DNA of 64,000 bases, taken from an uncultured Methanosarcinales archaeon. GTDB taxonomy: Archaea > Nanobdellota > Nanobdellia > Woesearchaeales > UBA12501. The notes under the pieces were generated by a model. That model ran no database searches. It was not told where the DNA came from and saw nothing but the letters and a program-made list of their open reading frames with translations. The position numbers were made by a program, and so were the translations under genes. Of the stretch, positions 1 to 64,000 are shown one piece after another (position 1 is the stretch's first letter; every line of letters starts with the position of its first letter). Location: contig CAYFJX010000008.1 of the NCBI GenBank assembly GCA_964343705.1, forward strand, positions 447 through 64,446, written 5' to 3'.

Positions 1-122
1 GCATCAAGACAATATTCCTTAATAACAAAATCCAAATTGTCAGCAGCCTTATGCAACTCTGATGCATCATCTTCTACTAGTGGCGCAAGTGGTGCTCTTA
101 GTCGATCTCGAAGATCTTGCAT
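1..122 (-). CDS. 5' end of an unidentified CDS running off the left edge (MQDLRDRLRAPLAPLVEDDASELHKAADNLDFVIKEYCLD...)
   Basis: ATG near 120-122 on the minus strand, open to position 1; no family recognised from 40 codons. Confidence 0.3.
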   Translation of the reverse strand, partial: MQDLRDRLRAPLAPLVEDDASELHKAADNLDFVIKEYCLD

Positions 123-197
123 CTCAAACGATATTATGGTAGTTCCCCCCCTCAAGTTAAGTAAAAAAATGTGAAAATAAAAAGAGTAAAAAAAAGT

Positions 198-2189
198 TTA
201 TCCAATAACTGCTACAAACAGTGGTACAAGTACCAGGCTTACAATAGTCATTAGCTTTAACAAAATGTTCAAGCTTGGACCTGCAGTGTCTTTTGCTGGG
301 TCACCTACGGTGTCTCCAACAACTGATGCTTTGTGAGCATCGCTTCCTTTACCACCATGCTTGCCTGTTTCAATGTACTTTTTTGCATTGTCCCATGCAC
401 CACCTGCGTTTGAAAGCATGATAGCAAGAACAACACCTGATGCAATTGCACCACCAAGCATTCCGCCCAGTGCTTCAAGGCCAAGTAAGAGACCAATTGC
501 CACTGGTGCAAGGATTGCAAGCATTGCTGGAGCAACCATACTTCTAAGTGCTCCTTGTGTTGCAATATCCACACACTTTGCATGATCTGCTTTTGCTTTT
601 CCTTTCATAAGGCCTTTGATGCTCTTAAATTGTCGTCGTACTTCTCCAATCATGGTGAATGCTGCTTTTCCTACTGCTTCTGTTGCCATTGAACAGAATA
701 AAAATGGAAGCATTCCACCGATAAGAAGACCGATGATAACACTTGGGTCAAGGAGGCTGATTGAAAGTGCTGCTGCTCCTTTTTCAGCAAGTAGTTTGTT
801 TGCTGAAGTGGTGTATGCACTGAAAAGTGCTAGTGCTGTAAGAGCTGCACTACCGATTGCAAATCCTTTCCCCATTGCAGCTGTGGTGTTACCCACACTG
901 TCAAGAGCGTCAGTTCGCTTTCGGATGTTTGCACCAAGGCCTGCCATTTCTGCGATGCCACCTGCATTATCTGCAACTGGACCATACGCGTCAACAGCAA
1001 GACTAATTCCCAGTGTTGAAAGCATTCCTACAGCAGCAATTGCAATTCCAAAGAGTCCTGCAAATGAGTAAGACAGGTAAATTGCCAATGCAATAACCAG
1101 TACTGGTAGTGCTGTTGACTGCATACCTGTTGCAAATCCTTGGATAATGTTTGTTGCTGATCCTGTTTTGGATGCTTCTGCAATTTTTTTAACATGTCTG
1201 AAATCATAGGATGTGTACCATTCAGTAAGCATACCAATTGCTACACCTGCTAGAAGACCTGCAACGGTTGCGTAAAACACGCCGATTTCTCCGACAAATC
1301 TTCCAATAAGATAGTATGATGCTATGATTTGTAATATACTTGCTACAATCAGCCCATTACGAAGTGCTGCGTGTAACTTGTCTTTGTTTTTTGTTCGTAC
1401 AAAAAAGCTACCAATAATAGATGCAAGAATACCTGCTCCAGCAAGAGCTAGAGGAAGAAGTACTGCTTTTGCACCAAATTGAACTGCAGCAATTGCCATT
1501 GCAGCAATAATACTGCCTACATAACTTTCAAAAAGGTCTGCTCCCATTCCAGCTACATCCCCAACATTGTCTCCAACATTGTCTGCGATAACAGCTGGGT
1601 TTCGAGGGTCATCTTCTGGAATGCCTGCTTCAACCTTTCCAACAAGGTCAGCTCCAACATCTGCTGCTTTGGTAAATACACCGCCACCTACACGTGCAAA
1701 AAGTGCAATAGCTGATGCTCCAAAGCCAAATCCAAAGATGTATTCTGGATTTCCAAAGAAGTGATAGAGACTTGTAACGCCAATTAAGCCAAGACTTACA
1801 ACTGTCAGTCCCATAACAGCGCCGCTTGAGAATGCAACATGAAGTGCTTTGTCCACCCCAGTTGTTGCTGCTTGTGCTGTCCGTGAGTTTGCCTGTGTTG
1901 CAATTTTCATACCAACAAAACCTGCAATTCCACTACAGATTGCTCCTACAAGGAATGCAACTCCTGTTTGCCAATTGATGAAGAATGCCAATAAGACAAA
2001 CACCACCAGTGCAAAAACAGAAATGGTTTTGTATTCTCTTTTCATGAATGCCATAGCACCTTCATGTATAGCATCAGAAATCTCAATCATTTTATCATTG
2101 CCACGGTCTTTGCGCATAATCAGGTAAGCAAATATGCCTGCAAAACCAAGGCCGATTAATCCAACAATAATAAATGCCAATAGTTCCAT
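198..2189 (-). CDS. hppA: membrane-bound ion-translocating pyrophosphatase (M-PPase), K+-dependent subfamily signature
   Basis: 663 aa polytopic protein with diagnostic M-PPase motifs [68 protein letters not shown] and [10 protein letters not shown]. Ala (not Lys) in GNTTAA marks the K+-dependent clade. Confidence 0.95.
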
Positions 2190-2353
2190 ATGTCCCCCTC
2201 CACTATAGTGTTATTGTAATAGGTATTGAATGTAAACCTTTTGTGACTATCGGGACAGCAATGGTTTATAAACTTTATGGGAGTCTATTATAAGGGTTGA
2301 GGGGGTTTAAAAACCACTAGAAAAGTGACAAAAGTAATAAAAAAGTAATAAAA

Positions 2354-2824
2354 TTATGGCTGACTAAGCCAGGATAGCTCAGTAGAATCGCTTTTTGCTG
2401 AAAACTGAAATGCAATCTTATTCTCTACTACTGGAAAACAGCGAGTCATGCCTTCATAAGCAAAACCAATTTTAATAGGGCCTGTCTTAAAAGATTCTAA
2501 TAAGCCGGGAGTAGCTGATGAAAATAAGTACACATTATTGTCTGATTTTTCTAAGTGCTTGAGTAGCTTGTCTGGCGCGTCAATCTTAGGATTGGCATGA
2601 TTAACCAAGCATAGCTCGTCAAAGCCAGCAGGTACATGGATGGTAACTTCACCAACATTCCCTTCAATAGAAAAGTGGTCTACAGCAGCAGCAAACTCGT
2701 TCTTGAAATTGTCAATAGTCAACTCGCCCATAGCATCATTAGTGGAAGGATCAACCGGAGCACCTGTAGACGTGCATCCACTAGTCAAAACCAACAATAC
2801 AACAAGAAAAATAACATGTTTCAT
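2354..2824 (-). CDS. small secreted/lipoprotein-like protein, paralogue of the next gene
   Basis: 156 aa; signal peptide ending in lipobox-like LTSGC. Shares blocks with 2831-3343 (ELCLVNHANPK vs KLCLIDHKNPN; NVYLFSS..LLESFKTGPI vs NVYLLSG..VVESFKADPI). Confidence 0.6.
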   Translation of the reverse strand: MKHVIFLVVLLVLTSGCTSTGAPVDPSTNDAMGELTIDNFKNEFAAAVDHFSIEGNVGEVTIHVPAGFDELCLVNHANPKIDAPDKLLKHLEKSDNNVYLFSSATPGLLESFKTGPIKIGFAYEGMTRCFPVVENKIAFQFSAKSDSTELSWLSQP

Positions 2825-2830
2825 AAAAAA

Positions 2831-3343
2831 TCATTCTGTTTCTTGAACAACTGTAATCTTGGTAAATCTGGTTTTACCTTCAAGCTGTAGTTTTATGTAG
2901 CCAAGGTTAATACTGTGACATTCACTTGCACCCTGTGCCATACCAATAGGGTCTGCTTTGAATGATTCAACAACATCATCACCGCCACTGAGCAGGTAGA
3001 CATTATTAACTTTAGTTGGATCACGTGCACTAGCCTGTGCACCAACTGATGTTGCTACAATGGGAGGCAGGGTCCCACTATTAGGATTTTTGTGATCTAT
3101 TAAACACAATTTTTCAAACTTGCTTGGCGTGTCAATGGTTTGCACCCGACCACGGCCGTACGCTGACATCTCGTCGATAATGTTACGGAAATCATTTTTG
3201 AACTGTTCAATGTCAGCTGTTTCAGATGTTTTCATAATAGATTGAATGCCTTTGAAAGCAAACATTACAATCATACCCATTATTACTACTCCAAGAACAT
3301 AGACAAAGATTTGAGATGCTTGTGCTTTAGTTGATTTCTCCAT
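2831..3343 (-). CDS. secreted/anchored protein with possible class III (prepilin-like) signal, paralogue of 2354-2824
   Basis: 170 aa; N-terminus MEKSTKA/QASQIFVYVLGVVIMGMIVMFAF resembles archaeal type IV prepilin signals (basic residue, small residue, then about 20 hydrophobic aa). Tandem with its paralogue, 6-nt gap. Confidence 0.55.
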   Translation of the reverse strand: MEKSTKAQASQIFVYVLGVVIMGMIVMFAFKGIQSIMKTSETADIEQFKNDFRNIIDEMSAYGRGRVQTIDTPSKFEKLCLIDHKNPNSGTLPPIVATSVGAQASARDPTKVNNVYLLSGGDDVVESFKADPIGMAQGASECHSINLGYIKLQLEGKTRFTKITVVQETE

Positions 3344-3413
3344 ATACTGCCTCTTTTACCTATCAATAATATACCAATAGTTTACCAAAGGACAATGAGC
3401 TATAAAAAGGTTG

Positions 3414-3569
3414 TTACTTTTTCTTCTTACCCTGCTTTTTCCCAAACTTTATCTCATCAGCTTTCTTAGTCATCCAGGCATACTGCATTGCCATACTAAA
3501 GCGGCCGACTAATACACCAATGGCAAAAATGAAGAGCCATATAATATAGGTAAGATTTGTTAAGTCCAT
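3414..3569 (-). CDS. possible 51-aa single-pass membrane peptide (MDLTNLTYIIWLFIFAIGVLVGRF...KKQGKKKK)
   Basis: Short ORF below the track cutoff; one clear TM helix followed by a Lys-rich tail; no homology evidence. Confidence 0.3.
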   Translation of the reverse strand: MDLTNLTYIIWLFIFAIGVLVGRFSMAMQYAWMTKKADEIKFGKKQGKKKK

Positions 3570-3809
3570 GTTATGGAAATGAGTAATAATGGTATTTAAA
3601 GCTAATGATTAAGGAGCTAAAAATTAATAATCATCACCTAATGTTTTTTAACTGCATAGCACTAACCGGCCATTAGCCGGATTAAATCGCCCTTTAGGGT
3701 GATTAAAACTATGCAGTAAAAAGGTTATGATCCTTATGACTAAGCACAAATTACTACAAAAAAATAAAACCGATAACTTTATATATCAATTGATAATAAA
3801 TAATATCAA

Positions 3810-4343
3810 ATGATAAAAATAAATATCAAAGAGAGGGTAAAGAGGTATTTTTTCCAGAACACAACAGAGAAACTACGTGTTCGGCAAATAGAACGAGTAG
3901 TTAAAGTTCCCTTACCATCAGCCATACGATACGCAAAAGAGCTTGTAAACGAGCACATACTCAAATCAGAAAAGATTGCTGGAATCACCTTATATTCAGC
4001 CAATAGGACATCACCACAATTTATTCTAGGGAAAAAACTGTATAACTTAGTAGCGCTCGAAGACAGTGGCATTATTGATAGGATAAAAGAAGAGTATCAC
4101 AATTCACCCATAATTCTTTTTGGTTCATTTGCACGTGGTGAAGACATTGAAGAGAGTGACATAGACCTATTTGTTGAATCACCGTCCAAAAAAAAAATCA
4201 ATCTTACACAACATGAAAAGAAGCTCAAAAGAAAAATACAACTTTTTGTTTACAAAAATTTAGAGGACATACCAAACAAAGACTTGCGAAATAACATCAT
4301 AAATGGTATGACGCTAAATGGATTTGTAGAAGTTTACAAATGA
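3810..4343 (+). CDS. minimal nucleotidyltransferase (MNT) with N-terminal wHTH
   Basis: 177 aa; pol-beta NTase motif ILFGSFARGEDIEESDIDLFV. N-terminal HTH-like segment. 4-nt ATGA overlap with the downstream HEPN-like gene. Confidence 0.8.
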   Translation: MIKINIKERVKRYFFQNTTEKLRVRQIERVVKVPLPSAIRYAKELVNEHILKSEKIAGITLYSANRTSPQFILGKKLYNLVALEDSGIIDRIKEEYHNSPIILFGSFARGEDIEESDIDLFVESPSKKKINLTQHEKKLKRKIQLFVYKNLEDIPNKDLRNNIINGMTLNGFVEVYK

Positions 4344-4783
4344 AAGAGTTGAAAGAAAGTACATGGAGCGAATGTGCAATTAACAATAAAGCCCTCACTA
4401 TTTCAAGTGACAAGGCTAAAGCACAATCATTGCTAGACACAATAGAAGGAAGAGTAAAATACCTTGAGAATCAGAAAATAGAAGAATCGAGTGCAAATTA
4501 TATATTTGAAGGCTATTACACGTGCATACTTGAGCTCTTGCACATGGTTGTTTTACTCGCGGGATTTAAGGTGATTAATCATACCTGCTTAGGCTATTAT
4601 GTACGAGATGTACTGCATAAACAGAGCTTGTTTATTGTGTTTGATGATTGCAGGATCAAACGCAACGCTTTAATCTACCAAGGGAGAAAAATGGATTTTG
4701 AAACTGCACAGATGGCAGTAGAAAAAAGTAAACAACTTGTACAATCTTTAAAAAAGATAGTAAGTGATGTACAAAAACAATAA
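4340..4783 (+). CDS. HEPN-like helical protein, partner of the MNT
   Basis: 147 aa all-helical; translationally coupled to the MNT gene. Layout is the same as the second pair at 18.5-19.6 kb; the HEPN assignment rests mainly on context. Confidence 0.55.
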   Translation: MKELKESTWSECAINNKALTISSDKAKAQSLLDTIEGRVKYLENQKIEESSANYIFEGYYTCILELLHMVVLLAGFKVINHTCLGYYVRDVLHKQSLFIVFDDCRIKRNALIYQGRKMDFETAQMAVEKSKQLVQSLKKIVSDVQKQ

Positions 4784-4809
4784 ATAATATCATCAGCTAT
4801 GTGCACTAA

Positions 4810-5091
4810 ATGACCCTCTTCAAAAAACACCTTATCACTCCATTCGAACTTATCACATGGCTCTTGTTCTTCACACTCCTAGCAACAGCATATCTCCTGA
4901 CCATGCCTCTCCTGGAAAACACTCTTCTCGTGATCGGCCTTGCCATTGGCATTTTCAGCATATTCAAGGTGTTCAGCCTCAGCAAACACTACCAACACCA
5001 TAAAAAAGAGGTCATGACATGGCTTTACCGGTTTTGTGCTTTCAAAGTCCTCCCCCTTTTCATTGCAATGATCCCCCCTCACCCTTTTTAA
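4810..5091 (+). CDS. small membrane protein (3 predicted TM helices)
   Basis: 93 aa, hydrophobic; no recognised family. Confidence 0.4.
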   Translation: MTLFKKHLITPFELITWLLFFTLLATAYLLTMPLLENTLLVIGLAIGIFSIFKVFSLSKHYQHHKKEVMTWLYRFCAFKVLPLFIAMIPPHPF

Positions 5092-5184
5092 GCCTTAAAT
5101 AGGCTCTGAATAACACAAAACTTTATAAACCACCTAAGAAGAGTACGGGGTGTAGGGAGACAAAAAACGCATAAGGGTGGTACA

Positions 5185-5499
5185 ATGATAACCGCTGTTA
5201 AGAAAGTACTTGAAACAGAAAAAAAAGCAGAACAAATCATAGAAAAAGCTGAGAAAGACAAGGAAAAGATTATCGAGCATGCACGGCATGCCGCACTCCA
5301 ACTTATTTCTGAAGAACAAAAAAAGGTAGATGAATCTCAGGAAGCATTTCTTCAAGAACGGCAAACTGAGATTGACCAAAAGAAAGAGAAAATTCTAGAA
5401 CAAGGACAAACTGCAATTGGCGAGATAAAACGTTCTGCTGACAACAACCTACACAAGGCAGAAGCGTTTATTGTGAAAAAATTAGAAGAAAGTTTGTAA
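5185..5499 (+). CDS. atpH: A-type ATP synthase subunit H (peripheral stalk)
   Basis: 104 aa Glu/Lys-rich long helix; first gene of the cluster, abutting atpI (1-nt spacer). Confidence 0.7.
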   Translation: MITAVKKVLETEKKAEQIIEKAEKDKEKIIEHARHAALQLISEEQKKVDESQEAFLQERQTEIDQKKEKILEQGQTAIGEIKRSADNNLHKAEAFIVKKLEESL

Positions 5500-5500
5500 A

Positions 5501-7495
5501 ATGATAAAAGCAGAAGCAATGTCCAAGGTTTCAATAGTATGCCCAAAAACATACCTTGAAAAAGTAATCAGCGCATTATACGAGCTGGGAGCATGCCATA
5601 TTGAAGAACACTCAAAAACAGAAGAGATGGATATTGGCAAACCACTGCAAAAAGCAGAAAAACTTGCAGAAATTCTTGTAAAAATCCGTGCCCTTATTTC
5701 TCAGTTGAAAATTGAAAAGAAACACGTTTCTATAAAACGAAAAAGTTTGCTAGAAAAAGATTATTATGAAATTGGTAAACAAGCTCGTGGAATATATAAT
5801 GATGTTGTTGAGCACACTGAGACCATAAAAAGCGCAAATGAAAAAATTACTGAAATTGAGGAAAAAGTGCATGTACTACAAACACTTCGCTCACTACACA
5901 TTTCTCAACAATTATTGCAAGAATCCAACTATCTTGCGCACCTTATCGGATCAGTTGACTTACCTTGCGACTTGCCAAAGTTAAGAAATGAATTAAACAA
6001 AGTCACAGAAGAGTATGAAATCATAATGCACAAAAATGAAGCAGGACAGAAAATGCTTATTGCCTTGTATATGCACAAGGAAAACAGAGCAGGCCTTAAC
6101 GAGGTCCTTGCAAGCCAGGGTTTTACCGAAGTAAATATCACTCCTGCTTTGGAAAGCAAGAAAAAAATTGACCATCAAGTTCATGATCTTCACACTGAAC
6201 TAACCACACATTCACAAGCACGAAATAAGGCACAGCTTAAACTTAACAAGCTAAAAAGAGAAAGTGCACACTTTCTTGTTGAAAATGAGCAACTCCTAAC
6301 TGAAGAGACAAAAAAAGCAGAGATCCCTCTTAAGTTTGGAGAAACAAAAAAAGCATTTACAGTAAAAGGATGGGTTCCAACTGCACGAATGGACAAAGTA
6401 AAAAAAGAATTACAAGAAATCACAAAAGGCAACATCCATATTATTGAAGAAGAACCAGGGAAGAAGGATAGTGTGCCAGTTAAGCTTAAACATAACTTTT
6501 TGGTAAAACCTTATGAGTTTTTCCTTAAACTATATGAACTGCCAAATTACAAAGAATTTGACCCATCTATTTTGATGTTTATTACATTCCCACTCTTTTT
6601 TGGATTTATGCTGGGAGATGTAGGATATGGAGTTATAACACTCATACTATTTAGCTTATTAAAATTAAAGCTACCTCATGCAAAAGCACTCTTAAACATC
6701 ATGATCTTTGCTTCAATTGTGACGATCATATTCGGGGTTGGCTTTGGCGAATACTTTGGTTTTGAACATGTAAGTTATGAAACAGGTAAAGAACTTTGTC
6801 AAAACACAGGTGTATGTCTACCAGTACACGAGTTAGAATCACATGGTGTAACAAAAAAAGTTGCAGACTTCCCACGATTATTTAACAGAGTGCACTCACA
6901 CATGAATATTGGAGGGTTTGAAGTATTATCTGTGTTAGTTATTGGTGCAATAGTAGGATTCATACATCTTAACTTTGCGCTTCTAGTTGGATTCTTTAAT
7001 ATCCTTGCAACACATGGATTTATGCATGCATTCCTTGAAAAAATTAGTTGGATGGTTATGGAAGCAGGAGTTATTATTGTTGCAATGGCCTATGCAGGTG
7101 CAACACCCTTGACACCCCTAACTGGTTTTACATTGATGGGGATGGGTATTGTAATGATTTACATGGGTGAAGGAGCAAAAGGACTTGTTGAGATACCTGC
7201 AATTTTTAGTAATATGCTATCTTACATGCGTCTTGGCGCAGTAGGTCTTGCCTCAGTTGGTTTAGCTGTGGTCGTTAATGAAAACTTAGCAATGCCTTTT
7301 ATTGAAAAAGGAGGAGTTCACATCTTTTTAGCAATCATCATACTCACTATTGGACATGTAATTAATATTGGCCTTGGAGTGCTTGGACCATTCCTGCACT
7401 CATTGAGGCTACATTACGTGGAGTTCTTCTCTAAGTTCTATCATGGCGGTGGAAAAGCATATCAACCGTTTGGAGAACAAAAAGAAGACCAATAA
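5501..7495 (+). CDS. atpI: A-type ATP synthase subunit I (a-subunit homologue)
   Basis: 664 aa; coiled soluble N-half plus membrane C-half with MLSYMRLGAVGLASVGLA (essential Arg) and LRLHYVEFFSKFY.GGGKAY.PF. Confidence 0.9.
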   Translation: MIKAEAMSKVSIVCPKTYLEKVISALYELGACHIEEHSKTEEMDIGKPLQKAEKLAEILVKIRALISQLKIEKKHVSIKRKSLLEKDYYEIGKQARGIYNDVVEHTETIKSANEKITEIEEKVHVLQTLRSLHISQQLLQESNYLAHLIGSVDLPCDLPKLRNELNKVTEEYEIIMHKNEAGQKMLIALYMHKENRAGLNEVLASQGFTEVNITPALESKKKIDHQVHDLHTELTTHSQARNKAQLKLNKLKRESAHFLVENEQLLTEETKKAEIPLKFGETKKAFTVKGWVPTARMDKVKKELQEITKGNIHIIEEEPGKKDSVPVKLKHNFLVKPYEFFLKLYELPNYKEFDPSILMFITFPLFFGFMLGDVGYGVITLILFSLLKLKLPHAKALLNIMIFASIVTIIFGVGFGEYFGFEHVSYETGKELCQNTGVCLPVHELESHGVTKKVADFPRLFNRVHSHMNIGGFEVLSVLVIGAIVGFIHLNFALLVGFFNILATHGFMHAFLEKISWMVMEAGVIIVAMAYAGATPLTPLTGFTLMGMGIVMIYMGEGAKGLVEIPAIFSNMLSYMRLGAVGLASVGLAVVVNENLAMPFIEKGGVHIFLAIIILTIGHVINIGLGVLGPFLHSLRLHYVEFFSKFYHGGGKAYQPFGEQKEDQ

Positions 7496-7562
7496 ACAAA
7501 GAAATAGATCAAAAAAACAAAGTAAGAAACAACAATCAAAAACAACAACGGAGGAAAACAAA

Positions 7563-7790
7563 ATGGCAACCGGAAGTGAAACTGGACTTATTGCATTGGC
7601 AGCAAGCCTTGCGCTTGGAGTTAGTGCTCTTGCAACAGCATGGGCAGAAAAGACAATTGGCGCAGCTGCTATTGGTGCAATGGCTGAAAAAGAACAATTA
7701 TTTGGTAAGGGACTTATCTTAACTGTTATCCCTGAAACAATTGTTATCTTCGGTCTTGTAGTAGCTATTCTAATAATTGGAATGGCTTAA
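7563..7790 (+). CDS. atpK: A-type ATP synthase proteolipid subunit K (c-subunit, single hairpin)
   Basis: 75-aa two-helix proteolipid with ion-binding Glu in IPETIVIFGLV. GGAGG lies 8 nt upstream of the ATG at 7563. The track start at 7443 would overlap atpI and add a non-membrane Lys/Gln-rich leader. Confidence 0.9.
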   Translation: MATGSETGLIALAASLALGVSALATAWAEKTIGAAAIGAMAEKEQLFGKGLILTVIPETIVIFGLVVAILIIGMA

Positions 7791-7875
7791 GTAGTTGTGG
7801 GCTTCTGGGAGTAGCAGCTTGTCTGCTGCACACCCAACAACCTACACTACACATAAATCCCAAAGGTGAAATAAT

Positions 7876-8439
7876 ATGGGTTTAGAAAACGTACAACAAA
7901 ACATATTGACAACAGTTGAACAAGAAGCTGAAGCTCTGCAAGCACAAGGACGTGCAGAAGGAGAACGTCTCAAGCAAGAAGCCGTAAAGAAAGTTGAAGC
8001 ATACAAGCTTGAACGAGCTGAACACACAAAAAAATTGAGTGAACAGCTTGAAAGACGTGAAACAGCGCAAGCTGAGTTTGATGTTAGAAAGAAAGTGCTC
8101 GATGCAAAAAAAGCAATTACTGAACAGGCTTTTGAGCAAGCAAGAAAAACACTTGCAGATCAAGCACTAGCAAAGCGCAAATCACAATTGAAAAAATTAC
8201 TTACACGAGCCCGAAAAGAAATTGATGTTGGACGAGTGTATGTAAGCAGCGCGGACAAAAAACTTATCAAACAACTTGTCTCCAGATCAGTAGATGTGAA
8301 GGAGAAAAAAATGCTTGGTGGATTAATTGCTGAAACAAGTGATGGAACCATTAGTGTAAATTACAGCTTTGAAGAACTGCTCGATGCATTGAAAGAAGAG
8401 TACATGCAAGAGATCAATGGAGTTTTGTTCAAAAACTGA
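7876..8439 (+). CDS. atpE: A-type ATP synthase subunit E
   Basis: 187 aa; long charged N-terminal helix and a C-terminal globular part (GGLIAETSDGTISVNYSFEELL); position in the operon. Confidence 0.8.
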   Translation: MGLENVQQNILTTVEQEAEALQAQGRAEGERLKQEAVKKVEAYKLERAEHTKKLSEQLERRETAQAEFDVRKKVLDAKKAITEQAFEQARKTLADQALAKRKSQLKKLLTRARKEIDVGRVYVSSADKKLIKQLVSRSVDVKEKKMLGGLIAETSDGTISVNYSFEELLDALKEEYMQEINGVLFKN

Positions 8440-8455
8440 AATAGGAGAAACAAAC

Positions 8456-9505
8456 ATGGGAAAGATACGCCTTTATGAGCACCCGTACACGTATGCACGA
8501 GTATGTGCCATGAAAAATAAGCTTGTTAAGAGAGACCAGTATCATCGACTCCTTAAGATGAAGGTACATGAGATCCTCAAGTTTTTACAGGAAACAACCT
8601 ACAAACAAGAAGTTGATGAACTTGCCATCAGTCATGCAGGCGCTGGTGCTATTGAAACTGTGCTTAACAAAAACATGATACGGACACTCAATAAACTCAA
8701 GCGTATCTCTGATGGTAATCTTGCAATTGTGATAGGTAAGTACCTGCAAAGGTATGACATCTACAACATCAAGACTATCCTAAGAGGATTGTTTACCAAA
8801 AGCAAACCTGAAAAAATTGAGAGCATGCTTCTCACTGTAGGAGAACTTAAAAAAACAGTACTCACGAACTTGATACATAAAGATTCTGTTGAAGAAGGTG
8901 TTGAACTTTTGCAAAAAATGATCCCTGATTTAAACATGAAAAAAGCATTAGAAGCATATAAGGAAAACAACAATCTCTTTGAGCTTGAAAATGTTCTTGA
9001 CCATTACTATTACAATAATCTGCTTGCATTTGCAGAAACAATTGCTGGACAAGGAGAACTATTCAAGATATTCTTGCTTCATGAAATTGACATTTTAAAC
9101 ATTAAAACCATTCTCAGATTAAAAAGAGAAAAAATTGAAGCCCGGGAAATAGAAAAATACCTCTTCTATGGAGGAGCACGATTAGACAAAAAAACATTAC
9201 TTAAAATCATTAAAATAGATGACTTAGGTATTATTATTGAACGAATAAAAAAAGCAGGATATAGTAAAACATTAGGCAACAACATGGAAAACTCATCATT
9301 AATTGATATTGAAAATCACTTAAAACATTATTTGTTGGAGCGAGCAAACCTGCTTATGCACCAGCACACACTAAGTATCAATGTCATACTTGGCTACTTA
9401 CTTGCCAAAGAGATTGAAACACGAAACCTAAAAATCTTAGTCAAAGGTAAGAGATTAGGACTGGAAGAGTCCTTCCTTGAAAGAGAACTTGTAATTGCAC
9501 GATAA
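8456..9505 (+). CDS. atpC: A-type ATP synthase subunit C (V-ATPase d homologue)
   Basis: 349 aa from Met14 of the track ORF (MGKIRLYEHPYTYARVCAMK); helical-repeat protein in the operon position of subunit C. Confidence 0.8.
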   Translation: MGKIRLYEHPYTYARVCAMKNKLVKRDQYHRLLKMKVHEILKFLQETTYKQEVDELAISHAGAGAIETVLNKNMIRTLNKLKRISDGNLAIVIGKYLQRYDIYNIKTILRGLFTKSKPEKIESMLLTVGELKKTVLTNLIHKDSVEEGVELLQKMIPDLNMKKALEAYKENNNLFELENVLDHYYYNNLLAFAETIAGQGELFKIFLLHEIDILNIKTILRLKREKIEAREIEKYLFYGGARLDKKTLLKIIKIDDLGIIIERIKKAGYSKTLGNNMENSSLIDIENHLKHYLLERANLLMHQHTLSINVILGYLLAKEIETRNLKILVKGKRLGLEESFLERELVIAR

Positions 9506-9520
9506 ACACAGGAGAAAAAA

Positions 9521-9823
9521 ATGGAAATTGCTGTACTTGGAAAAAGTGAATTCACCCTCGGCTTTATGCTGGCAGGGATCCAACGAATTCATACTGTAGA
9601 CAAAAACCCAGAAAAAGCAATAGACCAACTTATGCAAGAGAAAGATGTTGGAATCATAATCATTGATAACGTTGTACTTGAAAGCCTTGATGAAAAAACA
9701 CAAGAATCAGTAGAACGATCAGTCAAACCGGTCTTTGTTCCAGTTTCAACAGAGGCATCACAAGAAAACCTGCGAAAGATGATCATCAAGTCAATTGGTG
9801 TTGATCTTATGGCAGAAAAATAG
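9521..9823 (+). CDS. atpF: A-type ATP synthase subunit F
   Basis: 100 aa; MEIAVLGKSEFTLGFMLAGI N-terminus typical of subunit F. Confidence 0.8.
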   Translation: MEIAVLGKSEFTLGFMLAGIQRIHTVDKNPEKAIDQLMQEKDVGIIIIDNVVLESLDEKTQESVERSVKPVFVPVSTEASQENLRKMIIKSIGVDLMAEK

Positions 9824-9894
9824 CTTAGAAAAAAAGCAGATGGAACAACAAACAATAACAAAACATAATCAACCAAGAATACTAAGGTGAGAAC

Positions 9895-11838
9895 ATGGCA
9901 AAAAAACGAAAACAATCAAAAAGAACAAAACCAAAACGCGCAAAGAAAACAGCACAAAGAAAAGCGCGTAAGGCAAACAAAAAATCAAAAAAACCATCAC
10001 GACCAGCAAAAGGCAGCGGCAAAATTGTCAGCACAGGCATTCTTAACAGAATTGCAGGTCCTGTAGTTGTAGCCAAAGGCCTTAAGGCAGGGATGTATGA
10101 TGTTGTCCGAGTTGGTAATGAACGCATTATGGGTGAAGTTATTCAAATTGACAAAAACAACACTGTTATTCAAGTTTACGAAGATACTTCAGGTATAAAG
10201 CCTGGCGAACCTGTTGAAAACACAGGGGAACAATTGTCTGTTGAACTTGGACCTGGACTACTCACCAGTATTTATGATGGTATTCAACGACCACTGCCTG
10301 TTCTACAAACCCAAATGGGTGACTTTATTGAACGTGGTGTTGATGCACCTGGACTTGACCACAACAAATCATGGGAGTTCAAACCACGAAAAAAGAAAGG
10401 AGACAAAATTAGTGGTGGAGAATGCATTGGAGATGTTGAAGAAACAGAAGGAAACATGCACAGAATTATGATACCTCCAAATGTACTTAAACCAGGTGAA
10501 GACGGACGCATTGTGGAAATCAAAGCAGGCTCATTTACTATTGATGAAACAGTATGTGTTGTTGAATTCAAAGGAAAAAAACACAATGTTTGTATGCATC
10601 AACGATGGCCAGTTCGACTACCACGACCAGTTAGCAAAAAACTTGCACCTACTATTCCATTAATTACTGGACAACGTGTTTTCGATGTTTTGTTCCCTCT
10701 TGCAAAAGGAGGAGCTGGGGCAATCCCTGGACCGTTTGGAGCAGGAAAAACAGTTAGTCAACAGCAAATCGCTAAGTGGTGTGACGCAGACTTTATTGTC
10801 TATGTTGGTTGTGGAGAACGTGGAAACGAAATGACAGAAGTTCTCACAGAGTTCCCCCACCTTAATGACCCACGAAGTGGAAAGCCACTTATGAATCGTA
10901 CAGTACTTATTGCAAATACATCTAACATGCCAGTAGCTGCTCGAGAAGCTTCTATTTATACAGGAGTTACTATTGCAGAATACCTGCGAGACATGGGTTA
11001 CAGTGTTGCAATGATGGCAGACTCAACCAGTCGATGGGCAGAAGCAATGAGAGAGATCTCGTCACGACTAGAAGAGATGCCTGGTGAAGAAGGATACCCT
11101 GCGTACCTTTCTACACGACTTGCAGAATTTTATGAGAGAGCAGGACGTGTTGTACCTCTTGCAGCAACTGAAAAAGTACAAGAAGACGTGTCCAAAAAGG
11201 CAGACGCTAAAAAGAAGACAAACAGCATTGGTGAAGGTTCAGTAACTATTATTGGAGCTGTAAGTCCTCCTGGTGGAGACTTTTCAGAACCAGTAACACA
11301 ATCTACACTGAGAGTTACCAAAACCTTCTGGGCTCTTGATGCTAAACTTGCTCAGCGACGACACTTCCCCTCTATCAACTGGCTTAACAGTTACAGTTTG
11401 TACAGGGAATCATTAGAACCTTGGTTTGCACAAAGTGTTGCAAGCGACTGGGAAGAATTAGTAACCAAAATGATGGCTATTCTTCAAGAAGAAGACAAGC
11501 TCATGGAGATTGTACAGTTGGTAGGTTCAGACTCCTTGCCTGACAAGGAACAACTTACTTTGGAAGTTGCACGATTAATTCGTGAGTTCCTATTACAACA
11601 AAATGCGTTCCATGATATTGACACATTTTGTGAGCTACCAAAAAGTTATATGATCATGAAGACAATCCTTCACTTCTCAACTTTGGCACAAGCTGCGCTT
11701 GGCCAGGGAACACGAGTTAAGGATATCCTCAAAATGAAATCAAAAGACTCAATTGCAGACGCAAAGTTCAGTAAGGACTATGGAAAAGTTCTTAAGGACG
11801 CTCAGAAGGCCATGCAGTCTGAGTTTAACAAGGTATAG
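9895..11838 (+). CDS. atpA: A-type ATP synthase catalytic subunit A, with a 45-aa polybasic N-terminal extension
   Basis: Walker [89 protein letters not shown] lies 5 nt before the ATG at 9895. Confidence 0.95.
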
Positions 11839-11900
11839 GTGATCACGATGAAACAACAAAAATTAAAAATTTTTGAGCTTCATTTTCGGGGGTGCCGAAA

Positions 11901-13304
11901 ATGAAAGAATACAAAACAATAAACCGGGTCGCAGGACCATTAATCTTTGTAGAAAAAACACACCCAGTAGGGTACAATGATCTTGTACGGATCAGCTTAC
12001 CTAATGGTGAAATCAAAAATGGGCAAGTACTTGACACAGGCGATGAAATAGTTGTTGTACAAGTCTTTGAAGGTACTAGCAGTATCGACAAGGAAGCTAA
12101 GGTCAAGTTTCTTGGTGAAAACATCAAGTTGCCTGTTTCCAAAGACATGCTTGGAAGAATCCTTAACGGCGCGGGGAAACCAATTGATGGCGGTGCTGAA
12201 ATCATCCCTGAGAAAAAGATGGACATTACTGGAGCTGCCATTAACCCATACGCTCGAGGTAGTCCTGCTGACTTTATTCAAACAGGAATTTCAACTATTG
12301 ACGCAATGAACACACTTGTTCGGGGACAAAAGCTTCCAATCTTTAGTGGGAGTGGTCTTCCACACAACCAAATTGCCTTGCAAATTGCAAGACAAGCAAA
12401 AGTTGTTGGACAAGAAAGTAATTTCGTTGTTATCTTCGCAGCAATGGGAATTACTAATGAAGAAGCGCAGTACTTTATCAAAGATTTCGAGGAAACAGGA
12501 GCTCTACAAAGAAGTGTTGTTTTCCTTAATCTAGCAGACGACCCTGCAGTTGAAAGACTGGTTACACCAAGGATGGCATTAACTGCTGCAGAATACTTTG
12601 CGTATGAGAAAGACATGCACGTTCTTGTTATTCTAACAGACATGACAAACTATTGTGAATCACTTCGGGAAATTGGTTCAGCACGTGAAGAAGTTCCCGG
12701 GCGACGTGGATACCCAGGGTACATGTATACTGACCTTGCAATGATCTACGAACGAGCAGGAATGATCAAAGGACGAAAAGGAAGTGTAACACAGATTCCC
12801 ATCCTTACAATGGTTGGTGATGATATCACACACCCTATTCCTGACCTAACAGGTTATATTACAGAAGGACAGATTGTTCTTTCAAGAGAACTACATCGAA
12901 AGAATGTATATCCTCCTGTTGATGTTCTGCCATCTCTTTCAAGACTGATGAATCTTGGAATTGGAGAAGGAAAAGGTAAAACACGAGAAGATCATAAGAA
13001 TGTATCAGACCAGATGTATGCAAACTATGCAGAAGGTCGAGACTTACGTGGTCTTGTAGCTATTGTTGGAGAAGAAGCACTTTCTGACCGAGACAAGAAA
13101 CTACTGAAGTTTGCTGAAAAGTTCGAAGATCAATTCGTGCGACAGGATAGAAATGAAGATCGAAGCATTACCAAAGGCACCTTGAATATGGGATGGAAAC
13201 TCTTAGGTAGCTTTGAATCAAGAGAGCTCACACGGATTAGTCCTAAGTTGAGAGAAAAGTACCACAAAGAAATTTCAGAAAAAGAAGTAAAAGCAAGTGC
13301 TTAG
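11901..13304 (+). CDS. atpB: A-type ATP synthase subunit B
   Basis: [55 protein letters not shown] at 11901 follows a GGGGTG SD; the track uses a GTG at 11892. Confidence 0.95.
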
Positions 13305-13334
13305 ACAACAGAAACAACAAAGTAAGGTGAAAAA

Positions 13335-14015
13335 ATGAGTGGAAATGGACCAAGCATGGAAGAATCCGCAGGATTCCTGCGAACACTATTACAAAGAAAT
13401 GACAAACACGCAAAAGAAATGGGACCAGAAATATATGGCCCATTAGCAACTGGACAAAAACCAAAAGTTGCCATTGCATGGTGCGCAGATTCACGAGTAC
13501 ATAGTGTTGCATTTGCTCATGATTTTGATCACATGAAAGACGTAGTGAATGGTGTATTTGTTGGTCGAGATATTGGAAACACATACAATGATTCCGAAGG
13601 TATAGCTAACTATGCTGTTAACCATCTTGGCGTACCTATCCTTGTTGTAATGGGACACACTGGCTGCGGTGCAATTGCTGCATCCGCAGGAGATTATAGT
13701 GGTGAAGCACATGGTATTCAAACACGGCTAGACAAGCTAGGTGGTGTTACTGAAGGAGGAGCTTCATGCGCACAAAACAATGTTGATCACCAAGTAGGCA
13801 TTGCAATTGATAAATACCAAGAAAAAGTACAAGCAGGAGAACTGGTGGTGCTTGGCGCAATGTTTGACTTAACAGGAGAATTTGGTGGTAGCCCTGGAAA
13901 GATTTACATTACCAATGTGAATGGAACAAGTGATGCTTCAGGTATTAGAGAACACACCATTTTCAAGGGGTATGATGCAAGAATGCTTGAAGAAACAGTA
14001 CAGCGACTTGAATAA
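13335..14015 (+). CDS. beta-class carbonic anhydrase-like protein embedded in the ATPase operon
   Basis: 226 aa with the two beta-CA zinc-ligand motifs C-x-D-x-R (AWCADSRV) and H-x-x-C-G (VMGHTGCGAI). AAGGTGA SD. 30 nt after atpB and 2 nt before atpD. Confidence 0.75.
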   Translation: MSGNGPSMEESAGFLRTLLQRNDKHAKEMGPEIYGPLATGQKPKVAIAWCADSRVHSVAFAHDFDHMKDVVNGVFVGRDIGNTYNDSEGIANYAVNHLGVPILVVMGHTGCGAIAASAGDYSGEAHGIQTRLDKLGGVTEGGASCAQNNVDHQVGIAIDKYQEKVQAGELVVLGAMFDLTGEFGGSPGKIYITNVNGTSDASGIREHTIFKGYDARMLEETVQRLE

Positions 14016-14017
14016 AC

Positions 14018-14629
14018 ATGACAGACATAAAACCAACAAGAAGTGAGCTAATAAAGCTTAAGAAGAAAATCAAACTAGCTAAGTCAGGCCATAAACTGCT
14101 AAAGAAAAAGCGGGACGGCCTGATTCTTGACTTTTTTGAGATTATGAAAAAAGCTAAAACACTTCGACAGGAACTTGCAGCAGAGTACAAAGAAGCATTA
14201 GGCAAAATTAATATTGCTCGGACTCTTGAAAGTGATCTAAAAATAAAGAGTCTTGCACTTGCCATCAAGAACAATCCTGAAATCATGCTTGAAACTAAGA
14301 ATATTATGGGTGTTGTTGTTCCTAAGATTTCTGCAGAACACCGTAAGACAACTCTTATGGAGCGAGGTTATGGTTTTATTGACAGCAGCGCTGCGATTGA
14401 TGAAGCTGGAACAGCCTATGAAAAAGTTGTTGAGAAGATTATTGAAGCAGCAGAGACTGAAACTGCCATGAAGAAGATCCTTGCAGAAATTGAAAAGACA
14501 AAAAGGCGTGTAAATGCTCTTGAATTCGCTGTTATCCCCCAGATGGAGAAGGATGGCAAGTTCATCAAGCTACGGCTTGAAGAAATGGAACGAGAGAATG
14601 TTTTCCGTCTTAAACGGATTAAGGCTTAG
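14018..14629 (+). CDS. atpD: A-type ATP synthase subunit D (central stalk)
   Basis: 203 aa; KPTRSELIKLKKKIKLAKSGHKLLKKKRDGL N-terminus and RRVNALE C-terminal helix typical of subunit D. Confidence 0.9.
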   Translation: MTDIKPTRSELIKLKKKIKLAKSGHKLLKKKRDGLILDFFEIMKKAKTLRQELAAEYKEALGKINIARTLESDLKIKSLALAIKNNPEIMLETKNIMGVVVPKISAEHRKTTLMERGYGFIDSSAAIDEAGTAYEKVVEKIIEAAETETAMKKILAEIEKTKRRVNALEFAVIPQMEKDGKFIKLRLEEMERENVFRLKRIKA

Positions 14630-15417
14630 ATCATCTTTTTCTTAGCAAAGAGGTAAGTTACATACCCACTTGCTAGAGCAATAAGAAATGACACTAGAGT
14701 TCCATAAATAATCCCTTGTGTTGGATACAAGTAATACACTGCAACTGCATACACAACAACATTAAACGACCCAGTTAAACCAGTTACTTTCATCAACGCT
14801 GCTGAAAATGCCGCACCTCGTGCTTGATATGAAATAATCATTGTTGATAAGAAAATTGCAGGAAAACTTGCAAACAAACCACCCATCAAAGGACCACCAA
14901 CTTTAGCCATGACAACTGCAAAGGTAATAATACTTCCAGTAAGTAATGCACGGAAAAGGATTTGACCAGGTCTGTATTTGATTTTCTTTGTTGGTGGTGC
15001 AGGAAGATGCAATACTTTTTCTAAGTAATAATAAGATGCCAGCAAAAACAATGCAAAAACAAGTAGAGTATACTTGAAATTAAGTGGCCGAGACAAAGCA
15101 CCATAACCAATAAGTAACCATGCTACAAGTGCGATGGCAACTGCTCTCCAAAAACCCTTTTTTACCCATGCACAATACAATGCAATAAAAGCACAACTAC
15201 CTGCAAAAGCTAAGGGCATGATAGTAGTTGCTTGAGCTGCTGCTACAGGTGATTGTGTCCAGCCAATAAAAAACAATGCTATAAGTGCTGTGCCAGGAAG
15301 GCCAGTTAGAACACCACCTATTTTAGTGCCAAATCGTTCTGCAATAAGTGTGGTGGTTGGTATCCATATACTTGCCACGATAAATGTGATAATCAGTTTG
15401 ACGATGAATGGGTCCAT
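14626..15417 (-). CDS. polytopic membrane protein with internal duplication
   Basis: About 263 aa from MDPFIVKLIITF (Met52 of the track ORF; upstream codons are not membrane-like). 8 predicted TM helices in two similar halves. Family not recognised. Confidence 0.55.
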   Translation of the reverse strand: MDPFIVKLIITFIVASIWIPTTTLIAERFGTKIGGVLTGLPGTALIALFFIGWTQSPVAAAQATTIMPLAFAGSCAFIALYCAWVKKGFWRAVAIALVAWLLIGYGALSRPLNFKYTLLVFALFLLASYYYLEKVLHLPAPPTKKIKYRPGQILFRALLTGSIITFAVVMAKVGGPLMGGLFASFPAIFLSTMIISYQARGAAFSAALMKVTGLTGSFNVVVYAVAVYYLYPTQGIIYGTLVSFLIALASGYVTYLFAKKKMI

Positions 15418-15603
15418 TGTAAGACCTGAGATAAGTGAATATATAAAACTTGTTGTGCCATTACTGCGGAGCCAAACTGTCCGCATCCAGCGGACAGTAA
15501 ATACGCCAGAGCACCTGCATAAATCGGTGCTCTGGCTGACAAACTCCAAGGCAGTAATGACCAAGCACATACCTTTATATACCCCTGATGTTCTGTCAAG
15601 GGT

Positions 15604-16659
15604 ATGATCTCAGAAAAAAAGTGTGAAGAACTCAAAGCAGAGCTTGACAGCTGTGGTAGGCCATTCTTCTTATTTGACGATGATCCTGACGGTTTCACTT
15701 CATTCTTGCTCTTGTACCGCTATAAGCGTGAAGGAAAAGGCATTCCAGTAAAGAGCTCTTCAGTTAATACTAAGTTTATTGAAGCAATCAAGCGTTATGA
15801 ACCAGACAAAATATTTATCTTAGACGTTCCAGTGGTAGATGAAGCGTTTGTTGAAGCAATGGAAAAGATGAAACTTCCCATTGTATGGCTTGACCATCAT
15901 GCACCTCCTTCAAAAGATATGCAACAGCGGATTTCTTACTTTAGTCCTAAACTTGAGGATGAAAAAGATTCAAGTTCAACAGCAATCAATGCGTATGCTG
16001 TGGTTAAAGAACCAAAAGATATCTGGATTGCAATGATTGGTGCTGTGGGTGACTGGCAGATTCCACCCTACAAAGACGAGTTTTGCAAAGCATACCCTGA
16101 ACTTATGGATACTACAATTAACAAACCAGAGGTTGCTTTGTTTGGCACTGAGCTAGGCAAGCTGGTGAAGCTTGTTTCTTTTATGCTTAAAGGCACCACA
16201 AACCAAGTAATGAAGTGTGTAAAAATAATGACACGAATTGAAAACCCTGATGAAATACTCAAGCAAACAAGCTCCCGCGGGGCATTTCTTATGAAACACA
16301 GCAGCAAGGTACAAGAAAAGTATGATGCATTATACAAAGAAGCTAGTGATAGTATTAAAGAACAAAAAGAAAAAGTTGCAGTGTTTGCCTATCCTGATCA
16401 AAAAACAAGTTTTACTAAGGAAATATCTAACGAGCTCTTGTACAACTTCCCAGAAAAAATATTGATGATTGCTCGTGAAAAAAGTGGTGAAATGAAAATA
16501 AGTTTGAGAAGCGCAGGAAAACCAATTATTGGATCACTCAAAAAAGCACTTGCAGGAGTGCAGGGTTATGGTGGTGGTCATGATCACGCATGTGGTGCGT
16601 GTGTGAAAAAGAGAGATTTCGAAACATTTATAGAACAGTTTAGAAAAGAAGTAGCATAA
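15604..16659 (+). CDS. DHH-family phosphoesterase (DHH + DHHA1-like)
   Basis: 351 aa; FDDDPDG, VWLDHH (DHH motif) and C-terminal GYGGGHDHACG (DHHA1 GGGH motif). Confidence 0.75.
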   Translation: MISEKKCEELKAELDSCGRPFFLFDDDPDGFTSFLLLYRYKREGKGIPVKSSSVNTKFIEAIKRYEPDKIFILDVPVVDEAFVEAMEKMKLPIVWLDHHAPPSKDMQQRISYFSPKLEDEKDSSSTAINAYAVVKEPKDIWIAMIGAVGDWQIPPYKDEFCKAYPELMDTTINKPEVALFGTELGKLVKLVSFMLKGTTNQVMKCVKIMTRIENPDEILKQTSSRGAFLMKHSSKVQEKYDALYKEASDSIKEQKEKVAVFAYPDQKTSFTKEISNELLYNFPEKILMIAREKSGEMKISLRSAGKPIIGSLKKALAGVQGYGGGHDHACGACVKKRDFETFIEQFRKEVA

Positions 16660-16683
16660 ATAACAAGGTAAGAGGTGTGATAG

Positions 16684-17562
16684 GTGAAAAGTAAACTAGT
16701 GTCTCATTGTTCTATTTTCACAGCATCATTAGCACTAGCATTTATTGGAGTATTCGTCAAACTTATCGACGGTGCAGTACCAAGTTTCACTATTGCTTTT
16801 TTCAGAGCACTATTAGGGTTCTTATTCCTTCTCTGTATAGTTCCATTTATAGACAAAAGTGTATTCAAGAATTTTAGGGAGAACGCGCGCAACTATGCAC
16901 TCACTGGCTTGCTTATGGCAGCAGCGTTTACTGTAGCGATTATTGCCTTAAACAATGCTCCTGTATCTAATGTGATTATGATACTCGCTACCAATGTCAT
17001 TTTTGTTGCCTTGCTAGCATCTCACTTTCTGCATGAGAAGATTACCAATCGGGAAAAGATTGCCATGGTAGTGGGAATTGTCGGTGTTGCTGTCATCAAT
17101 CCCTTCAAAGGAGGATATGCTCTTGGCAATGGTTTAGCCTTGCTTGCCGCAGTTATAGGAGCATGCCTCATTGTCTACATGCGATATGAAGGAAAAGGCC
17201 ACACACCAGGAACAAGCATGTGGTTCTTATTTTTTGCAGCTTTGTTCCTTTCACCAACACCTTTTATCTGGGGAGTTGGAGATATACTAAGTAAATGGTA
17301 CTGGATACTACTGCTTGGAATTTTGTGCACTGGCCTTGCGTACTTCCTTTTCAACTTTGGGATTGAAAATGTGAAAGCAGAAGATGTATCACTGCTTATG
17401 ATGATCAGCCAGCCAGTATTTGCAATTACCCTTGCTTACTTTCTAATTGGAGAAGTACCATCTCAGAATGTACTATGGGGAGGAGCAATCCTGTTATTGG
17501 CAGGGTTCATACTTGAATCAGGTAAGAAGTTCTGCCCAAGTCATATATTAAAGAAGATATAA
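16684..17562 (+). CDS. EamA/DMT-superfamily transporter
   Basis: 292 aa, 10 TM helices in two 5-TM repeats; GTG start after a GAGGTG SD. Confidence 0.75.
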   Translation: MKSKLVSHCSIFTASLALAFIGVFVKLIDGAVPSFTIAFFRALLGFLFLLCIVPFIDKSVFKNFRENARNYALTGLLMAAAFTVAIIALNNAPVSNVIMILATNVIFVALLASHFLHEKITNREKIAMVVGIVGVAVINPFKGGYALGNGLALLAAVIGACLIVYMRYEGKGHTPGTSMWFLFFAALFLSPTPFIWGVGDILSKWYWILLLGILCTGLAYFLFNFGIENVKAEDVSLLMMISQPVFAITLAYFLIGEVPSQNVLWGGAILLLAGFILESGKKFCPSHILKKI

Positions 17563-17572
17563 AGAAAAAAAA

Positions 17573-17806
17573 TTACATTTTTTCGAGTGCTTCCTTCATC
17601 ATAGGAAGTACTGCTTCAGCTTCTTCTTGAGTCATACGTCCAAGCTTTGCAAACTTAAGCTCGCCAGCTACGTTCTTGTTTTCCCTGCTGATTTGCATTT
17701 TTTTAACGCCCTCGTTATAAGAGCAGATTGCTACTGTAATCTTTGTTTTTTCGAATTCTACTGACTTTTCAAAGAGTCGTTGGTCTAAATTTGGGTCAAA
17801 TGGCAT
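17573..17806 (-). CDS. small cytoplasmic protein; weak resemblance to PC4/YdbC-type ssDNA-binding fold
   Basis: 77 aa from MPFDPNLDQ. Its first 17 nt are duplicated 124 nt upstream across an inserted element (see findings). Functional call is tentative. Confidence 0.5.
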   Translation of the reverse strand: MPFDPNLDQRLFEKSVEFEKTKITVAICSYNEGVKKMQISRENKNVAGELKFAKLGRMTQEEAEAVLPMMKEALEKM

Positions 17807-17930
17807 ATAGATCATCTCCGTGTTTGGTTATCAATTGAGTCGCACATCCAAGGTGAGTTCCGAATCCAATGAGGAACTCGCCCACATTTTGAGTCTTTTG
17901 TGTAACAAAAGACTTTGGGTCAAATGGCAT
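17790..17930 (-). mobile_element. 107-nt hairpin element flanked by a 17-bp direct duplication (TTTGGGTCAAATGGCAT)
   Basis: Direct repeats at 17790-17806 and 17914-17930. The insert is homologous to the one at 41312-41421, with compensatory changes in two stems. Confidence 0.55.
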
Positions 17931-18535
17931 TTTTTGTTTCCTCCGTCGTTATGATACCTAGGAAATATTTGTACTCAGTTATATAGGTTTCGATAAAATG
18001 CTCCCACTGGACACAATTTTCGTCAAAGACGAAAATGCGCATCTGAGCTTTGCTCAGATTGCACTGGACATACATGGATGGCTTTGCCTGATAAGTATTA
18101 TTTCTGCCCGAAAAGTAGCATATCTTTGGATTTTGTCAGAGTTTAACATCGCGATTAAGAGAAGTTCGGTTTTGAGGCAACCCACACCAAAAAAATTTGG
18201 GAAACATTCGGGAAATCGCTTGGCGATTTAGGCGAAGCCGACCGAATTTTCCTGATAATTCCTGTTAGTTTCTTTTCCCATACGTAGTGTGGGAAAATTT
18301 CGTCCGAAAAGTTTTTTCGGGGGCGTTCCATCTTTGGAGCGAATAGCGACTATCCAGAACATGTATCTAAGGGCACACTCATTTTACATCTATAATCTGG
18401 GAAATCTTTTACTGCTATTCAAGGGGTTCGGGGGCGAAGAAGAGCAGACTAATTATCTCTTTTAGGCGGTAATAAATGCAAAGCTTTATATAGTTAAATC
18501 CTATTTTTAGGATAAATCAAACCTAAAAAAGAAAA

Positions 18536-19147
18536 ATGCTAAAAAAATCATATCAAGTCTTGGATGTCTTTGTAACTAATCCAACTATTACATACTTATT
18601 TGGGGATGTTAAAGGGCGGATTGGTAGCAAATCAGAAAGTTATACCTACAATTCTCTTAAATCATTTGTAAAAGAAGGAATATTAACCAAAGATAAAAGA
18701 GGGGGCGTAGCAATTTACAAGATCACAGATTCCCCTAAAGCAATTTCGTTCTTATCAATGGCTGCTGAATACAAAGCATGGAATAGAAAAGGCATTCCAA
18801 TTGATAATATTATAGAAGTTATCAAAAAAGCGAAAATTAATTTTTTGACTTTGTTAATTACTGGAAGTTATGTTAAAGGAAAGCAAACAGCAAAATCTGA
18901 TCTTGATCTTGTTTTAATTGTTCCAAGTGATGTTAAGAAAATAACAGCAAGATTAAAACAATTTTGTGAGTTGAGTATTCCTGAAATTCATCTGTATGTG
19001 TTTACTGATGATGAGTTCAAGCAGATGCTACTAGATGAGAAACATAACTACGGGAAGGAAATAGTTAAAAATAATCTCGTCTTTTTTGGAGCAGAAGTCT
19101 ATTATAAAATAATGTTTGAGGCAATGAAAAATGGGTTCACTTACTGA
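18536..19147 (+). CDS. minimal nucleotidyltransferase (MNT) with N-terminal wHTH
   Basis: 203 aa; LITGSYVKGKQTAKSDLDLVLIV NTase motif; overlaps the downstream HEPN gene by 17 nt. Confidence 0.8.
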   Translation: MLKKSYQVLDVFVTNPTITYLFGDVKGRIGSKSESYTYNSLKSFVKEGILTKDKRGGVAIYKITDSPKAISFLSMAAEYKAWNRKGIPIDNIIEVIKKAKINFLTLLITGSYVKGKQTAKSDLDLVLIVPSDVKKITARLKQFCELSIPEIHLYVFTDDEFKQMLLDEKHNYGKEIVKNNLVFFGAEVYYKIMFEAMKNGFTY

Positions 19148-19616
19148 AATATATCTGGATAGATCAAATAATGAAGTCATGATAGCAGAATCTCTCAAGA
19201 GATTAACTGAGAAAGAGGAAGATAAAGAAAATTTTGATCTTCCAGAAGATATCAGCTTTTACAGCGCAGTTATTTCTCATTCGTATTATGCAATATTTTA
19301 TGCAGCAAAGGCTCTTCTTTTAACGAAGAAAATTGATACAAAAGCTCCAGAAGTTCATAAGAAAACATTTGAAGAATTTAAGAAACATTTTGTTGATACC
19401 AAAGAATTGGATATCAATTTTCTGAAAATATATAAGAAAATGATAGTCAGAGCTGATGAACTCTTACAAATATTCAAAGATGAGAAATGGAAGCGTGGTC
19501 ATTTTACTTATCAAACGATACCTCAAGCAAATAAAGAGCCTGCTGAAGATTCATTGAAAAATGCAAAATTTTTCGTCTCAAACATAATGAAGGTTGTAAA
19601 AGAATCCAAGAAGTAA
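19131..19616 (+). CDS. HEPN domain protein
   Basis: 161 aa; SHSYYAIFYAAKALLLTKKIDTKAPEVHKKTFEEF is a typical HEPN helix pair; coupled to the MNT. Confidence 0.7.
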   Translation: MGSLTEIYLDRSNNEVMIAESLKRLTEKEEDKENFDLPEDISFYSAVISHSYYAIFYAAKALLLTKKIDTKAPEVHKKTFEEFKKHFVDTKELDINFLKIYKKMIVRADELLQIFKDEKWKRGHFTYQTIPQANKEPAEDSLKNAKFFVSNIMKVVKESKK

Positions 19617-20144
19617 TATTTTTCTTTACAATTATCCCACATAAATTGAAAGAACTTTCTGTATCCATCAGCTAGCATTTTACTTTTGAGAATGAATTGT
19701 AATGGTTCTTCGTATAATTCTCCTGGCTTTACACCAACAAAAGTAACGACATAATCTCCAAAAATATCAACAGCAGTAGGACTTGAATATTCTTTAGGTA
19801 AGAAGCGATAAGGTTTTCCTACTAATTTAAGAATTTCTGGCTTTTCTTTCTTTACTTCGTGATCAAAGAGATGCATAAATTTTATTCCTCGTTTTTTTCT
19901 TTCTTTATCAAAATGTCTAAGATAATGTTGCAATCTCGGATCAAGCCAGAATGCTTTTGTTCCCATAAAATACACTGTTTGTTTTCTTTCCCGATTTAAC
20001 GAAAGCGGCACCGTTAAGAAGTAGAGGTTTACCGTCGTAGAATACGTAAGGGCAATGTAAAAATTGGATATAATTCCTGTTAAGTTCGTTTTCCGTTACG
20101 AAGTCCGGAAAACCTGCGTCCGCAGAGTAAAATATGAGTTCCAA
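19523..20144 (-). pseudogene. N-terminally truncated, frameshifted TrmB-family regulator remnant
   Basis: The 162-aa ORF aligns with the C-terminal effector half of the TrmB-like protein at 21664-22419 (FMHLFDHEVK.., YRFLPKEY.., GYRKFFQFMW vs SYRDYFNHLW). No HTH part is present. The upstream piece is in another frame and runs into the 183-bp repeat. The 3' end overruns the HEPN gene. Confidence 0.45.
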
Positions 20145-20303
20145 TTAATTCGAGGCGAAGCCGAGTCATACTGTCCGTTAGGACTGGGGGTCTGTGTTCA
20201 ATAGAAAAAGCGTAGCGTTACATCAAGAACAGGAAGAAAGGGCAATTTCTATTTTATCCAGCACGAAGTGCTACCCAGTTAAAGAGGTTAGGGGGTCGCT
20301 GTT
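20121..20303. repeat. 183-bp direct repeat, copy 1
   Basis: Identical by eye to 26043-26225; contains boxes GGGGGTCTGTG, AGGGCAATTTCT and GGGGGTCGCTG, plus GAA-triloop mini-hairpins (GGCGAAGCC, GCACGAAGTGC). Confidence 0.9.
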
Positions 20304-20362
20304 CAGCTTTAGTAAGCTTTTTAATGTTCTACATTTATCTTTAGTAAAAAGGGGTCGCTGAT

Positions 20363-21667
20363 ATGAAAGAATCCGAAATACTTGAGTTCAAGAAGTCAAC
20401 AGGAGAGTTGAAAGAGGCTGTTATTTCAATAGGTTCCATTCTCAATAAACATCAAAGAGGTGATCTTTACTTTGGCGTTAGAAATGATGGCAAAGTTATT
20501 GGTCAAACTGTTACAGAAAAAACCATTAGAGATATTTCTAAATCCATTTCTGACCACATTGAACCAAAGATTTTTCCTAGAATTAAAGAAGTTGTTTTGG
20601 AAGGAAAGAAGTGTATCCATGTTGAATTTTCTGGTAACAACATTCCCTATTACGCTTTTGGTCGGGCTTACATTAGGGTAGGCGATGAAGACAAACAATT
20701 AAGTGCAAAAGAATTGGAAAAGATGATTCTTGATAAGAATAAGGAGAAAATGGCTTGGGATAAAGAAGTCTGTAAAGAAGCCAAAGTAAGCGACATTAAT
20801 GTTGAAAAATTGAAGTGGTTTCTGAAGAAAGCAGGAAAGAGTTTTGATAATGTTGAAAACTCATTGAAAAAGTTAAGTCTTCTTTCAAAAGGAAAACTGC
20901 TTAACACTGCTGTGATTCTATTTGCTAAAAATCCAGAAAACTTTTTCCCAAATGCAAAATTACGATGTGCAGTTTTTGGGAAAACAACAGCAGTAACTAT
21001 TGATATGCAACAGTTTACAGGTGATCTGTTTACTCTGATTGAGAAAGCTGAAAAATACATTCTTGAAAATATCCACATAGGAATGAGAGTTGAAGGGATG
21101 TACAGGGTTGATGTTCCAGAAATAGATAAAGAAGCTTTTAGGGAAGCAATCATTAATGCTTTTTGCCACAGGAATTATTATCTTTATGATTCAGTGAATA
21201 TTGCCGTCTTTAAAGATAGGTTGGAAATTAGAAATCCTGGCTTACTTTATGGTGGATTGACAATTGAAAGAATCAAAAATGAAGAAGTTTCTGAGCGAAG
21301 AAATGAATTACTTGCTGAGATGTTTCACCAAATTCATTTCGTGGAGAGATGGGGTAGAGGCATTAGTCTGATTCTATCAAAAGAGCCAAAAACAGAATTT
21401 AAAGAAGTGGGAAGACAGTTTATTGTTAAATTCAAGAGGAAAGTACAAATTGTAGAAACTACCCAAAAGACTACCCAAAAGACTACCCAAAAGATAATTT
21501 CTCTGATCAAAGAAAAACCGGCAATTACAAGAGAAGAATTAGCTAAAATTCTTAATATCTCATCAGATGGTGTAAAATATCATCTTAATAATTTAAAGAA
21601 AAGTGGTGTTTTGAAAAGGGTTGGTGGAAGGAAGGAGGGCCATTGGGAGATTGTGGAGAAAAATTAG
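20363..21667 (+). CDS. AlbA_2/Schlafen-type (divergent AAA, AAA_4) ATP-binding transcriptional regulator
   Basis: 434 aa; N-terminal ESEILEFKKS box, central HATPase_c_4-like region (AINAFCHRNY, RNPG), C-terminal wHTH (ITREELAKILNISSDGVKYHLNNLKKSGVLKRVG). Confidence 0.8.
   Translation: MKESEILEFKKSTGELKEAVISIGSILNKHQRGDLYFGVRNDGKVIGQTVTEKTIRDISKSISDHIEPKIFPRIKEVVLEGKKCIHVEFSGNNIPYYAFGRAYIRVGDEDKQLSAKELEKMILDKNKEKMAWDKEVCKEAKVSDINVEKLKWFLKKAGKSFDNVENSLKKLSLLSKGKLLNTAVILFAKNPENFFPNAKLRCAVFGKTTAVTIDMQQFTGDLFTLIEKAEKYILENIHIGMRVEGMYRVDVPEIDKEAFREAIINAFCHRNYYLYDSVNIAVFKDRLEIRNPGLLYGGLTIERIKNEEVSERRNELLAEMFHQIHFVERWGRGISLILSKEPKTEFKEVGRQFIVKFKRKVQIVETTQKTTQKTTQKIISLIKEKPAITREELAKILNISSDGVKYHLNNLKKSGVLKRVGGRKEGHWEIVEKN
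21458..21493 (+). repeat. 3 x 12-bp tandem repeat (ACTACCCAAAAG) encoding TTQK x3 linker
   Basis: Seen directly in DNA and in the protein (TTQKTTQKTTQK), between the ATPase-like part and the wHTH. Confidence 0.8.
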
Positions 21668-22419
21668 GGTTTTGCTGTTTTCCATAGGTGATTAAAATAA
21701 TCCCTATAGGATTGTGCTACTTCTTTACTTCTGACGACAATTCCGATTGGTTCAGAAGACCACATTATTGTTGCGACTTTATCACCATAAATTTGAATAG
21801 ATGTTAAAGATGCAAATGAAGCAGGAAGAATTCTAACTGGCGTATATTTATATTGCTTCAATTGTTTTGCTCTGAGAATTGATTTTTTTGGGAAAATGAA
21901 TTTCATCGTTTGTTTTTGCTTTACTCTCTTATTGTGAAAAGCCGGAAGGGAATATTTCATGTGATACTTCATTGATTCAGCATCTTCAGCATACGCTCCA
22001 ATAACAAGAATTTCTTTTTTATCCTCTAACCAGTCCTGAAATATAGACTTTAGTCCTTTATTTCCCTTGTAGAGGGTAACTTCTTGAGGAGCTTTGCCTA
22101 ATTTTCGTTTATCTTCAAGCTGAGGAATAAGCTGTAAGAGTTCTTGTTTCTCTTTCTGAATTTTATCTTCTTTTTTTTCTATCACATCAATAAAATTCTT
22201 GGCATTAGCTGCCTCAAAATATTTTCTATTGGCTTTAATGACATGCGAAACAAGACCTTTGTCAATCAACTTATCTAACGTATCATAAACTGCTCCCCTG
22301 TGGAGTTCAATTTTCTTTAATATTTCTCCTGCTGTAACAGACCCTAATTCTAACAGAGCAAGGTATACTTTAATCTCGTTTCCTGTCAATCCAACTTCTT
22401 CTAGTATTTTGGTGTTCAT
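21664..22419 (-). CDS. TrmB-family transcriptional regulator
   Basis: 251 aa; N-terminal wHTH LTGNEIKVYLALLELGSVTAGEILKKIELHRGAVYDTLDKLIDKGLV, coiled linker, C-terminal effector domain. Confidence 0.8.
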   Translation of the reverse strand: MNTKILEEVGLTGNEIKVYLALLELGSVTAGEILKKIELHRGAVYDTLDKLIDKGLVSHVIKANRKYFEAANAKNFIDVIEKKEDKIQKEKQELLQLIPQLEDKRKLGKAPQEVTLYKGNKGLKSIFQDWLEDKKEILVIGAYAEDAESMKYHMKYSLPAFHNKRVKQKQTMKFIFPKKSILRAKQLKQYKYTPVRILPASFASLTSIQIYGDKVATIMWSSEPIGIVVRSKEVAQSYRDYFNHLWKTAKP

Positions 22420-22518
22420 ATTAACTCTATTGGTTGATGTTTTATTTAAATCTTTCTACTGTCATACTGCAATAGGACGACATAATTATATATAACAACG
22501 AAGTACCACTTTACCGTT

Positions 22519-23424
22519 ATGAATATAAGAGATAGACTAAATGGCTTATTTGGAATTAATATTCCAGAAGTCTATGGTGGAGAAGAACTCTCATTGCCGG
22601 ATATCGTAGAAGTAGTTGTAAATCTATCTTCGCAAGACCTAAGTGCAGCAGCTATGCTTGGATCGCATATGCGAGTAGCTCATTACATCAACCATTTTGG
22701 AACAGAAGAACAAAAAGAGAAGTTTCTATCAAAACTAGCAAGTGGAGAAATTATTGGGGCGCATGCACGGACAGAACACGAAAGCACAGTAAGAGCTACA
22801 AAAGAAAAGGATGGATATGTACTTGATGGCATAAAACCCTACGTTACTAATGCAGAGGAAGCCGGACTATTTGTAGTTACAGCCAATAGCAATAACAACA
22901 TCTTTCTTGTAGAGAGAGATACTCCTGATTTTGTTGTGGGTAAAGACATTCCTCGCACAGGTGTTTTAGGGACAAGTCTTTGTAGTGTTTATCTGAACGA
23001 TTGTAAAGTTTCTCCAAATGCCCTACTTAGTGGGACTGAAGGTCAAGCAAAAGCATATTTAGAGGAAACTAAGAAACTTGCACTCATTAATTATGTTGCA
23101 CGTACAATTGGAACACTAAAAACTCTAAAATCAATTGTTAAAGATGCGCCACCAAATGCTATTCCAAACCATGACGATCTAGTGAGAAGAGTCAACTCAC
23201 GTATCGGTGTTGCAGAGGATCTAGTTGGAGAATCAATTAGGAAGTATCAAGAATCTGATCCATCACTTGTATCTTTTCTGTCAGCAGGACGTTCTGGTTG
23301 TGTTGATTCTTGTATGAAAACACTTACTGAAATGCTATGCAGTTATACGTACACAAATATAACATTTGCTCAATTTTACCGAGATGTACCATCTCTTGCA
23401 GTAATTGGAGGTGGCCGAAGATGA
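22519..23424 (+). CDS. acyl-CoA dehydrogenase-fold protein, short and lacking the canonical C-terminal catalytic Glu
   Basis: 301 aa; ACAD middle/C-terminal blocks (GINIPEVYGGEELS, GSHMRVAHYINHFGTEEQKEKFLSKLASGEIIGA, DGYVLDGIKPYVTNA). About 55 N-terminal residues of a typical ACAD are missing. The Y-E-G-T position reads IGGG. Confidence 0.65.
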   Translation: MNIRDRLNGLFGINIPEVYGGEELSLPDIVEVVVNLSSQDLSAAAMLGSHMRVAHYINHFGTEEQKEKFLSKLASGEIIGAHARTEHESTVRATKEKDGYVLDGIKPYVTNAEEAGLFVVTANSNNNIFLVERDTPDFVVGKDIPRTGVLGTSLCSVYLNDCKVSPNALLSGTEGQAKAYLEETKKLALINYVARTIGTLKTLKSIVKDAPPNAIPNHDDLVRRVNSRIGVAEDLVGESIRKYQESDPSLVSFLSAGRSGCVDSCMKTLTEMLCSYTYTNITFAQFYRDVPSLAVIGGGRR

Positions 23425-24341
23425 TTCTTGAATCAATATTGGATAATCTAACGCCAGTTTCTCTACTTCATTTACCAAGAGAAGAAGGCTCGGCTGATAT
23501 TTACGTAGCGTTGTTACATACTTTGCCAATGGGAAGCCACAAAATTCTTGCAGCAAAATCCATGATAGAAGATGCAGAACACACACATACAATAACAGAC
23601 GAAACTGTATTTGTAGATCAATCTTCAGGTAACGCTGCTTCTGCCGAAGCTTTTGTTTGTGCAACAAAAGGATACAGGTATGAGTGTTTTATGCCAGAAA
23701 GCATGGCTCCTGAAAAAATACAACAAGTTCTCGCCTGTGGGGGAATTATTCACTTTACTCCGGCGGAAGAATTTGTTGATAGCGCAAAGAAAATAGCAGA
23801 GGCATACTGTGAAGAAAATCCAGAAAGGAGGATATATCTTGATCAAAGTGTAAATCCTGCAAGCCCTAGAGGATACGAACCGATTGGAAGACAATTTATT
23901 AGTTTGCTACCATCAATTGATGCTTTTGTCTCTGGTGGTGGAACATATGGTACAATAACTGGGATTTCACGTGTCTTGAAGAAACATGATGAAAGCATTC
24001 AAGTTACTTGTGTTGAATCTGTCTATGCTCCTCGTCTTCATTCTCGCAGAAATAATTATTCCATGCCCAAATTTAGAGGACAAAAGATTACTGGATTTGG
24101 GGGAGAAGTTCTGCAAAGCAATGCTCAGCCAGAATTATATGATAATGTTGTTTTGACAGACGAAGAAAAAGCGATTCAACATCTCCGTAAGCTTCACAGA
24201 TCTGGTCTTCTTGTTGGTAAAAGTTCGGCAGCAGTTCTTCAAGTAGCACAAGATGTAGCAAGAAATCTGGGAGATGGTAAAATTGTAGTGACAAATACAT
24301 ACGACTCGTTCTCAAAAATGATTTCTGAAGGAATCTACTAA
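23421..24341 (+). CDS. PLP-dependent cysteine synthase/threonine dehydratase-fold enzyme (fold type II)
   Basis: 306 aa from MILESILD (ATGA overlap with the upstream stop). GSHKILAAKSMI matches the GS.K.R.A..MI PLP-lysine motif; Gly-rich SGGGTYGTITG phosphate loop. Confidence 0.7.
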   Translation: MILESILDNLTPVSLLHLPREEGSADIYVALLHTLPMGSHKILAAKSMIEDAEHTHTITDETVFVDQSSGNAASAEAFVCATKGYRYECFMPESMAPEKIQQVLACGGIIHFTPAEEFVDSAKKIAEAYCEENPERRIYLDQSVNPASPRGYEPIGRQFISLLPSIDAFVSGGGTYGTITGISRVLKKHDESIQVTCVESVYAPRLHSRRNNYSMPKFRGQKITGFGGEVLQSNAQPELYDNVVLTDEEKAIQHLRKLHRSGLLVGKSSAAVLQVAQDVARNLGDGKIVVTNTYDSFSKMISEGIY

Positions 24342-24353
24342 AGAGGATAAAAA

Positions 24354-25820
24354 ATGTGCGGCATTGCAGGAATTATCGGAGACAATTCTGACAAGGAAGC
24401 TGAAGGCTTAATTAGTAAGCTTTATCATAGAGGGCCAGACGACCAAGGCTATTGGAATAATGATAGCGCTCTTCTAGCTTCTACAAGGTTGATGATAACT
24501 AGTGATCAAGACGAAGGAGTACAACCATTCGTCAAAGGAGATTATGTGCTAGTCTTTAATGGTGAAATATTCAATTACAGATCATTAGGAACACATAAAA
24601 CAGATACAGAAGTGTTGATGGACGGATTGATCCACGAGGGAAATTCTTTTCTTCAAAAATTGGATGGACAGTTTGCTTTAGCATTTTATGATGCTAAACA
24701 TGATAAGATGTTGCTTGCTAGAGATCATTTGGGAAGAATGCCTCTATTCTATACTCTTTCGGAAGATGGACGATTTATTTTTGCTTCTGAAGTGAAAGCA
24801 ATATTTTCGGTTGGTGTGCAAGCTGAATTAAAAGAGGATGAAAATTTTAGATACCAGTGGAGCAATCAGATACCAACGACAAATGAGACAATATTTGAAA
24901 ATGTTTACCAAGTTCTGCCGGGTGAATTTTTGGTCATTAACAGGGGAGTTGGTAGGAGACAGTATTATACGCTTACACAACCACCTATTTTAGATAAACC
25001 TGAATCGTATTTTCTAGAACGGCTCCCAAGTATTTTGGAGGGTTCTGTTGCGAGAGAATTGACAGGGAATGCAAAAATAGGATTATCTTTCTCTGGAGGT
25101 GTAGATTCAACCATAGTGCTTAAGGTTTTAAGTGAAAGACTTCCGTATCGTCCTGTAGCAATCGCTGCTTTTCGTGATGAAGAACATTTTGATGTTGTAA
25201 GAGAAGCTTCTGAATTGTATGGAGCAGATCTTGTTGAACTAAAACTTGACAGAGGAATAGTAAAAGATCTCCCTAGAGTTCTTTATGCGACAGAAACGTA
25301 TGGTATGGGACATGGAATTGAATTACTTCATTATGCGATATCAAAGGAAGCTAAGAAACGAGGAGTTAAAGTGTTTATGTGTGGAGCAGGAATAGATGAA
25401 GAATTTTTAGGATATGAACATTTTTCGGATTCTCCGTCAGCTGAAGAAAGATTTAATGAGACAAGTCAATTGTTTAATTCACATTTATATGTTAGAGATA
25501 GGACTAGAATGGCTCATGGAATTGAAGCTAGGTGTCCATTTGTTAATAGGCAGTTAGTTGAATTTGCGTTAAGAGTGCCGGTGCAGTATTGTGTTAATGA
25601 ATCTGGGGCGAAGCAGGTCATGAGAAAAGCAGCTGGTACTTTTTTACCAGAAAAGTTTGCTAATTTGCCAAAAATTCAGTCTTACACTCACTCAAATATT
25701 TTTAGTTTGATACAGGAAGAGTTAGGAGTTAGAACAAATGAAGAATATATGGAGATATGTCATGATTTGGTAAAGCAGATGTTTGTAGATGGAAAAGATG
25801 TTGATGCAGTGAAATTATAA
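24354..25820 (+). CDS. asparagine synthase (glutamine-hydrolysing)-like amidotransferase
   Basis: 488 aa; N-terminal nucleophile MCGIAGI, Ntn-GATase blocks, PP-loop SFSGGVDS. Confidence 0.85.
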   Translation: MCGIAGIIGDNSDKEAEGLISKLYHRGPDDQGYWNNDSALLASTRLMITSDQDEGVQPFVKGDYVLVFNGEIFNYRSLGTHKTDTEVLMDGLIHEGNSFLQKLDGQFALAFYDAKHDKMLLARDHLGRMPLFYTLSEDGRFIFASEVKAIFSVGVQAELKEDENFRYQWSNQIPTTNETIFENVYQVLPGEFLVINRGVGRRQYYTLTQPPILDKPESYFLERLPSILEGSVARELTGNAKIGLSFSGGVDSTIVLKVLSERLPYRPVAIAAFRDEEHFDVVREASELYGADLVELKLDRGIVKDLPRVLYATETYGMGHGIELLHYAISKEAKKRGVKVFMCGAGIDEEFLGYEHFSDSPSAEERFNETSQLFNSHLYVRDRTRMAHGIEARCPFVNRQLVEFALRVPVQYCVNESGAKQVMRKAAGTFLPEKFANLPKIQSYTHSNIFSLIQEELGVRTNEEYMEICHDLVKQMFVDGKDVDAVKL

Positions 25821-26042
25821 AGCGACCCCCCATTTTAGTTTTTAGAAATTGCCCTATTAAATTAAATTTCTTTTTCATAGAAAAAGTCTAAATGTGCGTC
25901 AGCACCACAGACCCCCTCTTTTTTTAGAACTCAAATTTTATTGAAACTAACATCCGAATTCAGATGTTAAGTTCGTCGAGTTACGAGTGACCGAAGGGAA
26001 CGGAGTGGCGAGACCAAGATTTAACTCCGAAGGAGATTAAAT

Positions 26043-26225
26043 CGCAGAGTAAAATATGAGTTCCAATTAATTCGAGGCGAAGCCGAGTCATACTGTCCGT
26101 TAGGACTGGGGGTCTGTGTTCAATAGAAAAAGCGTAGCGTTACATCAAGAACAGGAAGAAAGGGCAATTTCTATTTTATCCAGCACGAAGTGCTACCCAG
26201 TTAAAGAGGTTAGGGGGTCGCTGTT
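26043..26225. repeat. 183-bp direct repeat, copy 2
   Basis: Identical by eye to 20121-20303, offset 5922 bp. Weaker homology continues upstream (TGTTAAGTTCGT at about 20088 and about 25963). Confidence 0.9.
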
Positions 26226-26277
26226 TTTGGAAAATTTAGTAGTAAAATATATAAATATCAAAGAACTTTAGGTTGAT

Positions 26278-26424
26278 ATGGAAACAGTTACAATCCCAAA
26301 AGAAGAATACGAAATGCTCAAGCACAAAGCCGAAGTAGATGAGGATTTATTAGTTTCATTAGTTAGAGGGCTTGAGGATATTAAAGCTGGTCGCATTAAG
26401 CCATGGAAAGGCTTCACAAATTAA
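26278..26424 (+). CDS. possible 48-aa antitoxin-like protein (METVTIPKEEYEMLKHKAEVDEDLLVSLVRGLEDIKAGRIKPW...)
   Basis: Short ORF below the track cutoff. Composition resembles small archaeal antitoxins, but it is convergent with, not upstream of, the RelE-like gene. Confidence 0.3.
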   Translation: METVTIPKEEYEMLKHKAEVDEDLLVSLVRGLEDIKAGRIKPWKGFTN

Positions 26425-26728
26425 GCTTCTTTTTAATCTCTTCTTGATAGTGTGGAATGAGTGATTTTATCTTGTCAATAGCATCCTGTTGATCTTTCTT
26501 GGTGCTGATTGTTATCACAAAGACAACAACGTACTCCTCATACACAAGATAATAAACACGATAATTCATAATTTTCTTCTCTCTAAAGAAGGGATAACTT
26601 AATTGCTTTCCAACAAATGGATTATCCTCAAGTTGATCAATTTCTTTGGCGATTGCTCGTTGCAACTGTTTATCTAACTTTTTGTATCGCCTATCAAATT
26701 CATCTGTAGTGAAGATTTTGTAACCCAT
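26414..26728 (-). CDS. RelE/ParE-superfamily toxin
   Basis: 104 aa; F.KRYKKL...L...I...I..L..NPF.GK.L, then YRVYYLV and VVVFVITISTKKD, the usual RelE/StbE pattern. Confidence 0.7.
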   Translation of the reverse strand: MGYKIFTTDEFDRRYKKLDKQLQRAIAKEIDQLEDNPFVGKQLSYPFFREKKIMNYRVYYLVYEEYVVVFVITISTKKDQQDAIDKIKSLIPHYQEEIKKKLNL

Positions 26729-26832
26729 TTTTAATGGAAAAGATTGAATTGATATAAAAGTTCTTTGGTAGTGTTTAAGCTGTTGCTGTACCCCACATTA
26801 TCTTAAAAAATTGATCGTACGATTCAGCAGCT

Positions 26833-27162
26833 TTGACAGCAGAACAGATAGCTGAATTTTTTGGTCAGATTGTTGAAGTCAGAAAAAAATATCCAAAAGA
26901 AGTTTTAGAAATAAAACCTCATGGAAATTTTGGACCAAGACCTGGATCAAAAGGAGAGACTTTAGCAAATGAAAATAGTTACTGTCCTGCTGGAAGGAAT
27001 TTAGTTACAATTGATCCACAGAATAGAGTTTATGGCTGTCCATTCTCTATGCATCCAAACAGTGTAATTGGTAGATATGAAAATGGACAAATAGTAATAG
27101 ACAAAGAATTGCTTGGTGGAAGAAGAAATACCTGTATTACGCATCTTTTGACATCAAGCTAG
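26833..27162 (+). pseudogene. C-terminal fragment of a radical-SAM/SPASM-domain protein
   Basis: Only the SPASM-like Cys region is present (YCPAGRNLVTIDPQNRVYGCPFS). No CxxxCxxC core and no ATG (the track start is TTG). Confidence 0.5.
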
Positions 27163-27433
27163 TTATTTCTTTTTTTTCAATTCTTGCCCATCTCATAATT
27201 CGCCCTTTCTCGATTGGATTTAATTCGTGTTAAATCCTACCGACTACGAAGTGGGAGGTACAAGGTTTAAGTTCCGAAGGAACATTAAACCGCAGAGTAA
27301 AATTTAAGTTTACATCAATCACCCGAAGGGTTCATATATTTTAGGACTCTCTCACGTTTTACATAAATTTAGAACATCAAGGGCAATCTCTACTTACAGT
27401 TTTTACATCCGTTTATTTCGGCACAGAGTTTTT

Positions 27434-28580
27434 TTAGGGAGAACTTCTTTTAATTAAGGTATTTGTGTGATTTTGATAAATGTATTTTTTTGGGGTTAGA
27501 ATAGTGGTTGTTTTTTGTGTTTATTTTGTTTTTATTTGTTGTTTTTTTACTTTTTTAAGAGTGCTTTCGCTAGGTTGAGAGTAGGAATCGTAGTCGGTGG
27601 ATGTTGTATGCTGCGTATTGGAATATTTGTTGTATGAATACTCTTCCTGTTGTGGTGAGTTTTGTTCGTCCTCCTTTGAAAACTCTACTAATTGTTGCTA
27701 AAGGATGTTCTCCTCGACAACGTGATTTTGTTATTCTTTTGTTCCGTAGTTTTTGTTTGGGTGTTAGGTTGCCTCTTTTCATTGTTGCGTTACCTTTTGC
27801 TTTTGTTGGTGACCCACTGTAACAACGATCACGTTTTATTATTTCATCTGGCTTTGCCAGATCAATATGCCCATCAAAAACTTTTGCAGTGGCAACTGCA
27901 AGCTTTGTCACTAGCTTAGTTCCTTCATCAACTTTGAAATGAGTTTTGTAACCAAAGAAACTTTTCTTTCCTTTCTTTGTCCATGTCGCGTCTTTATTAC
28001 GACTTGTTTTTGCTTCCCTACCACGATTTATTTTATCACTACTCTGCTTTTTACCAGGATCAGCAACAACAAAAGTCGCATCCTGAATTTTACCCTCTTT
28101 CAAAATAATATTGTTTTTAGCAAATTCTTTTTGGAGTGCACTCCAAAAAGAGTCAATCAAACCTTCTTCCTGAAGCCACTCACGATAAGCCCAAATAGTT
28201 TTAGCATCAGGAATATGAGCATAACCCAAAAAATTTCGAAAATCAAACCTGTTATAACACTGATATTCAAGCTCCTCATCACTCACATTATGCCACGCCT
28301 GAAGACACAATACTTTAAGCATTACAACATGAGGTATCGGACGACGACCAGCTTTTTCAGGAGTCCTATCAGGAAGAGAACCAGCAAGAGCCCCCCAATC
28401 AACCAAATCATGCACCTCCTGCAAAACACACTTACGCTTAACAACCTCCTTAAACTTCTCACTCAAAACAAAATCAACCAAAGTCCCCATAAAAAAACAC
28501 CTCACTTTTTTATAAACTATCGACGACAAAACAAGTATAAATAATTTACTATTTCAAACAATTAATAGAAATTCTCTAAA
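27434..28580 (-). mobile_element. IS5-family insertion sequence (about 1.15 kb)
   Basis: Imperfect terminal inverted repeats TTAGGGAGAACTTCTTTTAATT (about 27434-27455) and AATTAATAGAAATTCTCTAA (about 28561-28580) enclose one DDE transposase gene. Boundaries are approximate. Confidence 0.5.
27570..28529 (-). CDS. IS5-family DDE transposase (DUF772 N-terminal + DDE_Tnp_1)
   Basis: GRRPIPHVVMLKVLCLQAWHNVSDEELEYQCYNRFDFRNFLG (InsH N-terminal), DATFVVAD, DATWTKKGKKSFFGYKTHFKVDEGTKLV..A.VFDG, AAYNIHRL. The likely true start is Met14 (MGTLVDF, about 28490). Confidence 0.8.
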   Translation of the reverse strand: MSSIVYKKVRCFFMGTLVDFVLSEKFKEVVKRKCVLQEVHDLVDWGALAGSLPDRTPEKAGRRPIPHVVMLKVLCLQAWHNVSDEELEYQCYNRFDFRNFLGYAHIPDAKTIWAYREWLQEEGLIDSFWSALQKEFAKNNIILKEGKIQDATFVVADPGKKQSSDKINRGREAKTSRNKDATWTKKGKKSFFGYKTHFKVDEGTKLVTKLAVATAKVFDGHIDLAKPDEIIKRDRCYSGSPTKAKGNATMKRGNLTPKQKLRNKRITKSRCRGEHPLATISRVFKGGRTKLTTTGRVFIQQIFQYAAYNIHRLRFLLST

Positions 28581-28599
28581 GATAACTTTGAATTGGTGG

Positions 28600-28935
28600 A
28601 TAGCTTAGGGGGGACTTTTTATGTGCCTTTTAAAAACAACAGTAAAGGCTCTGGAAATGGTATGATTTGGAAGATAAATGTATCATTATTTCATGCTGAA
28701 TAATGAAGAATATTTACAGCACTATCACTCAAGAAGCAACGCAGAAAGTACAGTAAACATGATAAAAAGTAAATTCGGAGATAGAGTAAGAAGTAAACTA
28801 TGGACAGCACAGATTAATGAAGTGCTTTGTAAAATCATAGCCCATAATATCTGTTGTGTAATAATGGAAATGAACGAATTAGGATTAGAAAGCAATTTTT
28901 GCCCGAATAGTCAAGTAGTTGCCCGAAATGTCTAA
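28600..28935 (+). pseudogene. 3' remnant of a second transposase gene, frameshifted and truncated by the IS5-like insertion
   Basis: YVPFKNNSKGSGNGMIWK in one frame continues as MYHYFMLNNEEYLQHYHSRSNAESTVNMIKSKFGDRVRSK...AHNICC in another. This is a transposase C-terminal pattern, and the fragment begins right at the IS end. Confidence 0.5.
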
Positions 28936-29006
28936 CTTTTCATGGACTTATCGGGCAAAGCCTACATGGACGCAAAGCTTATATAGCTCGAAACCCTTAC
29001 GGAAAT

Positions 29007-29765
29007 ATGGTAAAAAGGTTAAAAAAAGAGCAGGTTGAGAATATATTTAGGCTTACAAAAAAAGGCATATCACTAAATAGAATAGAGAAGATTACTGGTT
29101 TAAAAAAGACAACCATCTATTATCATTTTAGAAAGATTAAGCCTAAAACAACCCAACCAATAATAGTTAATTCAGAAAATGATGAGTTGATAGGTGAAGT
29201 TGTAGGCTTATTTGCAGGAGATGGATCTTGTGATATAATGAAAAAAGGCAAATATAGAGTGAGACTCCATTTTAATATAACTGAAAAAGAATTTGTTAGA
29301 AAACTAAATGAAGATGTCCTAAAAAACATTTTTGGAAAAGAGCCCATGGTTTTTAGACAGGAAAATAGATTAAATCTTTGCTATTACTCAAAAAACATTC
29401 ATTTGTTACTTAACACTTACCTGACTTGGGATAAGTCAAGGAGAAAAACTTATTCTGTACAATTAAAGACACATAATCACCCCCTGGCTTTTTGTAAAGG
29501 TTTTATAAGAGGTTCTTTAGATAGTGATGGGTGTTTATCTGACAAAAAAATCAGTTTCGCAACAGTGTCACCTGGCTTAAAGGACAACATATCTTTTTTT
29601 CTGGAACAATTAGACATAAAACATTCAGTAAGAAAATATAAAGAGAAGAGATCAAACAGAAAGGACATTTACCACATTAATGTTATGAGAAAAGAACATG
29701 GTAGATTCATGGACATCATAAAACCAAGGAATATAAAGGGACTGAATGCACCAGCCGAGATTTGA
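29007..29765 (+). CDS. free-standing LAGLIDADG homing endonuclease-like protein with N-terminal HTH
   Basis: 252 aa; two LAGLIDADG motifs (VVGLFAGDGSC and FIRGSLDSDGCL). TTATATA box about 25 nt upstream, so possibly leaderless. The 3' end overlaps tRNA-Gly on the other strand. Confidence 0.8.
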   Translation: MVKRLKKEQVENIFRLTKKGISLNRIEKITGLKKTTIYYHFRKIKPKTTQPIIVNSENDELIGEVVGLFAGDGSCDIMKKGKYRVRLHFNITEKEFVRKLNEDVLKNIFGKEPMVFRQENRLNLCYYSKNIHLLLNTYLTWDKSRRKTYSVQLKTHNHPLAFCKGFIRGSLDSDGCLSDKKISFATVSPGLKDNISFFLEQLDIKHSVRKYKEKRSNRKDIYHINVMRKEHGRFMDIIKPRNIKGLNAPAEI

Positions 29766-29845
29766 ATTTCCGAACGCTCAGTCCCAAAACGTTTCTCGGA
29801 CCGCCGGCTTGGAAGGCCAGAATCCTACCATTAGACTACTGGTGC
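29747..29845 (-). tRNA. tRNA-Gly(UCC) with a roughly 28-nt non-canonical intron between the T-stem 5' strand and the T-loop
   Basis: GCACCAG/CTGGTGC acceptor; anticodon arm CTGGC-CTTCCAA-GCCGG. T-arm CCGAG...TTCAAAT-CTCGG is interrupted by AAACGTTTTGGGACTGAGCGTTCGGAAA (about 29767-29794). Mature length about 71 nt. Confidence 0.75.
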
Positions 29846-29939
29846 ATTAAGCAAAAAGAGAAATAAGTCGTTTATAAAGGTTTCTACCCTTATACAGCCT
29901 CAAATAGTCGAAAAGTATAAATAGGCACGTTTTAAAAGG

Positions 29940-30602
29940 GTGTACATGACACCGGATAAAGATTCAGTTATGGTCATTTGCGCCCATTCAGACGACCAAG
30001 TTATTGGAGTAGGTGGCACCCTTGCAAAATACATTGAAGAAGGCAAGGATGTTAATGTAATCATATTCTCATATGGTGAAAAATCACACCCTTGGCTTAA
30101 GAAAGAGATCATTGCTGAAACAAGAGTGCAAGAATCTGAAGAAGCAGCCAAGGTTCTGGGCATTACAGGAACACAATTCCTTGGACTTAATGAAGGTAAA
30201 TTCAAAGAAGAAATCAAGGAAAAAAACATTGACAAAGAACTTACTGCATTGCTCAAGAAGCATCAGCCAACAAGAATATTTACGCACTCTCCAGACGATC
30301 CACATCCAGACCATAAAGCTCTTAGCAAGTTTCTCACATCATTCTGTGAAAAAATTAACTATCCTGGCGATGTATATTGTTTTGATGTGTGGACACCAGT
30401 AAGCACAAAAAAGAGTGAAATGCCAAAAATGGTTGTGGATATCAGTGAAACATTCAAGAAGAAGAGAAAAGCACTTAATTGTTTTAAGAGTCAAAAATGG
30501 AATGCTATACTCCCTTTAATGTTTAGTATTTGGTGGGGAGCGTGGAAAAATGGAAGAAAAAACAGCTGCAAGTATGCAGAAGTATTTTACAAACTAAGGT
30601 GA
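29940..30602 (+). CDS. PIG-L/LmbE-family N-acetylglucosaminyl deacetylase
   Basis: 220 aa; VMVICAHSDDQVIGVGGTLAKY and HPDH motifs. Confidence 0.8.
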   Translation: MYMTPDKDSVMVICAHSDDQVIGVGGTLAKYIEEGKDVNVIIFSYGEKSHPWLKKEIIAETRVQESEEAAKVLGITGTQFLGLNEGKFKEEIKEKNIDKELTALLKKHQPTRIFTHSPDDPHPDHKALSKFLTSFCEKINYPGDVYCFDVWTPVSTKKSEMPKMVVDISETFKKKRKALNCFKSQKWNAILPLMFSIWWGAWKNGRKNSCKYAEVFYKLR

Positions 30603-30605
30603 ACA

Positions 30606-31742
30606 ATGAAAAAAAAGGTTGTGATAGTAACTGATAATTTCATCCCAAAAAGGGATGGAGTAACACGCTTTCTAAAGAATGTTGTACAAGAAATTAGTGA
30701 TAAATACACCATCACTATTCTGGCACCTTCATACAGTAGTTCATACACCACAGAAGAATTTCATGGTGCAAGTGTTATTCGTTTTCCGGTTTCAAGACTT
30801 GTAGGATTAGGAGGCTACAATGCAGTACTTGTGAGACCAAGCAAAATAAAACCCTACCTGCATGATGCAGACATTGTCTGGCTTAATAGTATGTCACCCT
30901 TTTGTACTTCTGCTTTGCGAGCTGCAAAACAATTGGACAAACCAGTTATTGCCTACAAGCATGCGATTGACTGGGATCTAGCGTCACACATGGCAGTTAA
31001 GTCAAAGATGATGAAGAAGTTGGTACGCTTTGGCCTTAAACAACCATTAAAGTACTTGTACAACAAGTGCGATCTTGTAATGGTCTCATCAAAGAACATT
31101 GCACGACACCTAACTGAGCAAGGTATTAAGACCAAGAAAACAATTATTCCATTGGGTGTTGATTGTGATTCATTTGTTGCTACAAAAGATAAAGATGCTG
31201 CAAAGGAAAAGCTAGGAATTAACGCTGAGCGTATAGTTGTGGGGTACTGCGGCCGTCTGAGTACTGAGAAGGATATTCCAACACTTGTAAAAGCCTTTTC
31301 TCGATTGCACCATCGTTATTTTAATTTATACCTCCTTATTGTAGGAGATGGTAATAGGAAAACAGTGACAGAATATGCAAAAAAGAATTATAGGATCACT
31401 GGCATGGTTGATGATGTTGTTCCCTACCTGCAAGCAATGGATATTTTTGTGTTGCCTTCTCTGACTGAGACTACTTCCTTGGCAACATTGGAAGCCATGA
31501 GTTGCGGTGTTCCTCCTATTGCAACACCAGTGGGGCATGTACGAGAGTATATTGAAAATAACTTTAATGGTATGCTGTTCCCTCGTGAAAATGTTGACGT
31601 GTTACAAGGACGCATTGAAAAGCTCATCAAAGATCCTGTAAAGCGAAAGCGAATGGGGGAATTGGCTAGGAAGACAATAACGACAAAATATAGTTGGGAA
31701 AGGACTATTGTACAGATAGATAGGGTATTAAGTAAGTATTGA
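30606..31742 (+). CDS. GT4-family (GT-B) glycosyltransferase
   Basis: 378 aa; C-terminal E.TSLATLEAMSCGVPPIAT (EX7E region). Confidence 0.8.
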   Translation: MKKKVVIVTDNFIPKRDGVTRFLKNVVQEISDKYTITILAPSYSSSYTTEEFHGASVIRFPVSRLVGLGGYNAVLVRPSKIKPYLHDADIVWLNSMSPFCTSALRAAKQLDKPVIAYKHAIDWDLASHMAVKSKMMKKLVRFGLKQPLKYLYNKCDLVMVSSKNIARHLTEQGIKTKKTIIPLGVDCDSFVATKDKDAAKEKLGINAERIVVGYCGRLSTEKDIPTLVKAFSRLHHRYFNLYLLIVGDGNRKTVTEYAKKNYRITGMVDDVVPYLQAMDIFVLPSLTETTSLATLEAMSCGVPPIATPVGHVREYIENNFNGMLFPRENVDVLQGRIEKLIKDPVKRKRMGELARKTITTKYSWERTIVQIDRVLSKY

Positions 31743-31765
31743 GTGAATAGTATGTGTAAAACAAG

Positions 31766-32521
31766 ATGGCCTTCAGATATAACCTCTTACAAAGAATACT
31801 AAAGAAAGTATATAGAAAATTCGATCCAGTTCCAAAGTCTCCTTGGACCCAGGGTCCTGTCTCTGATATTTGCGAAATCAATCTTGTACCCCCAGAAAAA
31901 TTAAAAATCTTCTTTGCTAAGTGCATAAAAACATTGCAAAAAAGTAAGGGAAAAGATATAGGTGCGTATCTTGAATTCGGAGTTTTTAATGGGTCTTCAA
32001 TGGCAAGCATGTATCAAACAGCAAAAAACATGGGGCAAGACTCAATGCAGTTTTTTGGGTTTGATGCATTCAGAGGACTACATAAGAATGCGGAAAAAGA
32101 GGATGGAGGAGTTTGGAAAAGAGGTCACTATTCTTGCTCATTTGCAAACCTGAAAAAGTGCTTAAAGAAAAAAAGCGTTAATCCAAGCAAGATCAATTGG
32201 ATCAGAGGATGGTATAATACCACACTAAATAAGCAAACAATCAAAAAATATAAAATTAAAAATCCTGGTATAGTTTTCATTGATTGTGACACATATAGTG
32301 CATCAAAAAAAGTACTTGACTTTGTTACTCCCCTAATCACCAGACCAGTCATTATATGTCTTGATGACTGGAAACTAAATGATCTTGACATTAAAGGAAT
32401 GGGAGAATATAGAGCCTTCAATGAGTTCTTGGAAAAAAATACCCATTTGCAAGCACAAGAGATGAGGTCTTATAACCGGAAATCAAAGGCATTTCTGGTC
32501 ATGCCAAAAAACAAAGGTTAA
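31766..32521 (+). CDS. TylF/MycF-like class I SAM-dependent methyltransferase
   Basis: 251 aa; GAYLEFGVFNGSSM (SAM loop) and IVFIDCDTYSASKKVLDF (metal-binding Asp pair pattern). Confidence 0.6.
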   Translation: MAFRYNLLQRILKKVYRKFDPVPKSPWTQGPVSDICEINLVPPEKLKIFFAKCIKTLQKSKGKDIGAYLEFGVFNGSSMASMYQTAKNMGQDSMQFFGFDAFRGLHKNAEKEDGGVWKRGHYSCSFANLKKCLKKKSVNPSKINWIRGWYNTTLNKQTIKKYKIKNPGIVFIDCDTYSASKKVLDFVTPLITRPVIICLDDWKLNDLDIKGMGEYRAFNEFLEKNTHLQAQEMRSYNRKSKAFLVMPKNKG

Positions 32522-32541
32522 AGAGAAAGATAAAAAAGAAA

Positions 32542-32778
32542 TTAATAATCTTCAAATTCATCATCATATTCTTCGTCGTACTCTTCTTCAAACTCGAGTT
32601 CGTCATCATCCAATTCAACATAGTCGTCATACACTTCTTCTGCAGGCTCAAACATTTCATCAACAACTGCCATGCCGGTGATGTCATCAAAACCACCAAC
32701 CATATAAAGAAGTCCTCCTAAAAGCGCGATTACTAAAAATACATGACTTGCTCGATCATAATCAACCACGATAATCAC
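32542..32778 (-). CDS. 78-aa anchored poly-acidic protein (TM - ITGMAV - D/E/Y tail)
   Basis: N-terminal TM LVIALLGGLLYMVGG, motif DDITGMAVVDE, then about 45 aa that are roughly 70% Asp/Glu with interspersed Tyr. AGGTGA SD. Confidence 0.65.
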   Translation of the reverse strand: MIIVVDYDRASHVFLVIALLGGLLYMVGGFDDITGMAVVDEMFEPAEEVYDDYVELDDDELEFEEEYDEEYDDEFEDY

Positions 32779-32851
32779 CTGTTTTAATCCTTAGTGTCTT
32801 CAAGAACATTTAGATTTATAAAGTTTATGAAAAAGAAAAGAAAAAGAAGAA

Positions 32852-33097
32852 TTATTCACCTTCTTCCTCATACATTTCATCTTCTCCATACTCTTCGTCG
32901 TCTTCGTACATTTCTTCATCTTCGTACTCTTCTTCAAAGTCTTCGTCACCTGCATCATCGTAGACAGCAAGACCAGTTGCATCGTCTGAGCCAAATACAT
33001 CGCCCATGATACCACTGGTAAACAAACCTACAACAGCTACAGCTGCTAGCATAAGAAACAGAAAACGGTTTTCACTTCGTGAGTCTCGTCGTGTCAT
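32852..33097 (-). CDS. 81-aa anchored poly-acidic protein, paralogue of 32542-32778
   Basis: TM LFLMLAAVAVVGLFTSG, motif DDATGLAVYDD, D/E/Y tail. Upstream AAACTTTTTAAATGCCC box is shared with the 33196-35328 gene. Confidence 0.65.
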   Translation of the reverse strand: MTRRDSRSENRFLFLMLAAVAVVGLFTSGIMGDVFGSDDATGLAVYDDAGDEDFEEEYEDEEMYEDDEEYGEDEMYEEEGE

Positions 33098-33195
33098 ACT
33101 ATCACCTGTTAGTTTTTTATTGATTGTTTAAGATAATTAGTGCCTTGGGCATTTAAAAAGTTTGTGAAAAGAAAAAGAGAAAAGAAAAAAAAGGT

Positions 33196-35328
33196 TTATT
33201 TGCTGAGACAATCAGCCTTATCCTTGCACGGACCACAGGAGAAATCTTTGTAGCTAGTTACTTTGGAACCTTTTTCCATGAAACCAGTTCTCCTTGTAGT
33301 AACTGCACGTCGGATTTCTTTGAGTGTCTTTTTTTCCTGATACACACCATAATCAAACATGTAATGGGTGGATTCTTGAGGTTGGGTCCAGTGTACATCC
33401 CAATTTAGAGCTCTCCCCATGCCGTACATGTAACCCCTATTAAAGATTCCACGGGCATAAGGTTTTTCAGCACCCTGGAAGATCAATTTCTTGGAATCAG
33501 CAAGAACCACAATCTTACTTGCCTTGTCACTTGTACTACATGCCCAAGAACCTTTTACATCGCCTTTAGGTATGACTGCTTTCTTTGCCTCGTGGTGTAC
33601 AGAAACCAAGCCACCTTTGAAACAGTAGTTCTTACCTGGCCTGTTTTCACATGCTTGACAAGTCCAGGACTTACTAGGACCTGATCCTGGAACAGGGAAT
33701 CCTACCTCGTTATGACGTTTCCTAACAAGATCCAAGGCATGCTTTCCATTGTCAAGCTTGTCATAAATCTTGACTTTGTACATATGGCTAGAATCCATGT
33801 GGAACTCAGTGATGGTACTTCTGCCTCTCCATATGCCTGGCTTCATACCATCAAGTTCAATAGTTTTGAAAATGTCTTTGCTATTTTTTTGGTACCACTG
33901 CATTTTGATGTGACCTTTTGTGTACAATTTTTCAGTTTTACCAATGGCACGTGTTCCCACTTTATTATCCATCAAAAGAATAGCTTTATTCCCATCATAT
34001 TCACATCGTACACCTTTCTTGTACTCTGGATCTGGATACTTTTTACCTTCGCACTTCCCAACTTCGTCCCGGTGCTTTGCCCGTTTACATTTACCGCTTT
34101 TACATTGGTTGTTTCGGTCACAAGGACGATTGTCACTAAGAAGTGTGTCAACACACTTGTAAGAACCATAGAATTTCCCAGTTTTCCGACTGATGTACCT
34201 TCTGCAAATACCTTTTTTACATTCACGGTTTGCTTTACTAAGACATTTTTTACCTTTGTCTTTCTTAGTCATGGTACACTTACTGTTTTTACAAGTTAAC
34301 CACTTTTTACAGTCAAGAGTGCCTCCTTTCTTATTGGTTCTACATTTATTCCCTTCACCACCAGAGTATGGTTTCACACATGTTCCATAAGGACCACACA
34401 TCAAGCTTCGTTGACATTCTGGACCTTTTTTACAAGCTGAGCCTTCAGGTCCTGTTCCTTGAACTCCTTTTGGAATATCACCAGGCTTCACACAGTAACC
34501 GCTTTTGTATTCGAGTTTACTTTGACAAGCAACAGCCCGAGGAGCTTCCTGTTGTGATCCTTTTGCCAATGCACACTTTCCACCATCACAAAACATGGTA
34601 ATACATGACGCGTCTGCAGTACATGATTTACCATTGTATTTCAAACCACACTTGCCTTCTTTTCCTTTTTTAATATCACAGAATTTTGATACACACTGGC
34701 TGTTTGCAGTACACTTAGAGTCTAAAGCTTTTTTACCATTACCACCTTGGAATAGGAGCGTGGTAAGTTCAGCCCTAGTACCTTCAAACTCACCTGCACC
34801 AGAAACTGATCTTTTGGAGGAGGATTTCCGTTTTCCTTTTAGTTTACCTTTTATTTTTTTTCCAACTTTACTCTTCATAGCTTTTTGACAGAGTTCTTTC
34901 CGACTTTTCTTCTTCATACTCTTCTTAGTACAACATTTCTTAAAATTTTTCCCCACAGATTTTACAGTTTTACAAGAAGATTTTTTTGTTTTTGATTTTT
35001 TCTTCGCCTTTTTCTTTATAGATTTCTTAGCCTTCCTAAACGTTTTCTTAGCAAAGTTACCAGTGATAGCGTTTTCACCCTCATCTTCTTCAGCTTTTTC
35101 TTCCATTTCAGTTTCGTAATCGTATAATGCATCAGCGTACGACACCGCACCGGTCAAAGAATTCTCTCCTTCAAGCTCTTCTTCCATCTCAGTTTCATAG
35201 TCATACAATTCATCAGCGTATGAAACCATACCAGTCATTGTTTCGTTTGCTTCAAATGTGCCATTTACATACAAACCGCCAACTGCAACTAATGCTATTA
35301 CTAGTAGAAGAACTCGATTTTCATCCAT
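33196..35328 (-). CDS. 710-aa secreted modular protein: TM, acidic repeats, polybasic block, Cys-knot repeats, C-terminal beta domain
   Basis: ATG at 35328 after AAGGTGA (the track begins at a TTG 6 nt upstream). Repeats TGMVSYADELYDYETEMEE / TGAVSYADALYDYETEMEE, then about 100 aa of about 45% Lys/Arg, then more than 40 Cys in CX5-7C..G.C spacing. Confidence 0.8.
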   Translation of the reverse strand: MDENRVLLLVIALVAVGGLYVNGTFEANETMTGMVSYADELYDYETEMEEELEGENSLTGAVSYADALYDYETEMEEKAEEDEGENAITGNFAKKTFRKAKKSIKKKAKKKSKTKKSSCKTVKSVGKNFKKCCTKKSMKKKSRKELCQKAMKSKVGKKIKGKLKGKRKSSSKRSVSGAGEFEGTRAELTTLLFQGGNGKKALDSKCTANSQCVSKFCDIKKGKEGKCGLKYNGKSCTADASCITMFCDGGKCALAKGSQQEAPRAVACQSKLEYKSGYCVKPGDIPKGVQGTGPEGSACKKGPECQRSLMCGPYGTCVKPYSGGEGNKCRTNKKGGTLDCKKWLTCKNSKCTMTKKDKGKKCLSKANRECKKGICRRYISRKTGKFYGSYKCVDTLLSDNRPCDRNNQCKSGKCKRAKHRDEVGKCEGKKYPDPEYKKGVRCEYDGNKAILLMDNKVGTRAIGKTEKLYTKGHIKMQWYQKNSKDIFKTIELDGMKPGIWRGRSTITEFHMDSSHMYKVKIYDKLDNGKHALDLVRKRHNEVGFPVPGSGPSKSWTCQACENRPGKNYCFKGGLVSVHHEAKKAVIPKGDVKGSWACSTSDKASKIVVLADSKKLIFQGAEKPYARGIFNRGYMYGMGRALNWDVHWTQPQESTHYMFDYGVYQEKKTLKEIRRAVTTRRTGFMEKGSKVTSYKDFSCGPCKDKADCLSK

Positions 35329-35412
35329 CACCAATCACCTTTTTTCATTTTTTAGGAATATAAAAACCTTTTTTAAGAATTATGGGCATTTACCTTTAAA
35401 AAGTTTGTTAAA

Positions 35413-38400
35413 TCAAACCTTTAAACTCGTAACTTGACTCACACCATGCTCGTTCATGCTTACACCATACAAACGATCTGCTTCTGCAATAACAGCGTCG
35501 TTGTGAGTGATAACCACATACTGTGCATTGCCAGTGTATTTCCGAATGAGTTGGGCAAAGCGTTCTGAGTTTCTTTTGTCAAGAGCTGCGTCAACCTCAT
35601 CAAGTACGTAAAAGCTTGCTGGTTCGTGTTCTTGAATTGCGAAAATAAATGCTAGTGCAGTGAGTGTTTTCTCACCACCAGACAAGCTTCGAATATCAAG
35701 GAATCGTTTTCCAGACAATCGCACTTTAATCATTAATCCGCCATCAAAGGGACTTTCTGGATTTTCTAGGACAATAGAAGCATCCCCTTTTGTTGAGATA
35801 GCAGAGAATAATACTTTAAAGTTGTTATTAACAATGTCAAATGTTTTCATAAAGAGATTTTTCTTTTTAGTTTCAATCTCGTTCATCATAAGCAGGACAT
35901 CTTCTTTTTCCACAATGAGTTTTTCTTTTTTCTGTACAAGAGACGCATACTCCTTTTCAATACTTGTGTAAATCTCAAGTGCTTTCATGTTTACTGCGCC
36001 AAGCTTAGTAACCACACCTTCCCAAATGCCAATTTGCTTTCGTAACTCCGCTGCTGGCTTTTTCACAATTTCAATACCCTCATAGTCTTTGTATTCATGT
36101 TCAAGACCTGCAATCTCAGCATTAACACGTGATAGTTCAATAGAACTTGTATTGAGTCTCAGTTCAATCTTACGCACCTGCTCTCCAACTTCTTCCATTT
36201 TGCTTGTTTCTTTTTTGATAGATTCATCAAGCTTTCCTCGTTTTGCAAAGAGCTCTTTGAATTGTGCGTGGAATTTTTGTTGTGCTGTTTCTTTTTGCTT
36301 AAGCTCCACACCCTTGTCTTGCATAAGTTTGTCAAGAGCAGCAAGTTCTTCCTTAAAGTCTTCTTCTTCCTTGTCATGTTGTTTGATTATCTTAAGAATG
36401 TTTTCAAGCTCTGGCCTGAGGATTGTATCCATTTGCGCGTCAAGATTCTTTAGGTCTGACTCTCTTTGTAAACCTTCTTCCATGCTTTGCTTGCGCTTTT
36501 CTTCAAAAGCATTAAGTTCTGCAATAAGTGAGGGGTTACGCAGCTCAACAATTTTGTTTCGCATTTCTTGCTTCTTTATTCTGTTTTGTGCAAGAGTTCT
36601 GTTTTGTTCTTGAATGTCATCCTCAACTTTCCTAATGTCCTTTTCTGATTCTTCAAGTGCTTTCTCCAGTTCTTTTCGTACTTTCCTGTTTGCTTCTGTA
36701 TCTGCAGCGTCAATATTAAGCACTTTTTCAAGTTTGATTATGTCCCCTTCAAGGTCAGCTTTGAACTGTCGTAAGCGTGCAATGTTTTGTTCAAGGTCTT
36801 TTCGTTCTTTATCTATCCGGGATATAAGTAGCTCTGCGTCTTGCAAGATTTTTTCATATTTTTCTATGTCTGAAGTTACTTCTTTTTGTTGGAATCCAAT
36901 ACCTAGTCGTTTTCTGTAACCACCCTGCATAACTCCTGAGAGTTCACTAAGGTCACCGTCCAGACTGACCATTTTTACTTTACCCACTCCAATTCGTCGA
37001 GCAACATCAATACTGTCAACAACAAGGGTGTTACCAAACACGTGACTAAAAACAGTTTTGTACTTAGGATTAAATTGCAATAAGTCTATAGCAAGTCCAT
37101 GTACGCCATTTGCTTTTTTTAGTTCAGCGATACCTTGTGCTGGAGCTGCCCCTCTTATTTTGTTCATTGGAACAAAGCTAGCAACCCCAAACTTGTTTTC
37201 TTTAAGAAACTTAATACACTGCACAGCTGTCTTGTCACTGTCCACTACCACACTCTTTAATTTGGATCCTGCTGCGATTTCTAATGCTTTTGAGTATTTT
37301 GATTCAGCTGTACCAAGTTCTGAGACAGTCCCATGAATCCCTTGGATTGAACCTTTTTGTTTTTGTTCAAGAATCTTCTTTAATCCAAGATCTCTACCGA
37401 GCACTTCTTGAATAGAAAGGTTTTGTGCGCGCAGCTTACCAAGTTGCTCACTTGATGTTGCACGCTTTCCTCTTGCAGTATCGAGTTGTGCACATAGGTT
37501 ACTATCATGATTAATAAGTTTAGATAATTCTAAGGTTGACTTTTTGAATTCTTCTTTCTTTTGTTTCAGTTCTTTTACTTGTGCCTGGTTTTCTTTTTCA
37601 ACTTCAAGCACTTTTTGTATTTTTTCGTCAATAGACTGTATCTGAAACTCAATTTTGTCTTTTTCTCTGAGTAGTTCTTGTTGCTTTTGGCGCAGTTCAA
37701 GCATTGCCTTTTGTTTTTGTTCTGCTTCCTTGTCAAGCTCATCAACTTGTTTTTCAATATCTCCAACATTGTCAAGCTTGTTTTTTTTCTTGAAGTCAGC
37801 AATTTTTTGTTCTATAACTCCTCTGAGCTTTTGCTTTGCTGCAAGTTGTGCTTGAAGTTCTTTTTTGTTTTCTTCATGCTTCTTGATTTTTGATCCTAGC
37901 TCATCATGGTTTTCGCGAAGCTGCACCTTACGTTGTTTTATTTTAGAGATCTCATTTTTAACTGCTTCAACACGATTTTTTGATGAAGCAATGTCAACTT
38001 TTAGTTTTTCAACTTCTTTGTGGATTTCAACTTGGCCTTTTTCTCCCCGCTCTTCAACTTGTTTATTGATCCCGCTAATTTCTTCGCCAAAACCTTTTAT
38101 TTTCTCTTTTGATTCCAGAACTCTGTTTTGTTTTTCTTCAAGTTGTTGTTTTGTTTGTCCGCTTACCTTGGATAGTTTTTCTTTTTCTGTTTTTTTATCG
38201 ACCATTGTTGCATGTAACAATGATGCTTTGTTGACTTTAATTTTATGAGTAAGATCATTGTATTTTTGTGCTTGTTCTTTTTCCTTGCCAAGTTCTTGCA
38301 AATGCGTCTTTCGCTCTTTAAGGACTATGCCTGACTCTTTAAGTTTTTCCTCAACTTTGTTAAGCTCATTCACTGCCTTTTGTTTTTTTTCTTCATACAC

Positions 38401-40542
38401 TGAAATACCTGCAATCTCTTCAATTATAAGACGACGTTCTTCAGGAGGCATTTCTACAAAACGTACAATATCCCCTTGCAGGATTACATTGTAACCATTG
38501 GGGTTAATTCTAGCAAGAGAAAGAAGTTCTAGAATTTGTTGTCGTGTTCGCGTTTCATTATTAATCTTGTAAACACTATTTCCTTTTGGCTTTACAATAC
38601 GTGAGATTTTAACTTCATCTTCTTCTGTAGGAAAAATCTTTTTTTTGTTATCAAAGAAGATTGATACTTCCCCACTTTTTGCTGGTTTTTTTGATTTACC
38701 ACCATTATAGATGAGATTAGCAGATTTTTCTGTTCGTAATGCTTTTGCAGAACTTTTCCCAAGTACAAAACAGAGAGCGTCCAGGACATTACTATTATGA
38801 ACAAAGAAATTATTAGCAACAAAATTATGATCATTTTCTACGCAAAGATCATACACCCATTTTTCTTTAGATTGCATGCTTTCTAGTTCTACAATTTCAT
38901 CCCAGTAGATATCTGATGTTGAAATCGCTTGTAAGACAGAAAGGGTTTGCGATTGTACTCCTGTTAGTGTTGCAGTAGGTGTGAATAGTTGACTCATAAG
39001 CTGTTGAACACCTGACCGGCTAGGCAAACATTGATTATAACAGTACGCATCAAGTTTTGCAAATGTCTTCTTAGTTCTTTTAATATTAATTCTTAATTCA
39101 TGTGTTGCTTGTTTAATAAGAGCATTTACTTCAAGCAGATCAAGATTGGGATTAGTTTTTTTAGATTGTAAGTTTTCCAAGCGTTCTTGTTTTTTAGGGT
39201 GAGTAAACTGAACAAAGGAGTGAAATAATTTAAAGTTATCAACACCTGTTACAGTTATATGTTCATATTTCCCTGAGTAACCACTATTTGTTGCAATCTT
39301 AATAATGTCTTTTGATCTAAAGAGGATCCCTAAACGAAGAAGGATTGTTTTTATTCCTTGAGCAAGTTTTTTGCTCTTTGTTGTAATCTCAATGGAACTT
39401 TGAGAAACATATCCATCACCAGAATAAAGACCATCGAGTAGTGCACCAAGCTCTTCGGGACTACTGTGAGTTAAGAAAAGGTCAGTTATCTTCTTGTTTC
39501 CTGTTGCACCCAATGACATACCTAATTTGTGTAAAATAATTTGGGCAGGAATAGAGTAAGCCAGCACATCCCAACATCTTGATTTATATTCATTTACTGT
39601 TGCTCGCAAGTCAAAAACATCTTGAATAAGACTGTGATAGTCTGCAACTACTTCCTCACAGCCATTTGTAAACCAGATCTGGTTAGAGTTAGTAAGACGA
39701 CCTTCTGCAAGAAGATAGCCTAACAAGCGAGCAACTGAAGGACTATTTTTCCAGGGCATCTTGTAGGTTATCCTACTTGTTTTTGCTTTTATTCGAGGTA
39801 TAAGTGTCATGATGACATCATTGTCAAGACCTGCTTTCCTAAGGATTTTTACAAGATGAGCAAAGTTAATTGATTGCTCATCACAAAGACCTTTAAGAAC
39901 ATAAAAAGATATATCAAGCTCCTGTGCAAGCTGCTTTAGGGTTTTATTCTGTTTTATTCTCCCTAAAATTTCTTTAAATTTTGGATCGTAAGGAACATAG
40001 ATTCCATCTTCTGCAGTTATCTTATCAAGTAACTCATAGAATATTTTTGTCTTTGGTTGGACTGGCATTGAACGAGGTACAGCAACACGAACACCTTCTT
40101 GTAATTCGTCAGCTCGAATACTTTTAATTTTTGTTCCATCCATAACAAACAGAGGATGATATTCTGTTGCAGTAATTTCCCGTCCTGAACGTGTTCGTAT
40201 TCGCACTAATTTCTTGGGAGAAGTTCTTTTTACAAAGGATTGTACATGTCGAACCTTTGTCTTTAATGTTTCTGTATCTAAACAAAGTATTTTTACATCC
40301 CCCCCAAGAGCTAGTTCACCATCATCAATTGTTTGAGCACCTAACTTTTTGATATTGTTTTCAACTAGTTTTTGTATTTCAATTGAGGATCCATCAGCTA
40401 GTTGGACCTTAGTGTCACCAACCACACATTTTCCAGAACCATTTGGACCAAGGATAATATTGAATTTATCGCCAAATGGCATCTCGGTTCGCTTGGCAAA
40501 TGATTTGAAACCATGCATCAATATTTTGTTGATTTTTGTCAT
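35413..40542 (-). CDS. smc: SMC chromosome-segregation ATPase interrupted by an intein
   Basis: N-terminal FKSF...LGPNGSGK / SNVLDALCFVLG split Walker A, about 350+350 aa coiled coils, hinge (GIHGTVSELG..), C-terminal LSGGEKTLTALAFIFAIQ signature and FYVLDEVDAALD Walker B. The extein totals 1164 aa. Confidence 0.95.
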   Translation of the reverse strand: MTKINKILMHGFKSFAKRTEMPFGDKFNIILGPNGSGKCVVGDTKVQLADGSSIEIQKLVENNIKKLGAQTIDDGELALGGDVKILCLDTETLKTKVRHVQSFVKRTSPKKLVRIRTRSGREITATEYHPLFVMDGTKIKSIRADELQEGVRVAVPRSMPVQPKTKIFYELLDKITAEDGIYVPYDPKFKEILGRIKQNKTLKQLAQELDISFYVLKGLCDEQSINFAHLVKILRKAGLDNDVIMTLIPRIKAKTSRITYKMPWKNSPSVARLLGYLLAEGRLTNSNQIWFTNGCEEVVADYHSLIQDVFDLRATVNEYKSRCWDVLAYSIPAQIILHKLGMSLGATGNKKITDLFLTHSSPEELGALLDGLYSGDGYVSQSSIEITTKSKKLAQGIKTILLRLGILFRSKDIIKIATNSGYSGKYEHITVTGVDNFKLFHSFVQFTHPKKQERLENLQSKKTNPNLDLLEVNALIKQATHELRINIKRTKKTFAKLDAYCYNQCLPSRSGVQQLMSQLFTPTATLTGVQSQTLSVLQAISTSDIYWDEIVELESMQSKEKWVYDLCVENDHNFVANNFFVHNSNVLDALCFVLGKSSAKALRTEKSANLIYNGGKSKKPAKSGEVSIFFDNKKKIFPTEEDEVKISRIVKPKGNSVYKINNETRTRQQILELLSLARINPNGYNVILQGDIVRFVEMPPEERRLIIEEIAGISVYEEKKQKAVNELNKVEEKLKESGIVLKERKTHLQELGKEKEQAQKYNDLTHKIKVNKASLLHATMVDKKTEKEKLSKVSGQTKQQLEEKQNRVLESKEKIKGFGEEISGINKQVEERGEKGQVEIHKEVEKLKVDIASSKNRVEAVKNEISKIKQRKVQLRENHDELGSKIKKHEENKKELQAQLAAKQKLRGVIEQKIADFKKKNKLDNVGDIEKQVDELDKEAEQKQKAMLELRQKQQELLREKDKIEFQIQSIDEKIQKVLEVEKENQAQVKELKQKKEEFKKSTLELSKLINHDSNLCAQLDTARGKRATSSEQLGKLRAQNLSIQEVLGRDLGLKKILEQKQKGSIQGIHGTVSELGTAESKYSKALEIAAGSKLKSVVVDSDKTAVQCIKFLKENKFGVASFVPMNKIRGAAPAQGIAELKKANGVHGLAIDLLQFNPKYKTVFSHVFGNTLVVDSIDVARRIGVGKVKMVSLDGDLSELSGVMQGGYRKRLGIGFQQKEVTSDIEKYEKILQDAELLISRIDKERKDLEQNIARLRQFKADLEGDIIKLEKVLNIDAADTEANRKVRKELEKALEESEKDIRKVEDDIQEQNRTLAQNRIKKQEMRNKIVELRNPSLIAELNAFEEKRKQSMEEGLQRESDLKNLDAQMDTILRPELENILKIIKQHDKEEEDFKEELAALDKLMQDKGVELKQKETAQQKFHAQFKELFAKRGKLDESIKKETSKMEEVGEQVRKIELRLNTSSIELSRVNAEIAGLEHEYKDYEGIEIVKKPAAELRKQIGIWEGVVTKLGAVNMKALEIYTSIEKEYASLVQKKEKLIVEKEDVLLMMNEIETKKKNLFMKTFDIVNNNFKVLFSAISTKGDASIVLENPESPFDGGLMIKVRLSGKRFLDIRSLSGGEKTLTALAFIFAIQEHEPASFYVLDEVDAALDKRNSERFAQLIRKYTGNAQYVVITHNDAVIAEADRLYGVSMNEHGVSQVTSLKV
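38794..40428 (-). mobile_element. 545-aa intein with LAGLIDADG homing-endonuclease domain, inserted after GPNGSGK of SMC
   Basis: Starts CVVGDTKVQLADGS (block A); TATEYHP (block B); LAGLIDADG motifs LLGYLLAEGRL and LLDGLYSGDGYV; ends VYDLCVENDHNFVANNFFVHN followed by Ser +1. Confidence 0.9.
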
Positions 40543-40730
40543 AACAATCGCCTAAAAAACAGAAGTTATTTTGTGTCCCAACCCCTTTTTTGTGATGTCT
40601 TGTGCCTCATTCAAGAAGAAAAACTGTGAGAAGTCATATATAAAGGTAGCGTTTTTAAAATCACTTCGAGAAAAATAGAAATATTTATATACTCAGCTAC
40701 CTAGGTATTAAAAAGAGCATACTAAAAATA

Positions 40731-41261
40731 ATGTTCAATAGAGGTGACGAGATGGCTGATGATACAAACAAATACCTGCTTTCTATAGTTGCTGTTGTAG
40801 CCCTTACTGGTTTATTCTTGTTATTCATGCAAGGAGCTGAAGTTCCAGGAACAGAAGCTGCTACAGGTCTAGCAGTAGGATACAGCCCAGAATTTGGCGA
40901 AATTCCCAGCTTTGACGAGCAAGGTAATAAGATTTGTACAGGACGCGTACGAGGAGATAAAATCATTCCTGATTACATCAACGGATGTCAAGGTCCACAT
41001 TTAAAAATAAGAGACTGGAACAACCTACCTCCTGCAGTAAAAGCGTACTACAACAAAAAGCGTGTTGCTTACCGTCTAGTTGCACATGGTAACCCAGCAT
41101 ATGACTGGCCTGAACAAGCAGATGGTGACCTGCGAACTCTAAAAGCAGACCCTAGAATTGGCGGATCAGGATTACCAGACTCACCACCACCTAATGAAGT
41201 TGAAGTGGTTGAAGTTCTTGGTGCAGCACAACTTGGACGATCAGTATCAACACTGGTTTAA
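40731..41261 (+). CDS. 176-aa secreted protein with TM + ATGLAV N-terminal motif
   Basis: TM LLSIVAVVALTGLFLLFM, then EAATGLAVGYSPE. TTTATATA box about 40 nt upstream. No recognised domain. Confidence 0.6.
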   Translation: MFNRGDEMADDTNKYLLSIVAVVALTGLFLLFMQGAEVPGTEAATGLAVGYSPEFGEIPSFDEQGNKICTGRVRGDKIIPDYINGCQGPHLKIRDWNNLPPAVKAYYNKKRVAYRLVAHGNPAYDWPEQADGDLRTLKADPRIGGSGLPDSPPPNEVEVVEVLGAAQLGRSVSTLV

Positions 41262-41298
41262 AATTTTCTTTTTTTATTCTCTTTTTTTTAAGGATTCT

Positions 41299-41434
41299 AT
41301 TTAGAAATCTGAAAAAGGACACTAACAACCAAGTGGGCTTTTAAGATTGCACTTCCAAGATGTACTCTGACTGAAAGGAAGAGTACGGCCACATTTTGTC
41401 TCTTTTGTGTTAACAAAAGAGATTTAGAAATCTG
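41299..41434 (-). mobile_element. 110-nt hairpin element flanked by a 13-bp direct duplication (ATTTAGAAATCTG) at the rnhB stop codon
   Basis: Repeats at 41299-41311 and 41422-41434; the insert is homologous to 17807-17913. Confidence 0.55.
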
Positions 41435-42086
41435 CAAGACTCTTTTGATCTTTCTTTGCCTTTTGTTTAGTGTATGACGACCAGCTTTTACGCATGATAT
41501 GAGGATATTCTTCAAAGTGATCCTCAACAAACGATTTAGTTAAGGGATCTGCTGCGTAACCACTCCCAAAATTAATACCTACCTGGGCTTTTATCTTCTC
41601 TATTTCCTCATCCCGAACAACTTTTGCAATAATAGATGCCGCAGCCACAACAACATGATTAACATCAGCCTTGTGTTCTGCAATAACTTCTGTCTTCTTT
41701 GCATCCCCTTCAAGCTTGTTTACTACATATTCTTTGTAGGCTCTCACATTTGGACTGGGACAGTCGAGAATCACCTTGTCAGGCTTTAATTCATTGACAA
41801 ATTGGGCTGATTTCATTGCTTCAAGCCAGTTAAGATTAATGCTTGAAGACAAAACAGCTGCGTCCACCTCTTCTGGAGGAATAATAAGAACTCTGAAACT
41901 GTGAGCAAGCTTTCGAATTGTTGAACTAAGATTTTTTCGTTTAGCAGGCGTAAGCAATTTAGAATCTTTGACACCTGCTTTTTTAAGTTTAGCCTCGTCT
42001 TTTTCATCAATAACAACAGCAACCATGACTAAGGGCCCAATTACAGGACCACGACCAGCTTCTTCAACGCCACAGACAAGTGCCAT
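41424..42086 (-). CDS. rnhB: ribonuclease HII
   Basis: 220 aa from MALVCGVEEAGRGPVIGPLV (DEAGRG-type active site) and later GSGYAAD. The 34 upstream codons of the track ORF are unlike RNase HII. Confidence 0.9.
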   Translation of the reverse strand: MALVCGVEEAGRGPVIGPLVMVAVVIDEKDEAKLKKAGVKDSKLLTPAKRKNLSSTIRKLAHSFRVLIIPPEEVDAAVLSSSINLNWLEAMKSAQFVNELKPDKVILDCPSPNVRAYKEYVVNKLEGDAKKTEVIAEHKADVNHVVVAAASIIAKVVRDEEIEKIKAQVGINFGSGYAADPLTKSFVEDHFEEYPHIMRKSWSSYTKQKAKKDQKSLADF

Positions 42087-42166
42087 AGTGTTAACACTAA
42101 GAAGTCTGTTTATATAGTTTATTCTTTTACAGGCTTGGCATTGTTTGTCTTTCTGAGGGATAGTGC

Positions 42167-42269
42167 AGCCTTGGAGTCTTTTCGCCAAAACGCCGATTCA
42201 TGCAGGCGTTTTGGCATTAAAACTGTCAGCTGGACGCTGACAGCCCTTACTCCGCTGCACTATCCCTCC
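42167..42269. other. 103-nt element closed by a perfect 15-bp inverted repeat, with two internal perfect hairpins
   Basis: GAGGGATAGTGCAGC ... GCTGCACTATCCCTC; internal stems CCAAAACGCC/GGCGTTTTGG and CTGTCAGC/GCTGACAG; lies between divergent rnhB and 42358. Confidence 0.5.
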
Positions 42270-42357
42270 TGCACTAAAGAAAAAGACAAAACACACACTT
42301 TCCTTACACAAAATTTAAAAATCTGGATACTAATAGAGTCTTTGGTGAGGTGGACAC

Positions 42358-42762
42358 ATGGAACAGATACAATACACTGGATTAGACAATATTGAAGAAG
42401 GACAACGACGAACACTTGACAAGCTTTCTGCAGAGTATTATGATAAGATTCAAAGAAGCTTGCAAAATATGACATCGCTACAAATCCATATCAAGACCTA
42501 CAAAAAGCAAGGAAAGCCAAAATATTCCATCCATGTAAAAGCTGTTGCACCAACTAAAATTTTTGTTTCTACTAAAGCACATGATTGGCACTTCAACAAC
42601 TGCCTTCACATGGCGTTTAAAGATATTCAAGCTCAAATCAACCACAGACTTCATTCTGACGACCAGAAACCTAAAGGGATTTACAAGCGTTCTGGGAAGC
42701 CAATGACACCTGCGTTTGCACAACGGATTGGTTTGCGGATTAAGAATATGTTTAGGCGTTGA
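42358..42762 (+). CDS. small basic protein, possibly ribosome hibernation factor (HPF/RaiA)-like
   Basis: 134 aa; beta-alpha-beta-beta-beta-alpha-like pattern (KYSIHVKAVAPTKIFVSTKAHDWHFNNCLHMAFKDIQAQINHRLH) reminiscent of HPF/YfiA. Assignment is tentative. Confidence 0.4.
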   Translation: MEQIQYTGLDNIEEGQRRTLDKLSAEYYDKIQRSLQNMTSLQIHIKTYKKQGKPKYSIHVKAVAPTKIFVSTKAHDWHFNNCLHMAFKDIQAQINHRLHSDDQKPKGIYKRSGKPMTPAFAQRIGLRIKNMFRR

Positions 42763-42783
42763 TAGTAGTTCTAAAGAAAAATA

Positions 42784-42903
42784 TAGCGGAGGGAGGATTT
42801 GAACCTCCGACCTCAGGGTGTCCAAGATAACAGATGCCATCATATGAGCCTTCCGCAGCCTTTAACAGGCTTCTGCGGGCACTCCTGGCTGCCCTACCCC
42901 GCT
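42784..42903 (-). tRNA. initiator tRNA-Met(CAU) with two introns (about 22 nt in the anticodon stem 5' strand, about 23 nt after position 37)
   Basis: AGCGGGG...CTCCGCT-A acceptor (A1:U72). Spliced anticodon arm CAGGG-CTCATAA-CCCTG has the three G:C pairs of initiators. T-arm GGAGG-TTCAAAT-CCTCC. Introns are at about 42851-42872 and about 42820-42842. Mature length 75 nt. Confidence 0.8.
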
Positions 42904-42962
42904 ATAATATTCTTGTCAGAAAAAGATTTACTTTATAAATGTTCCTGTTTAAAAAAATAATA

Positions 42963-43595
42963 ATGAGTAAAGAGCTTGAAGATGAAAAATATGCTGAGAT
43001 TTCAGGAATTCTCTTAGGAGATGGTTGCATTACTCTTAAAGAGAACAATCCCAAATCAATAAATCGACTAAAAATCAGTCTAAATTCAGTTGATGACCTT
43101 GCTTACATTTACCATGTGAAAAAGTTACTGCAAGACACATGTGGAGAAGAAGCAAAAGTAAAAAATAGAAAGAATGAGAACACAACAGATATAATGATTT
43201 TTAAGAAAAAAGTAGTCTTATTTTTTATACAAGAGTTAGGGTTGCAGATTTCACCCAAATGGGAACGAGCTATTATCCCTGAAAGGTTCATGCAAGAAAA
43301 ACTTGATTTAAAAGTTTTACAAGGATATTTTGACACAGATGGTTGTTTAGTTACTGCAAATAACAATGGAACTATCTACCCTCGATTAGAAATGAAAGTA
43401 TGTCCCTCCCCCATGCAAAAACAGTTTATAGAAATACTGAAAAAATATGATTTTAGGTTTGGTGTTTATGAAATAGGAAATGGAGAAGTTAGAATCCAAT
43501 TGAATGGTAAAGAACAGTTAAGAAAATGGATTGGACTAGTTGGATTTAATAATAAAAAGCATAGTGAAAAAATAAAACGTTTTAATCTAAACTGA
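42963..43595 (+). CDS. free-standing LAGLIDADG homing endonuclease-like protein
   Basis: 210 aa from MSKELEDEKY; motifs ISGILLGDGCI and LQGYFDTDGCL. TTTATAAA box about 28 nt upstream of this ATG, so possibly leaderless. Confidence 0.8.
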   Translation: MSKELEDEKYAEISGILLGDGCITLKENNPKSINRLKISLNSVDDLAYIYHVKKLLQDTCGEEAKVKNRKNENTTDIMIFKKKVVLFFIQELGLQISPKWERAIIPERFMQEKLDLKVLQGYFDTDGCLVTANNNGTIYPRLEMKVCPSPMQKQFIEILKKYDFRFGVYEIGNGEVRIQLNGKEQLRKWIGLVGFNNKKHSEKIKRFNLN

Positions 43596-43605
43596 CTATA
43601 CTTCC

Positions 43606-44703
43606 TCAAGCAGCAGGGTTCTTTGGATCAACTGCTTCTTTGTGACCTGGATGTGAGTCATGCTCTGGTTTGTGCTGGGGCTGTTGTTGCTGACCTGCTT
43701 GACCAGATTCCAATTCTTTGTGCGCTTGATCAATAACTTTGTGATCTATCCCTTGGTTTCGTAAGTGTGCAGTTATCTGCTGCTTGCTATGCCCAAGTTT
43801 ACTATATTGATCAATGTACGTTTTGATATGACCGCTTGAGAATTGTGTTGATTTTGTCATGCTACATGGAGTGTGATTCTTACTTTGATGATGTGCAAAG
43901 AAAATGCCTCCACCAATAACAACAACTGCTCCTATAACAAGTAAAATAATCATCCATAAACTTGATCCTTCTTCACTTGATGGCTGCTCGTATGCTTGCC
44001 CAGTTGCTGGAGCTGCAGACGGTGCTGGTTGTGCTGCTGGCTGTTCATATGCTGGCTCAGGAGCAGCAGGTTCTTCATAAGATTCTTCTTCATACACTGG
44101 CTCTGCAGGCGGAGGAGTGTACGGTGCTGGTGCTGCAGGAGGTGGCGTGTATGGTGCTGCAGCTGGTGTAGGTGCAGGAGGAACATAAGGTGCTGCAGGC
44201 GGAGGAGAGTAAGCTTCAGGCTCTTCATACTCTTCTTCTGGTTCTTCATATGCTGGTTCTTGTGCTTCAAACACTGGCTCTGGCGCAGGTGGAGGAGCTG
44301 CGCCACCCACTGTTAGTGTTGTGTCCCCACCAATATCTTGTTGACCACTTTGCATTGTTGCTTTACCTTCAAAAGTAAATGTGCCTGATGCGCCAGCAGG
44401 AATTTTCACTGTGTAGGTAAAATCTGTTGATTCTACTGTACCTGTTAAGCCATCAATAAGTGCTTTTCGAAGATTATTTTTGTCGTTGAGTTTTCCATCT
44501 TCATACATTTCTAGTCCTTCTGGGACAACTTCGTTAAGAAGCAGTGATTGTTCTGATCCTTCTTCAACAAATGATAGTGTTACGGTGATTTCATCTCCAG
44601 GCATTGCTTCTGTTGATGAGAGTGATCGAGTCATAGAGGAAGCTGCCAACACACTTTGTAAACAAAGTATAAATACAATACTAATTATGAGTGTTTTTTT
44701 CAT
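43606..44703 (-). CDS. 365-aa surface protein: signal peptide, one beta-sandwich module, Pro/Ala/Glu/Tyr stalk, TM anchor, cytoplasmic helical tail
   Basis: SP MKKTLIISIVFILCLQSVLA. Module MTRSLSS..GDEITVTLSF..SLLLNEVVPEGLEMY..ALIDGLTGTVEST..MQSGQQDIGGDTTLTV. TM LWMIILLVIGAVVVIGGGIFF. Tail IKTYIDQYSKLGHSKQQITAHLRNQGIDHKVIDQAHKEL. Confidence 0.85.
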   Translation of the reverse strand: MKKTLIISIVFILCLQSVLAASSMTRSLSSTEAMPGDEITVTLSFVEEGSEQSLLLNEVVPEGLEMYEDGKLNDKNNLRKALIDGLTGTVESTDFTYTVKIPAGASGTFTFEGKATMQSGQQDIGGDTTLTVGGAAPPPAPEPVFEAQEPAYEEPEEEYEEPEAYSPPPAAPYVPPAPTPAAAPYTPPPAAPAPYTPPPAEPVYEEESYEEPAAPEPAYEQPAAQPAPSAAPATGQAYEQPSSEEGSSLWMIILLVIGAVVVIGGGIFFAHHQSKNHTPCSMTKSTQFSSGHIKTYIDQYSKLGHSKQQITAHLRNQGIDHKVIDQAHKELESGQAGQQQQPQHKPEHDSHPGHKEAVDPKNPAA

Positions 44704-44704
44704 G

Positions 44705-47700
44705 TTATGCTCCTCCTTGTGGTGGTTTTGGTTTCTTTTTGAAAAATGCTTTGAGCTTATCCATGAAACCTGGCTTTGTTGCTCCTGCTGGGGCTGCTGG
44801 TTTTGCAGCAGCTGGTGTTGCTGGCTTGCCTGCTTCAGGTTTCTTTTTGAAAAATGACTTTAGTTTGTCCATGAAACCTGGCTTTGTTGCAGCTGCACCT
44901 GCTGCTCCTGCAGCCACTGCTGGTTTTGCTGCTCCAGGCACAGGTGGTTTTGCTGGATCTTTAGGCACACCCAAGTCTTTATATATTTTGTCGAGGAATT
45001 TCTGAGGTACACCATATTGTGCAAGGTGTTTGGTCAATTGTGACCTTGTGTAGCCGTGCTGAGAGTAATACTTGATGTAATCAATTATTTTCTTTTTCTT
45101 GTAGTCAGGGATTGCTGCAAGCTTTTTGTTTTCCATGTAATTGTATGCAAATGCTCCGCCGCCTCCAAGTACGCCAAGGATAACACAGATTATAATAATC
45201 CACAGCCAGATTTTTGGTTCTTTTTCTTTTGGAATGTCAAGTATTGGACCACTACCTGTTGGTTGTCGTGGGTAGGTGTCTGGGATTTCTTCGTCTGGTG
45301 CAGGAGGTGGAACATACGCTTCAGGGTCTTCAAGTGGCATGCTTGGAAGTCCGCTTGGTGCGGTTGCAATGCCATCGTCTGGTCGTGCTGGAGCTGCTGG
45401 TGCAGGACCGCCTGGTACACCACAGTCTTGTGGGCAGTTCAGTTGGTTTTCTCCAAATGCTGCTTGACAAAGGCCGTCGCCGCAGATTACTTGTCTGCTG
45501 AGTCGTGAACCTCGGCCGCCACGTCCTCGTCGGCCGCCACCAGTACCGCCTCCTGCTTGGTTGTTTCCACCATCATTGCCACCTTGTTGTTGGACAACAA
45601 CTTGTGGAGCTTTACACTCTCCATTTTGGCAGGTAGTTCCTTCGTCACAAACAACATCTTCTTGCGTGTATCCTTGACCATCACAAGTATATCTTGTGAG
45701 CACATTGTTAGTACATACTGGGTTGTGTATTTCAACACCCGCTGCAGTTACAACACGCACTGCTCCAGTACTTGGAGCTGTACAACCACTTTGTGGTTTG
45801 CATACACCCACAATGCATCCATACTGGCATGCTTGTGGTGCAACTGCTGCTGCTACATTTTCATTACATTGGAATTGGTTAACATTTGCACCGTCACACA
45901 CGTCACGTTCAACACGTAGCTCTTTGGTGTTTGCGTCAAAGTAGCGTACACGATCTTTTTTGTCTTTGTTGTTTGTTGTGTCAAACTCAAAGCAGTATGC
46001 TGTTGCAAAGACTTGGTCAAAGCATGCTGCATTGTTAGGATCTTGGATGGCTACACGTAGCTGGTCGTCATTCTTGCCTCGTAGTTCGTTCACTTTTCCA
46101 GTGCATGCAGCATCAAGACCATCAGGGATACATGACCCAAGGAATTGCCGTACTGGTTCAAGCAGTGCGCCATTGTGGTGCGCTGCGTTAGTAATATTAA
46201 TTGCCAAGCTTTTACAGAGTGGAATCGCTGGATACGGCTTGAGTATGCACTCATTGTTTTCACATGTTTCGTCGCCAGGACAGTCATAGTCTCCTGCGCA
46301 TTGAGCACCAGGTTGTCGAATACCATCACACTCATCTGATGGACATTGTGCACATGCTTGTTCTTGCACTGTTACAAAGTTTTGCTCACTGCACTGGTAG
46401 GATACTTTTCTACAGTTTTCTCCTTCACAGGTTGCAGCTGGGTCAAAGGTTGAAATTTCAGCTGTTGCAAGCCATTGTTGAATCAGCTCTGGCATAAGCA
46501 CTGGTTCTGGTGGAGGTGCTGCTTGACACTGTGCATTGCTACACTGGTTTGCACATGCCTGTGATTGCTTGGTAAGCATGTTTGTTGTTGGATCACAACT
46601 GTACGCGACTGATGAACACCCTGCTCCTTCACAGGTTGGTACTGGCTTGAAGCGCGGTAGTTGTCCTTCAAGGAATTTCTTTAATTCTTCTGGAACAAGG
46701 ACTGGATCTGGGAGTGCTTCGGGAGGTTGCTGAGGAGGTGCACCACCTGCAACAACTTTAATACCATTATCACCACCAATATCAAACTGGCCACTTTGCA
46801 GAGTGTATTTTCCTACAAACTCATGCCATTTGAGTTCTGCATTTTCAGGTATATTTATTTTGTAAGTAAGTGTCTGAGATGAGGGTGGTTCTCCCATCCC
46901 ACCTTCCATAAACAATTTCTTGAAATTATTATTTGCAACGACTTTGTTATCCACTACAAGTTGAACACCTTCTGGAACTTGCTCATTAATAATAAGGGAT
47001 TGTTCTTCAGCAACTTCAGTGATAGTCAATGTAACTGTTGCACTGCCACCTTGTGGTGCGTCAGGAGGTTGAATAGATCTAGTGACAAGGGTACGTGCTG
47101 CCGGGGGTGCCTGAGCACCCTCAACAACTCGAACACCATTGTCACCAATAATACCTTGTTGACCGGATTGTAGTGTATACACACCTGAGAACTCGTGGAT
47201 TTTTAGTTCAGCATCAGCTGGAATCTCCACTGTGTATTGTATATCTTTTGTGCTTGGGGCTTCTCCCATGCCACCTTCCATAAACAATTTCTTGAAATTA
47301 TTATTTTTGACTTGTTTACCATCAACAATTAATTGTAATCCTTCAGGAACTTGCTCGTTGATAATTAGTGATTGTTCTTCACCCACTTCTTCAACATGCA
47401 GTGTTACTGTAACACGTCCTCCCCGTGGTCCGTCAAATGGTTGTATAGAACGTCGTACTGTTGTTGCCTGACCAGGCGGTGGAGGTGGTTGACCACACAC
47501 ACCGTCTAAACATGAGCCTGTTTGACAATCAACATTTTCATCACATTTGCCACCCGGTTCTTGGTGCACTGCACATTTTTTAAAATCACCATCAGGAATA
47601 CAAACAAGACCACTGTTTGCGTCACAGTTAGCATTTATTTTACACATTTCACCATCTCTGCGGTTTCCGTCCCGTGTACAATCATTTACAACACACACTT

Positions 47701-48181
47701 GTTCTGCAGGGCATGCTGTGTCAAGGTTTGCACATCCAGGAGGTGGTTGTGGTGCTTCTGCTTGTTGAATACCAACTGTTAATGTAGCAGGTCCTGCAAT
47801 ATCTTGCTGGCCAGCTTGTAATGTTACTTTTCCATTGAAATTGTACTCGCCTGGTTGTGCATTGTCAGGAATATGAAGTTTGTACGTGAAATCACCTGTT
47901 TCAACAGTACCTGTAAGACCATCAATAACTGCTTTTTTGTAATTATTACTTTGCACAGGATTACCATCAACAAATAACTCAAGGCCGTCTGGAGAATTTT
48001 CATTAATAATTAGAGAAGGTTCCTCACCAACTTCTTCAAAGTGAAGTGTTACTGTGACATCACTACCAGGTGCAGCAGAGTCTGCAGAGAATGAACGCGT
48101 AAGTGTTGACCCAGGTGCAGCTAGTACAAGAGGAACTAGTAATACTACTACAATAATCCACTTTACTAATTTGTCATACAT
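44705..48181 (-). CDS. 1158-aa (1171 from the alternative start at 48220) surface protein: three beta-sandwich modules, Cys-rich modules, TM anchor, repeat-bearing basic tail
   Basis: SP MYDKLVKWIIVVVLLVPLVLA. Three copies of the TVTL..SLIINE.VPEG module. Two P.L.PE...L....PTCEG..C....Y.C modules. TM WLWIIIICVILGVLGGGGAFAY. Tail with YIKYYSQHGYTRSQLTKHLAQYGVPQKFLDKIYKDLG and 2 x KPGFMDKLK.FFKKKP. Confidence 0.85.
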   Translation of the reverse strand: MYDKLVKWIIVVVLLVPLVLAAPGSTLTRSFSADSAAPGSDVTVTLHFEEVGEEPSLIINENSPDGLELFVDGNPVQSNNYKKAVIDGLTGTVETGDFTYKLHIPDNAQPGEYNFNGKVTLQAGQQDIAGPATLTVGIQQAEAPQPPPGCANLDTACPAEQVCVVNDCTRDGNRRDGEMCKINANCDANSGLVCIPDGDFKKCAVHQEPGGKCDENVDCQTGSCLDGVCGQPPPPPGQATTVRRSIQPFDGPRGGRVTVTLHVEEVGEEQSLIINEQVPEGLQLIVDGKQVKNNNFKKLFMEGGMGEAPSTKDIQYTVEIPADAELKIHEFSGVYTLQSGQQGIIGDNGVRVVEGAQAPPAARTLVTRSIQPPDAPQGGSATVTLTITEVAEEQSLIINEQVPEGVQLVVDNKVVANNNFKKLFMEGGMGEPPSSQTLTYKINIPENAELKWHEFVGKYTLQSGQFDIGGDNGIKVVAGGAPPQQPPEALPDPVLVPEELKKFLEGQLPRFKPVPTCEGAGCSSVAYSCDPTTNMLTKQSQACANQCSNAQCQAAPPPEPVLMPELIQQWLATAEISTFDPAATCEGENCRKVSYQCSEQNFVTVQEQACAQCPSDECDGIRQPGAQCAGDYDCPGDETCENNECILKPYPAIPLCKSLAINITNAAHHNGALLEPVRQFLGSCIPDGLDAACTGKVNELRGKNDDQLRVAIQDPNNAACFDQVFATAYCFEFDTTNNKDKKDRVRYFDANTKELRVERDVCDGANVNQFQCNENVAAAVAPQACQYGCIVGVCKPQSGCTAPSTGAVRVVTAAGVEIHNPVCTNNVLTRYTCDGQGYTQEDVVCDEGTTCQNGECKAPQVVVQQQGGNDGGNNQAGGGTGGGRRGRGGRGSRLSRQVICGDGLCQAAFGENQLNCPQDCGVPGGPAPAAPARPDDGIATAPSGLPSMPLEDPEAYVPPPAPDEEIPDTYPRQPTGSGPILDIPKEKEPKIWLWIIIICVILGVLGGGGAFAYNYMENKKLAAIPDYKKKKIIDYIKYYSQHGYTRSQLTKHLAQYGVPQKFLDKIYKDLGVPKDPAKPPVPGAAKPAVAAGAAGAAATKPGFMDKLKSFFKKKPEAGKPATPAAAKPAAPAGATKPGFMDKLKAFFKKKPKPPQGGA

Positions 48182-48204
48182 GGTATCATTGATGAAATGG
48201 TTGC

Positions 48205-51201
48205 TTAGCCTTTCAGCCAAGCTCCAATTGATTGAGTAAGTTTCAAGTCATTCATAGGATCCTTGTCTGCCTTGAGCCACCATCCAATATACATGGATAG
48301 CTCAAGATCACTGATCTTTCCATCACAAGGATCTGTATCTCCTGGAAGTTCACACTTTGCTGGTCCTGCCAGTTGTTTATCTTCTTTTGGAGGTTCAACT
48401 GGTGCTTCAGGAGGTTTTGCAGCTGGCAAGCACACATTGTCTTTACCACATGCAAGTCCATCATCACACTTGGGTTCTTGGTCACGGCAGAACTGGTTCA
48501 AGTTACCTTTGAGTACTGGTTCTTCAGCAGGTGGTTCTGCTGCAGGTTCTTTTGCTTGTGCACCAACACACACGCCACCTTCACACTTGCCGCTTGCACA
48601 AAGGAGTCCTATCTGACATGCTGAGCCATCTCTTCCTTTGCAAACACCATCTGAGCATGCGTTATCAGGACGACATTGATTATCAGATTCGCAAGGAAGC
48701 TGTTGGAATCGTCGCAATTCTAATTTGCCATTGACATCAACACAGGAGTGATAGAAACTATCTTTTCCACCTTCACCCATGCTATCATCTTTGATCGCGA
48801 CAACACTAGCACCAAGTTCATTACATTCATAACCAGTAGTTTGACTGAGCAATCTGATCCAGCTGAGTGCATCACCAACATTAATACATTTGTGTCCAAC
48901 ACCATCAATGTCTTGTAGTGCGCCTTCTTGTTGGCAGATGCCACCTGCTTCTGTAGGCCCTTTGTCATTCAAGTCACCTTCAACACATGCACCGTCTTTA
49001 CAAACAGCACCTACTGATACACAATCAAACTCTTCAAAACCAACTTGGTTATGTTGATTGCAATTACGATCTTGCACAAAGTTTTCTTTACCTTCTGCAC
49101 CACTACACACATCTTCGTATTCTTCATTGAATCCAAACATGACTTTAGAGGGAATAAATGCCTGAGTAGGAAGTAATTCACCACTTGCAGCGTCAAAGTC
49201 AACACACTTACCTTCTTGGGGATATGGTTCACCTGGTTTTGGATCAGGAACAATCACGCATCGTCCATTTTCACAATAGTAAGGTTGGCCAACGCTGTTC
49301 TTATATTGAGCACAATCTACTGGTTGATATTCTAAAACACCCGCGGAACACACAGCCTCATTAAGTTGATTGTGTACACCTTGATCACACACATCTTCAA
49401 GGCGTTGTTCTCCAAGACCCAGAATTGCAACAGCTTTTGTCACCACTTGTTCACTGACAGGAGTGTTACCTTGCAGATTATCATTGTCTTTACATGCAAC
49501 ATCTCCACTACACATGCCATCAACACAAGATAAACTTGCACAGTCAATATTACTATGACAAGACTGCCCAACATCATTAACACACCTGCAAGATTCATGT
49601 GCAACACCAAGTCCTGCGCACTCATCTTTCTTGCCCATCTTATTACAGATTTTTGATACACACTGTCGTCCTTCAGTGCAAAGGTCACTGCCTACTGTCA
49701 TTTCTCCACAGACATTACCTTGGAACGTGTTACACCAGCCAGTATTACACTGGTCATTGGTCATGCAAGCTTCACCAATGTTTTTACCTGCACATTTATT
49801 TTCTAAACAGTTCCTTGTTTTACACATGTCACCTGGGCTGTTAATACCTGGAACAACACCCACAACTTGCTTAACTAGTGAGAATCCATTACATTGTGCA
49901 CCTGCAGGCCGTAACTCACACTCTTTAGTAGTTGGGTTACAGTAATCAAGTACACACTGACCATCTGTTTCACACGCACCGCCTAGTGGTTGTGCTTCAC
50001 AGATTCCTGTTGGTTGTAGTCCTTTCCTATTATCATTAGGATCTACCCATTCCCTTTTACACCTGTTTGATGTACAAGTGTTCTTTCTTCCAATTACTTG
50101 ACATGCTTCACCATTAGCAGATCCAGTACATACACCTGCTACACACTGCCCTGTTTTACACTGGTCAGCATTTTCACATTCTGCGCCAACAGGGTACCAT
50201 TTACACTTGCCACTTGGGTGGTTTCTGTCACCTTCTTTGCTAAATAGTTCACATTTTCCTTCACATTGATCATCTGATTTACATGGCTTACCTTCTTCAA
50301 AAAGTTTACATGTTTTTGGAACATTTTTACCCATGTATGGACAATTATCACTAAGACATTCTTTTTTAGCTTTACATGTTGCTCCTAGTGGTTGCTTTGC
50401 TGCACATGTCTTGGTTGATCTTTCACAGTATTCTGTAGCAGGACAATCCCTATCACGGTTACATGCTGCTCCACTACCAACAAGTTTTGGTGCTTCACCA
50501 ACAACTGGTTCTTCAACAACAGCACCTTCTGCTGCACATGCACCATTATTACAACTGTTACATTGCAAGATTTCTTTTTTAATAAGTCCTCGTTCATCGC
50601 ATGAATATTTAATTACATTACAATTTGCTCCTTGGCAGGTTGGAGTCATAAGTTCTCGTGACGCTCCACCTTGTAAGTATTGCATAAGTGCTGGAGGTAA
50701 GAACGGTCTACCAATCATTGCTTCTTCAAGAGGGGATAATTCAGGTTCGGGAGCAGGTTCTGGTTCAGGGTCAGGTGCTGGAGGAGCTGCTTGGGCAACA
50801 CTAACACTTGTTGCACCTGAAATAGTTGCAGGATCTTTACCAAGTACTTTTGTAACACCTGAAAATGATGCTGGGCCTTGATTAGCAGGTGCAGTTGCAG
50901 TATATTCCAAATCCATATCTCTAACACCATTCATAGCAGTCCGTAACCATTTGATAACATTCCCATTAAGATTTCCGCTTTCTGTAATACCAGACACTTG
51001 CCAGCCTGCAGGAATTGTTTCTTCAATAATAACACCAGATGGAACATTTGCTTCATCAACATCCATTTTTAAAGTGACTTTCATAGAGCCCTGTGGAACT
51101 AGGGTTGGCGTACTTACTTCTCGTGAAACTGATACAGCGTGTGCTGCAGGAAGTACCACTAGTAGTACCATTACTACCATTATTAGTTCACGAGTTCGCA
51201 T
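48205..51201 (-). CDS. 998-aa secreted Cys-rich protein with N-terminal beta-sandwich module and C-terminal dockerin-like repeats
   Basis: SP MRTRELIMVVMVLLVVLPAAHA; divergent module VSREVS..GSMKVTLKM..GVIIEETIPAGWQV; about 100 Cys; C-terminus DTDPCDGKISDLELSMYIGWWL..DPMNDLKLTQSIGAWLKG. Confidence 0.85.
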   Translation of the reverse strand: MRTRELIMVVMVLLVVLPAAHAVSVSREVSTPTLVPQGSMKVTLKMDVDEANVPSGVIIEETIPAGWQVSGITESGNLNGNVIKWLRTAMNGVRDMDLEYTATAPANQGPASFSGVTKVLGKDPATISGATSVSVAQAAPPAPDPEPEPAPEPELSPLEEAMIGRPFLPPALMQYLQGGASRELMTPTCQGANCNVIKYSCDERGLIKKEILQCNSCNNGACAAEGAVVEEPVVGEAPKLVGSGAACNRDRDCPATEYCERSTKTCAAKQPLGATCKAKKECLSDNCPYMGKNVPKTCKLFEEGKPCKSDDQCEGKCELFSKEGDRNHPSGKCKWYPVGAECENADQCKTGQCVAGVCTGSANGEACQVIGRKNTCTSNRCKREWVDPNDNRKGLQPTGICEAQPLGGACETDGQCVLDYCNPTTKECELRPAGAQCNGFSLVKQVVGVVPGINSPGDMCKTRNCLENKCAGKNIGEACMTNDQCNTGWCNTFQGNVCGEMTVGSDLCTEGRQCVSKICNKMGKKDECAGLGVAHESCRCVNDVGQSCHSNIDCASLSCVDGMCSGDVACKDNDNLQGNTPVSEQVVTKAVAILGLGEQRLEDVCDQGVHNQLNEAVCSAGVLEYQPVDCAQYKNSVGQPYYCENGRCVIVPDPKPGEPYPQEGKCVDFDAASGELLPTQAFIPSKVMFGFNEEYEDVCSGAEGKENFVQDRNCNQHNQVGFEEFDCVSVGAVCKDGACVEGDLNDKGPTEAGGICQQEGALQDIDGVGHKCINVGDALSWIRLLSQTTGYECNELGASVVAIKDDSMGEGGKDSFYHSCVDVNGKLELRRFQQLPCESDNQCRPDNACSDGVCKGRDGSACQIGLLCASGKCEGGVCVGAQAKEPAAEPPAEEPVLKGNLNQFCRDQEPKCDDGLACGKDNVCLPAAKPPEAPVEPPKEDKQLAGPAKCELPGDTDPCDGKISDLELSMYIGWWLKADKDPMNDLKLTQSIGAWLKG

Positions 51202-51228
51202 TTTGAATCACCTTGAGTTTCATGTTTT

Positions 51229-53715
51229 TCATTGTTTTGACCATAGTTCAATTGCCATAAGCAATTCCATATCATCCACTTGATTATTTGACCATTTATC
51301 TATAAACATAAGTAGTTCCATATCATCCACTGTACCATCATTGCTTGTATCTGCTGGAGAGACTTGCTGTTCTGGTGCTGGTTCAGGTTCTGGTGCTGCC
51401 TCTAAACAGACACCATTAGCACATCCATTTGCACAGTTTTCAGGCTGGCTGAAAATATGATTATCTCCTGCATTACACACATACTCAGTAAGTTGACGTG
51501 CAGTAATACACCTGTCTGTCAAAGTCTGCCGTGAACCTTGGTATACACCAGTAGTGGTTCCTACTACAAAAGTATCTGGGCCACCGCGAATATTTACATT
51601 AGTATTATCACTATCTACACAACCTTGAGGAGCAGGCTCAGGTGTAGGAGTCGGCGTTGGTGTTGGATCAACAACATGGTCATCTAGCCTTTCTAGTCGA
51701 TCTCTAAATTCTTCTGGGTCTGGACGTTCAACATCAACTATGACTTCTTGAGCAGCTTCACGTCGGCATACCCCATCATAACAACCATGCTCACAGGGTA
51801 TACGAACATCAACAGTGTCTCCGTCCTTACATGCAGCTTCAATAAGATCAGAACCATCACAAGCATCAGGGATGACAAGGTCACCTTTGGTTACTGTTCC
51901 TTTCTGATGTATAGTCACTCCATTGTCTGAATCTGAACAGGAATCCAATAGTGCAAGAGCTGCCCGTGGATCAGGCACATCTGCTTGGATTGGGATTGCT
52001 GGATGAGCAACTTCAGGTTGCTGTGGGGTAGGTGGTTCATTAACTGGTGCAACATCTTCCCTGAATTTTCGTGGATCAGGTTGTACAACTTGTTGTGGAG
52101 GAGGAGGCACCTCAGCTAGCTTTACACATTTTTTGTTTTTACATACATTACTTCCACATTGATTATCTCGTTCACATGGACCATTTGTTTTTACAGGAGC
52201 ACGGCAAGTATATCGCTTAGACCTAACCCATTTACCACTCCTATATCCTCGCCTACAAACAAGGCCAGTCCTACAAAGTTCGTTCCCTAATGCATTAATA
52301 CACGGTCCCCTATTACCCACTGGTTTTCTACAGGTTGTTTTTTTAGATCTACCCCAGTAGTACCTTTTTGTTTTCTTACTTTTGTAATAAGAACGTCGAC
52401 AAACTAGCTTAGCAGGATCTTGAGAACATTCAGATGTTTGTTTACATGCTTGTTTTTCTTTTTTACCACCTGCTGCTCCACGAGCAGCTACTTCTGCTGC
52501 TGCTCGAGCTGCAGCATCTGCACGTTGTGCAGCTTCAAGTTCTTGTCTTCGCTTATCTTGATCTTGCCTCATTGCTTGTGCCATTGCTGCAACACCAGCT
52601 CCAGCATTACCCACCCTACTTGCAAGAGCTGCAACAGCTGCAAGAGCAGCTGCGTTTTCATCAAGTGAAGCAAAAGCTCCTTGGTTTATACTTCCTTTTA
52701 GTGGGCCATCAAGCATTGTTTTGTAATGATCAAATTGTCGAATACCCATTTGACTGTGTGAGACGCGAACTCCTGGACGTTTTATTGTGCCATCTTCAAC
52801 TGTCCATTCAAGAATGTCAAATGCATCATAATCAGTTCCATACCTTTTTGTCCCATCTGCGTTTCTCTGACCAGTTTCTCTCTTTTTTCGTGCAGTCACA
52901 ACTACTAGTGCGTTGCCTCCAACAGGATTAAAATGTTCTTTGTTTACAGCAAGACGAAGTATGCTTGGTGAGTTTTCATCTTTTATTAACCCACTAAGGC
53001 TGTGCCACCACACTGGATTGTTTTGCTCGTCTAAACCAATAATGTATGCACTATTACCATCTACACCAAGAGTGTTTTTAGGTGCCATTCCTGTTGTTGA
53101 AATAACAAATGTTACTTGGTCCTTGTTTGCTTTAGGTTCTATATTGTATCTAATATATTGGAACATTTTAGATTTGTCTTTTCCAGGACCATCCTGGTTT
53201 AGTCCAAATTTAAGATTTGTTTCAAACAGAGTGTCATGCACATCGCCTCTACCACCACAGTAAGGGTCTTTCCACCCTTTAGCTAAACAGACACCTTCTC
53301 TACAATCACCATCATGTTCGCAATACCTATCATTTCGTGCAAGACTTCTGCATTTTTTTGTGCTTCCTGCACGGTTTCTTCTACAGGTGAGATCTTTAGC
53401 GCATTCAGAAGGAGTGTTACATAATTCATTTCTTTGTTTTAACCGCAAAGCATCTGCGCCAGGTGCGCTACGTTGCACAGGTCGTTGTTGTGCTGCCATT
53501 TGTGCTCCAACCTGGAAACCTGCCTGTGCCCCTGCACTTATTCCAGGCGTACCAACACCTACTCCTGGTGCACGAACTTGCTGACCAGTAATAGCAGTGT
53601 TTATTTCCTCGCCCCACACCTGATACAGTGCAAGCAGACCTACAAGTACAATTACAAGAACCATGTACCTATCTAGTTTAGGCTTCGCTTTTTTTTGTGA
53701 TCTCTTTTTTGCCAT
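51229..53715 (-). CDS. 828-aa secreted protein: TM + ITGQQV, Cys knots, Cys-free beta domain, Ala/Arg/Glu helix, Cys-rich modules, C-terminal dockerin-like repeats
   Basis: N-terminus KKAKPKLDRYMVLVIVLVGLLALY..NTAITGQQV; C-terminus DTSNDGTVDDMELLMFIDKWSNNQVDDMELLMAIELWSKQ (EF-hand-like DxSxDGxVDxxE loop). Confidence 0.85.
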   Translation of the reverse strand: MAKKRSQKKAKPKLDRYMVLVIVLVGLLALYQVWGEEINTAITGQQVRAPGVGVGTPGISAGAQAGFQVGAQMAAQQRPVQRSAPGADALRLKQRNELCNTPSECAKDLTCRRNRAGSTKKCRSLARNDRYCEHDGDCREGVCLAKGWKDPYCGGRGDVHDTLFETNLKFGLNQDGPGKDKSKMFQYIRYNIEPKANKDQVTFVISTTGMAPKNTLGVDGNSAYIIGLDEQNNPVWWHSLSGLIKDENSPSILRLAVNKEHFNPVGGNALVVVTARKKRETGQRNADGTKRYGTDYDAFDILEWTVEDGTIKRPGVRVSHSQMGIRQFDHYKTMLDGPLKGSINQGAFASLDENAAALAAVAALASRVGNAGAGVAAMAQAMRQDQDKRRQELEAAQRADAAARAAAEVAARGAAGGKKEKQACKQTSECSQDPAKLVCRRSYYKSKKTKRYYWGRSKKTTCRKPVGNRGPCINALGNELCRTGLVCRRGYRSGKWVRSKRYTCRAPVKTNGPCERDNQCGSNVCKNKKCVKLAEVPPPPQQVVQPDPRKFREDVAPVNEPPTPQQPEVAHPAIPIQADVPDPRAALALLDSCSDSDNGVTIHQKGTVTKGDLVIPDACDGSDLIEAACKDGDTVDVRIPCEHGCYDGVCRREAAQEVIVDVERPDPEEFRDRLERLDDHVVDPTPTPTPTPEPAPQGCVDSDNTNVNIRGGPDTFVVGTTTGVYQGSRQTLTDRCITARQLTEYVCNAGDNHIFSQPENCANGCANGVCLEAAPEPEPAPEQQVSPADTSNDGTVDDMELLMFIDKWSNNQVDDMELLMAIELWSKQ

Positions 53716-53716
53716 G

Positions 53717-56098
53717 TTACTTTAGTTGTTGTTCTTGTGCGTGTTGTTTTATTTCGCCAAAGAAGAGTGGCATCCTAGATTTAATGCGAGCAATTTGTTC
53801 CTTGTCACTTCCATCAAATAATCCAGGCAAGTGTTTTCGAATAATAGACTCAATAACTGCCTCACCAATTTCATCTTTGATGTTATTCTTTGCTAGCCAT
53901 ACACCCAGCTCACGAGAATGAGCAAGACCCATACCAACAAGAACCTCACCAACCGGATCAACTTTTGTAGTTAAGCCCACTTTGTATTCCATTTGACGAG
54001 CCCACGGACCAGCAAGAGGTTCAACTAACTTTGTGATTTCTTTACTGTTTTTCATAAGACGAGCAGTCGGCCTACCCCAATAATGGTAACCAGACAAGAC
54101 AAGCCTGTCAAGTTTTTCATCTGCGTATTTGTTGCTTGCGTCTGTTAGACGATCTGATAAGAGACCTTGCCGGTTTAATTCTGTACAGATTACACTTGCC
54201 ACAGCACATTTACCATCAGTACAAGTGGCTTTACATTCAACAGCTGATCTACATGACGCACCAATATCTTTTTTTGCAGCACACTTTTTACGGTTACAAT
54301 AAAGAGTGGATTCACAATCAGCATGCTGAGAACATTTTTGCCCTGCTCTCTTTTTTGCTGGTGCGGGAGGGGGTGTTCCTTGTTGTTGCTGTTGTTGTGG
54401 TGCTGGTTGTGGTTCTGCTTGTTGTCTTTGTTGACAGGTACCATCCTTACACACATGCATTCTGCTTTTACATTGTTTTGTACTATAACATGATTGTCCT
54501 TCTTCTGCTTGGGGAGCGCAAGCACCATCAGTACACAAGTTAGAATTACATTGCCTATGAGTTACACATGGTTTACCCGGACGTTCGCGTCGCTGGCACT
54601 TCTTACCTCGATTAGTTTCTTTACAATACAAACTATGTTCGCACTGAGCATCTAGTTCACATGGCTTATTATTTTTAATTAATTTAAATGATCCTTTTGG
54701 CCAGCAGGTTCCAACACCATACATGTTTATTTCAGCGCAGTGATTAGATGAACACTGACTATTTTCACTACAAGAATCACCTAATTGACCACGTGAAACA
54801 ATGCAATCAATTTTCCCTCTTCCAGAACCTTTTGAAAATCCTTCATCACAGTGGTAACTAACTTGGCGTCCTTGTCGTTGTTCACGAGCAACACCATTAC
54901 GCCGCGCTGGCTGTCCTCGGGTGACACACGCACCGTCAACACAGACTTTTCCTAAAGAGGCACAATCAATCCTTTTTGATTCACGCTTTCCATTTTTACA
55001 TACTCCTTCTGCAAGACCTTCTGGTTCATTTTTTGTAGGTGTGCAGCTATCAGAAATTGCTCGTGTGTCAGCAAACACATACGATCGAACTTCTGCTTGC
55101 TTGTTTGTATTTCCTCTGCCTGCATCTTCGTCTCTACAGTTAGCCTTTTGCTTACACTGTCCTAAATAACAGAATCCACTACTGCATTGCGTGTTTCGTA
55201 CACATGATTTGCCATTGCCAATTTTTGACGCACACACTTGTGCTTTGTCAAGTTTAAACTGGTTTCTTTTTGCGCCTCCTGAATACAATGGCCACCTACA
55301 AATTTGGTTGCCTGTACAATCAGATTCTTCATAACACTTGTCAATACTGTCAATGTTTACAGCCGCTGCTTGCACTTCAGGTACTTCTTCAGCAGGAGGT
55401 GGTTGTGGAGGAGGTGCTTGAACTTCTGGTTGTTGGGGAGCATGCCGAGGAGCTGGTTCAGGTTGTGGTTCTGGTACTTCAGCAGCTAGTCCTACGAGTG
55501 GAGCGTCTTGACACTCACCATTAACACAGTTACAATCTTCTTCTCCAATACGAAGATCTCTGTCATCACATGACACATATCCTCGCTTGCCTGATTCAGC
55601 AGCAATAACATAATTATCGTCGATACAGTATGATCTGAAGTTTTCTCTTTTACCACCATTGTGAGTAAAAATAATATTACCCGGATTGTTTTCATCAAAG
55701 ACACATCGTTCCCCAACAAGAAGCATATTTAGTTTTGGAGGTGCACCGCCAGGTTGTGAACCAGTAGAACAAGAATTTCGTTTTGCATTTTCATTAGTGA
55801 TAGTTTCAGCAATAGTAAACTCGCCTGCTTGCACTGTTGAAACACCCACACAACCGCTACCATCACACCTACATTCTATGTCTGCAACAGCTAATCCTGA
55901 CACAGATGGTTCTTCAACAAGCACAATTTCGTTTGATTCCAGTAAGAAAAGACTTGCAGCCATTAGTGCGAGTACAGCAACAAAGAATAGGGTTTTGTCT
56001 TTGGGTAGAGAGGGCTTTGCCTGTTTAGAATATACTTTATGCCTCTTCCGAGCAGCCCCCTTTTTTGCGTGCTCTTTTTTTACTTTTTTATCTACCAT
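53717..56098 (-). CDS. 793-aa secreted Cys-rich protein with a 156-aa Cys-free C-terminal domain shared with the next gene
   Basis: N-terminal TM LFFVAVLALMAASLFLL then SVSGLAVADIEC; Pro-rich linker; many CX5-6C..G.C knots; C-terminal CTELNRQGLL...LPGLFDGSDKEQIARIKSRMPLFFGEIKQ. Confidence 0.85.
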   Translation of the reverse strand: MVDKKVKKEHAKKGAARKRHKVYSKQAKPSLPKDKTLFFVAVLALMAASLFLLESNEIVLVEEPSVSGLAVADIECRCDGSGCVGVSTVQAGEFTIAETITNENAKRNSCSTGSQPGGAPPKLNMLLVGERCVFDENNPGNIIFTHNGGKRENFRSYCIDDNYVIAAESGKRGYVSCDDRDLRIGEEDCNCVNGECQDAPLVGLAAEVPEPQPEPAPRHAPQQPEVQAPPPQPPPAEEVPEVQAAAVNIDSIDKCYEESDCTGNQICRWPLYSGGAKRNQFKLDKAQVCASKIGNGKSCVRNTQCSSGFCYLGQCKQKANCRDEDAGRGNTNKQAEVRSYVFADTRAISDSCTPTKNEPEGLAEGVCKNGKRESKRIDCASLGKVCVDGACVTRGQPARRNGVAREQRQGRQVSYHCDEGFSKGSGRGKIDCIVSRGQLGDSCSENSQCSSNHCAEINMYGVGTCWPKGSFKLIKNNKPCELDAQCEHSLYCKETNRGKKCQRRERPGKPCVTHRQCNSNLCTDGACAPQAEEGQSCYSTKQCKSRMHVCKDGTCQQRQQAEPQPAPQQQQQQGTPPPAPAKKRAGQKCSQHADCESTLYCNRKKCAAKKDIGASCRSAVECKATCTDGKCAVASVICTELNRQGLLSDRLTDASNKYADEKLDRLVLSGYHYWGRPTARLMKNSKEITKLVEPLAGPWARQMEYKVGLTTKVDPVGEVLVGMGLAHSRELGVWLAKNNIKDEIGEAVIESIIRKHLPGLFDGSDKEQIARIKSRMPLFFGEIKQHAQEQQLK

Positions 56099-56130
56099 TC
56101 TTTTTTTTATGTGTTGTTTTTTGCTTTTAC

Positions 56131-56144
56131 CATTTATAAAGTTT
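56131..56144 (-). promoter_or_regulatory. BRE/TATA-like box (minus-strand AAACTTTATAAATG) upstream of the 793-aa gene
   Basis: Lies about 35 nt upstream of the ATG at 56098. The same AAACTTTWTAAA core occurs upstream of genes starting at 33097, 35328, 5185, 59506 and 62615. Confidence 0.4.
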
Positions 56145-56146
56145 GT

Positions 56147-59100
56147 TTATTTTTTGCTTTGTTTTTGCTCCATTGCATATTGTTTTATTTCCCCATAGAA
56201 TAGTGGCATTCTAGTCTTAATCCGTGCAATTACTTCTTCTTCTGTGCCATCAAATAAGCCAGGAAGATAAGTACGTAGGATTGTTTCCATTGCTTCTTCA
56301 CTAATCTCTGATTTTGCCATGCCGTTTTCTACAAGCCAGACACCAAGTTCGTGTGAAAAGTCTTCTGCAATACTCAAGACAACTTCACCAACCTGATCTT
56401 CTTTTTTGGTGACTCCCATTTGATGTGCTACATAGCGGCCCCAAGCTAGACCAACTGGTTTTACAATCTCTGTTATGTCGCTTGATTTTTTCATAAGACG
56501 TGCTGTAGGCTTAGCACCATAATGATACCCAATCATATTGTACTTGTCCAGTTTTTGATCTGCAAAGTCAGCACTAGCTTTATGATGAGAATCAGGCATA
56601 AAACCTTGCCTGTTTAGCTCGGTGCAAACCACCTTACATTTTCCATTTTGACATCCTTTGGTACATTCAGCACCTTCACTACATGAAGCTCCCGTTGTCT
56701 TTTTTGCTGCACATTTTTTATTTGCACAATATAACCCTGCATCACAATCAGTGTGTGCAGAACATGACTCTCCTGCTTTCTTTTTTGGTGGAACATAACA
56801 TTTGTTGTTACGACACGTACCTGTTGAACAATCACCTGTTGTAGCACAATAACTATTTGGCGGAGCTTTGAAGTTATGACATGTCTTAGGAGCACCTTGT
56901 TGAGCTGGTCGACAAGAGTTGTAATTAAAATTCCAATCTTTACATTCATCATCAGTATTACACTCCCGTGGACCAGGTTTGTCCTCGCAAACTCCTTTGA
57001 ATTGTCCTTGCACTTTTGTTCGTTTACATTGTTTGTTTCGATCATCACAGTCCGGACTTTGCACACATTGTGAGTCTTCATGCACATCGAGACAGCTGGT
57101 TTCTTCTGTGTAACATACTTGGTTTTCACCACATTGATGACTGTATAAACATTTTTTAGAACACTTGTTGTTGTTACATTCCATAGGAGATTTGCAATCA
57201 GACTTTGCCTCACAATATTCACCTGCTTCCCCTGGAACAGGCCTACAAAGACGAGATAAAACAGCAGGATCATCTCCATACTGAATTAGATCCATACTAC
57301 ATGTCGCGCGACCATCGCAATCATCGTCTGTCACACATTGAGGTTGACCTCGGAATGAATAACACATACTTTCATGACATCCTTCACCTTCATTACAGTC
57401 ATCATCAGAAGCACAACCCTCATCAAGAACAGGTGTTGTTCCACCTTCTGTACACAGTCCAACAGTTGGATTACATGCAAGACCTGCATTTCGGTCACAG
57501 AGATCATTGATTACATCACATTCTTCACCTTCTCCAAGTTCACCTGGGCCACCAATGAGTCCGAGTGGTTCTCCACCTTGCATTGCTCGTACACCAGGTT
57601 CCCCTACAACAATTGTTGCTTGCATACTTTCCATTCCTTCATGAGGAATGCAGTAGTAAGGGAATGTTCCTGCAGTGTCAAAAGTGTGAGTAAATGTTGC
57701 TGATTGTGCCATCCAATCAGCTTGATCAGAACCAGAATCAAAACTACCATCTCGTGCAGTCACTGTATGTTTTGAGACATCATTATTAGTCCATACTACT
57801 GTGTCACCGACGTTAATAGTAAGTTCTTGAGGAGTAAAAGTAAAACTTTCAATAGCTATTTGATGTGTTTCCGCTTGATTACCTAAAAGCTGTAATTGAC
57901 CTTGTGCACATACACCACCTGCTTCGAGATTACATACACCACTTGCACAGTTACGGTTTTCACTACAATCCCCACCATCTTCAATAGCAACGCAAACACC
58001 GCCTTCACAAATATTTGATGCACACCTATCTGATGATGGACATGCTTGACCTGTTGCAATAAGTTCATCACCTTGCTCTGGTGGTTGATCTGGTGCTGGA
58101 GGTGGTTGATCACCAGGAGGTTGATCCCCCGGGGGTGCACCATCTGGAGCTGGTGGAGCACCGATTGCATTAGGGTCACCAATGCCAATACTTTGTGCAC
58201 CAAAGATGTTAAACTGGCCAGATTGTAGTGTAAAAATTCCTGAGAATGTGTACCAGCCTGGTGCAGCGTCAAGAGGAACTCTCACTGTGTAAGTAACTTC
58301 TTGTGACGAGGGAGCTTCCCCTATGCCACCTTCCATGTATAGTTTTCTGAAGAGGTTGTTTTCAACCGGCGCATTGTTTACAACTAATTGTAATCCTTCA
58401 GGCACTGTATCAGTAATAACAAGGGATTGTTCTTCACCTTGCTCATGAATAGCTAGTGTAACAGTAAACTCTCCACCAAGTGGAACAAATGCATTAGACA
58501 TTCGTCGTGTAACATAACTAGAATCTAGAGGAGGAGGTATTTGAGATGCTGCTGCCCTACATGATTTTATAAGAATTTGATACGTTCTTCCAACAGCGTC
58601 AGTGTAGTCACGTGCACTGCTTACAAGACAAACACCACCATCACATTCTGCGTCTGTTCTACATTCTGATTCCGCACCAATTTGTAAACAACGCAGATTG
58701 TAACATCCTTGTCCTTCTGCACATTGATCATCAGTTCTACATTGTCCGTCTGGAACAGGTGGTTGATCTTGTTGTTGTACTTCTGGAGGTTGTTCAGGCT
58801 CGCCTGGTTGTGCTGCAACACACACTTTCTCCTGACAGGTTAAACCATCTCCACAATCATCAACATACTCGCACGCGCCACCTGCAAGAACAGTATAACA
58901 GCGACGGCCAAGACCATTCATTTTATCTACACAGCCTTTGTTAGCATCAGCAACAGTGCAGTCTTCGTTTGAATCACACCGCAGAAGATTAGTACAGTCA
59001 CCATCTTGACAGCCACATTTTATTATGTTTATTTGCGCGTCTTTTCCAGAACAAACATTTTTAATAAGTTTTTTTGACGACGGTACTGTTTGATAATTCA

Positions 59101-59506
59101 TGTCACTACAGCCACTTTTAAGACCTTGAAGATTACCATTGGCAAGCGTCAATGAAACAATGCCATTTTGCGAGGAACATGCTTGACCTTGTAAAAGAAA
59201 ACTTCTGAGTGTGCTTGCAGGTTTTTTAGTTACTGTTGCACACGTTGTTTTTTTGGTTGCTTTTTGTGCTATTTCAAAGGGCCCTGTTTGGCCAAGGAGC
59301 ATAACCCCACTTGTTTGTGCAGCGTTAGCACTGCATTCCGCATCAGGACGTGCAATCACTTGCCCAGTGATCCCTACTGGACTGTATATAACTGAAATTG
59401 CTCCGAAAACAACAATAAGAAACGCTGCAATGAGTGCAGGATTATTATATCTGGACAGAGTACTCTGAAGTCTACCAACTAATCCCCTTTTTTGTGGTTT
59501 TTTCAT
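56147..59506 (-). CDS. 1119-aa secreted modular protein containing a cupredoxin (amicyanin/plastocyanin-like) domain
   Basis: N-terminus KRGLVGRLQSTLSRYNN-TM-VGITGQVI. One beta-sandwich module (about 58178-58513). Cupredoxin at about 57602-57868 with ligand pattern H(KHTV)...C-I-P-H-E-G-M. C-terminal CTELNRQG domain (about 56150-56626). Confidence 0.85.
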   Translation of the reverse strand: MKKPQKRGLVGRLQSTLSRYNNPALIAAFLIVVFGAISVIYSPVGITGQVIARPDAECSANAAQTSGVMLLGQTGPFEIAQKATKKTTCATVTKKPASTLRSFLLQGQACSSQNGIVSLTLANGNLQGLKSGCSDMNYQTVPSSKKLIKNVCSGKDAQINIIKCGCQDGDCTNLLRCDSNEDCTVADANKGCVDKMNGLGRRCYTVLAGGACEYVDDCGDGLTCQEKVCVAAQPGEPEQPPEVQQQDQPPVPDGQCRTDDQCAEGQGCYNLRCLQIGAESECRTDAECDGGVCLVSSARDYTDAVGRTYQILIKSCRAAASQIPPPLDSSYVTRRMSNAFVPLGGEFTVTLAIHEQGEEQSLVITDTVPEGLQLVVNNAPVENNLFRKLYMEGGIGEAPSSQEVTYTVRVPLDAAPGWYTFSGIFTLQSGQFNIFGAQSIGIGDPNAIGAPPAPDGAPPGDQPPGDQPPPAPDQPPEQGDELIATGQACPSSDRCASNICEGGVCVAIEDGGDCSENRNCASGVCNLEAGGVCAQGQLQLLGNQAETHQIAIESFTFTPQELTINVGDTVVWTNNDVSKHTVTARDGSFDSGSDQADWMAQSATFTHTFDTAGTFPYYCIPHEGMESMQATIVVGEPGVRAMQGGEPLGLIGGPGELGEGEECDVINDLCDRNAGLACNPTVGLCTEGGTTPVLDEGCASDDDCNEGEGCHESMCYSFRGQPQCVTDDDCDGRATCSMDLIQYGDDPAVLSRLCRPVPGEAGEYCEAKSDCKSPMECNNNKCSKKCLYSHQCGENQVCYTEETSCLDVHEDSQCVQSPDCDDRNKQCKRTKVQGQFKGVCEDKPGPRECNTDDECKDWNFNYNSCRPAQQGAPKTCHNFKAPPNSYCATTGDCSTGTCRNNKCYVPPKKKAGESCSAHTDCDAGLYCANKKCAAKKTTGASCSEGAECTKGCQNGKCKVVCTELNRQGFMPDSHHKASADFADQKLDKYNMIGYHYGAKPTARLMKKSSDITEIVKPVGLAWGRYVAHQMGVTKKEDQVGEVVLSIAEDFSHELGVWLVENGMAKSEISEEAMETILRTYLPGLFDGTEEEVIARIKTRMPLFYGEIKQYAMEQKQSKK

Positions 59507-59535
59507 TATCCCGTTTAAAAATAGAGCTATTTCCT

Positions 59536-59550
59536 TTTATATAGTTTGTG
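59536..59550 (-). promoter_or_regulatory. BRE/TATA-like box (minus-strand CAAACTATATAAAAGG) upstream of the 1119-aa gene
   Basis: About 30-40 nt upstream of the ATG. The flanking 50 nt align with the upstream region of the 1009-aa gene (62616-62670). Confidence 0.4.
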
Positions 59551-59585
59551 TTTTGGTGAATAGAAAGTGAAAAGAAGAGCCTAAT

Positions 59586-62500
59586 TTAAATGAAAGCATG
59601 CCATGGATACTCTTTCACACAATAACTATTTACGCAGACAAGATCACCATTACATTCTCCAGCTGAACATGGCATGTTAAAACCATTACGTTCAAGATCC
59701 CCTTCTCCAGTACCATCTATGCATTGGTTGTAGATACATTTACCCTTTACACACTCTTTATCATTACTACAAAACATACCAATACCTGCAAGACAGCGCA
59801 TTCCTGCTTGATCACTTGCTTGACAAGTGTACCCCATCTCACATTGTTTATTTATGAAACAGTAATCAGTTGCCCCCCCTGCATTCTGCCTATAGCTTAT
59901 CTCTTCACTTACAGCGTCAGCATAGGCACCACTTGAGTCAGTGTTAAGCTGGATAGTTACATCCCTCACATTAAAGCCCATGGTTGAAATTCGTTCTATG
60001 GTGAATGCGTCATGAGTATTTCCCCAATTACCAGTTGAATCGCTTCCCGCAAGAATTTTTACTGTGTTGGTTTCTCCTGATCGAAGGCGTTCACGAGGAA
60101 TAACAACATGTACTGCACGTTCTTGCCCGTCTTTTAGAACAGGGTCATTTCCTTGCACATAAATTTGTTTGTTCATACGATATACATAGTCAGAATCTTC
60201 AGCAGGATTTTTTACAAAGTAAGTTACAAATTGTCCTGCCCTGTATGCAAGGCTGTTACTACTAACTAAACCTTTTGTAGCAACATTAAAGACCAATTGA
60301 TCAGACCCTTCATTGATATACGGATCAAAAGTAATAATTGCTTCTTTCACCCCATTAGGTCCAAATTCAATTGCATCATTTACCAGTACTGGCTGGCCTA
60401 GTGTTTCTTGAAGTTCTCTTCGTGCTTCAGCTTCAGCTTCAGCAGCAGCTTGCCGTTGTCGTTCTTCAGCAGCTGCACGCTCGGCTTCAGCTTGCCCTTG
60501 CATTTCAGCAAATCCTTCTTCACTAAAAATACATGCCTTGCTTGCAGGATTACAGGTTAAGCCAGGTTTACATCGCGCATAGCCTTCACCACATGGGTGA
60601 CCAAAGTCTCCTGAAGGTGTTCCTTCACAAATGCCTTCCCCTGGACCTTCTTTTTTACATATGCCACTGTCACAATCATTGTGATAGTTACATGCACCAC
60701 CTATTGGACTTACACACCTGTTAAATCCTGGGCCTAATTTTTTACATATACCTGTTGCACATTGCTCGTTTCCTCGACAATCACTACCAAACTGCATTGT
60801 TTGACATGATCCTTGCCAGCAGAAGTTTGATTGACATTGTGCAAAGCTTTGACATGCTTCACCTTCTGATTTCCCTGAACAAGCACCATTGTCACATTTT
60901 TTAGTCATACACATGTCATCTGCAATGTTCATAAACTGGTTTTTAGGTGTGTTCATGTGTGCTTTTTGCTCGTCAGTTGGCATGAAACATTCCATCCCAG
61001 CAGGTCTTAATTCACATTCTTCAGATTTACTGTTACAATAACCAAGAACACATTGTTCATCTATTGCACACCGTCGTCCAAGTTGTTGTGGCTTACATGT
61101 TTTATCAGGACTCACACCTGTGAAGTCTCCGTTTTCATCAAATAAGTTGTCACCAGCGCATTTACCACTGAAACATTCTTTTGCTGTGGAACATGCTTCG
61201 CCATTTGGCTTGCCACCACATGCTCCGTCAATACATTGATTTGAATCGCATTGTTCATTAGTGTCACAAGGGAAGGTTACAGGTCGTAAACGACATTGGG
61301 ATTTACAATACCCTGTAAGACATTGCTCGTGACGGTCACATGCTTTTCCTTTTGCAACCATTTCACACTTTTGCGTTTTTCGATTACACATCCCTTGAAT
61401 ATGCCCTTTACAATCCCTACTTGTTTTACATGCAATGTCTGGTAGGTCTGGTCGTTGTGCAGGTGGAGCTGGCAAGCCAGCAATAGTAAGTTTGTAATCT
61501 CCTGCAATATCAGTTTGCCCGCTTTGCAGTGTTCGTTTTCCAATAAAGATGTAGTCTCCACCAATAACATCTTGAGGGATTTCGACTTCATACGTAAACT
61601 TTGTTGACTCAACAGTGCCTGTTAAACCGTCGACAATTGCTTTTCTGTAATTGTTTGCTGGAGCACGCTTACCATCTTTTAATAATTCTAATCCAGTTGG
61701 CACTTGCTCATTAATAATAAGAGAGGGTTCTTGCCCAACTTCCTGGAAATGTAACGTAACAGTAACTTTGCTTCCAGGTGCAGGTGTTTTAGTGTTAAAA
61801 GTTCGTGAAAGGAGTGACTTTCCAGGTGGTGCTTGAGCTGCTTGGCCCACAACTGGTTCTTTTACAGGTTCCTTAGCTGGTGGAGGTGAAGGAGCTACTG
61901 CAACAAGAGGAGCTTCACCACTTGTACAAATATTATTAATACAGTTTAATTCACCAACGCAATCATCAAGAAAATGACAAGCAGCACCTTCTTGGAGATA
62001 ACATCTTTTGCCAAGGCCATTTCCTTTGTCTACACATTCACTTTGCGCATTTTGTACTCTGCAATCTTCTGTTGCAGCGCACTGCTTTAAGTTTTTACAG
62101 TCGCCATTGTCACAATCACATCCAATAATGTTTAGTTTGACGTCTTTATTATCATTATAACAAAAAGATTTTACCAGCTTAGCTGATGTTGCAGCTTCAG
62201 CATATCCTGCTGCTGTACACCCACTTTTGAATCGTTTCTTTGTGCCTCCCTCAAGTGTGAGTGTAAGAATTCCTGCAGCATCTTCACACAGTTCACCAAG
62301 TAACAAAAAACTTTTTACTGACGCGGCAGGGTAATTTTCTTGTTGACCACAACTGTTTTGCTTACTCATTTTACCAGCAACAGCATACGGTCCCGCTTGG
62401 CCAAGAAGCATAACACCGGTTGCAGTTCCACCTACAGCAGTACATTCTCCTGCAGGTCGTGCAATGGCTTTACCTGTAATACCAATAGGACCATACATCA

Positions 62501-62615
62501 AAGAAAACAAGCCAACTCCAATAATAAAAACAGCAGCAATTACAGCAAGATTGTTGTACCTGGATAAAGTACTCTTAAGACTATCACCTAACCCTCTTTT
62601 TGCTGTCTGTTTCAT
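59586..62615 (-). CDS. 1009-aa secreted modular protein, N-terminal 230 aa paralogous to the 1119-aa protein
   Basis: N-terminus KRGLGDSLKSTLSRYNN-TM-IGITGKAI; one beta-sandwich module (LSRTFNT..SKVTVTLHF..SLIINEQVPTGLELL); Cys knots; AEAERAAAEERQRQAAAEAEAEARRELQ helix followed by a Cys-free beta domain. Confidence 0.85.
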   Translation of the reverse strand: MKQTAKRGLGDSLKSTLSRYNNLAVIAAVFIIGVGLFSLMYGPIGITGKAIARPAGECTAVGGTATGVMLLGQAGPYAVAGKMSKQNSCGQQENYPAASVKSFLLLGELCEDAAGILTLTLEGGTKKRFKSGCTAAGYAEAATSAKLVKSFCYNDNKDVKLNIIGCDCDNGDCKNLKQCAATEDCRVQNAQSECVDKGNGLGKRCYLQEGAACHFLDDCVGELNCINNICTSGEAPLVAVAPSPPPAKEPVKEPVVGQAAQAPPGKSLLSRTFNTKTPAPGSKVTVTLHFQEVGQEPSLIINEQVPTGLELLKDGKRAPANNYRKAIVDGLTGTVESTKFTYEVEIPQDVIGGDYIFIGKRTLQSGQTDIAGDYKLTIAGLPAPPAQRPDLPDIACKTSRDCKGHIQGMCNRKTQKCEMVAKGKACDRHEQCLTGYCKSQCRLRPVTFPCDTNEQCDSNQCIDGACGGKPNGEACSTAKECFSGKCAGDNLFDENGDFTGVSPDKTCKPQQLGRRCAIDEQCVLGYCNSKSEECELRPAGMECFMPTDEQKAHMNTPKNQFMNIADDMCMTKKCDNGACSGKSEGEACQSFAQCQSNFCWQGSCQTMQFGSDCRGNEQCATGICKKLGPGFNRCVSPIGGACNYHNDCDSGICKKEGPGEGICEGTPSGDFGHPCGEGYARCKPGLTCNPASKACIFSEEGFAEMQGQAEAERAAAEERQRQAAAEAEAEARRELQETLGQPVLVNDAIEFGPNGVKEAIITFDPYINEGSDQLVFNVATKGLVSSNSLAYRAGQFVTYFVKNPAEDSDYVYRMNKQIYVQGNDPVLKDGQERAVHVVIPRERLRSGETNTVKILAGSDSTGNWGNTHDAFTIERISTMGFNVRDVTIQLNTDSSGAYADAVSEEISYRQNAGGATDYCFINKQCEMGYTCQASDQAGMRCLAGIGMFCSNDKECVKGKCIYNQCIDGTGEGDLERNGFNMPCSAGECNGDLVCVNSYCVKEYPWHAFI

Positions 62616-62643
62616 AATCCTGTTTAAAAAAGGGGCATCGCCA

Positions 62644-62658
62644 TTTTTATAGTTTGTG
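62644..62658 (-). promoter_or_regulatory. BRE/TATA-like box (minus-strand CAAACTATAAAAATGG) upstream of the 1009-aa gene
   Basis: Paralogous to the 59536-59550 box. Confidence 0.4.
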
Positions 62659-62795
62659 TTTTAGTTATCAAGTGAAGAGAGCACAATCCAAGCATTACCA
62701 AAAATAAGGAAGAACAAACAGCTCAAGGACGCCCTTACACTTATTGATAACGACTCTCAATAAAACTTATAAAAGACCCTTAAAAACAAATTCTG

Positions 62796-63104
62796 ATGGA
62801 AGGAAAAAAAACAAGAAACCCCCTTATCAGGTTTTTAATTCCTCTAATAGTCTCATTTATTATTATTCTCAGTTGGTTTGACTTACCCATCTTCTTTAAG
62901 ATTTTGGTGGTTATATACGCACTTTTCCGAGTCGGTTTACTTGCTCTTGAGATGTTTATTTGTCCTGTGTGTTGGCTGCACGTCATTGTTGCTGGCTTCC
63001 TGGTGGCATTTGCGTTTGCTAAGCTCCCTGGATACTATTACATTGGAGCACTACTGTTTGTGTGGTTTCCATCAATTATGTCAGCAGGTCATGGGAAGAG
63101 ATAA
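62796..63104 (+). CDS. small membrane protein (3-4 TM helices)
   Basis: 102 aa, hydrophobic; no recognised family. Confidence 0.45.
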   Translation: MEGKKTRNPLIRFLIPLIVSFIIILSWFDLPIFFKILVVIYALFRVGLLALEMFICPVCWLHVIVAGFLVAFAFAKLPGYYYIGALLFVWFPSIMSAGHGKR

Positions 63105-63196
63105 AAGACAGCTTATTTAGAATGGGATGTCAACAATTAGCCAGAAGGACAAAAACTTTTATAAAGAGGCCCTGTTACCTGTGCTGTTATCCTTAT

Positions 63197-63280
63197 GCCG
63201 TCATCGCATAACCTGGTATTGCGCGGGATTGCTAATCCCGTTTCCTCACGGATATCTGGGTTCAAATCCCAGTGACGGCG
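63197..63280 (+). tRNA. tRNA-Ser(GCU) with long variable arm
   Basis: Acceptor GCCGTCA/TGACGGC; anticodon arm CGGGA-TTGCTAA-TCCCG; about 15-nt variable arm; T-arm CTGGG-TTCAAAT-CCCAG. TTTTATAAA box about 30 nt upstream. Confidence 0.75.
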
Positions 63281-63365
63281 TGGTCTGGAGCTGAGCAGCG
63301 CGAGGCTCTATAATTTCGCCTGATTGAGATTTGGGCACAGGCTCAAAAATCTTTGATTTTTGTTG

Positions 63366-63392
63366 TCTGGGTTCAAATCCCAGTGACGGCGT
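63366..63392 (+). repeat. 27-nt exact duplicate of the tRNA-Ser T-arm plus 3' acceptor strand (orphan 3' half)
   Basis: TCTGGGTTCAAATCCCAGTGACGGCGT occurs at 63255-63281 and again at 63366-63392. This is confirmed by the duplicated TPSLGFEPR in the artefactual antisense ORF. Confidence 0.9.
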
Positions 63393-63470
63393 ATTTTTCT
63401 TCCTTATCCTTCCAAAGGGAAGAATCAAAAAACTAGAAAAGAGATTTTGGAAACCCTTATCATGATTAGT

Positions 63471-63989
63471 TTAAAATGTTAAAGTGGCAGTAATGATCGT
63501 CTTTGAAGGATTTATTTCAATTTGGATACTAATGTACTCTTCATCTTCATAATCCCCAACTAATGCAAGTGTTGTAGCTACATTCTCTTTACCCAAACCA
63601 TGAATTAGCAGTTTACCGGTACCATATTTCCTCAATTTCCCTAGTTTAAACATGATTTCACCACTCATTGAATCATAAGATTTGTAACGAGTAACAAAGA
63701 CTGTATACGGCAAGGATACAACGATCTTTTTCACCTTTCTTTGATACGTCCTGATATCAAAAGGATCCTCATCATTTAACATACTGTAATATAAGTCTTT
63801 AAAATGATTATCAAAATATTTTTCACCAACCATATTACATAAATTGTTTCCAAAAGAAGGATATTGCCTGGCTATGTCCCTCTTCAATTCCTTTATTTCT
63901 CCCCCATTTTTGAAAGAATTACGCACAACAAGAGATGCTTCCAAAGCTTTGTACATTTCAGGTCTCAGTTTATCTTTATAAAATTCCAA
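63471..63989 (-). CDS. hypothetical cytoplasmic protein (172 aa)
   Basis: Clean ORF with typical composition; no confident family. The LLIHGLGKEN segment is vaguely Smr-like. Confidence 0.45.
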   Translation of the reverse strand: MEFYKDKLRPEMYKALEASLVVRNSFKNGGEIKELKRDIARQYPSFGNNLCNMVGEKYFDNHFKDLYYSMLNDEDPFDIRTYQRKVKKIVVSLPYTVFVTRYKSYDSMSGEIMFKLGKLRKYGTGKLLIHGLGKENVATTLALVGDYEDEEYISIQIEINPSKTIITATLTF

Positions 63990-64000
63990 AAGTTTTTGAT

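Follow-up and report, generated by a model that had tools for sequence, protein, structure and literature searches.

Amicyanin (1id2, 1aac) and plastocyanin (2plt, 1bxu) are free proteins of about 100 amino acids that work with defined partners, methylamine dehydrogenase in the former case and cytochrome f and PSI in the latter. Cupredoxins can also be parts of larger proteins, as in 9cck, a multicopper oxidase/NirK-type enzyme of N. maritimus, in which a C-terminal cupredoxin is tethered to the larger protein; in such copper enzymes the tethered cupredoxin is a built-in electron donor. Plant phytocyanins, including the early-nodulin-like proteins, display a cupredoxin on the cell surface by means of a long, non-catalytic stalk, and they are eukaryotic, GPI-anchored and in many cases devoid of copper ligands. 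DPANN archaea have mostly been reconstructed as fermentative, host-dependent organisms without electron transport chains. Copper cupredoxins keep turning up in DPANN, and members including Woesearchaeota carry orphan CuA-type proteins, described as 'nosZ-like' or CoxII-like, for which other respiratory components were not found (PMC10936187). Here, we describe a cupredoxin domain within p1119 (P0001), a protein of 1119 amino acids from a tiny Woesearchaeota (DPANN) archaeon. The window refers throughout to the whole stretch of DNA that was analysed, 64,000 nucleotides in length.

Gene, modules and genomic setting of p1119

The gene is read from the minus strand, and its range in Table 1 counts the stop codon; translating 57602-57868 from the plus strand yields only nonsense interrupted by stops. 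Three separately assembled ENA metagenome contigs (ERZ930061, ERZ930070, ERZ930068) encode an identical 1119-aa protein with the same neighbours, and a chimeric assembly is therefore unlikely. The GC3 of the cupredoxin domain is 0.19 compared with 0.22 for the p1119 gene. Since this is like the rest of the gene, the domain was regarded as a resident, ameliorated part of it, and a recent horizontal insertion was rejected.

The sequence-only reading had placed the domain inside a Cys-rich surface protein of this length. This proved correct, the outward-facing orientation being predicted from a single helix behind a charged N-terminus. On the Kyte-Doolittle scale, windows of 19 residues exceed 1.5 only where they begin at residues 20-33, and the N-terminus ahead of this sole hydrophobic helix has a charge of +6. 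The helix is predicted to be a signal anchor with N-in/C-out topology, leaving a cytoplasmic tail of only about 21 residues; p1119 has no signalling domain. The mosaic protein is thus predicted to be membrane-anchored, disulfide-rich and exposed at the surface. The tail and a downstream motif, ITG[KQ]xIARP, are conserved in the neighbouring paralogue p1009 and in P0147, P0148 and P0154, and the last three were the only further homologues of the N-terminal family domain recovered from 1.84 billion representatives. Residues 1-486 of p1009 align with residues 1-525 of p1119 at 33% identity (BLASTP, E 8e-71). Paralogue BLAST detected further copies of the Ig-like module in p1171 (three), p1009 (one) and p365 (one); its Pfam match to DUF11 is weak (15.8 bits, under the cutoff).

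The cupredoxin is placed between two flexible linkers, one of 14 residues following the first knot modules and a Gly/Pro linker of 27 residues preceding the Cys-knot array, which resembles the knots of p793, p1171 and p1009 and contains a weak Pfam match to DUF7107 at residues 914-957. The ORF contains 74 Cys in total, with C619 alone inside the cupredoxin. About 72 of them, in knot spacing, lie outside the cupredoxin and the C-terminal module, and some 36 disulfides are predicted to stabilise the knot modules.

The C-terminal module opens with an invariant V-C-T-E-L-N-R-Q-G and is matched by residues 582-791 of p793. Its AF2 model consists of seven helices (pLDDT 95.8), and no fold match was found in the PDB. 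The first 100 or so residues recur in phage proteins, as indicated by BFVD matches and 70 IMG/VR loci. A tblastn search of GenBank phages found nothing, PHROGs has no family for the module, and a word-index homology search was almost empty.

Table 1. Features of the p1119 gene, with positions counted from the first nucleotide of the window.
Feature	Position	Strand	Basis
Whole p1119 gene; mosaic, Cys-rich, predicted to be anchored	56147..59506	-	ORF list, three ENA contigs, paralogue BLAST, Pfam
Basic tail (residues 1-21, six K/R) and hydrophobic helix (about 22-44)	59375..59506	-	Kyte-Doolittle scan
N-terminal Cys-containing family domain, residues 55-230	58817..59344	-	BLASTP; common to p1009 and p793
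Ig-like (DUF11-like) module, residues 330-450	58157..58519	-	Paralogue BLAST, 39-49% identity
Two four-Cys knot modules, residues 489-533	57908..58042	-	Cys positions; shortly before the cupredoxin
Cupredoxin (type-1 copper) domain, residues 548-635	57602..57865	-	PF00127, PDB phmmer, AF2, Foldseek, conserved columns
His580, first (N-terminal) copper ligand, in clade signature K-H-T-V-T-A	57767..57769	-	Invariant column; codon checked
Cys619-Ile-Pro-His622, thiolate and second His ligand	57641..57652	-	Conserved columns; amicyanin alignment
Met625-Glu-Ser-Met628, two candidate axial Met	57623..57634	-	Homologue profile, MAFFT, AF2 strand
Cys-knot module array, residues 663-957, 40 Cys	56636..57520	-	Cys positions; paralogue similarity
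C-terminal all-alpha module, residues 958-1119	56150..56635	-	54% identity to p793 (paralogue BLAST), AF2

The gene belongs to a minus-strand run (43606-62615) of seven genes for mosaic surface proteins, in which Ig-like, Cys-knot and terminal modules are shuffled. A cupredoxin is found in p1119 only, and neither Pfam nor paralogue BLAST detected one in the six neighbouring paralogues. As had been remarked from the sequence, the energy genes visible in the window are only an A-type ATPase operon and a H+-PPase. Pfam searches of the window gave no match to an oxidase or a cytochrome, and the CxxCH motif is absent from p1119, its paralogues and every window ORF of at least 150 aa, on which ground a cytochrome partner in the window was rejected. 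The window also has no cop or cus genes near p1119. The partner search covered 64-78 kb of the genome.

The cupredoxin domain and its copper ligands

Residues 548-635 are a cupredoxin-fold module with an intact clade signature. The domain was first proposed, as a type-1 copper domain, for residues about 547-635 at 57602-57868; the assignment holds, and its range needs only a small trim, T547 being extra and the exact domain running from H548 to G635 (57602-57865). The Pfam profile PF00127 (Copper-bind), one of the checks suggested with that assignment, scored 47.1 bits over residues 549-634 (profile positions 6-98/99; gathering score 21.2, E 3.5e-12). Searching the PDB with phmmer recovered 59 cupredoxin chains with E<0.01, and amicyanin 1id2 was matched with E 6e-12. 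Such matches lie well outside what chance would produce. A profile made from 39 homologues with the query left out gave the domain 143 bits, and every one of the 23 columns conserved in these homologues is retained by p1119, including all four ligand columns. Structure prediction, the other suggested check, gave a cupredoxin fold of seven beta-strands (AF2, pLDDT 92.6, pTM 0.84). Foldseek matched this model to plastocyanin 2plt (E 1e-8), amicyanin and N. maritimus cupredoxins with TM about 0.7, and the best 50 of 512 PDB matches at E<=0.001 were plastocyanins, amicyanins and other cupredoxin-fold copper proteins or domains.

A His/Cys/His/Met set, as proposed in the sequence-only reading, sits in the ligand columns of the homologue alignment, with H580, C619, H622 and M628 each aligned to one of them. 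Misaligned ligands had been offered as grounds for abandoning the assignment. The H580 column is invariant in 40 sequences and aligns to the ligand His of amicyanin in 'MPHNV'. The Cys column is conserved in 38 of 39 homologues and the H622 column in all 39, and phmmer aligned C619-I-P-H622 to the C-T-P-H of amicyanin. A CuA site, which is binuclear (C-x3-C-x3-H), was rejected on the basis of the single Cys in the domain; C619 is the sole Cys between residues 534 and 662.

The identity of the axial Met is less clear-cut. The loop had been described as C-x-P-H-x-x-M, and C-I-P-H-E-G-M is literally present, but the Met so named, M625, is probably not the axial ligand. In the homologue profile, M625-E626-S627 ('mes') is an insertion, and M628 falls on the Met that is conserved in the strand 'M-x-A-T-I-V-V'; it occupies the MAFFT column M89, in which 38 of 39 homologues have Met, and the last strand of the AF2 model starts directly after it. 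Pairwise phmmer alignment to amicyanin pairs M625 instead. From the alignment and the predicted secondary structure, M628 is the more likely axial ligand, and either Met could reach the copper. The ligand loop is then probably C-x2-H-x5-M, compared with the amicyanin-type C-x2-H-x2-M, and M625-S627 would be a lineage-specific insertion of three residues. A second lineage-specific insertion, DQADW, is at residues 594-598. As judged from the alignment, H580, C619 and H622 with M628 (or M625) form the pattern of a type-1 site.

The ligand set had been likened to that of amicyanin and plastocyanin. As family membership this did not hold, since all NCBIfam equivalog scores are far under their trusted cutoffs: plastocyanin TIGR02656 gave 45.5 bits (cutoff 87.85), amicyanin TIGR02657 38.7 (110.2), halocyanin TIGR03102 42.0 (93.8) and pseudoazurin TIGR02375 22.2 (109.85). 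By sequence, the domain belongs to an uncharacterised clade annotated as 'cupredoxin family copper-binding protein', with the signature HTVTA-DGSFDSG...C-x2-H...M-x-A-T-I-V-V, and it is 45-58% identical to stand-alone members of 75-175 aa.

Possible roles of the copper site

The sequence-only reading had suggested that the domain could serve extracellular or inter-cell electron transfer, or redox sensing. We interpret p1119, with middling confidence, as a surface-displayed one-electron copper site that acts on an external partner. The N-terminal helix would anchor the protein and leave all later modules outside the cell, and the domain would bind one Cu that cycles between Cu(I) and Cu(II). 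The site would then pass single electrons to or from an extracellular counterpart, which may be a redox species, mineral or in solution, or a redox protein borne by a host or partner cell; the DQADW and MES insertions may tune partner recognition and redox potential. External exchange is considered most likely because p1119 and the 64 kb around it are without a heme motif, a second metal site or a respiratory enzyme. The sequence shows no connection between the copper site and either the membrane or a further cofactor, and in a window with no cytochrome, oxidase or heme motif nothing wires it to the energy metabolism of the cell itself, which the site probably does not feed. In a much more specific version, an episymbiotic Woesearchaeote without a respiratory chain would plug its tethered blue-copper site into the extracytoplasmic carriers of its partner, drawing or dumping single electrons across the junction in a protein-borne, cytochrome-free interspecies exchange; we regard this version as quite improbable.

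Several observations run against the external-partner reading in general. One Cu in 1119 aa, several modules away from the membrane, makes a poor conduit. A respiratory partner may also be encoded outside the 64-78 kb of the genome that were covered. The six neighbouring paralogues have no cupredoxin and their shuffled modules look adhesive, and the cupredoxin may simply be a co-opted binding surface. Around the genes of the nearest stand-alone homologues, no redox gene is conserved from which a class of partner might be guessed.

The main rival is adhesion or recognition, in which the fold would be a rigid beta-sandwich surface in a host-contact adhesin and any bound copper would be structural, with no flow of electrons. 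In a variant, the cupredoxin may mimic a host electron carrier and dock on a redox enzyme at the host surface. The occurrence of the cupredoxin in just one of seven shuffled surface proteins and the lack of a redox partner in the window both fit this explanation, and the fold serves copper-free at cell surfaces in animal ephrins and in the early-nodulin-like phytocyanins of plants. These known adhesive proteins have, however, lost the ligands, whereas p1119 keeps all four together with the 23 conserved clade positions, which argues against a purely structural module because decay would normally erode them; nor does GC3 give any sign of an acquisition so recent that decay had too little time. 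Adhesion is considered rather unlikely.

Copper handling is improbable. A surface trap, sensor or chaperone-like site could shield a small cell in which efflux machinery is missing, or report its copper or redox state, and the ligand set is, by its sequence, a genuine copper-binding one; small stand-alone homologues are moreover often orphan genes beside unrelated functions, such as the cation-efflux gene about 3.5 kb from P0015. But p1119 would sequester copper inefficiently, with a single T1 site, buried and kinetically inert, in 1119 residues; it has no signalling domain and only a short cytoplasmic tail, and cop and cus genes are missing nearby. A built-in oxidant, whose Cu(II) would take electrons from Cys thiols and so help to form or maintain the knot disulfides after export, is very improbable: the 72 knot-spaced Cys directly flank the domain in the same chain, but a cupredoxin is absent from the five Cys-rich paralogues whose knots are as numerous, and a T1 site alone is not re-oxidisable by O2, and we know of no precedent for such a role. 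Almost no credence is given to an artefact, whether a chimera in the assembly of the metagenome or a fragment of a decaying pseudogene that chance had fused in frame. Public data contain no second example of the architecture, but the three assemblies agree in product and neighbours, the frame is uninterrupted, GC3 is uniform and the clade signature is fully conserved.

An intact T1 site outside a DPANN cell would offer a way into the cupredoxin puzzle in this group that is small, can be expressed and is easy to assay. If the site is redox-active toward a host protein, this would point to a symbiosis that involves electron exchange; if it serves adhesion alone, it would illustrate the reuse of electron-carrier folds in fast-evolving contact proteins.

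Comparison with known copper proteins

Amicyanin and plastocyanin are the best solved-structure matches to the p1119 domain and share with it the fold and the order His...Cys-x2-His...Met. They differ in being free proteins rather than part of a 1119-aa anchored one, and in having Asn after the first His where p1119 has Thr. The clade members found in the word-index search are small proteins of one or two domains, secreted or lipid-anchored, none of which has Cys-knot or Ig-like partners, and the gene neighbourhoods of three close stand-alone homologues revealed no shared redox partner. The tethered cupredoxin of 9cck is 31% identical to the p1119 domain (E 3e-10), but p1119 lacks a catalytic copper domain and no T2/T3 site was detected in it; a multicopper oxidase or copper nitrite reductase was rejected, Pfam giving one cupredoxin match in 1119 aa. 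Plant phytocyanins, which are also displayed at the cell surface, are related to p1119 by fold but not by sequence. The DPANN CuA proteins (PMC10936187) are likewise extracytoplasmic copper cupredoxins of the same lineage, but they are short, stand-alone and binuclear, whereas p1119 has a mononuclear T1 pattern within a giant adhesin-like protein.

The fusion was found in one population only, so that conservation of its architecture is unusable as evidence of function. No other protein among the 1.84 billion representatives joins a cupredoxin of this type to the family N- or C-terminal modules, a GTDB genome scan found no relatives of the whole protein, and a word-index search with full-length p1119 returned only itself, its candidates being swamped by low-complexity, Cys-rich words. 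The arrangement had been called unusual, and its exact architecture is indeed unique in public data; copper modules in big extracellular proteins are, on the other hand, common. The exhaustive search of the same representatives showed that this cupredoxin clade is widespread in large extracellular multidomain proteins, such as P0122 (3670 aa, 12 matched cupredoxin stretches) and P0123 (1154 aa, 8 Cupredoxin_1 stretches). Repeated cupredoxin domains were confirmed by Pfam in the long matches P0123, P0125, P0129-P0133 and P0135. Reading of the sequences by eye revealed PKD repeats and a sorting-type C-terminus in P0122, P0124 and P0134 and SLH-type repeats beside the cupredoxin in P0263, and P0162 is a further precedent for surface display in the clade. 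Giants with up to a dozen cupredoxin modules form a large, apparently undescribed class, on which a literature search found no paper, and they may do with copper what multiheme cytochrome wires do with heme. They resemble p1119 in that cupredoxins of this clade are built into very large chains, secreted or at the cell surface, alongside Ig-like, PKD or SLH-type modules. Their 3-12 tandem modules are compatible with electron hopping along the chain, whereas p1119 has a single module; and they are bacterial by their sorting signals, whereas p1119 is archaeal and holds its module among disulfide knots.

The cupredoxin domain and its ligands

Four lines of evidence from sequence comparison and modelling identify residues 548-635 of p1119, the 1119-aa Cys-rich surface protein, as a cupredoxin, in agreement with the sequence-only reading. 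The Pfam family Copper-bind (PF00127), with a gathering score of 21.2, matched over profile positions 6-98 of 99 at 47.1 bits. A phmmer search of all PDB sequences with the domain gave amicyanin 1id2 as the top match (E 6e-12), followed by plastocyanins, pseudoazurins and a copper enzyme of N. maritimus with a fused cupredoxin. The AlphaFold2 model of the domain, with 39 homologues as alignment input, had seven strands (pLDDT 92.6, pTM 0.84), and was matched by Foldseek to plastocyanin, amicyanin and archaeal cupredoxins (E about 1e-8, TM about 0.7). The domain had been placed at residues about 547-635; it is present there, but the numbering was off by one at the start, and plus-strand translation of 57602-57868 gave no meaningful peptide.

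H580, H622 and three other positions were invariant in a 40-sequence alignment, C619 and M628 were each kept in 38 of 39 homologues, and p1119 departed from the consensus at none of the 23 columns with ≥80% conservation. A genuine copper site is very probable by sequence and model. Because C619 is the sole cysteine across residues 534-662, the site would be mononuclear, and a binuclear CuA site was ruled out. For the axial ligand, M628 is favoured over M625, giving a predicted ligand loop C-x2-H-x5-M: in a query-free profile M625-E626-S627 formed an insertion and M628 was aligned with the conserved Met opening the 'M-x-A-T-I-V-V' strand, which begins immediately after M628 in the model. A pairwise alignment paired M625, not M628, with the amicyanin Met. 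The string C-I-P-H-E-G-M, earlier read as the ligand loop, is literally present, but the profile and the strand start disfavour its Met.

The ligand residues likened to those of amicyanin and plastocyanin are conserved, but membership of these subfamilies, or of halocyanin and pseudoazurin, was ruled out by NCBIfam scores far under the cutoffs (plastocyanin, 45.5 bits vs 87.85; halocyanin, 42.0 vs 93.8; amicyanin, 38.7 vs 110.2; pseudoazurin, 22.2 vs 109.85). By sequence it falls instead into a large clade of uncharacterised proteins with the signature HTVTA-DGSFDSG...FTHTFDTAGT..Y.C..H..M.ATIVV; the clade members among the matches listed were secreted proteins of 75-175 aa with 45-58% identity to the domain. 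The neighbourhoods of three stand-alone clade homologues had no redox partner gene in common.

Architecture and genomic setting of p1119

A single hydrophobic helix (about residues 22-44) follows a tail with six basic residues, and p1119 is therefore predicted to be N-in with the remainder outside the cell. Two motifs, 'KRG' near the N-terminus and 'ITG[KQ]xIARP' right behind the helix, are common to p1119, its paralogue p1009 and three outside homologues; a role in processing or sorting is possible.

Features of the window and of two phage loci
Feature	Nucleotides	Strand	Remarks
Beta-class carbonic anhydrase gene	13335-14015	+	between ATPase B and D subunit genes; Pro_CA 55.6 bits
DDE transposase	27570-28529	-	
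Free-standing LAGLIDADG ORF	29007-29765	+	end overlapped by tRNA
tRNA	29747-29845	-	99 nt
SMC gene	35413-40542	-	interrupted by an intein that includes a LAGLIDADG homing-endonuclease domain; residues 55-583 match Intein_splicing at 97.6 bits
Second LAGLIDADG ORF	42939-43595	+	
Mosaic surface-protein run	43606-62615	-	seven consecutive genes: 365, 1171, 998, 828, 793, 1119, 1009 aa
p998 C-terminus	48205-48330	-	paired repeats
p828 C-terminus	51229-51350	-	paired repeats
p793 all-alpha C-terminal module	about 53720-54200	-	
p1119 ORF	56147-59506	-	1119 aa, from ORF list
p1119 family-specific Cys-containing domain			residues 55-230, then disulfide knots
p1119 Ig-like DUF11-type module			residues 330-450
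p1119 Pro-rich linker and two knots			between Ig-like module and cupredoxin
p1119 cupredoxin	57602-57865	-	H548-G635, exact mapping; linkers of 14 and 27 residues
p1119 knot region			C-terminal to cupredoxin; about 40 further Cys
p1119 all-alpha C-terminal module	56150-56635	-	162 residues
p1119 'KRG' region	59340-59506	-	
p1009 'KRG' region	62450-62615	-	
Phage locus L090	5050-6330		module match
Phage locus L095	5062-6348		module match

The p1119 gene is the sixth of the run, whose products are built from the same modules in different combinations (DUF11-like Ig, Cys knots, N-terminal anchor domain, C-terminal TM-plus-tail or alpha modules); the run looks like a diversifying contact-protein island. 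The six other proteins have no cupredoxin. The terminal repeats of p998 and p828 (DGKISDLELSMYIGWW...; DGTVDDMELLMFIDKW...DDMELLMAIELW) resemble dockerin or EF-hand by eye, and Pfam matches none of them.

The C-terminal module of p1119 and p793 opens with an invariant [IV]C[TS]EL[NH]RQG, then GY[HY]Y..P. It was modelled with pLDDT 95.8 from an alignment of only six sequences, had no fold match in PDB and is covered by neither Pfam nor PHROG families. Its first ~100 residues were also found in 70 IMG/VR viral contigs; at the two loci inspected, the match forms the C-terminal end of phage proteins of ~426 aa encoded amid virion or ejection genes (phrog_3287 'virion structural', phrog_2534 'released from the phage upon host infection', endolysin/transglycosylase). 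An envelope-interaction module common to phages and DPANN surface proteins is possible.

That the fusion is an artefact is a minor alternative: three ENA metagenome contigs from separate assemblies encode a protein identical to p1119, flanked by the same genes (ERZ930061, ERZ930070, ERZ930068; project PRJEB17505), which argues against a chimera, and the GC3 of the domain (0.19) matches that of the whole gene (0.22), giving no sign of recent transfer.

AtpA shares 74% identity with Woesearchaeota MAGs; its best 60-odd genome matches are Woesearchaeota/Nanoarchaeota-type DPANN archaea. The other window genes include an H+-pyrophosphatase, an A-type ATPase operon and housekeeping genes; no cytochrome or oxidase was found in the 64-kb window, nor CxxCH in any sizeable ORF. 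The 99-nt tRNA presumably contains an intron, since Rfam found it and ARAGORN missed it.

Distribution of the fusion

HMMER was run exhaustively against 1.84 billion representatives and gave 22,015 matches. Beyond the window, the family N-terminal domain occurred only in P0147, P0148 and P0154, and the C-terminal module only in P0171, P0197, P0249 and P0256; since none of these seven has a cupredoxin, the exact architecture is, by sequence, a singleton in this set. The fusion had been called unusual, which is right for the exact architecture, but giant surface proteins with cupredoxin modules are common in sequence space. The best-ranked matches were mostly large proteins with many modules of the same clade, such as P0122 (3670 aa, 12 matched stretches), P0123 (1154 aa, eight Cupredoxin_1 stretches) and P0131 (nine Copper-bind stretches). 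Their sequences also carry PKD repeats, sorting-type C-termini and Pro/Thr linkers, with SLH-type repeats in P0263 and CHRD-like repeats in P0162, which points to an extracellular or cell-surface location.

Giant secreted proteins of up to 3670 aa with 5-12 tandem cupredoxins, from public metagenomes (P0122, P0124, P0134, P0142, P0170, P0123, P0125, P0129-P0133), alternate the loop C-I-P-H-G-x-P-G-G-x-G-M with Ig-like modules, followed at the end by PKD repeats and a sorting-type C-terminus. A role as electron conduits based on copper is possible; no paper was found on tandem or multi-cupredoxin giant proteins.

Possible function and comparison with known systems

Sequence and model together establish p1119 as a predicted extracytoplasmic, anchored, disulfide-rich mosaic with an intact type-1 (T1) cupredoxin; the earlier observation was confirmed and its interpretation partly supported. 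The domain would hold one copper and perform one-electron chemistry, exchanging electrons with an external partner (a surface redox protein of a host or neighbour, or a dissolved species) and not wiring copper chemistry into the metabolism of the archaeon itself. This reading, to which we give an even chance, is the most economical because p1119 lacks a second cofactor and no respiratory enzyme is encoded in the visible part of the genome; that electron transfer to an outside partner is physiological is somewhat less likely than not. The main rival, in which p1119 is a contact protein that uses the fold for binding, suits the module-shuffled, adhesin-like setting of the family and is rather unlikely given the fully conserved ligand set. 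Copper handling and a built-in thiol oxidant are minor alternatives to electron exchange with an external partner.

Orphan CuA-type cupredoxins were reported in DPANN archaea without other respiratory parts (PMC10936187). In p1119, as a variation on a known arrangement, a single T1 module is joined to archaeal knot-rich adhesin modules; this is of moderate interest, the domain being small and testable and its lineage one from which no redox protein would be expected.
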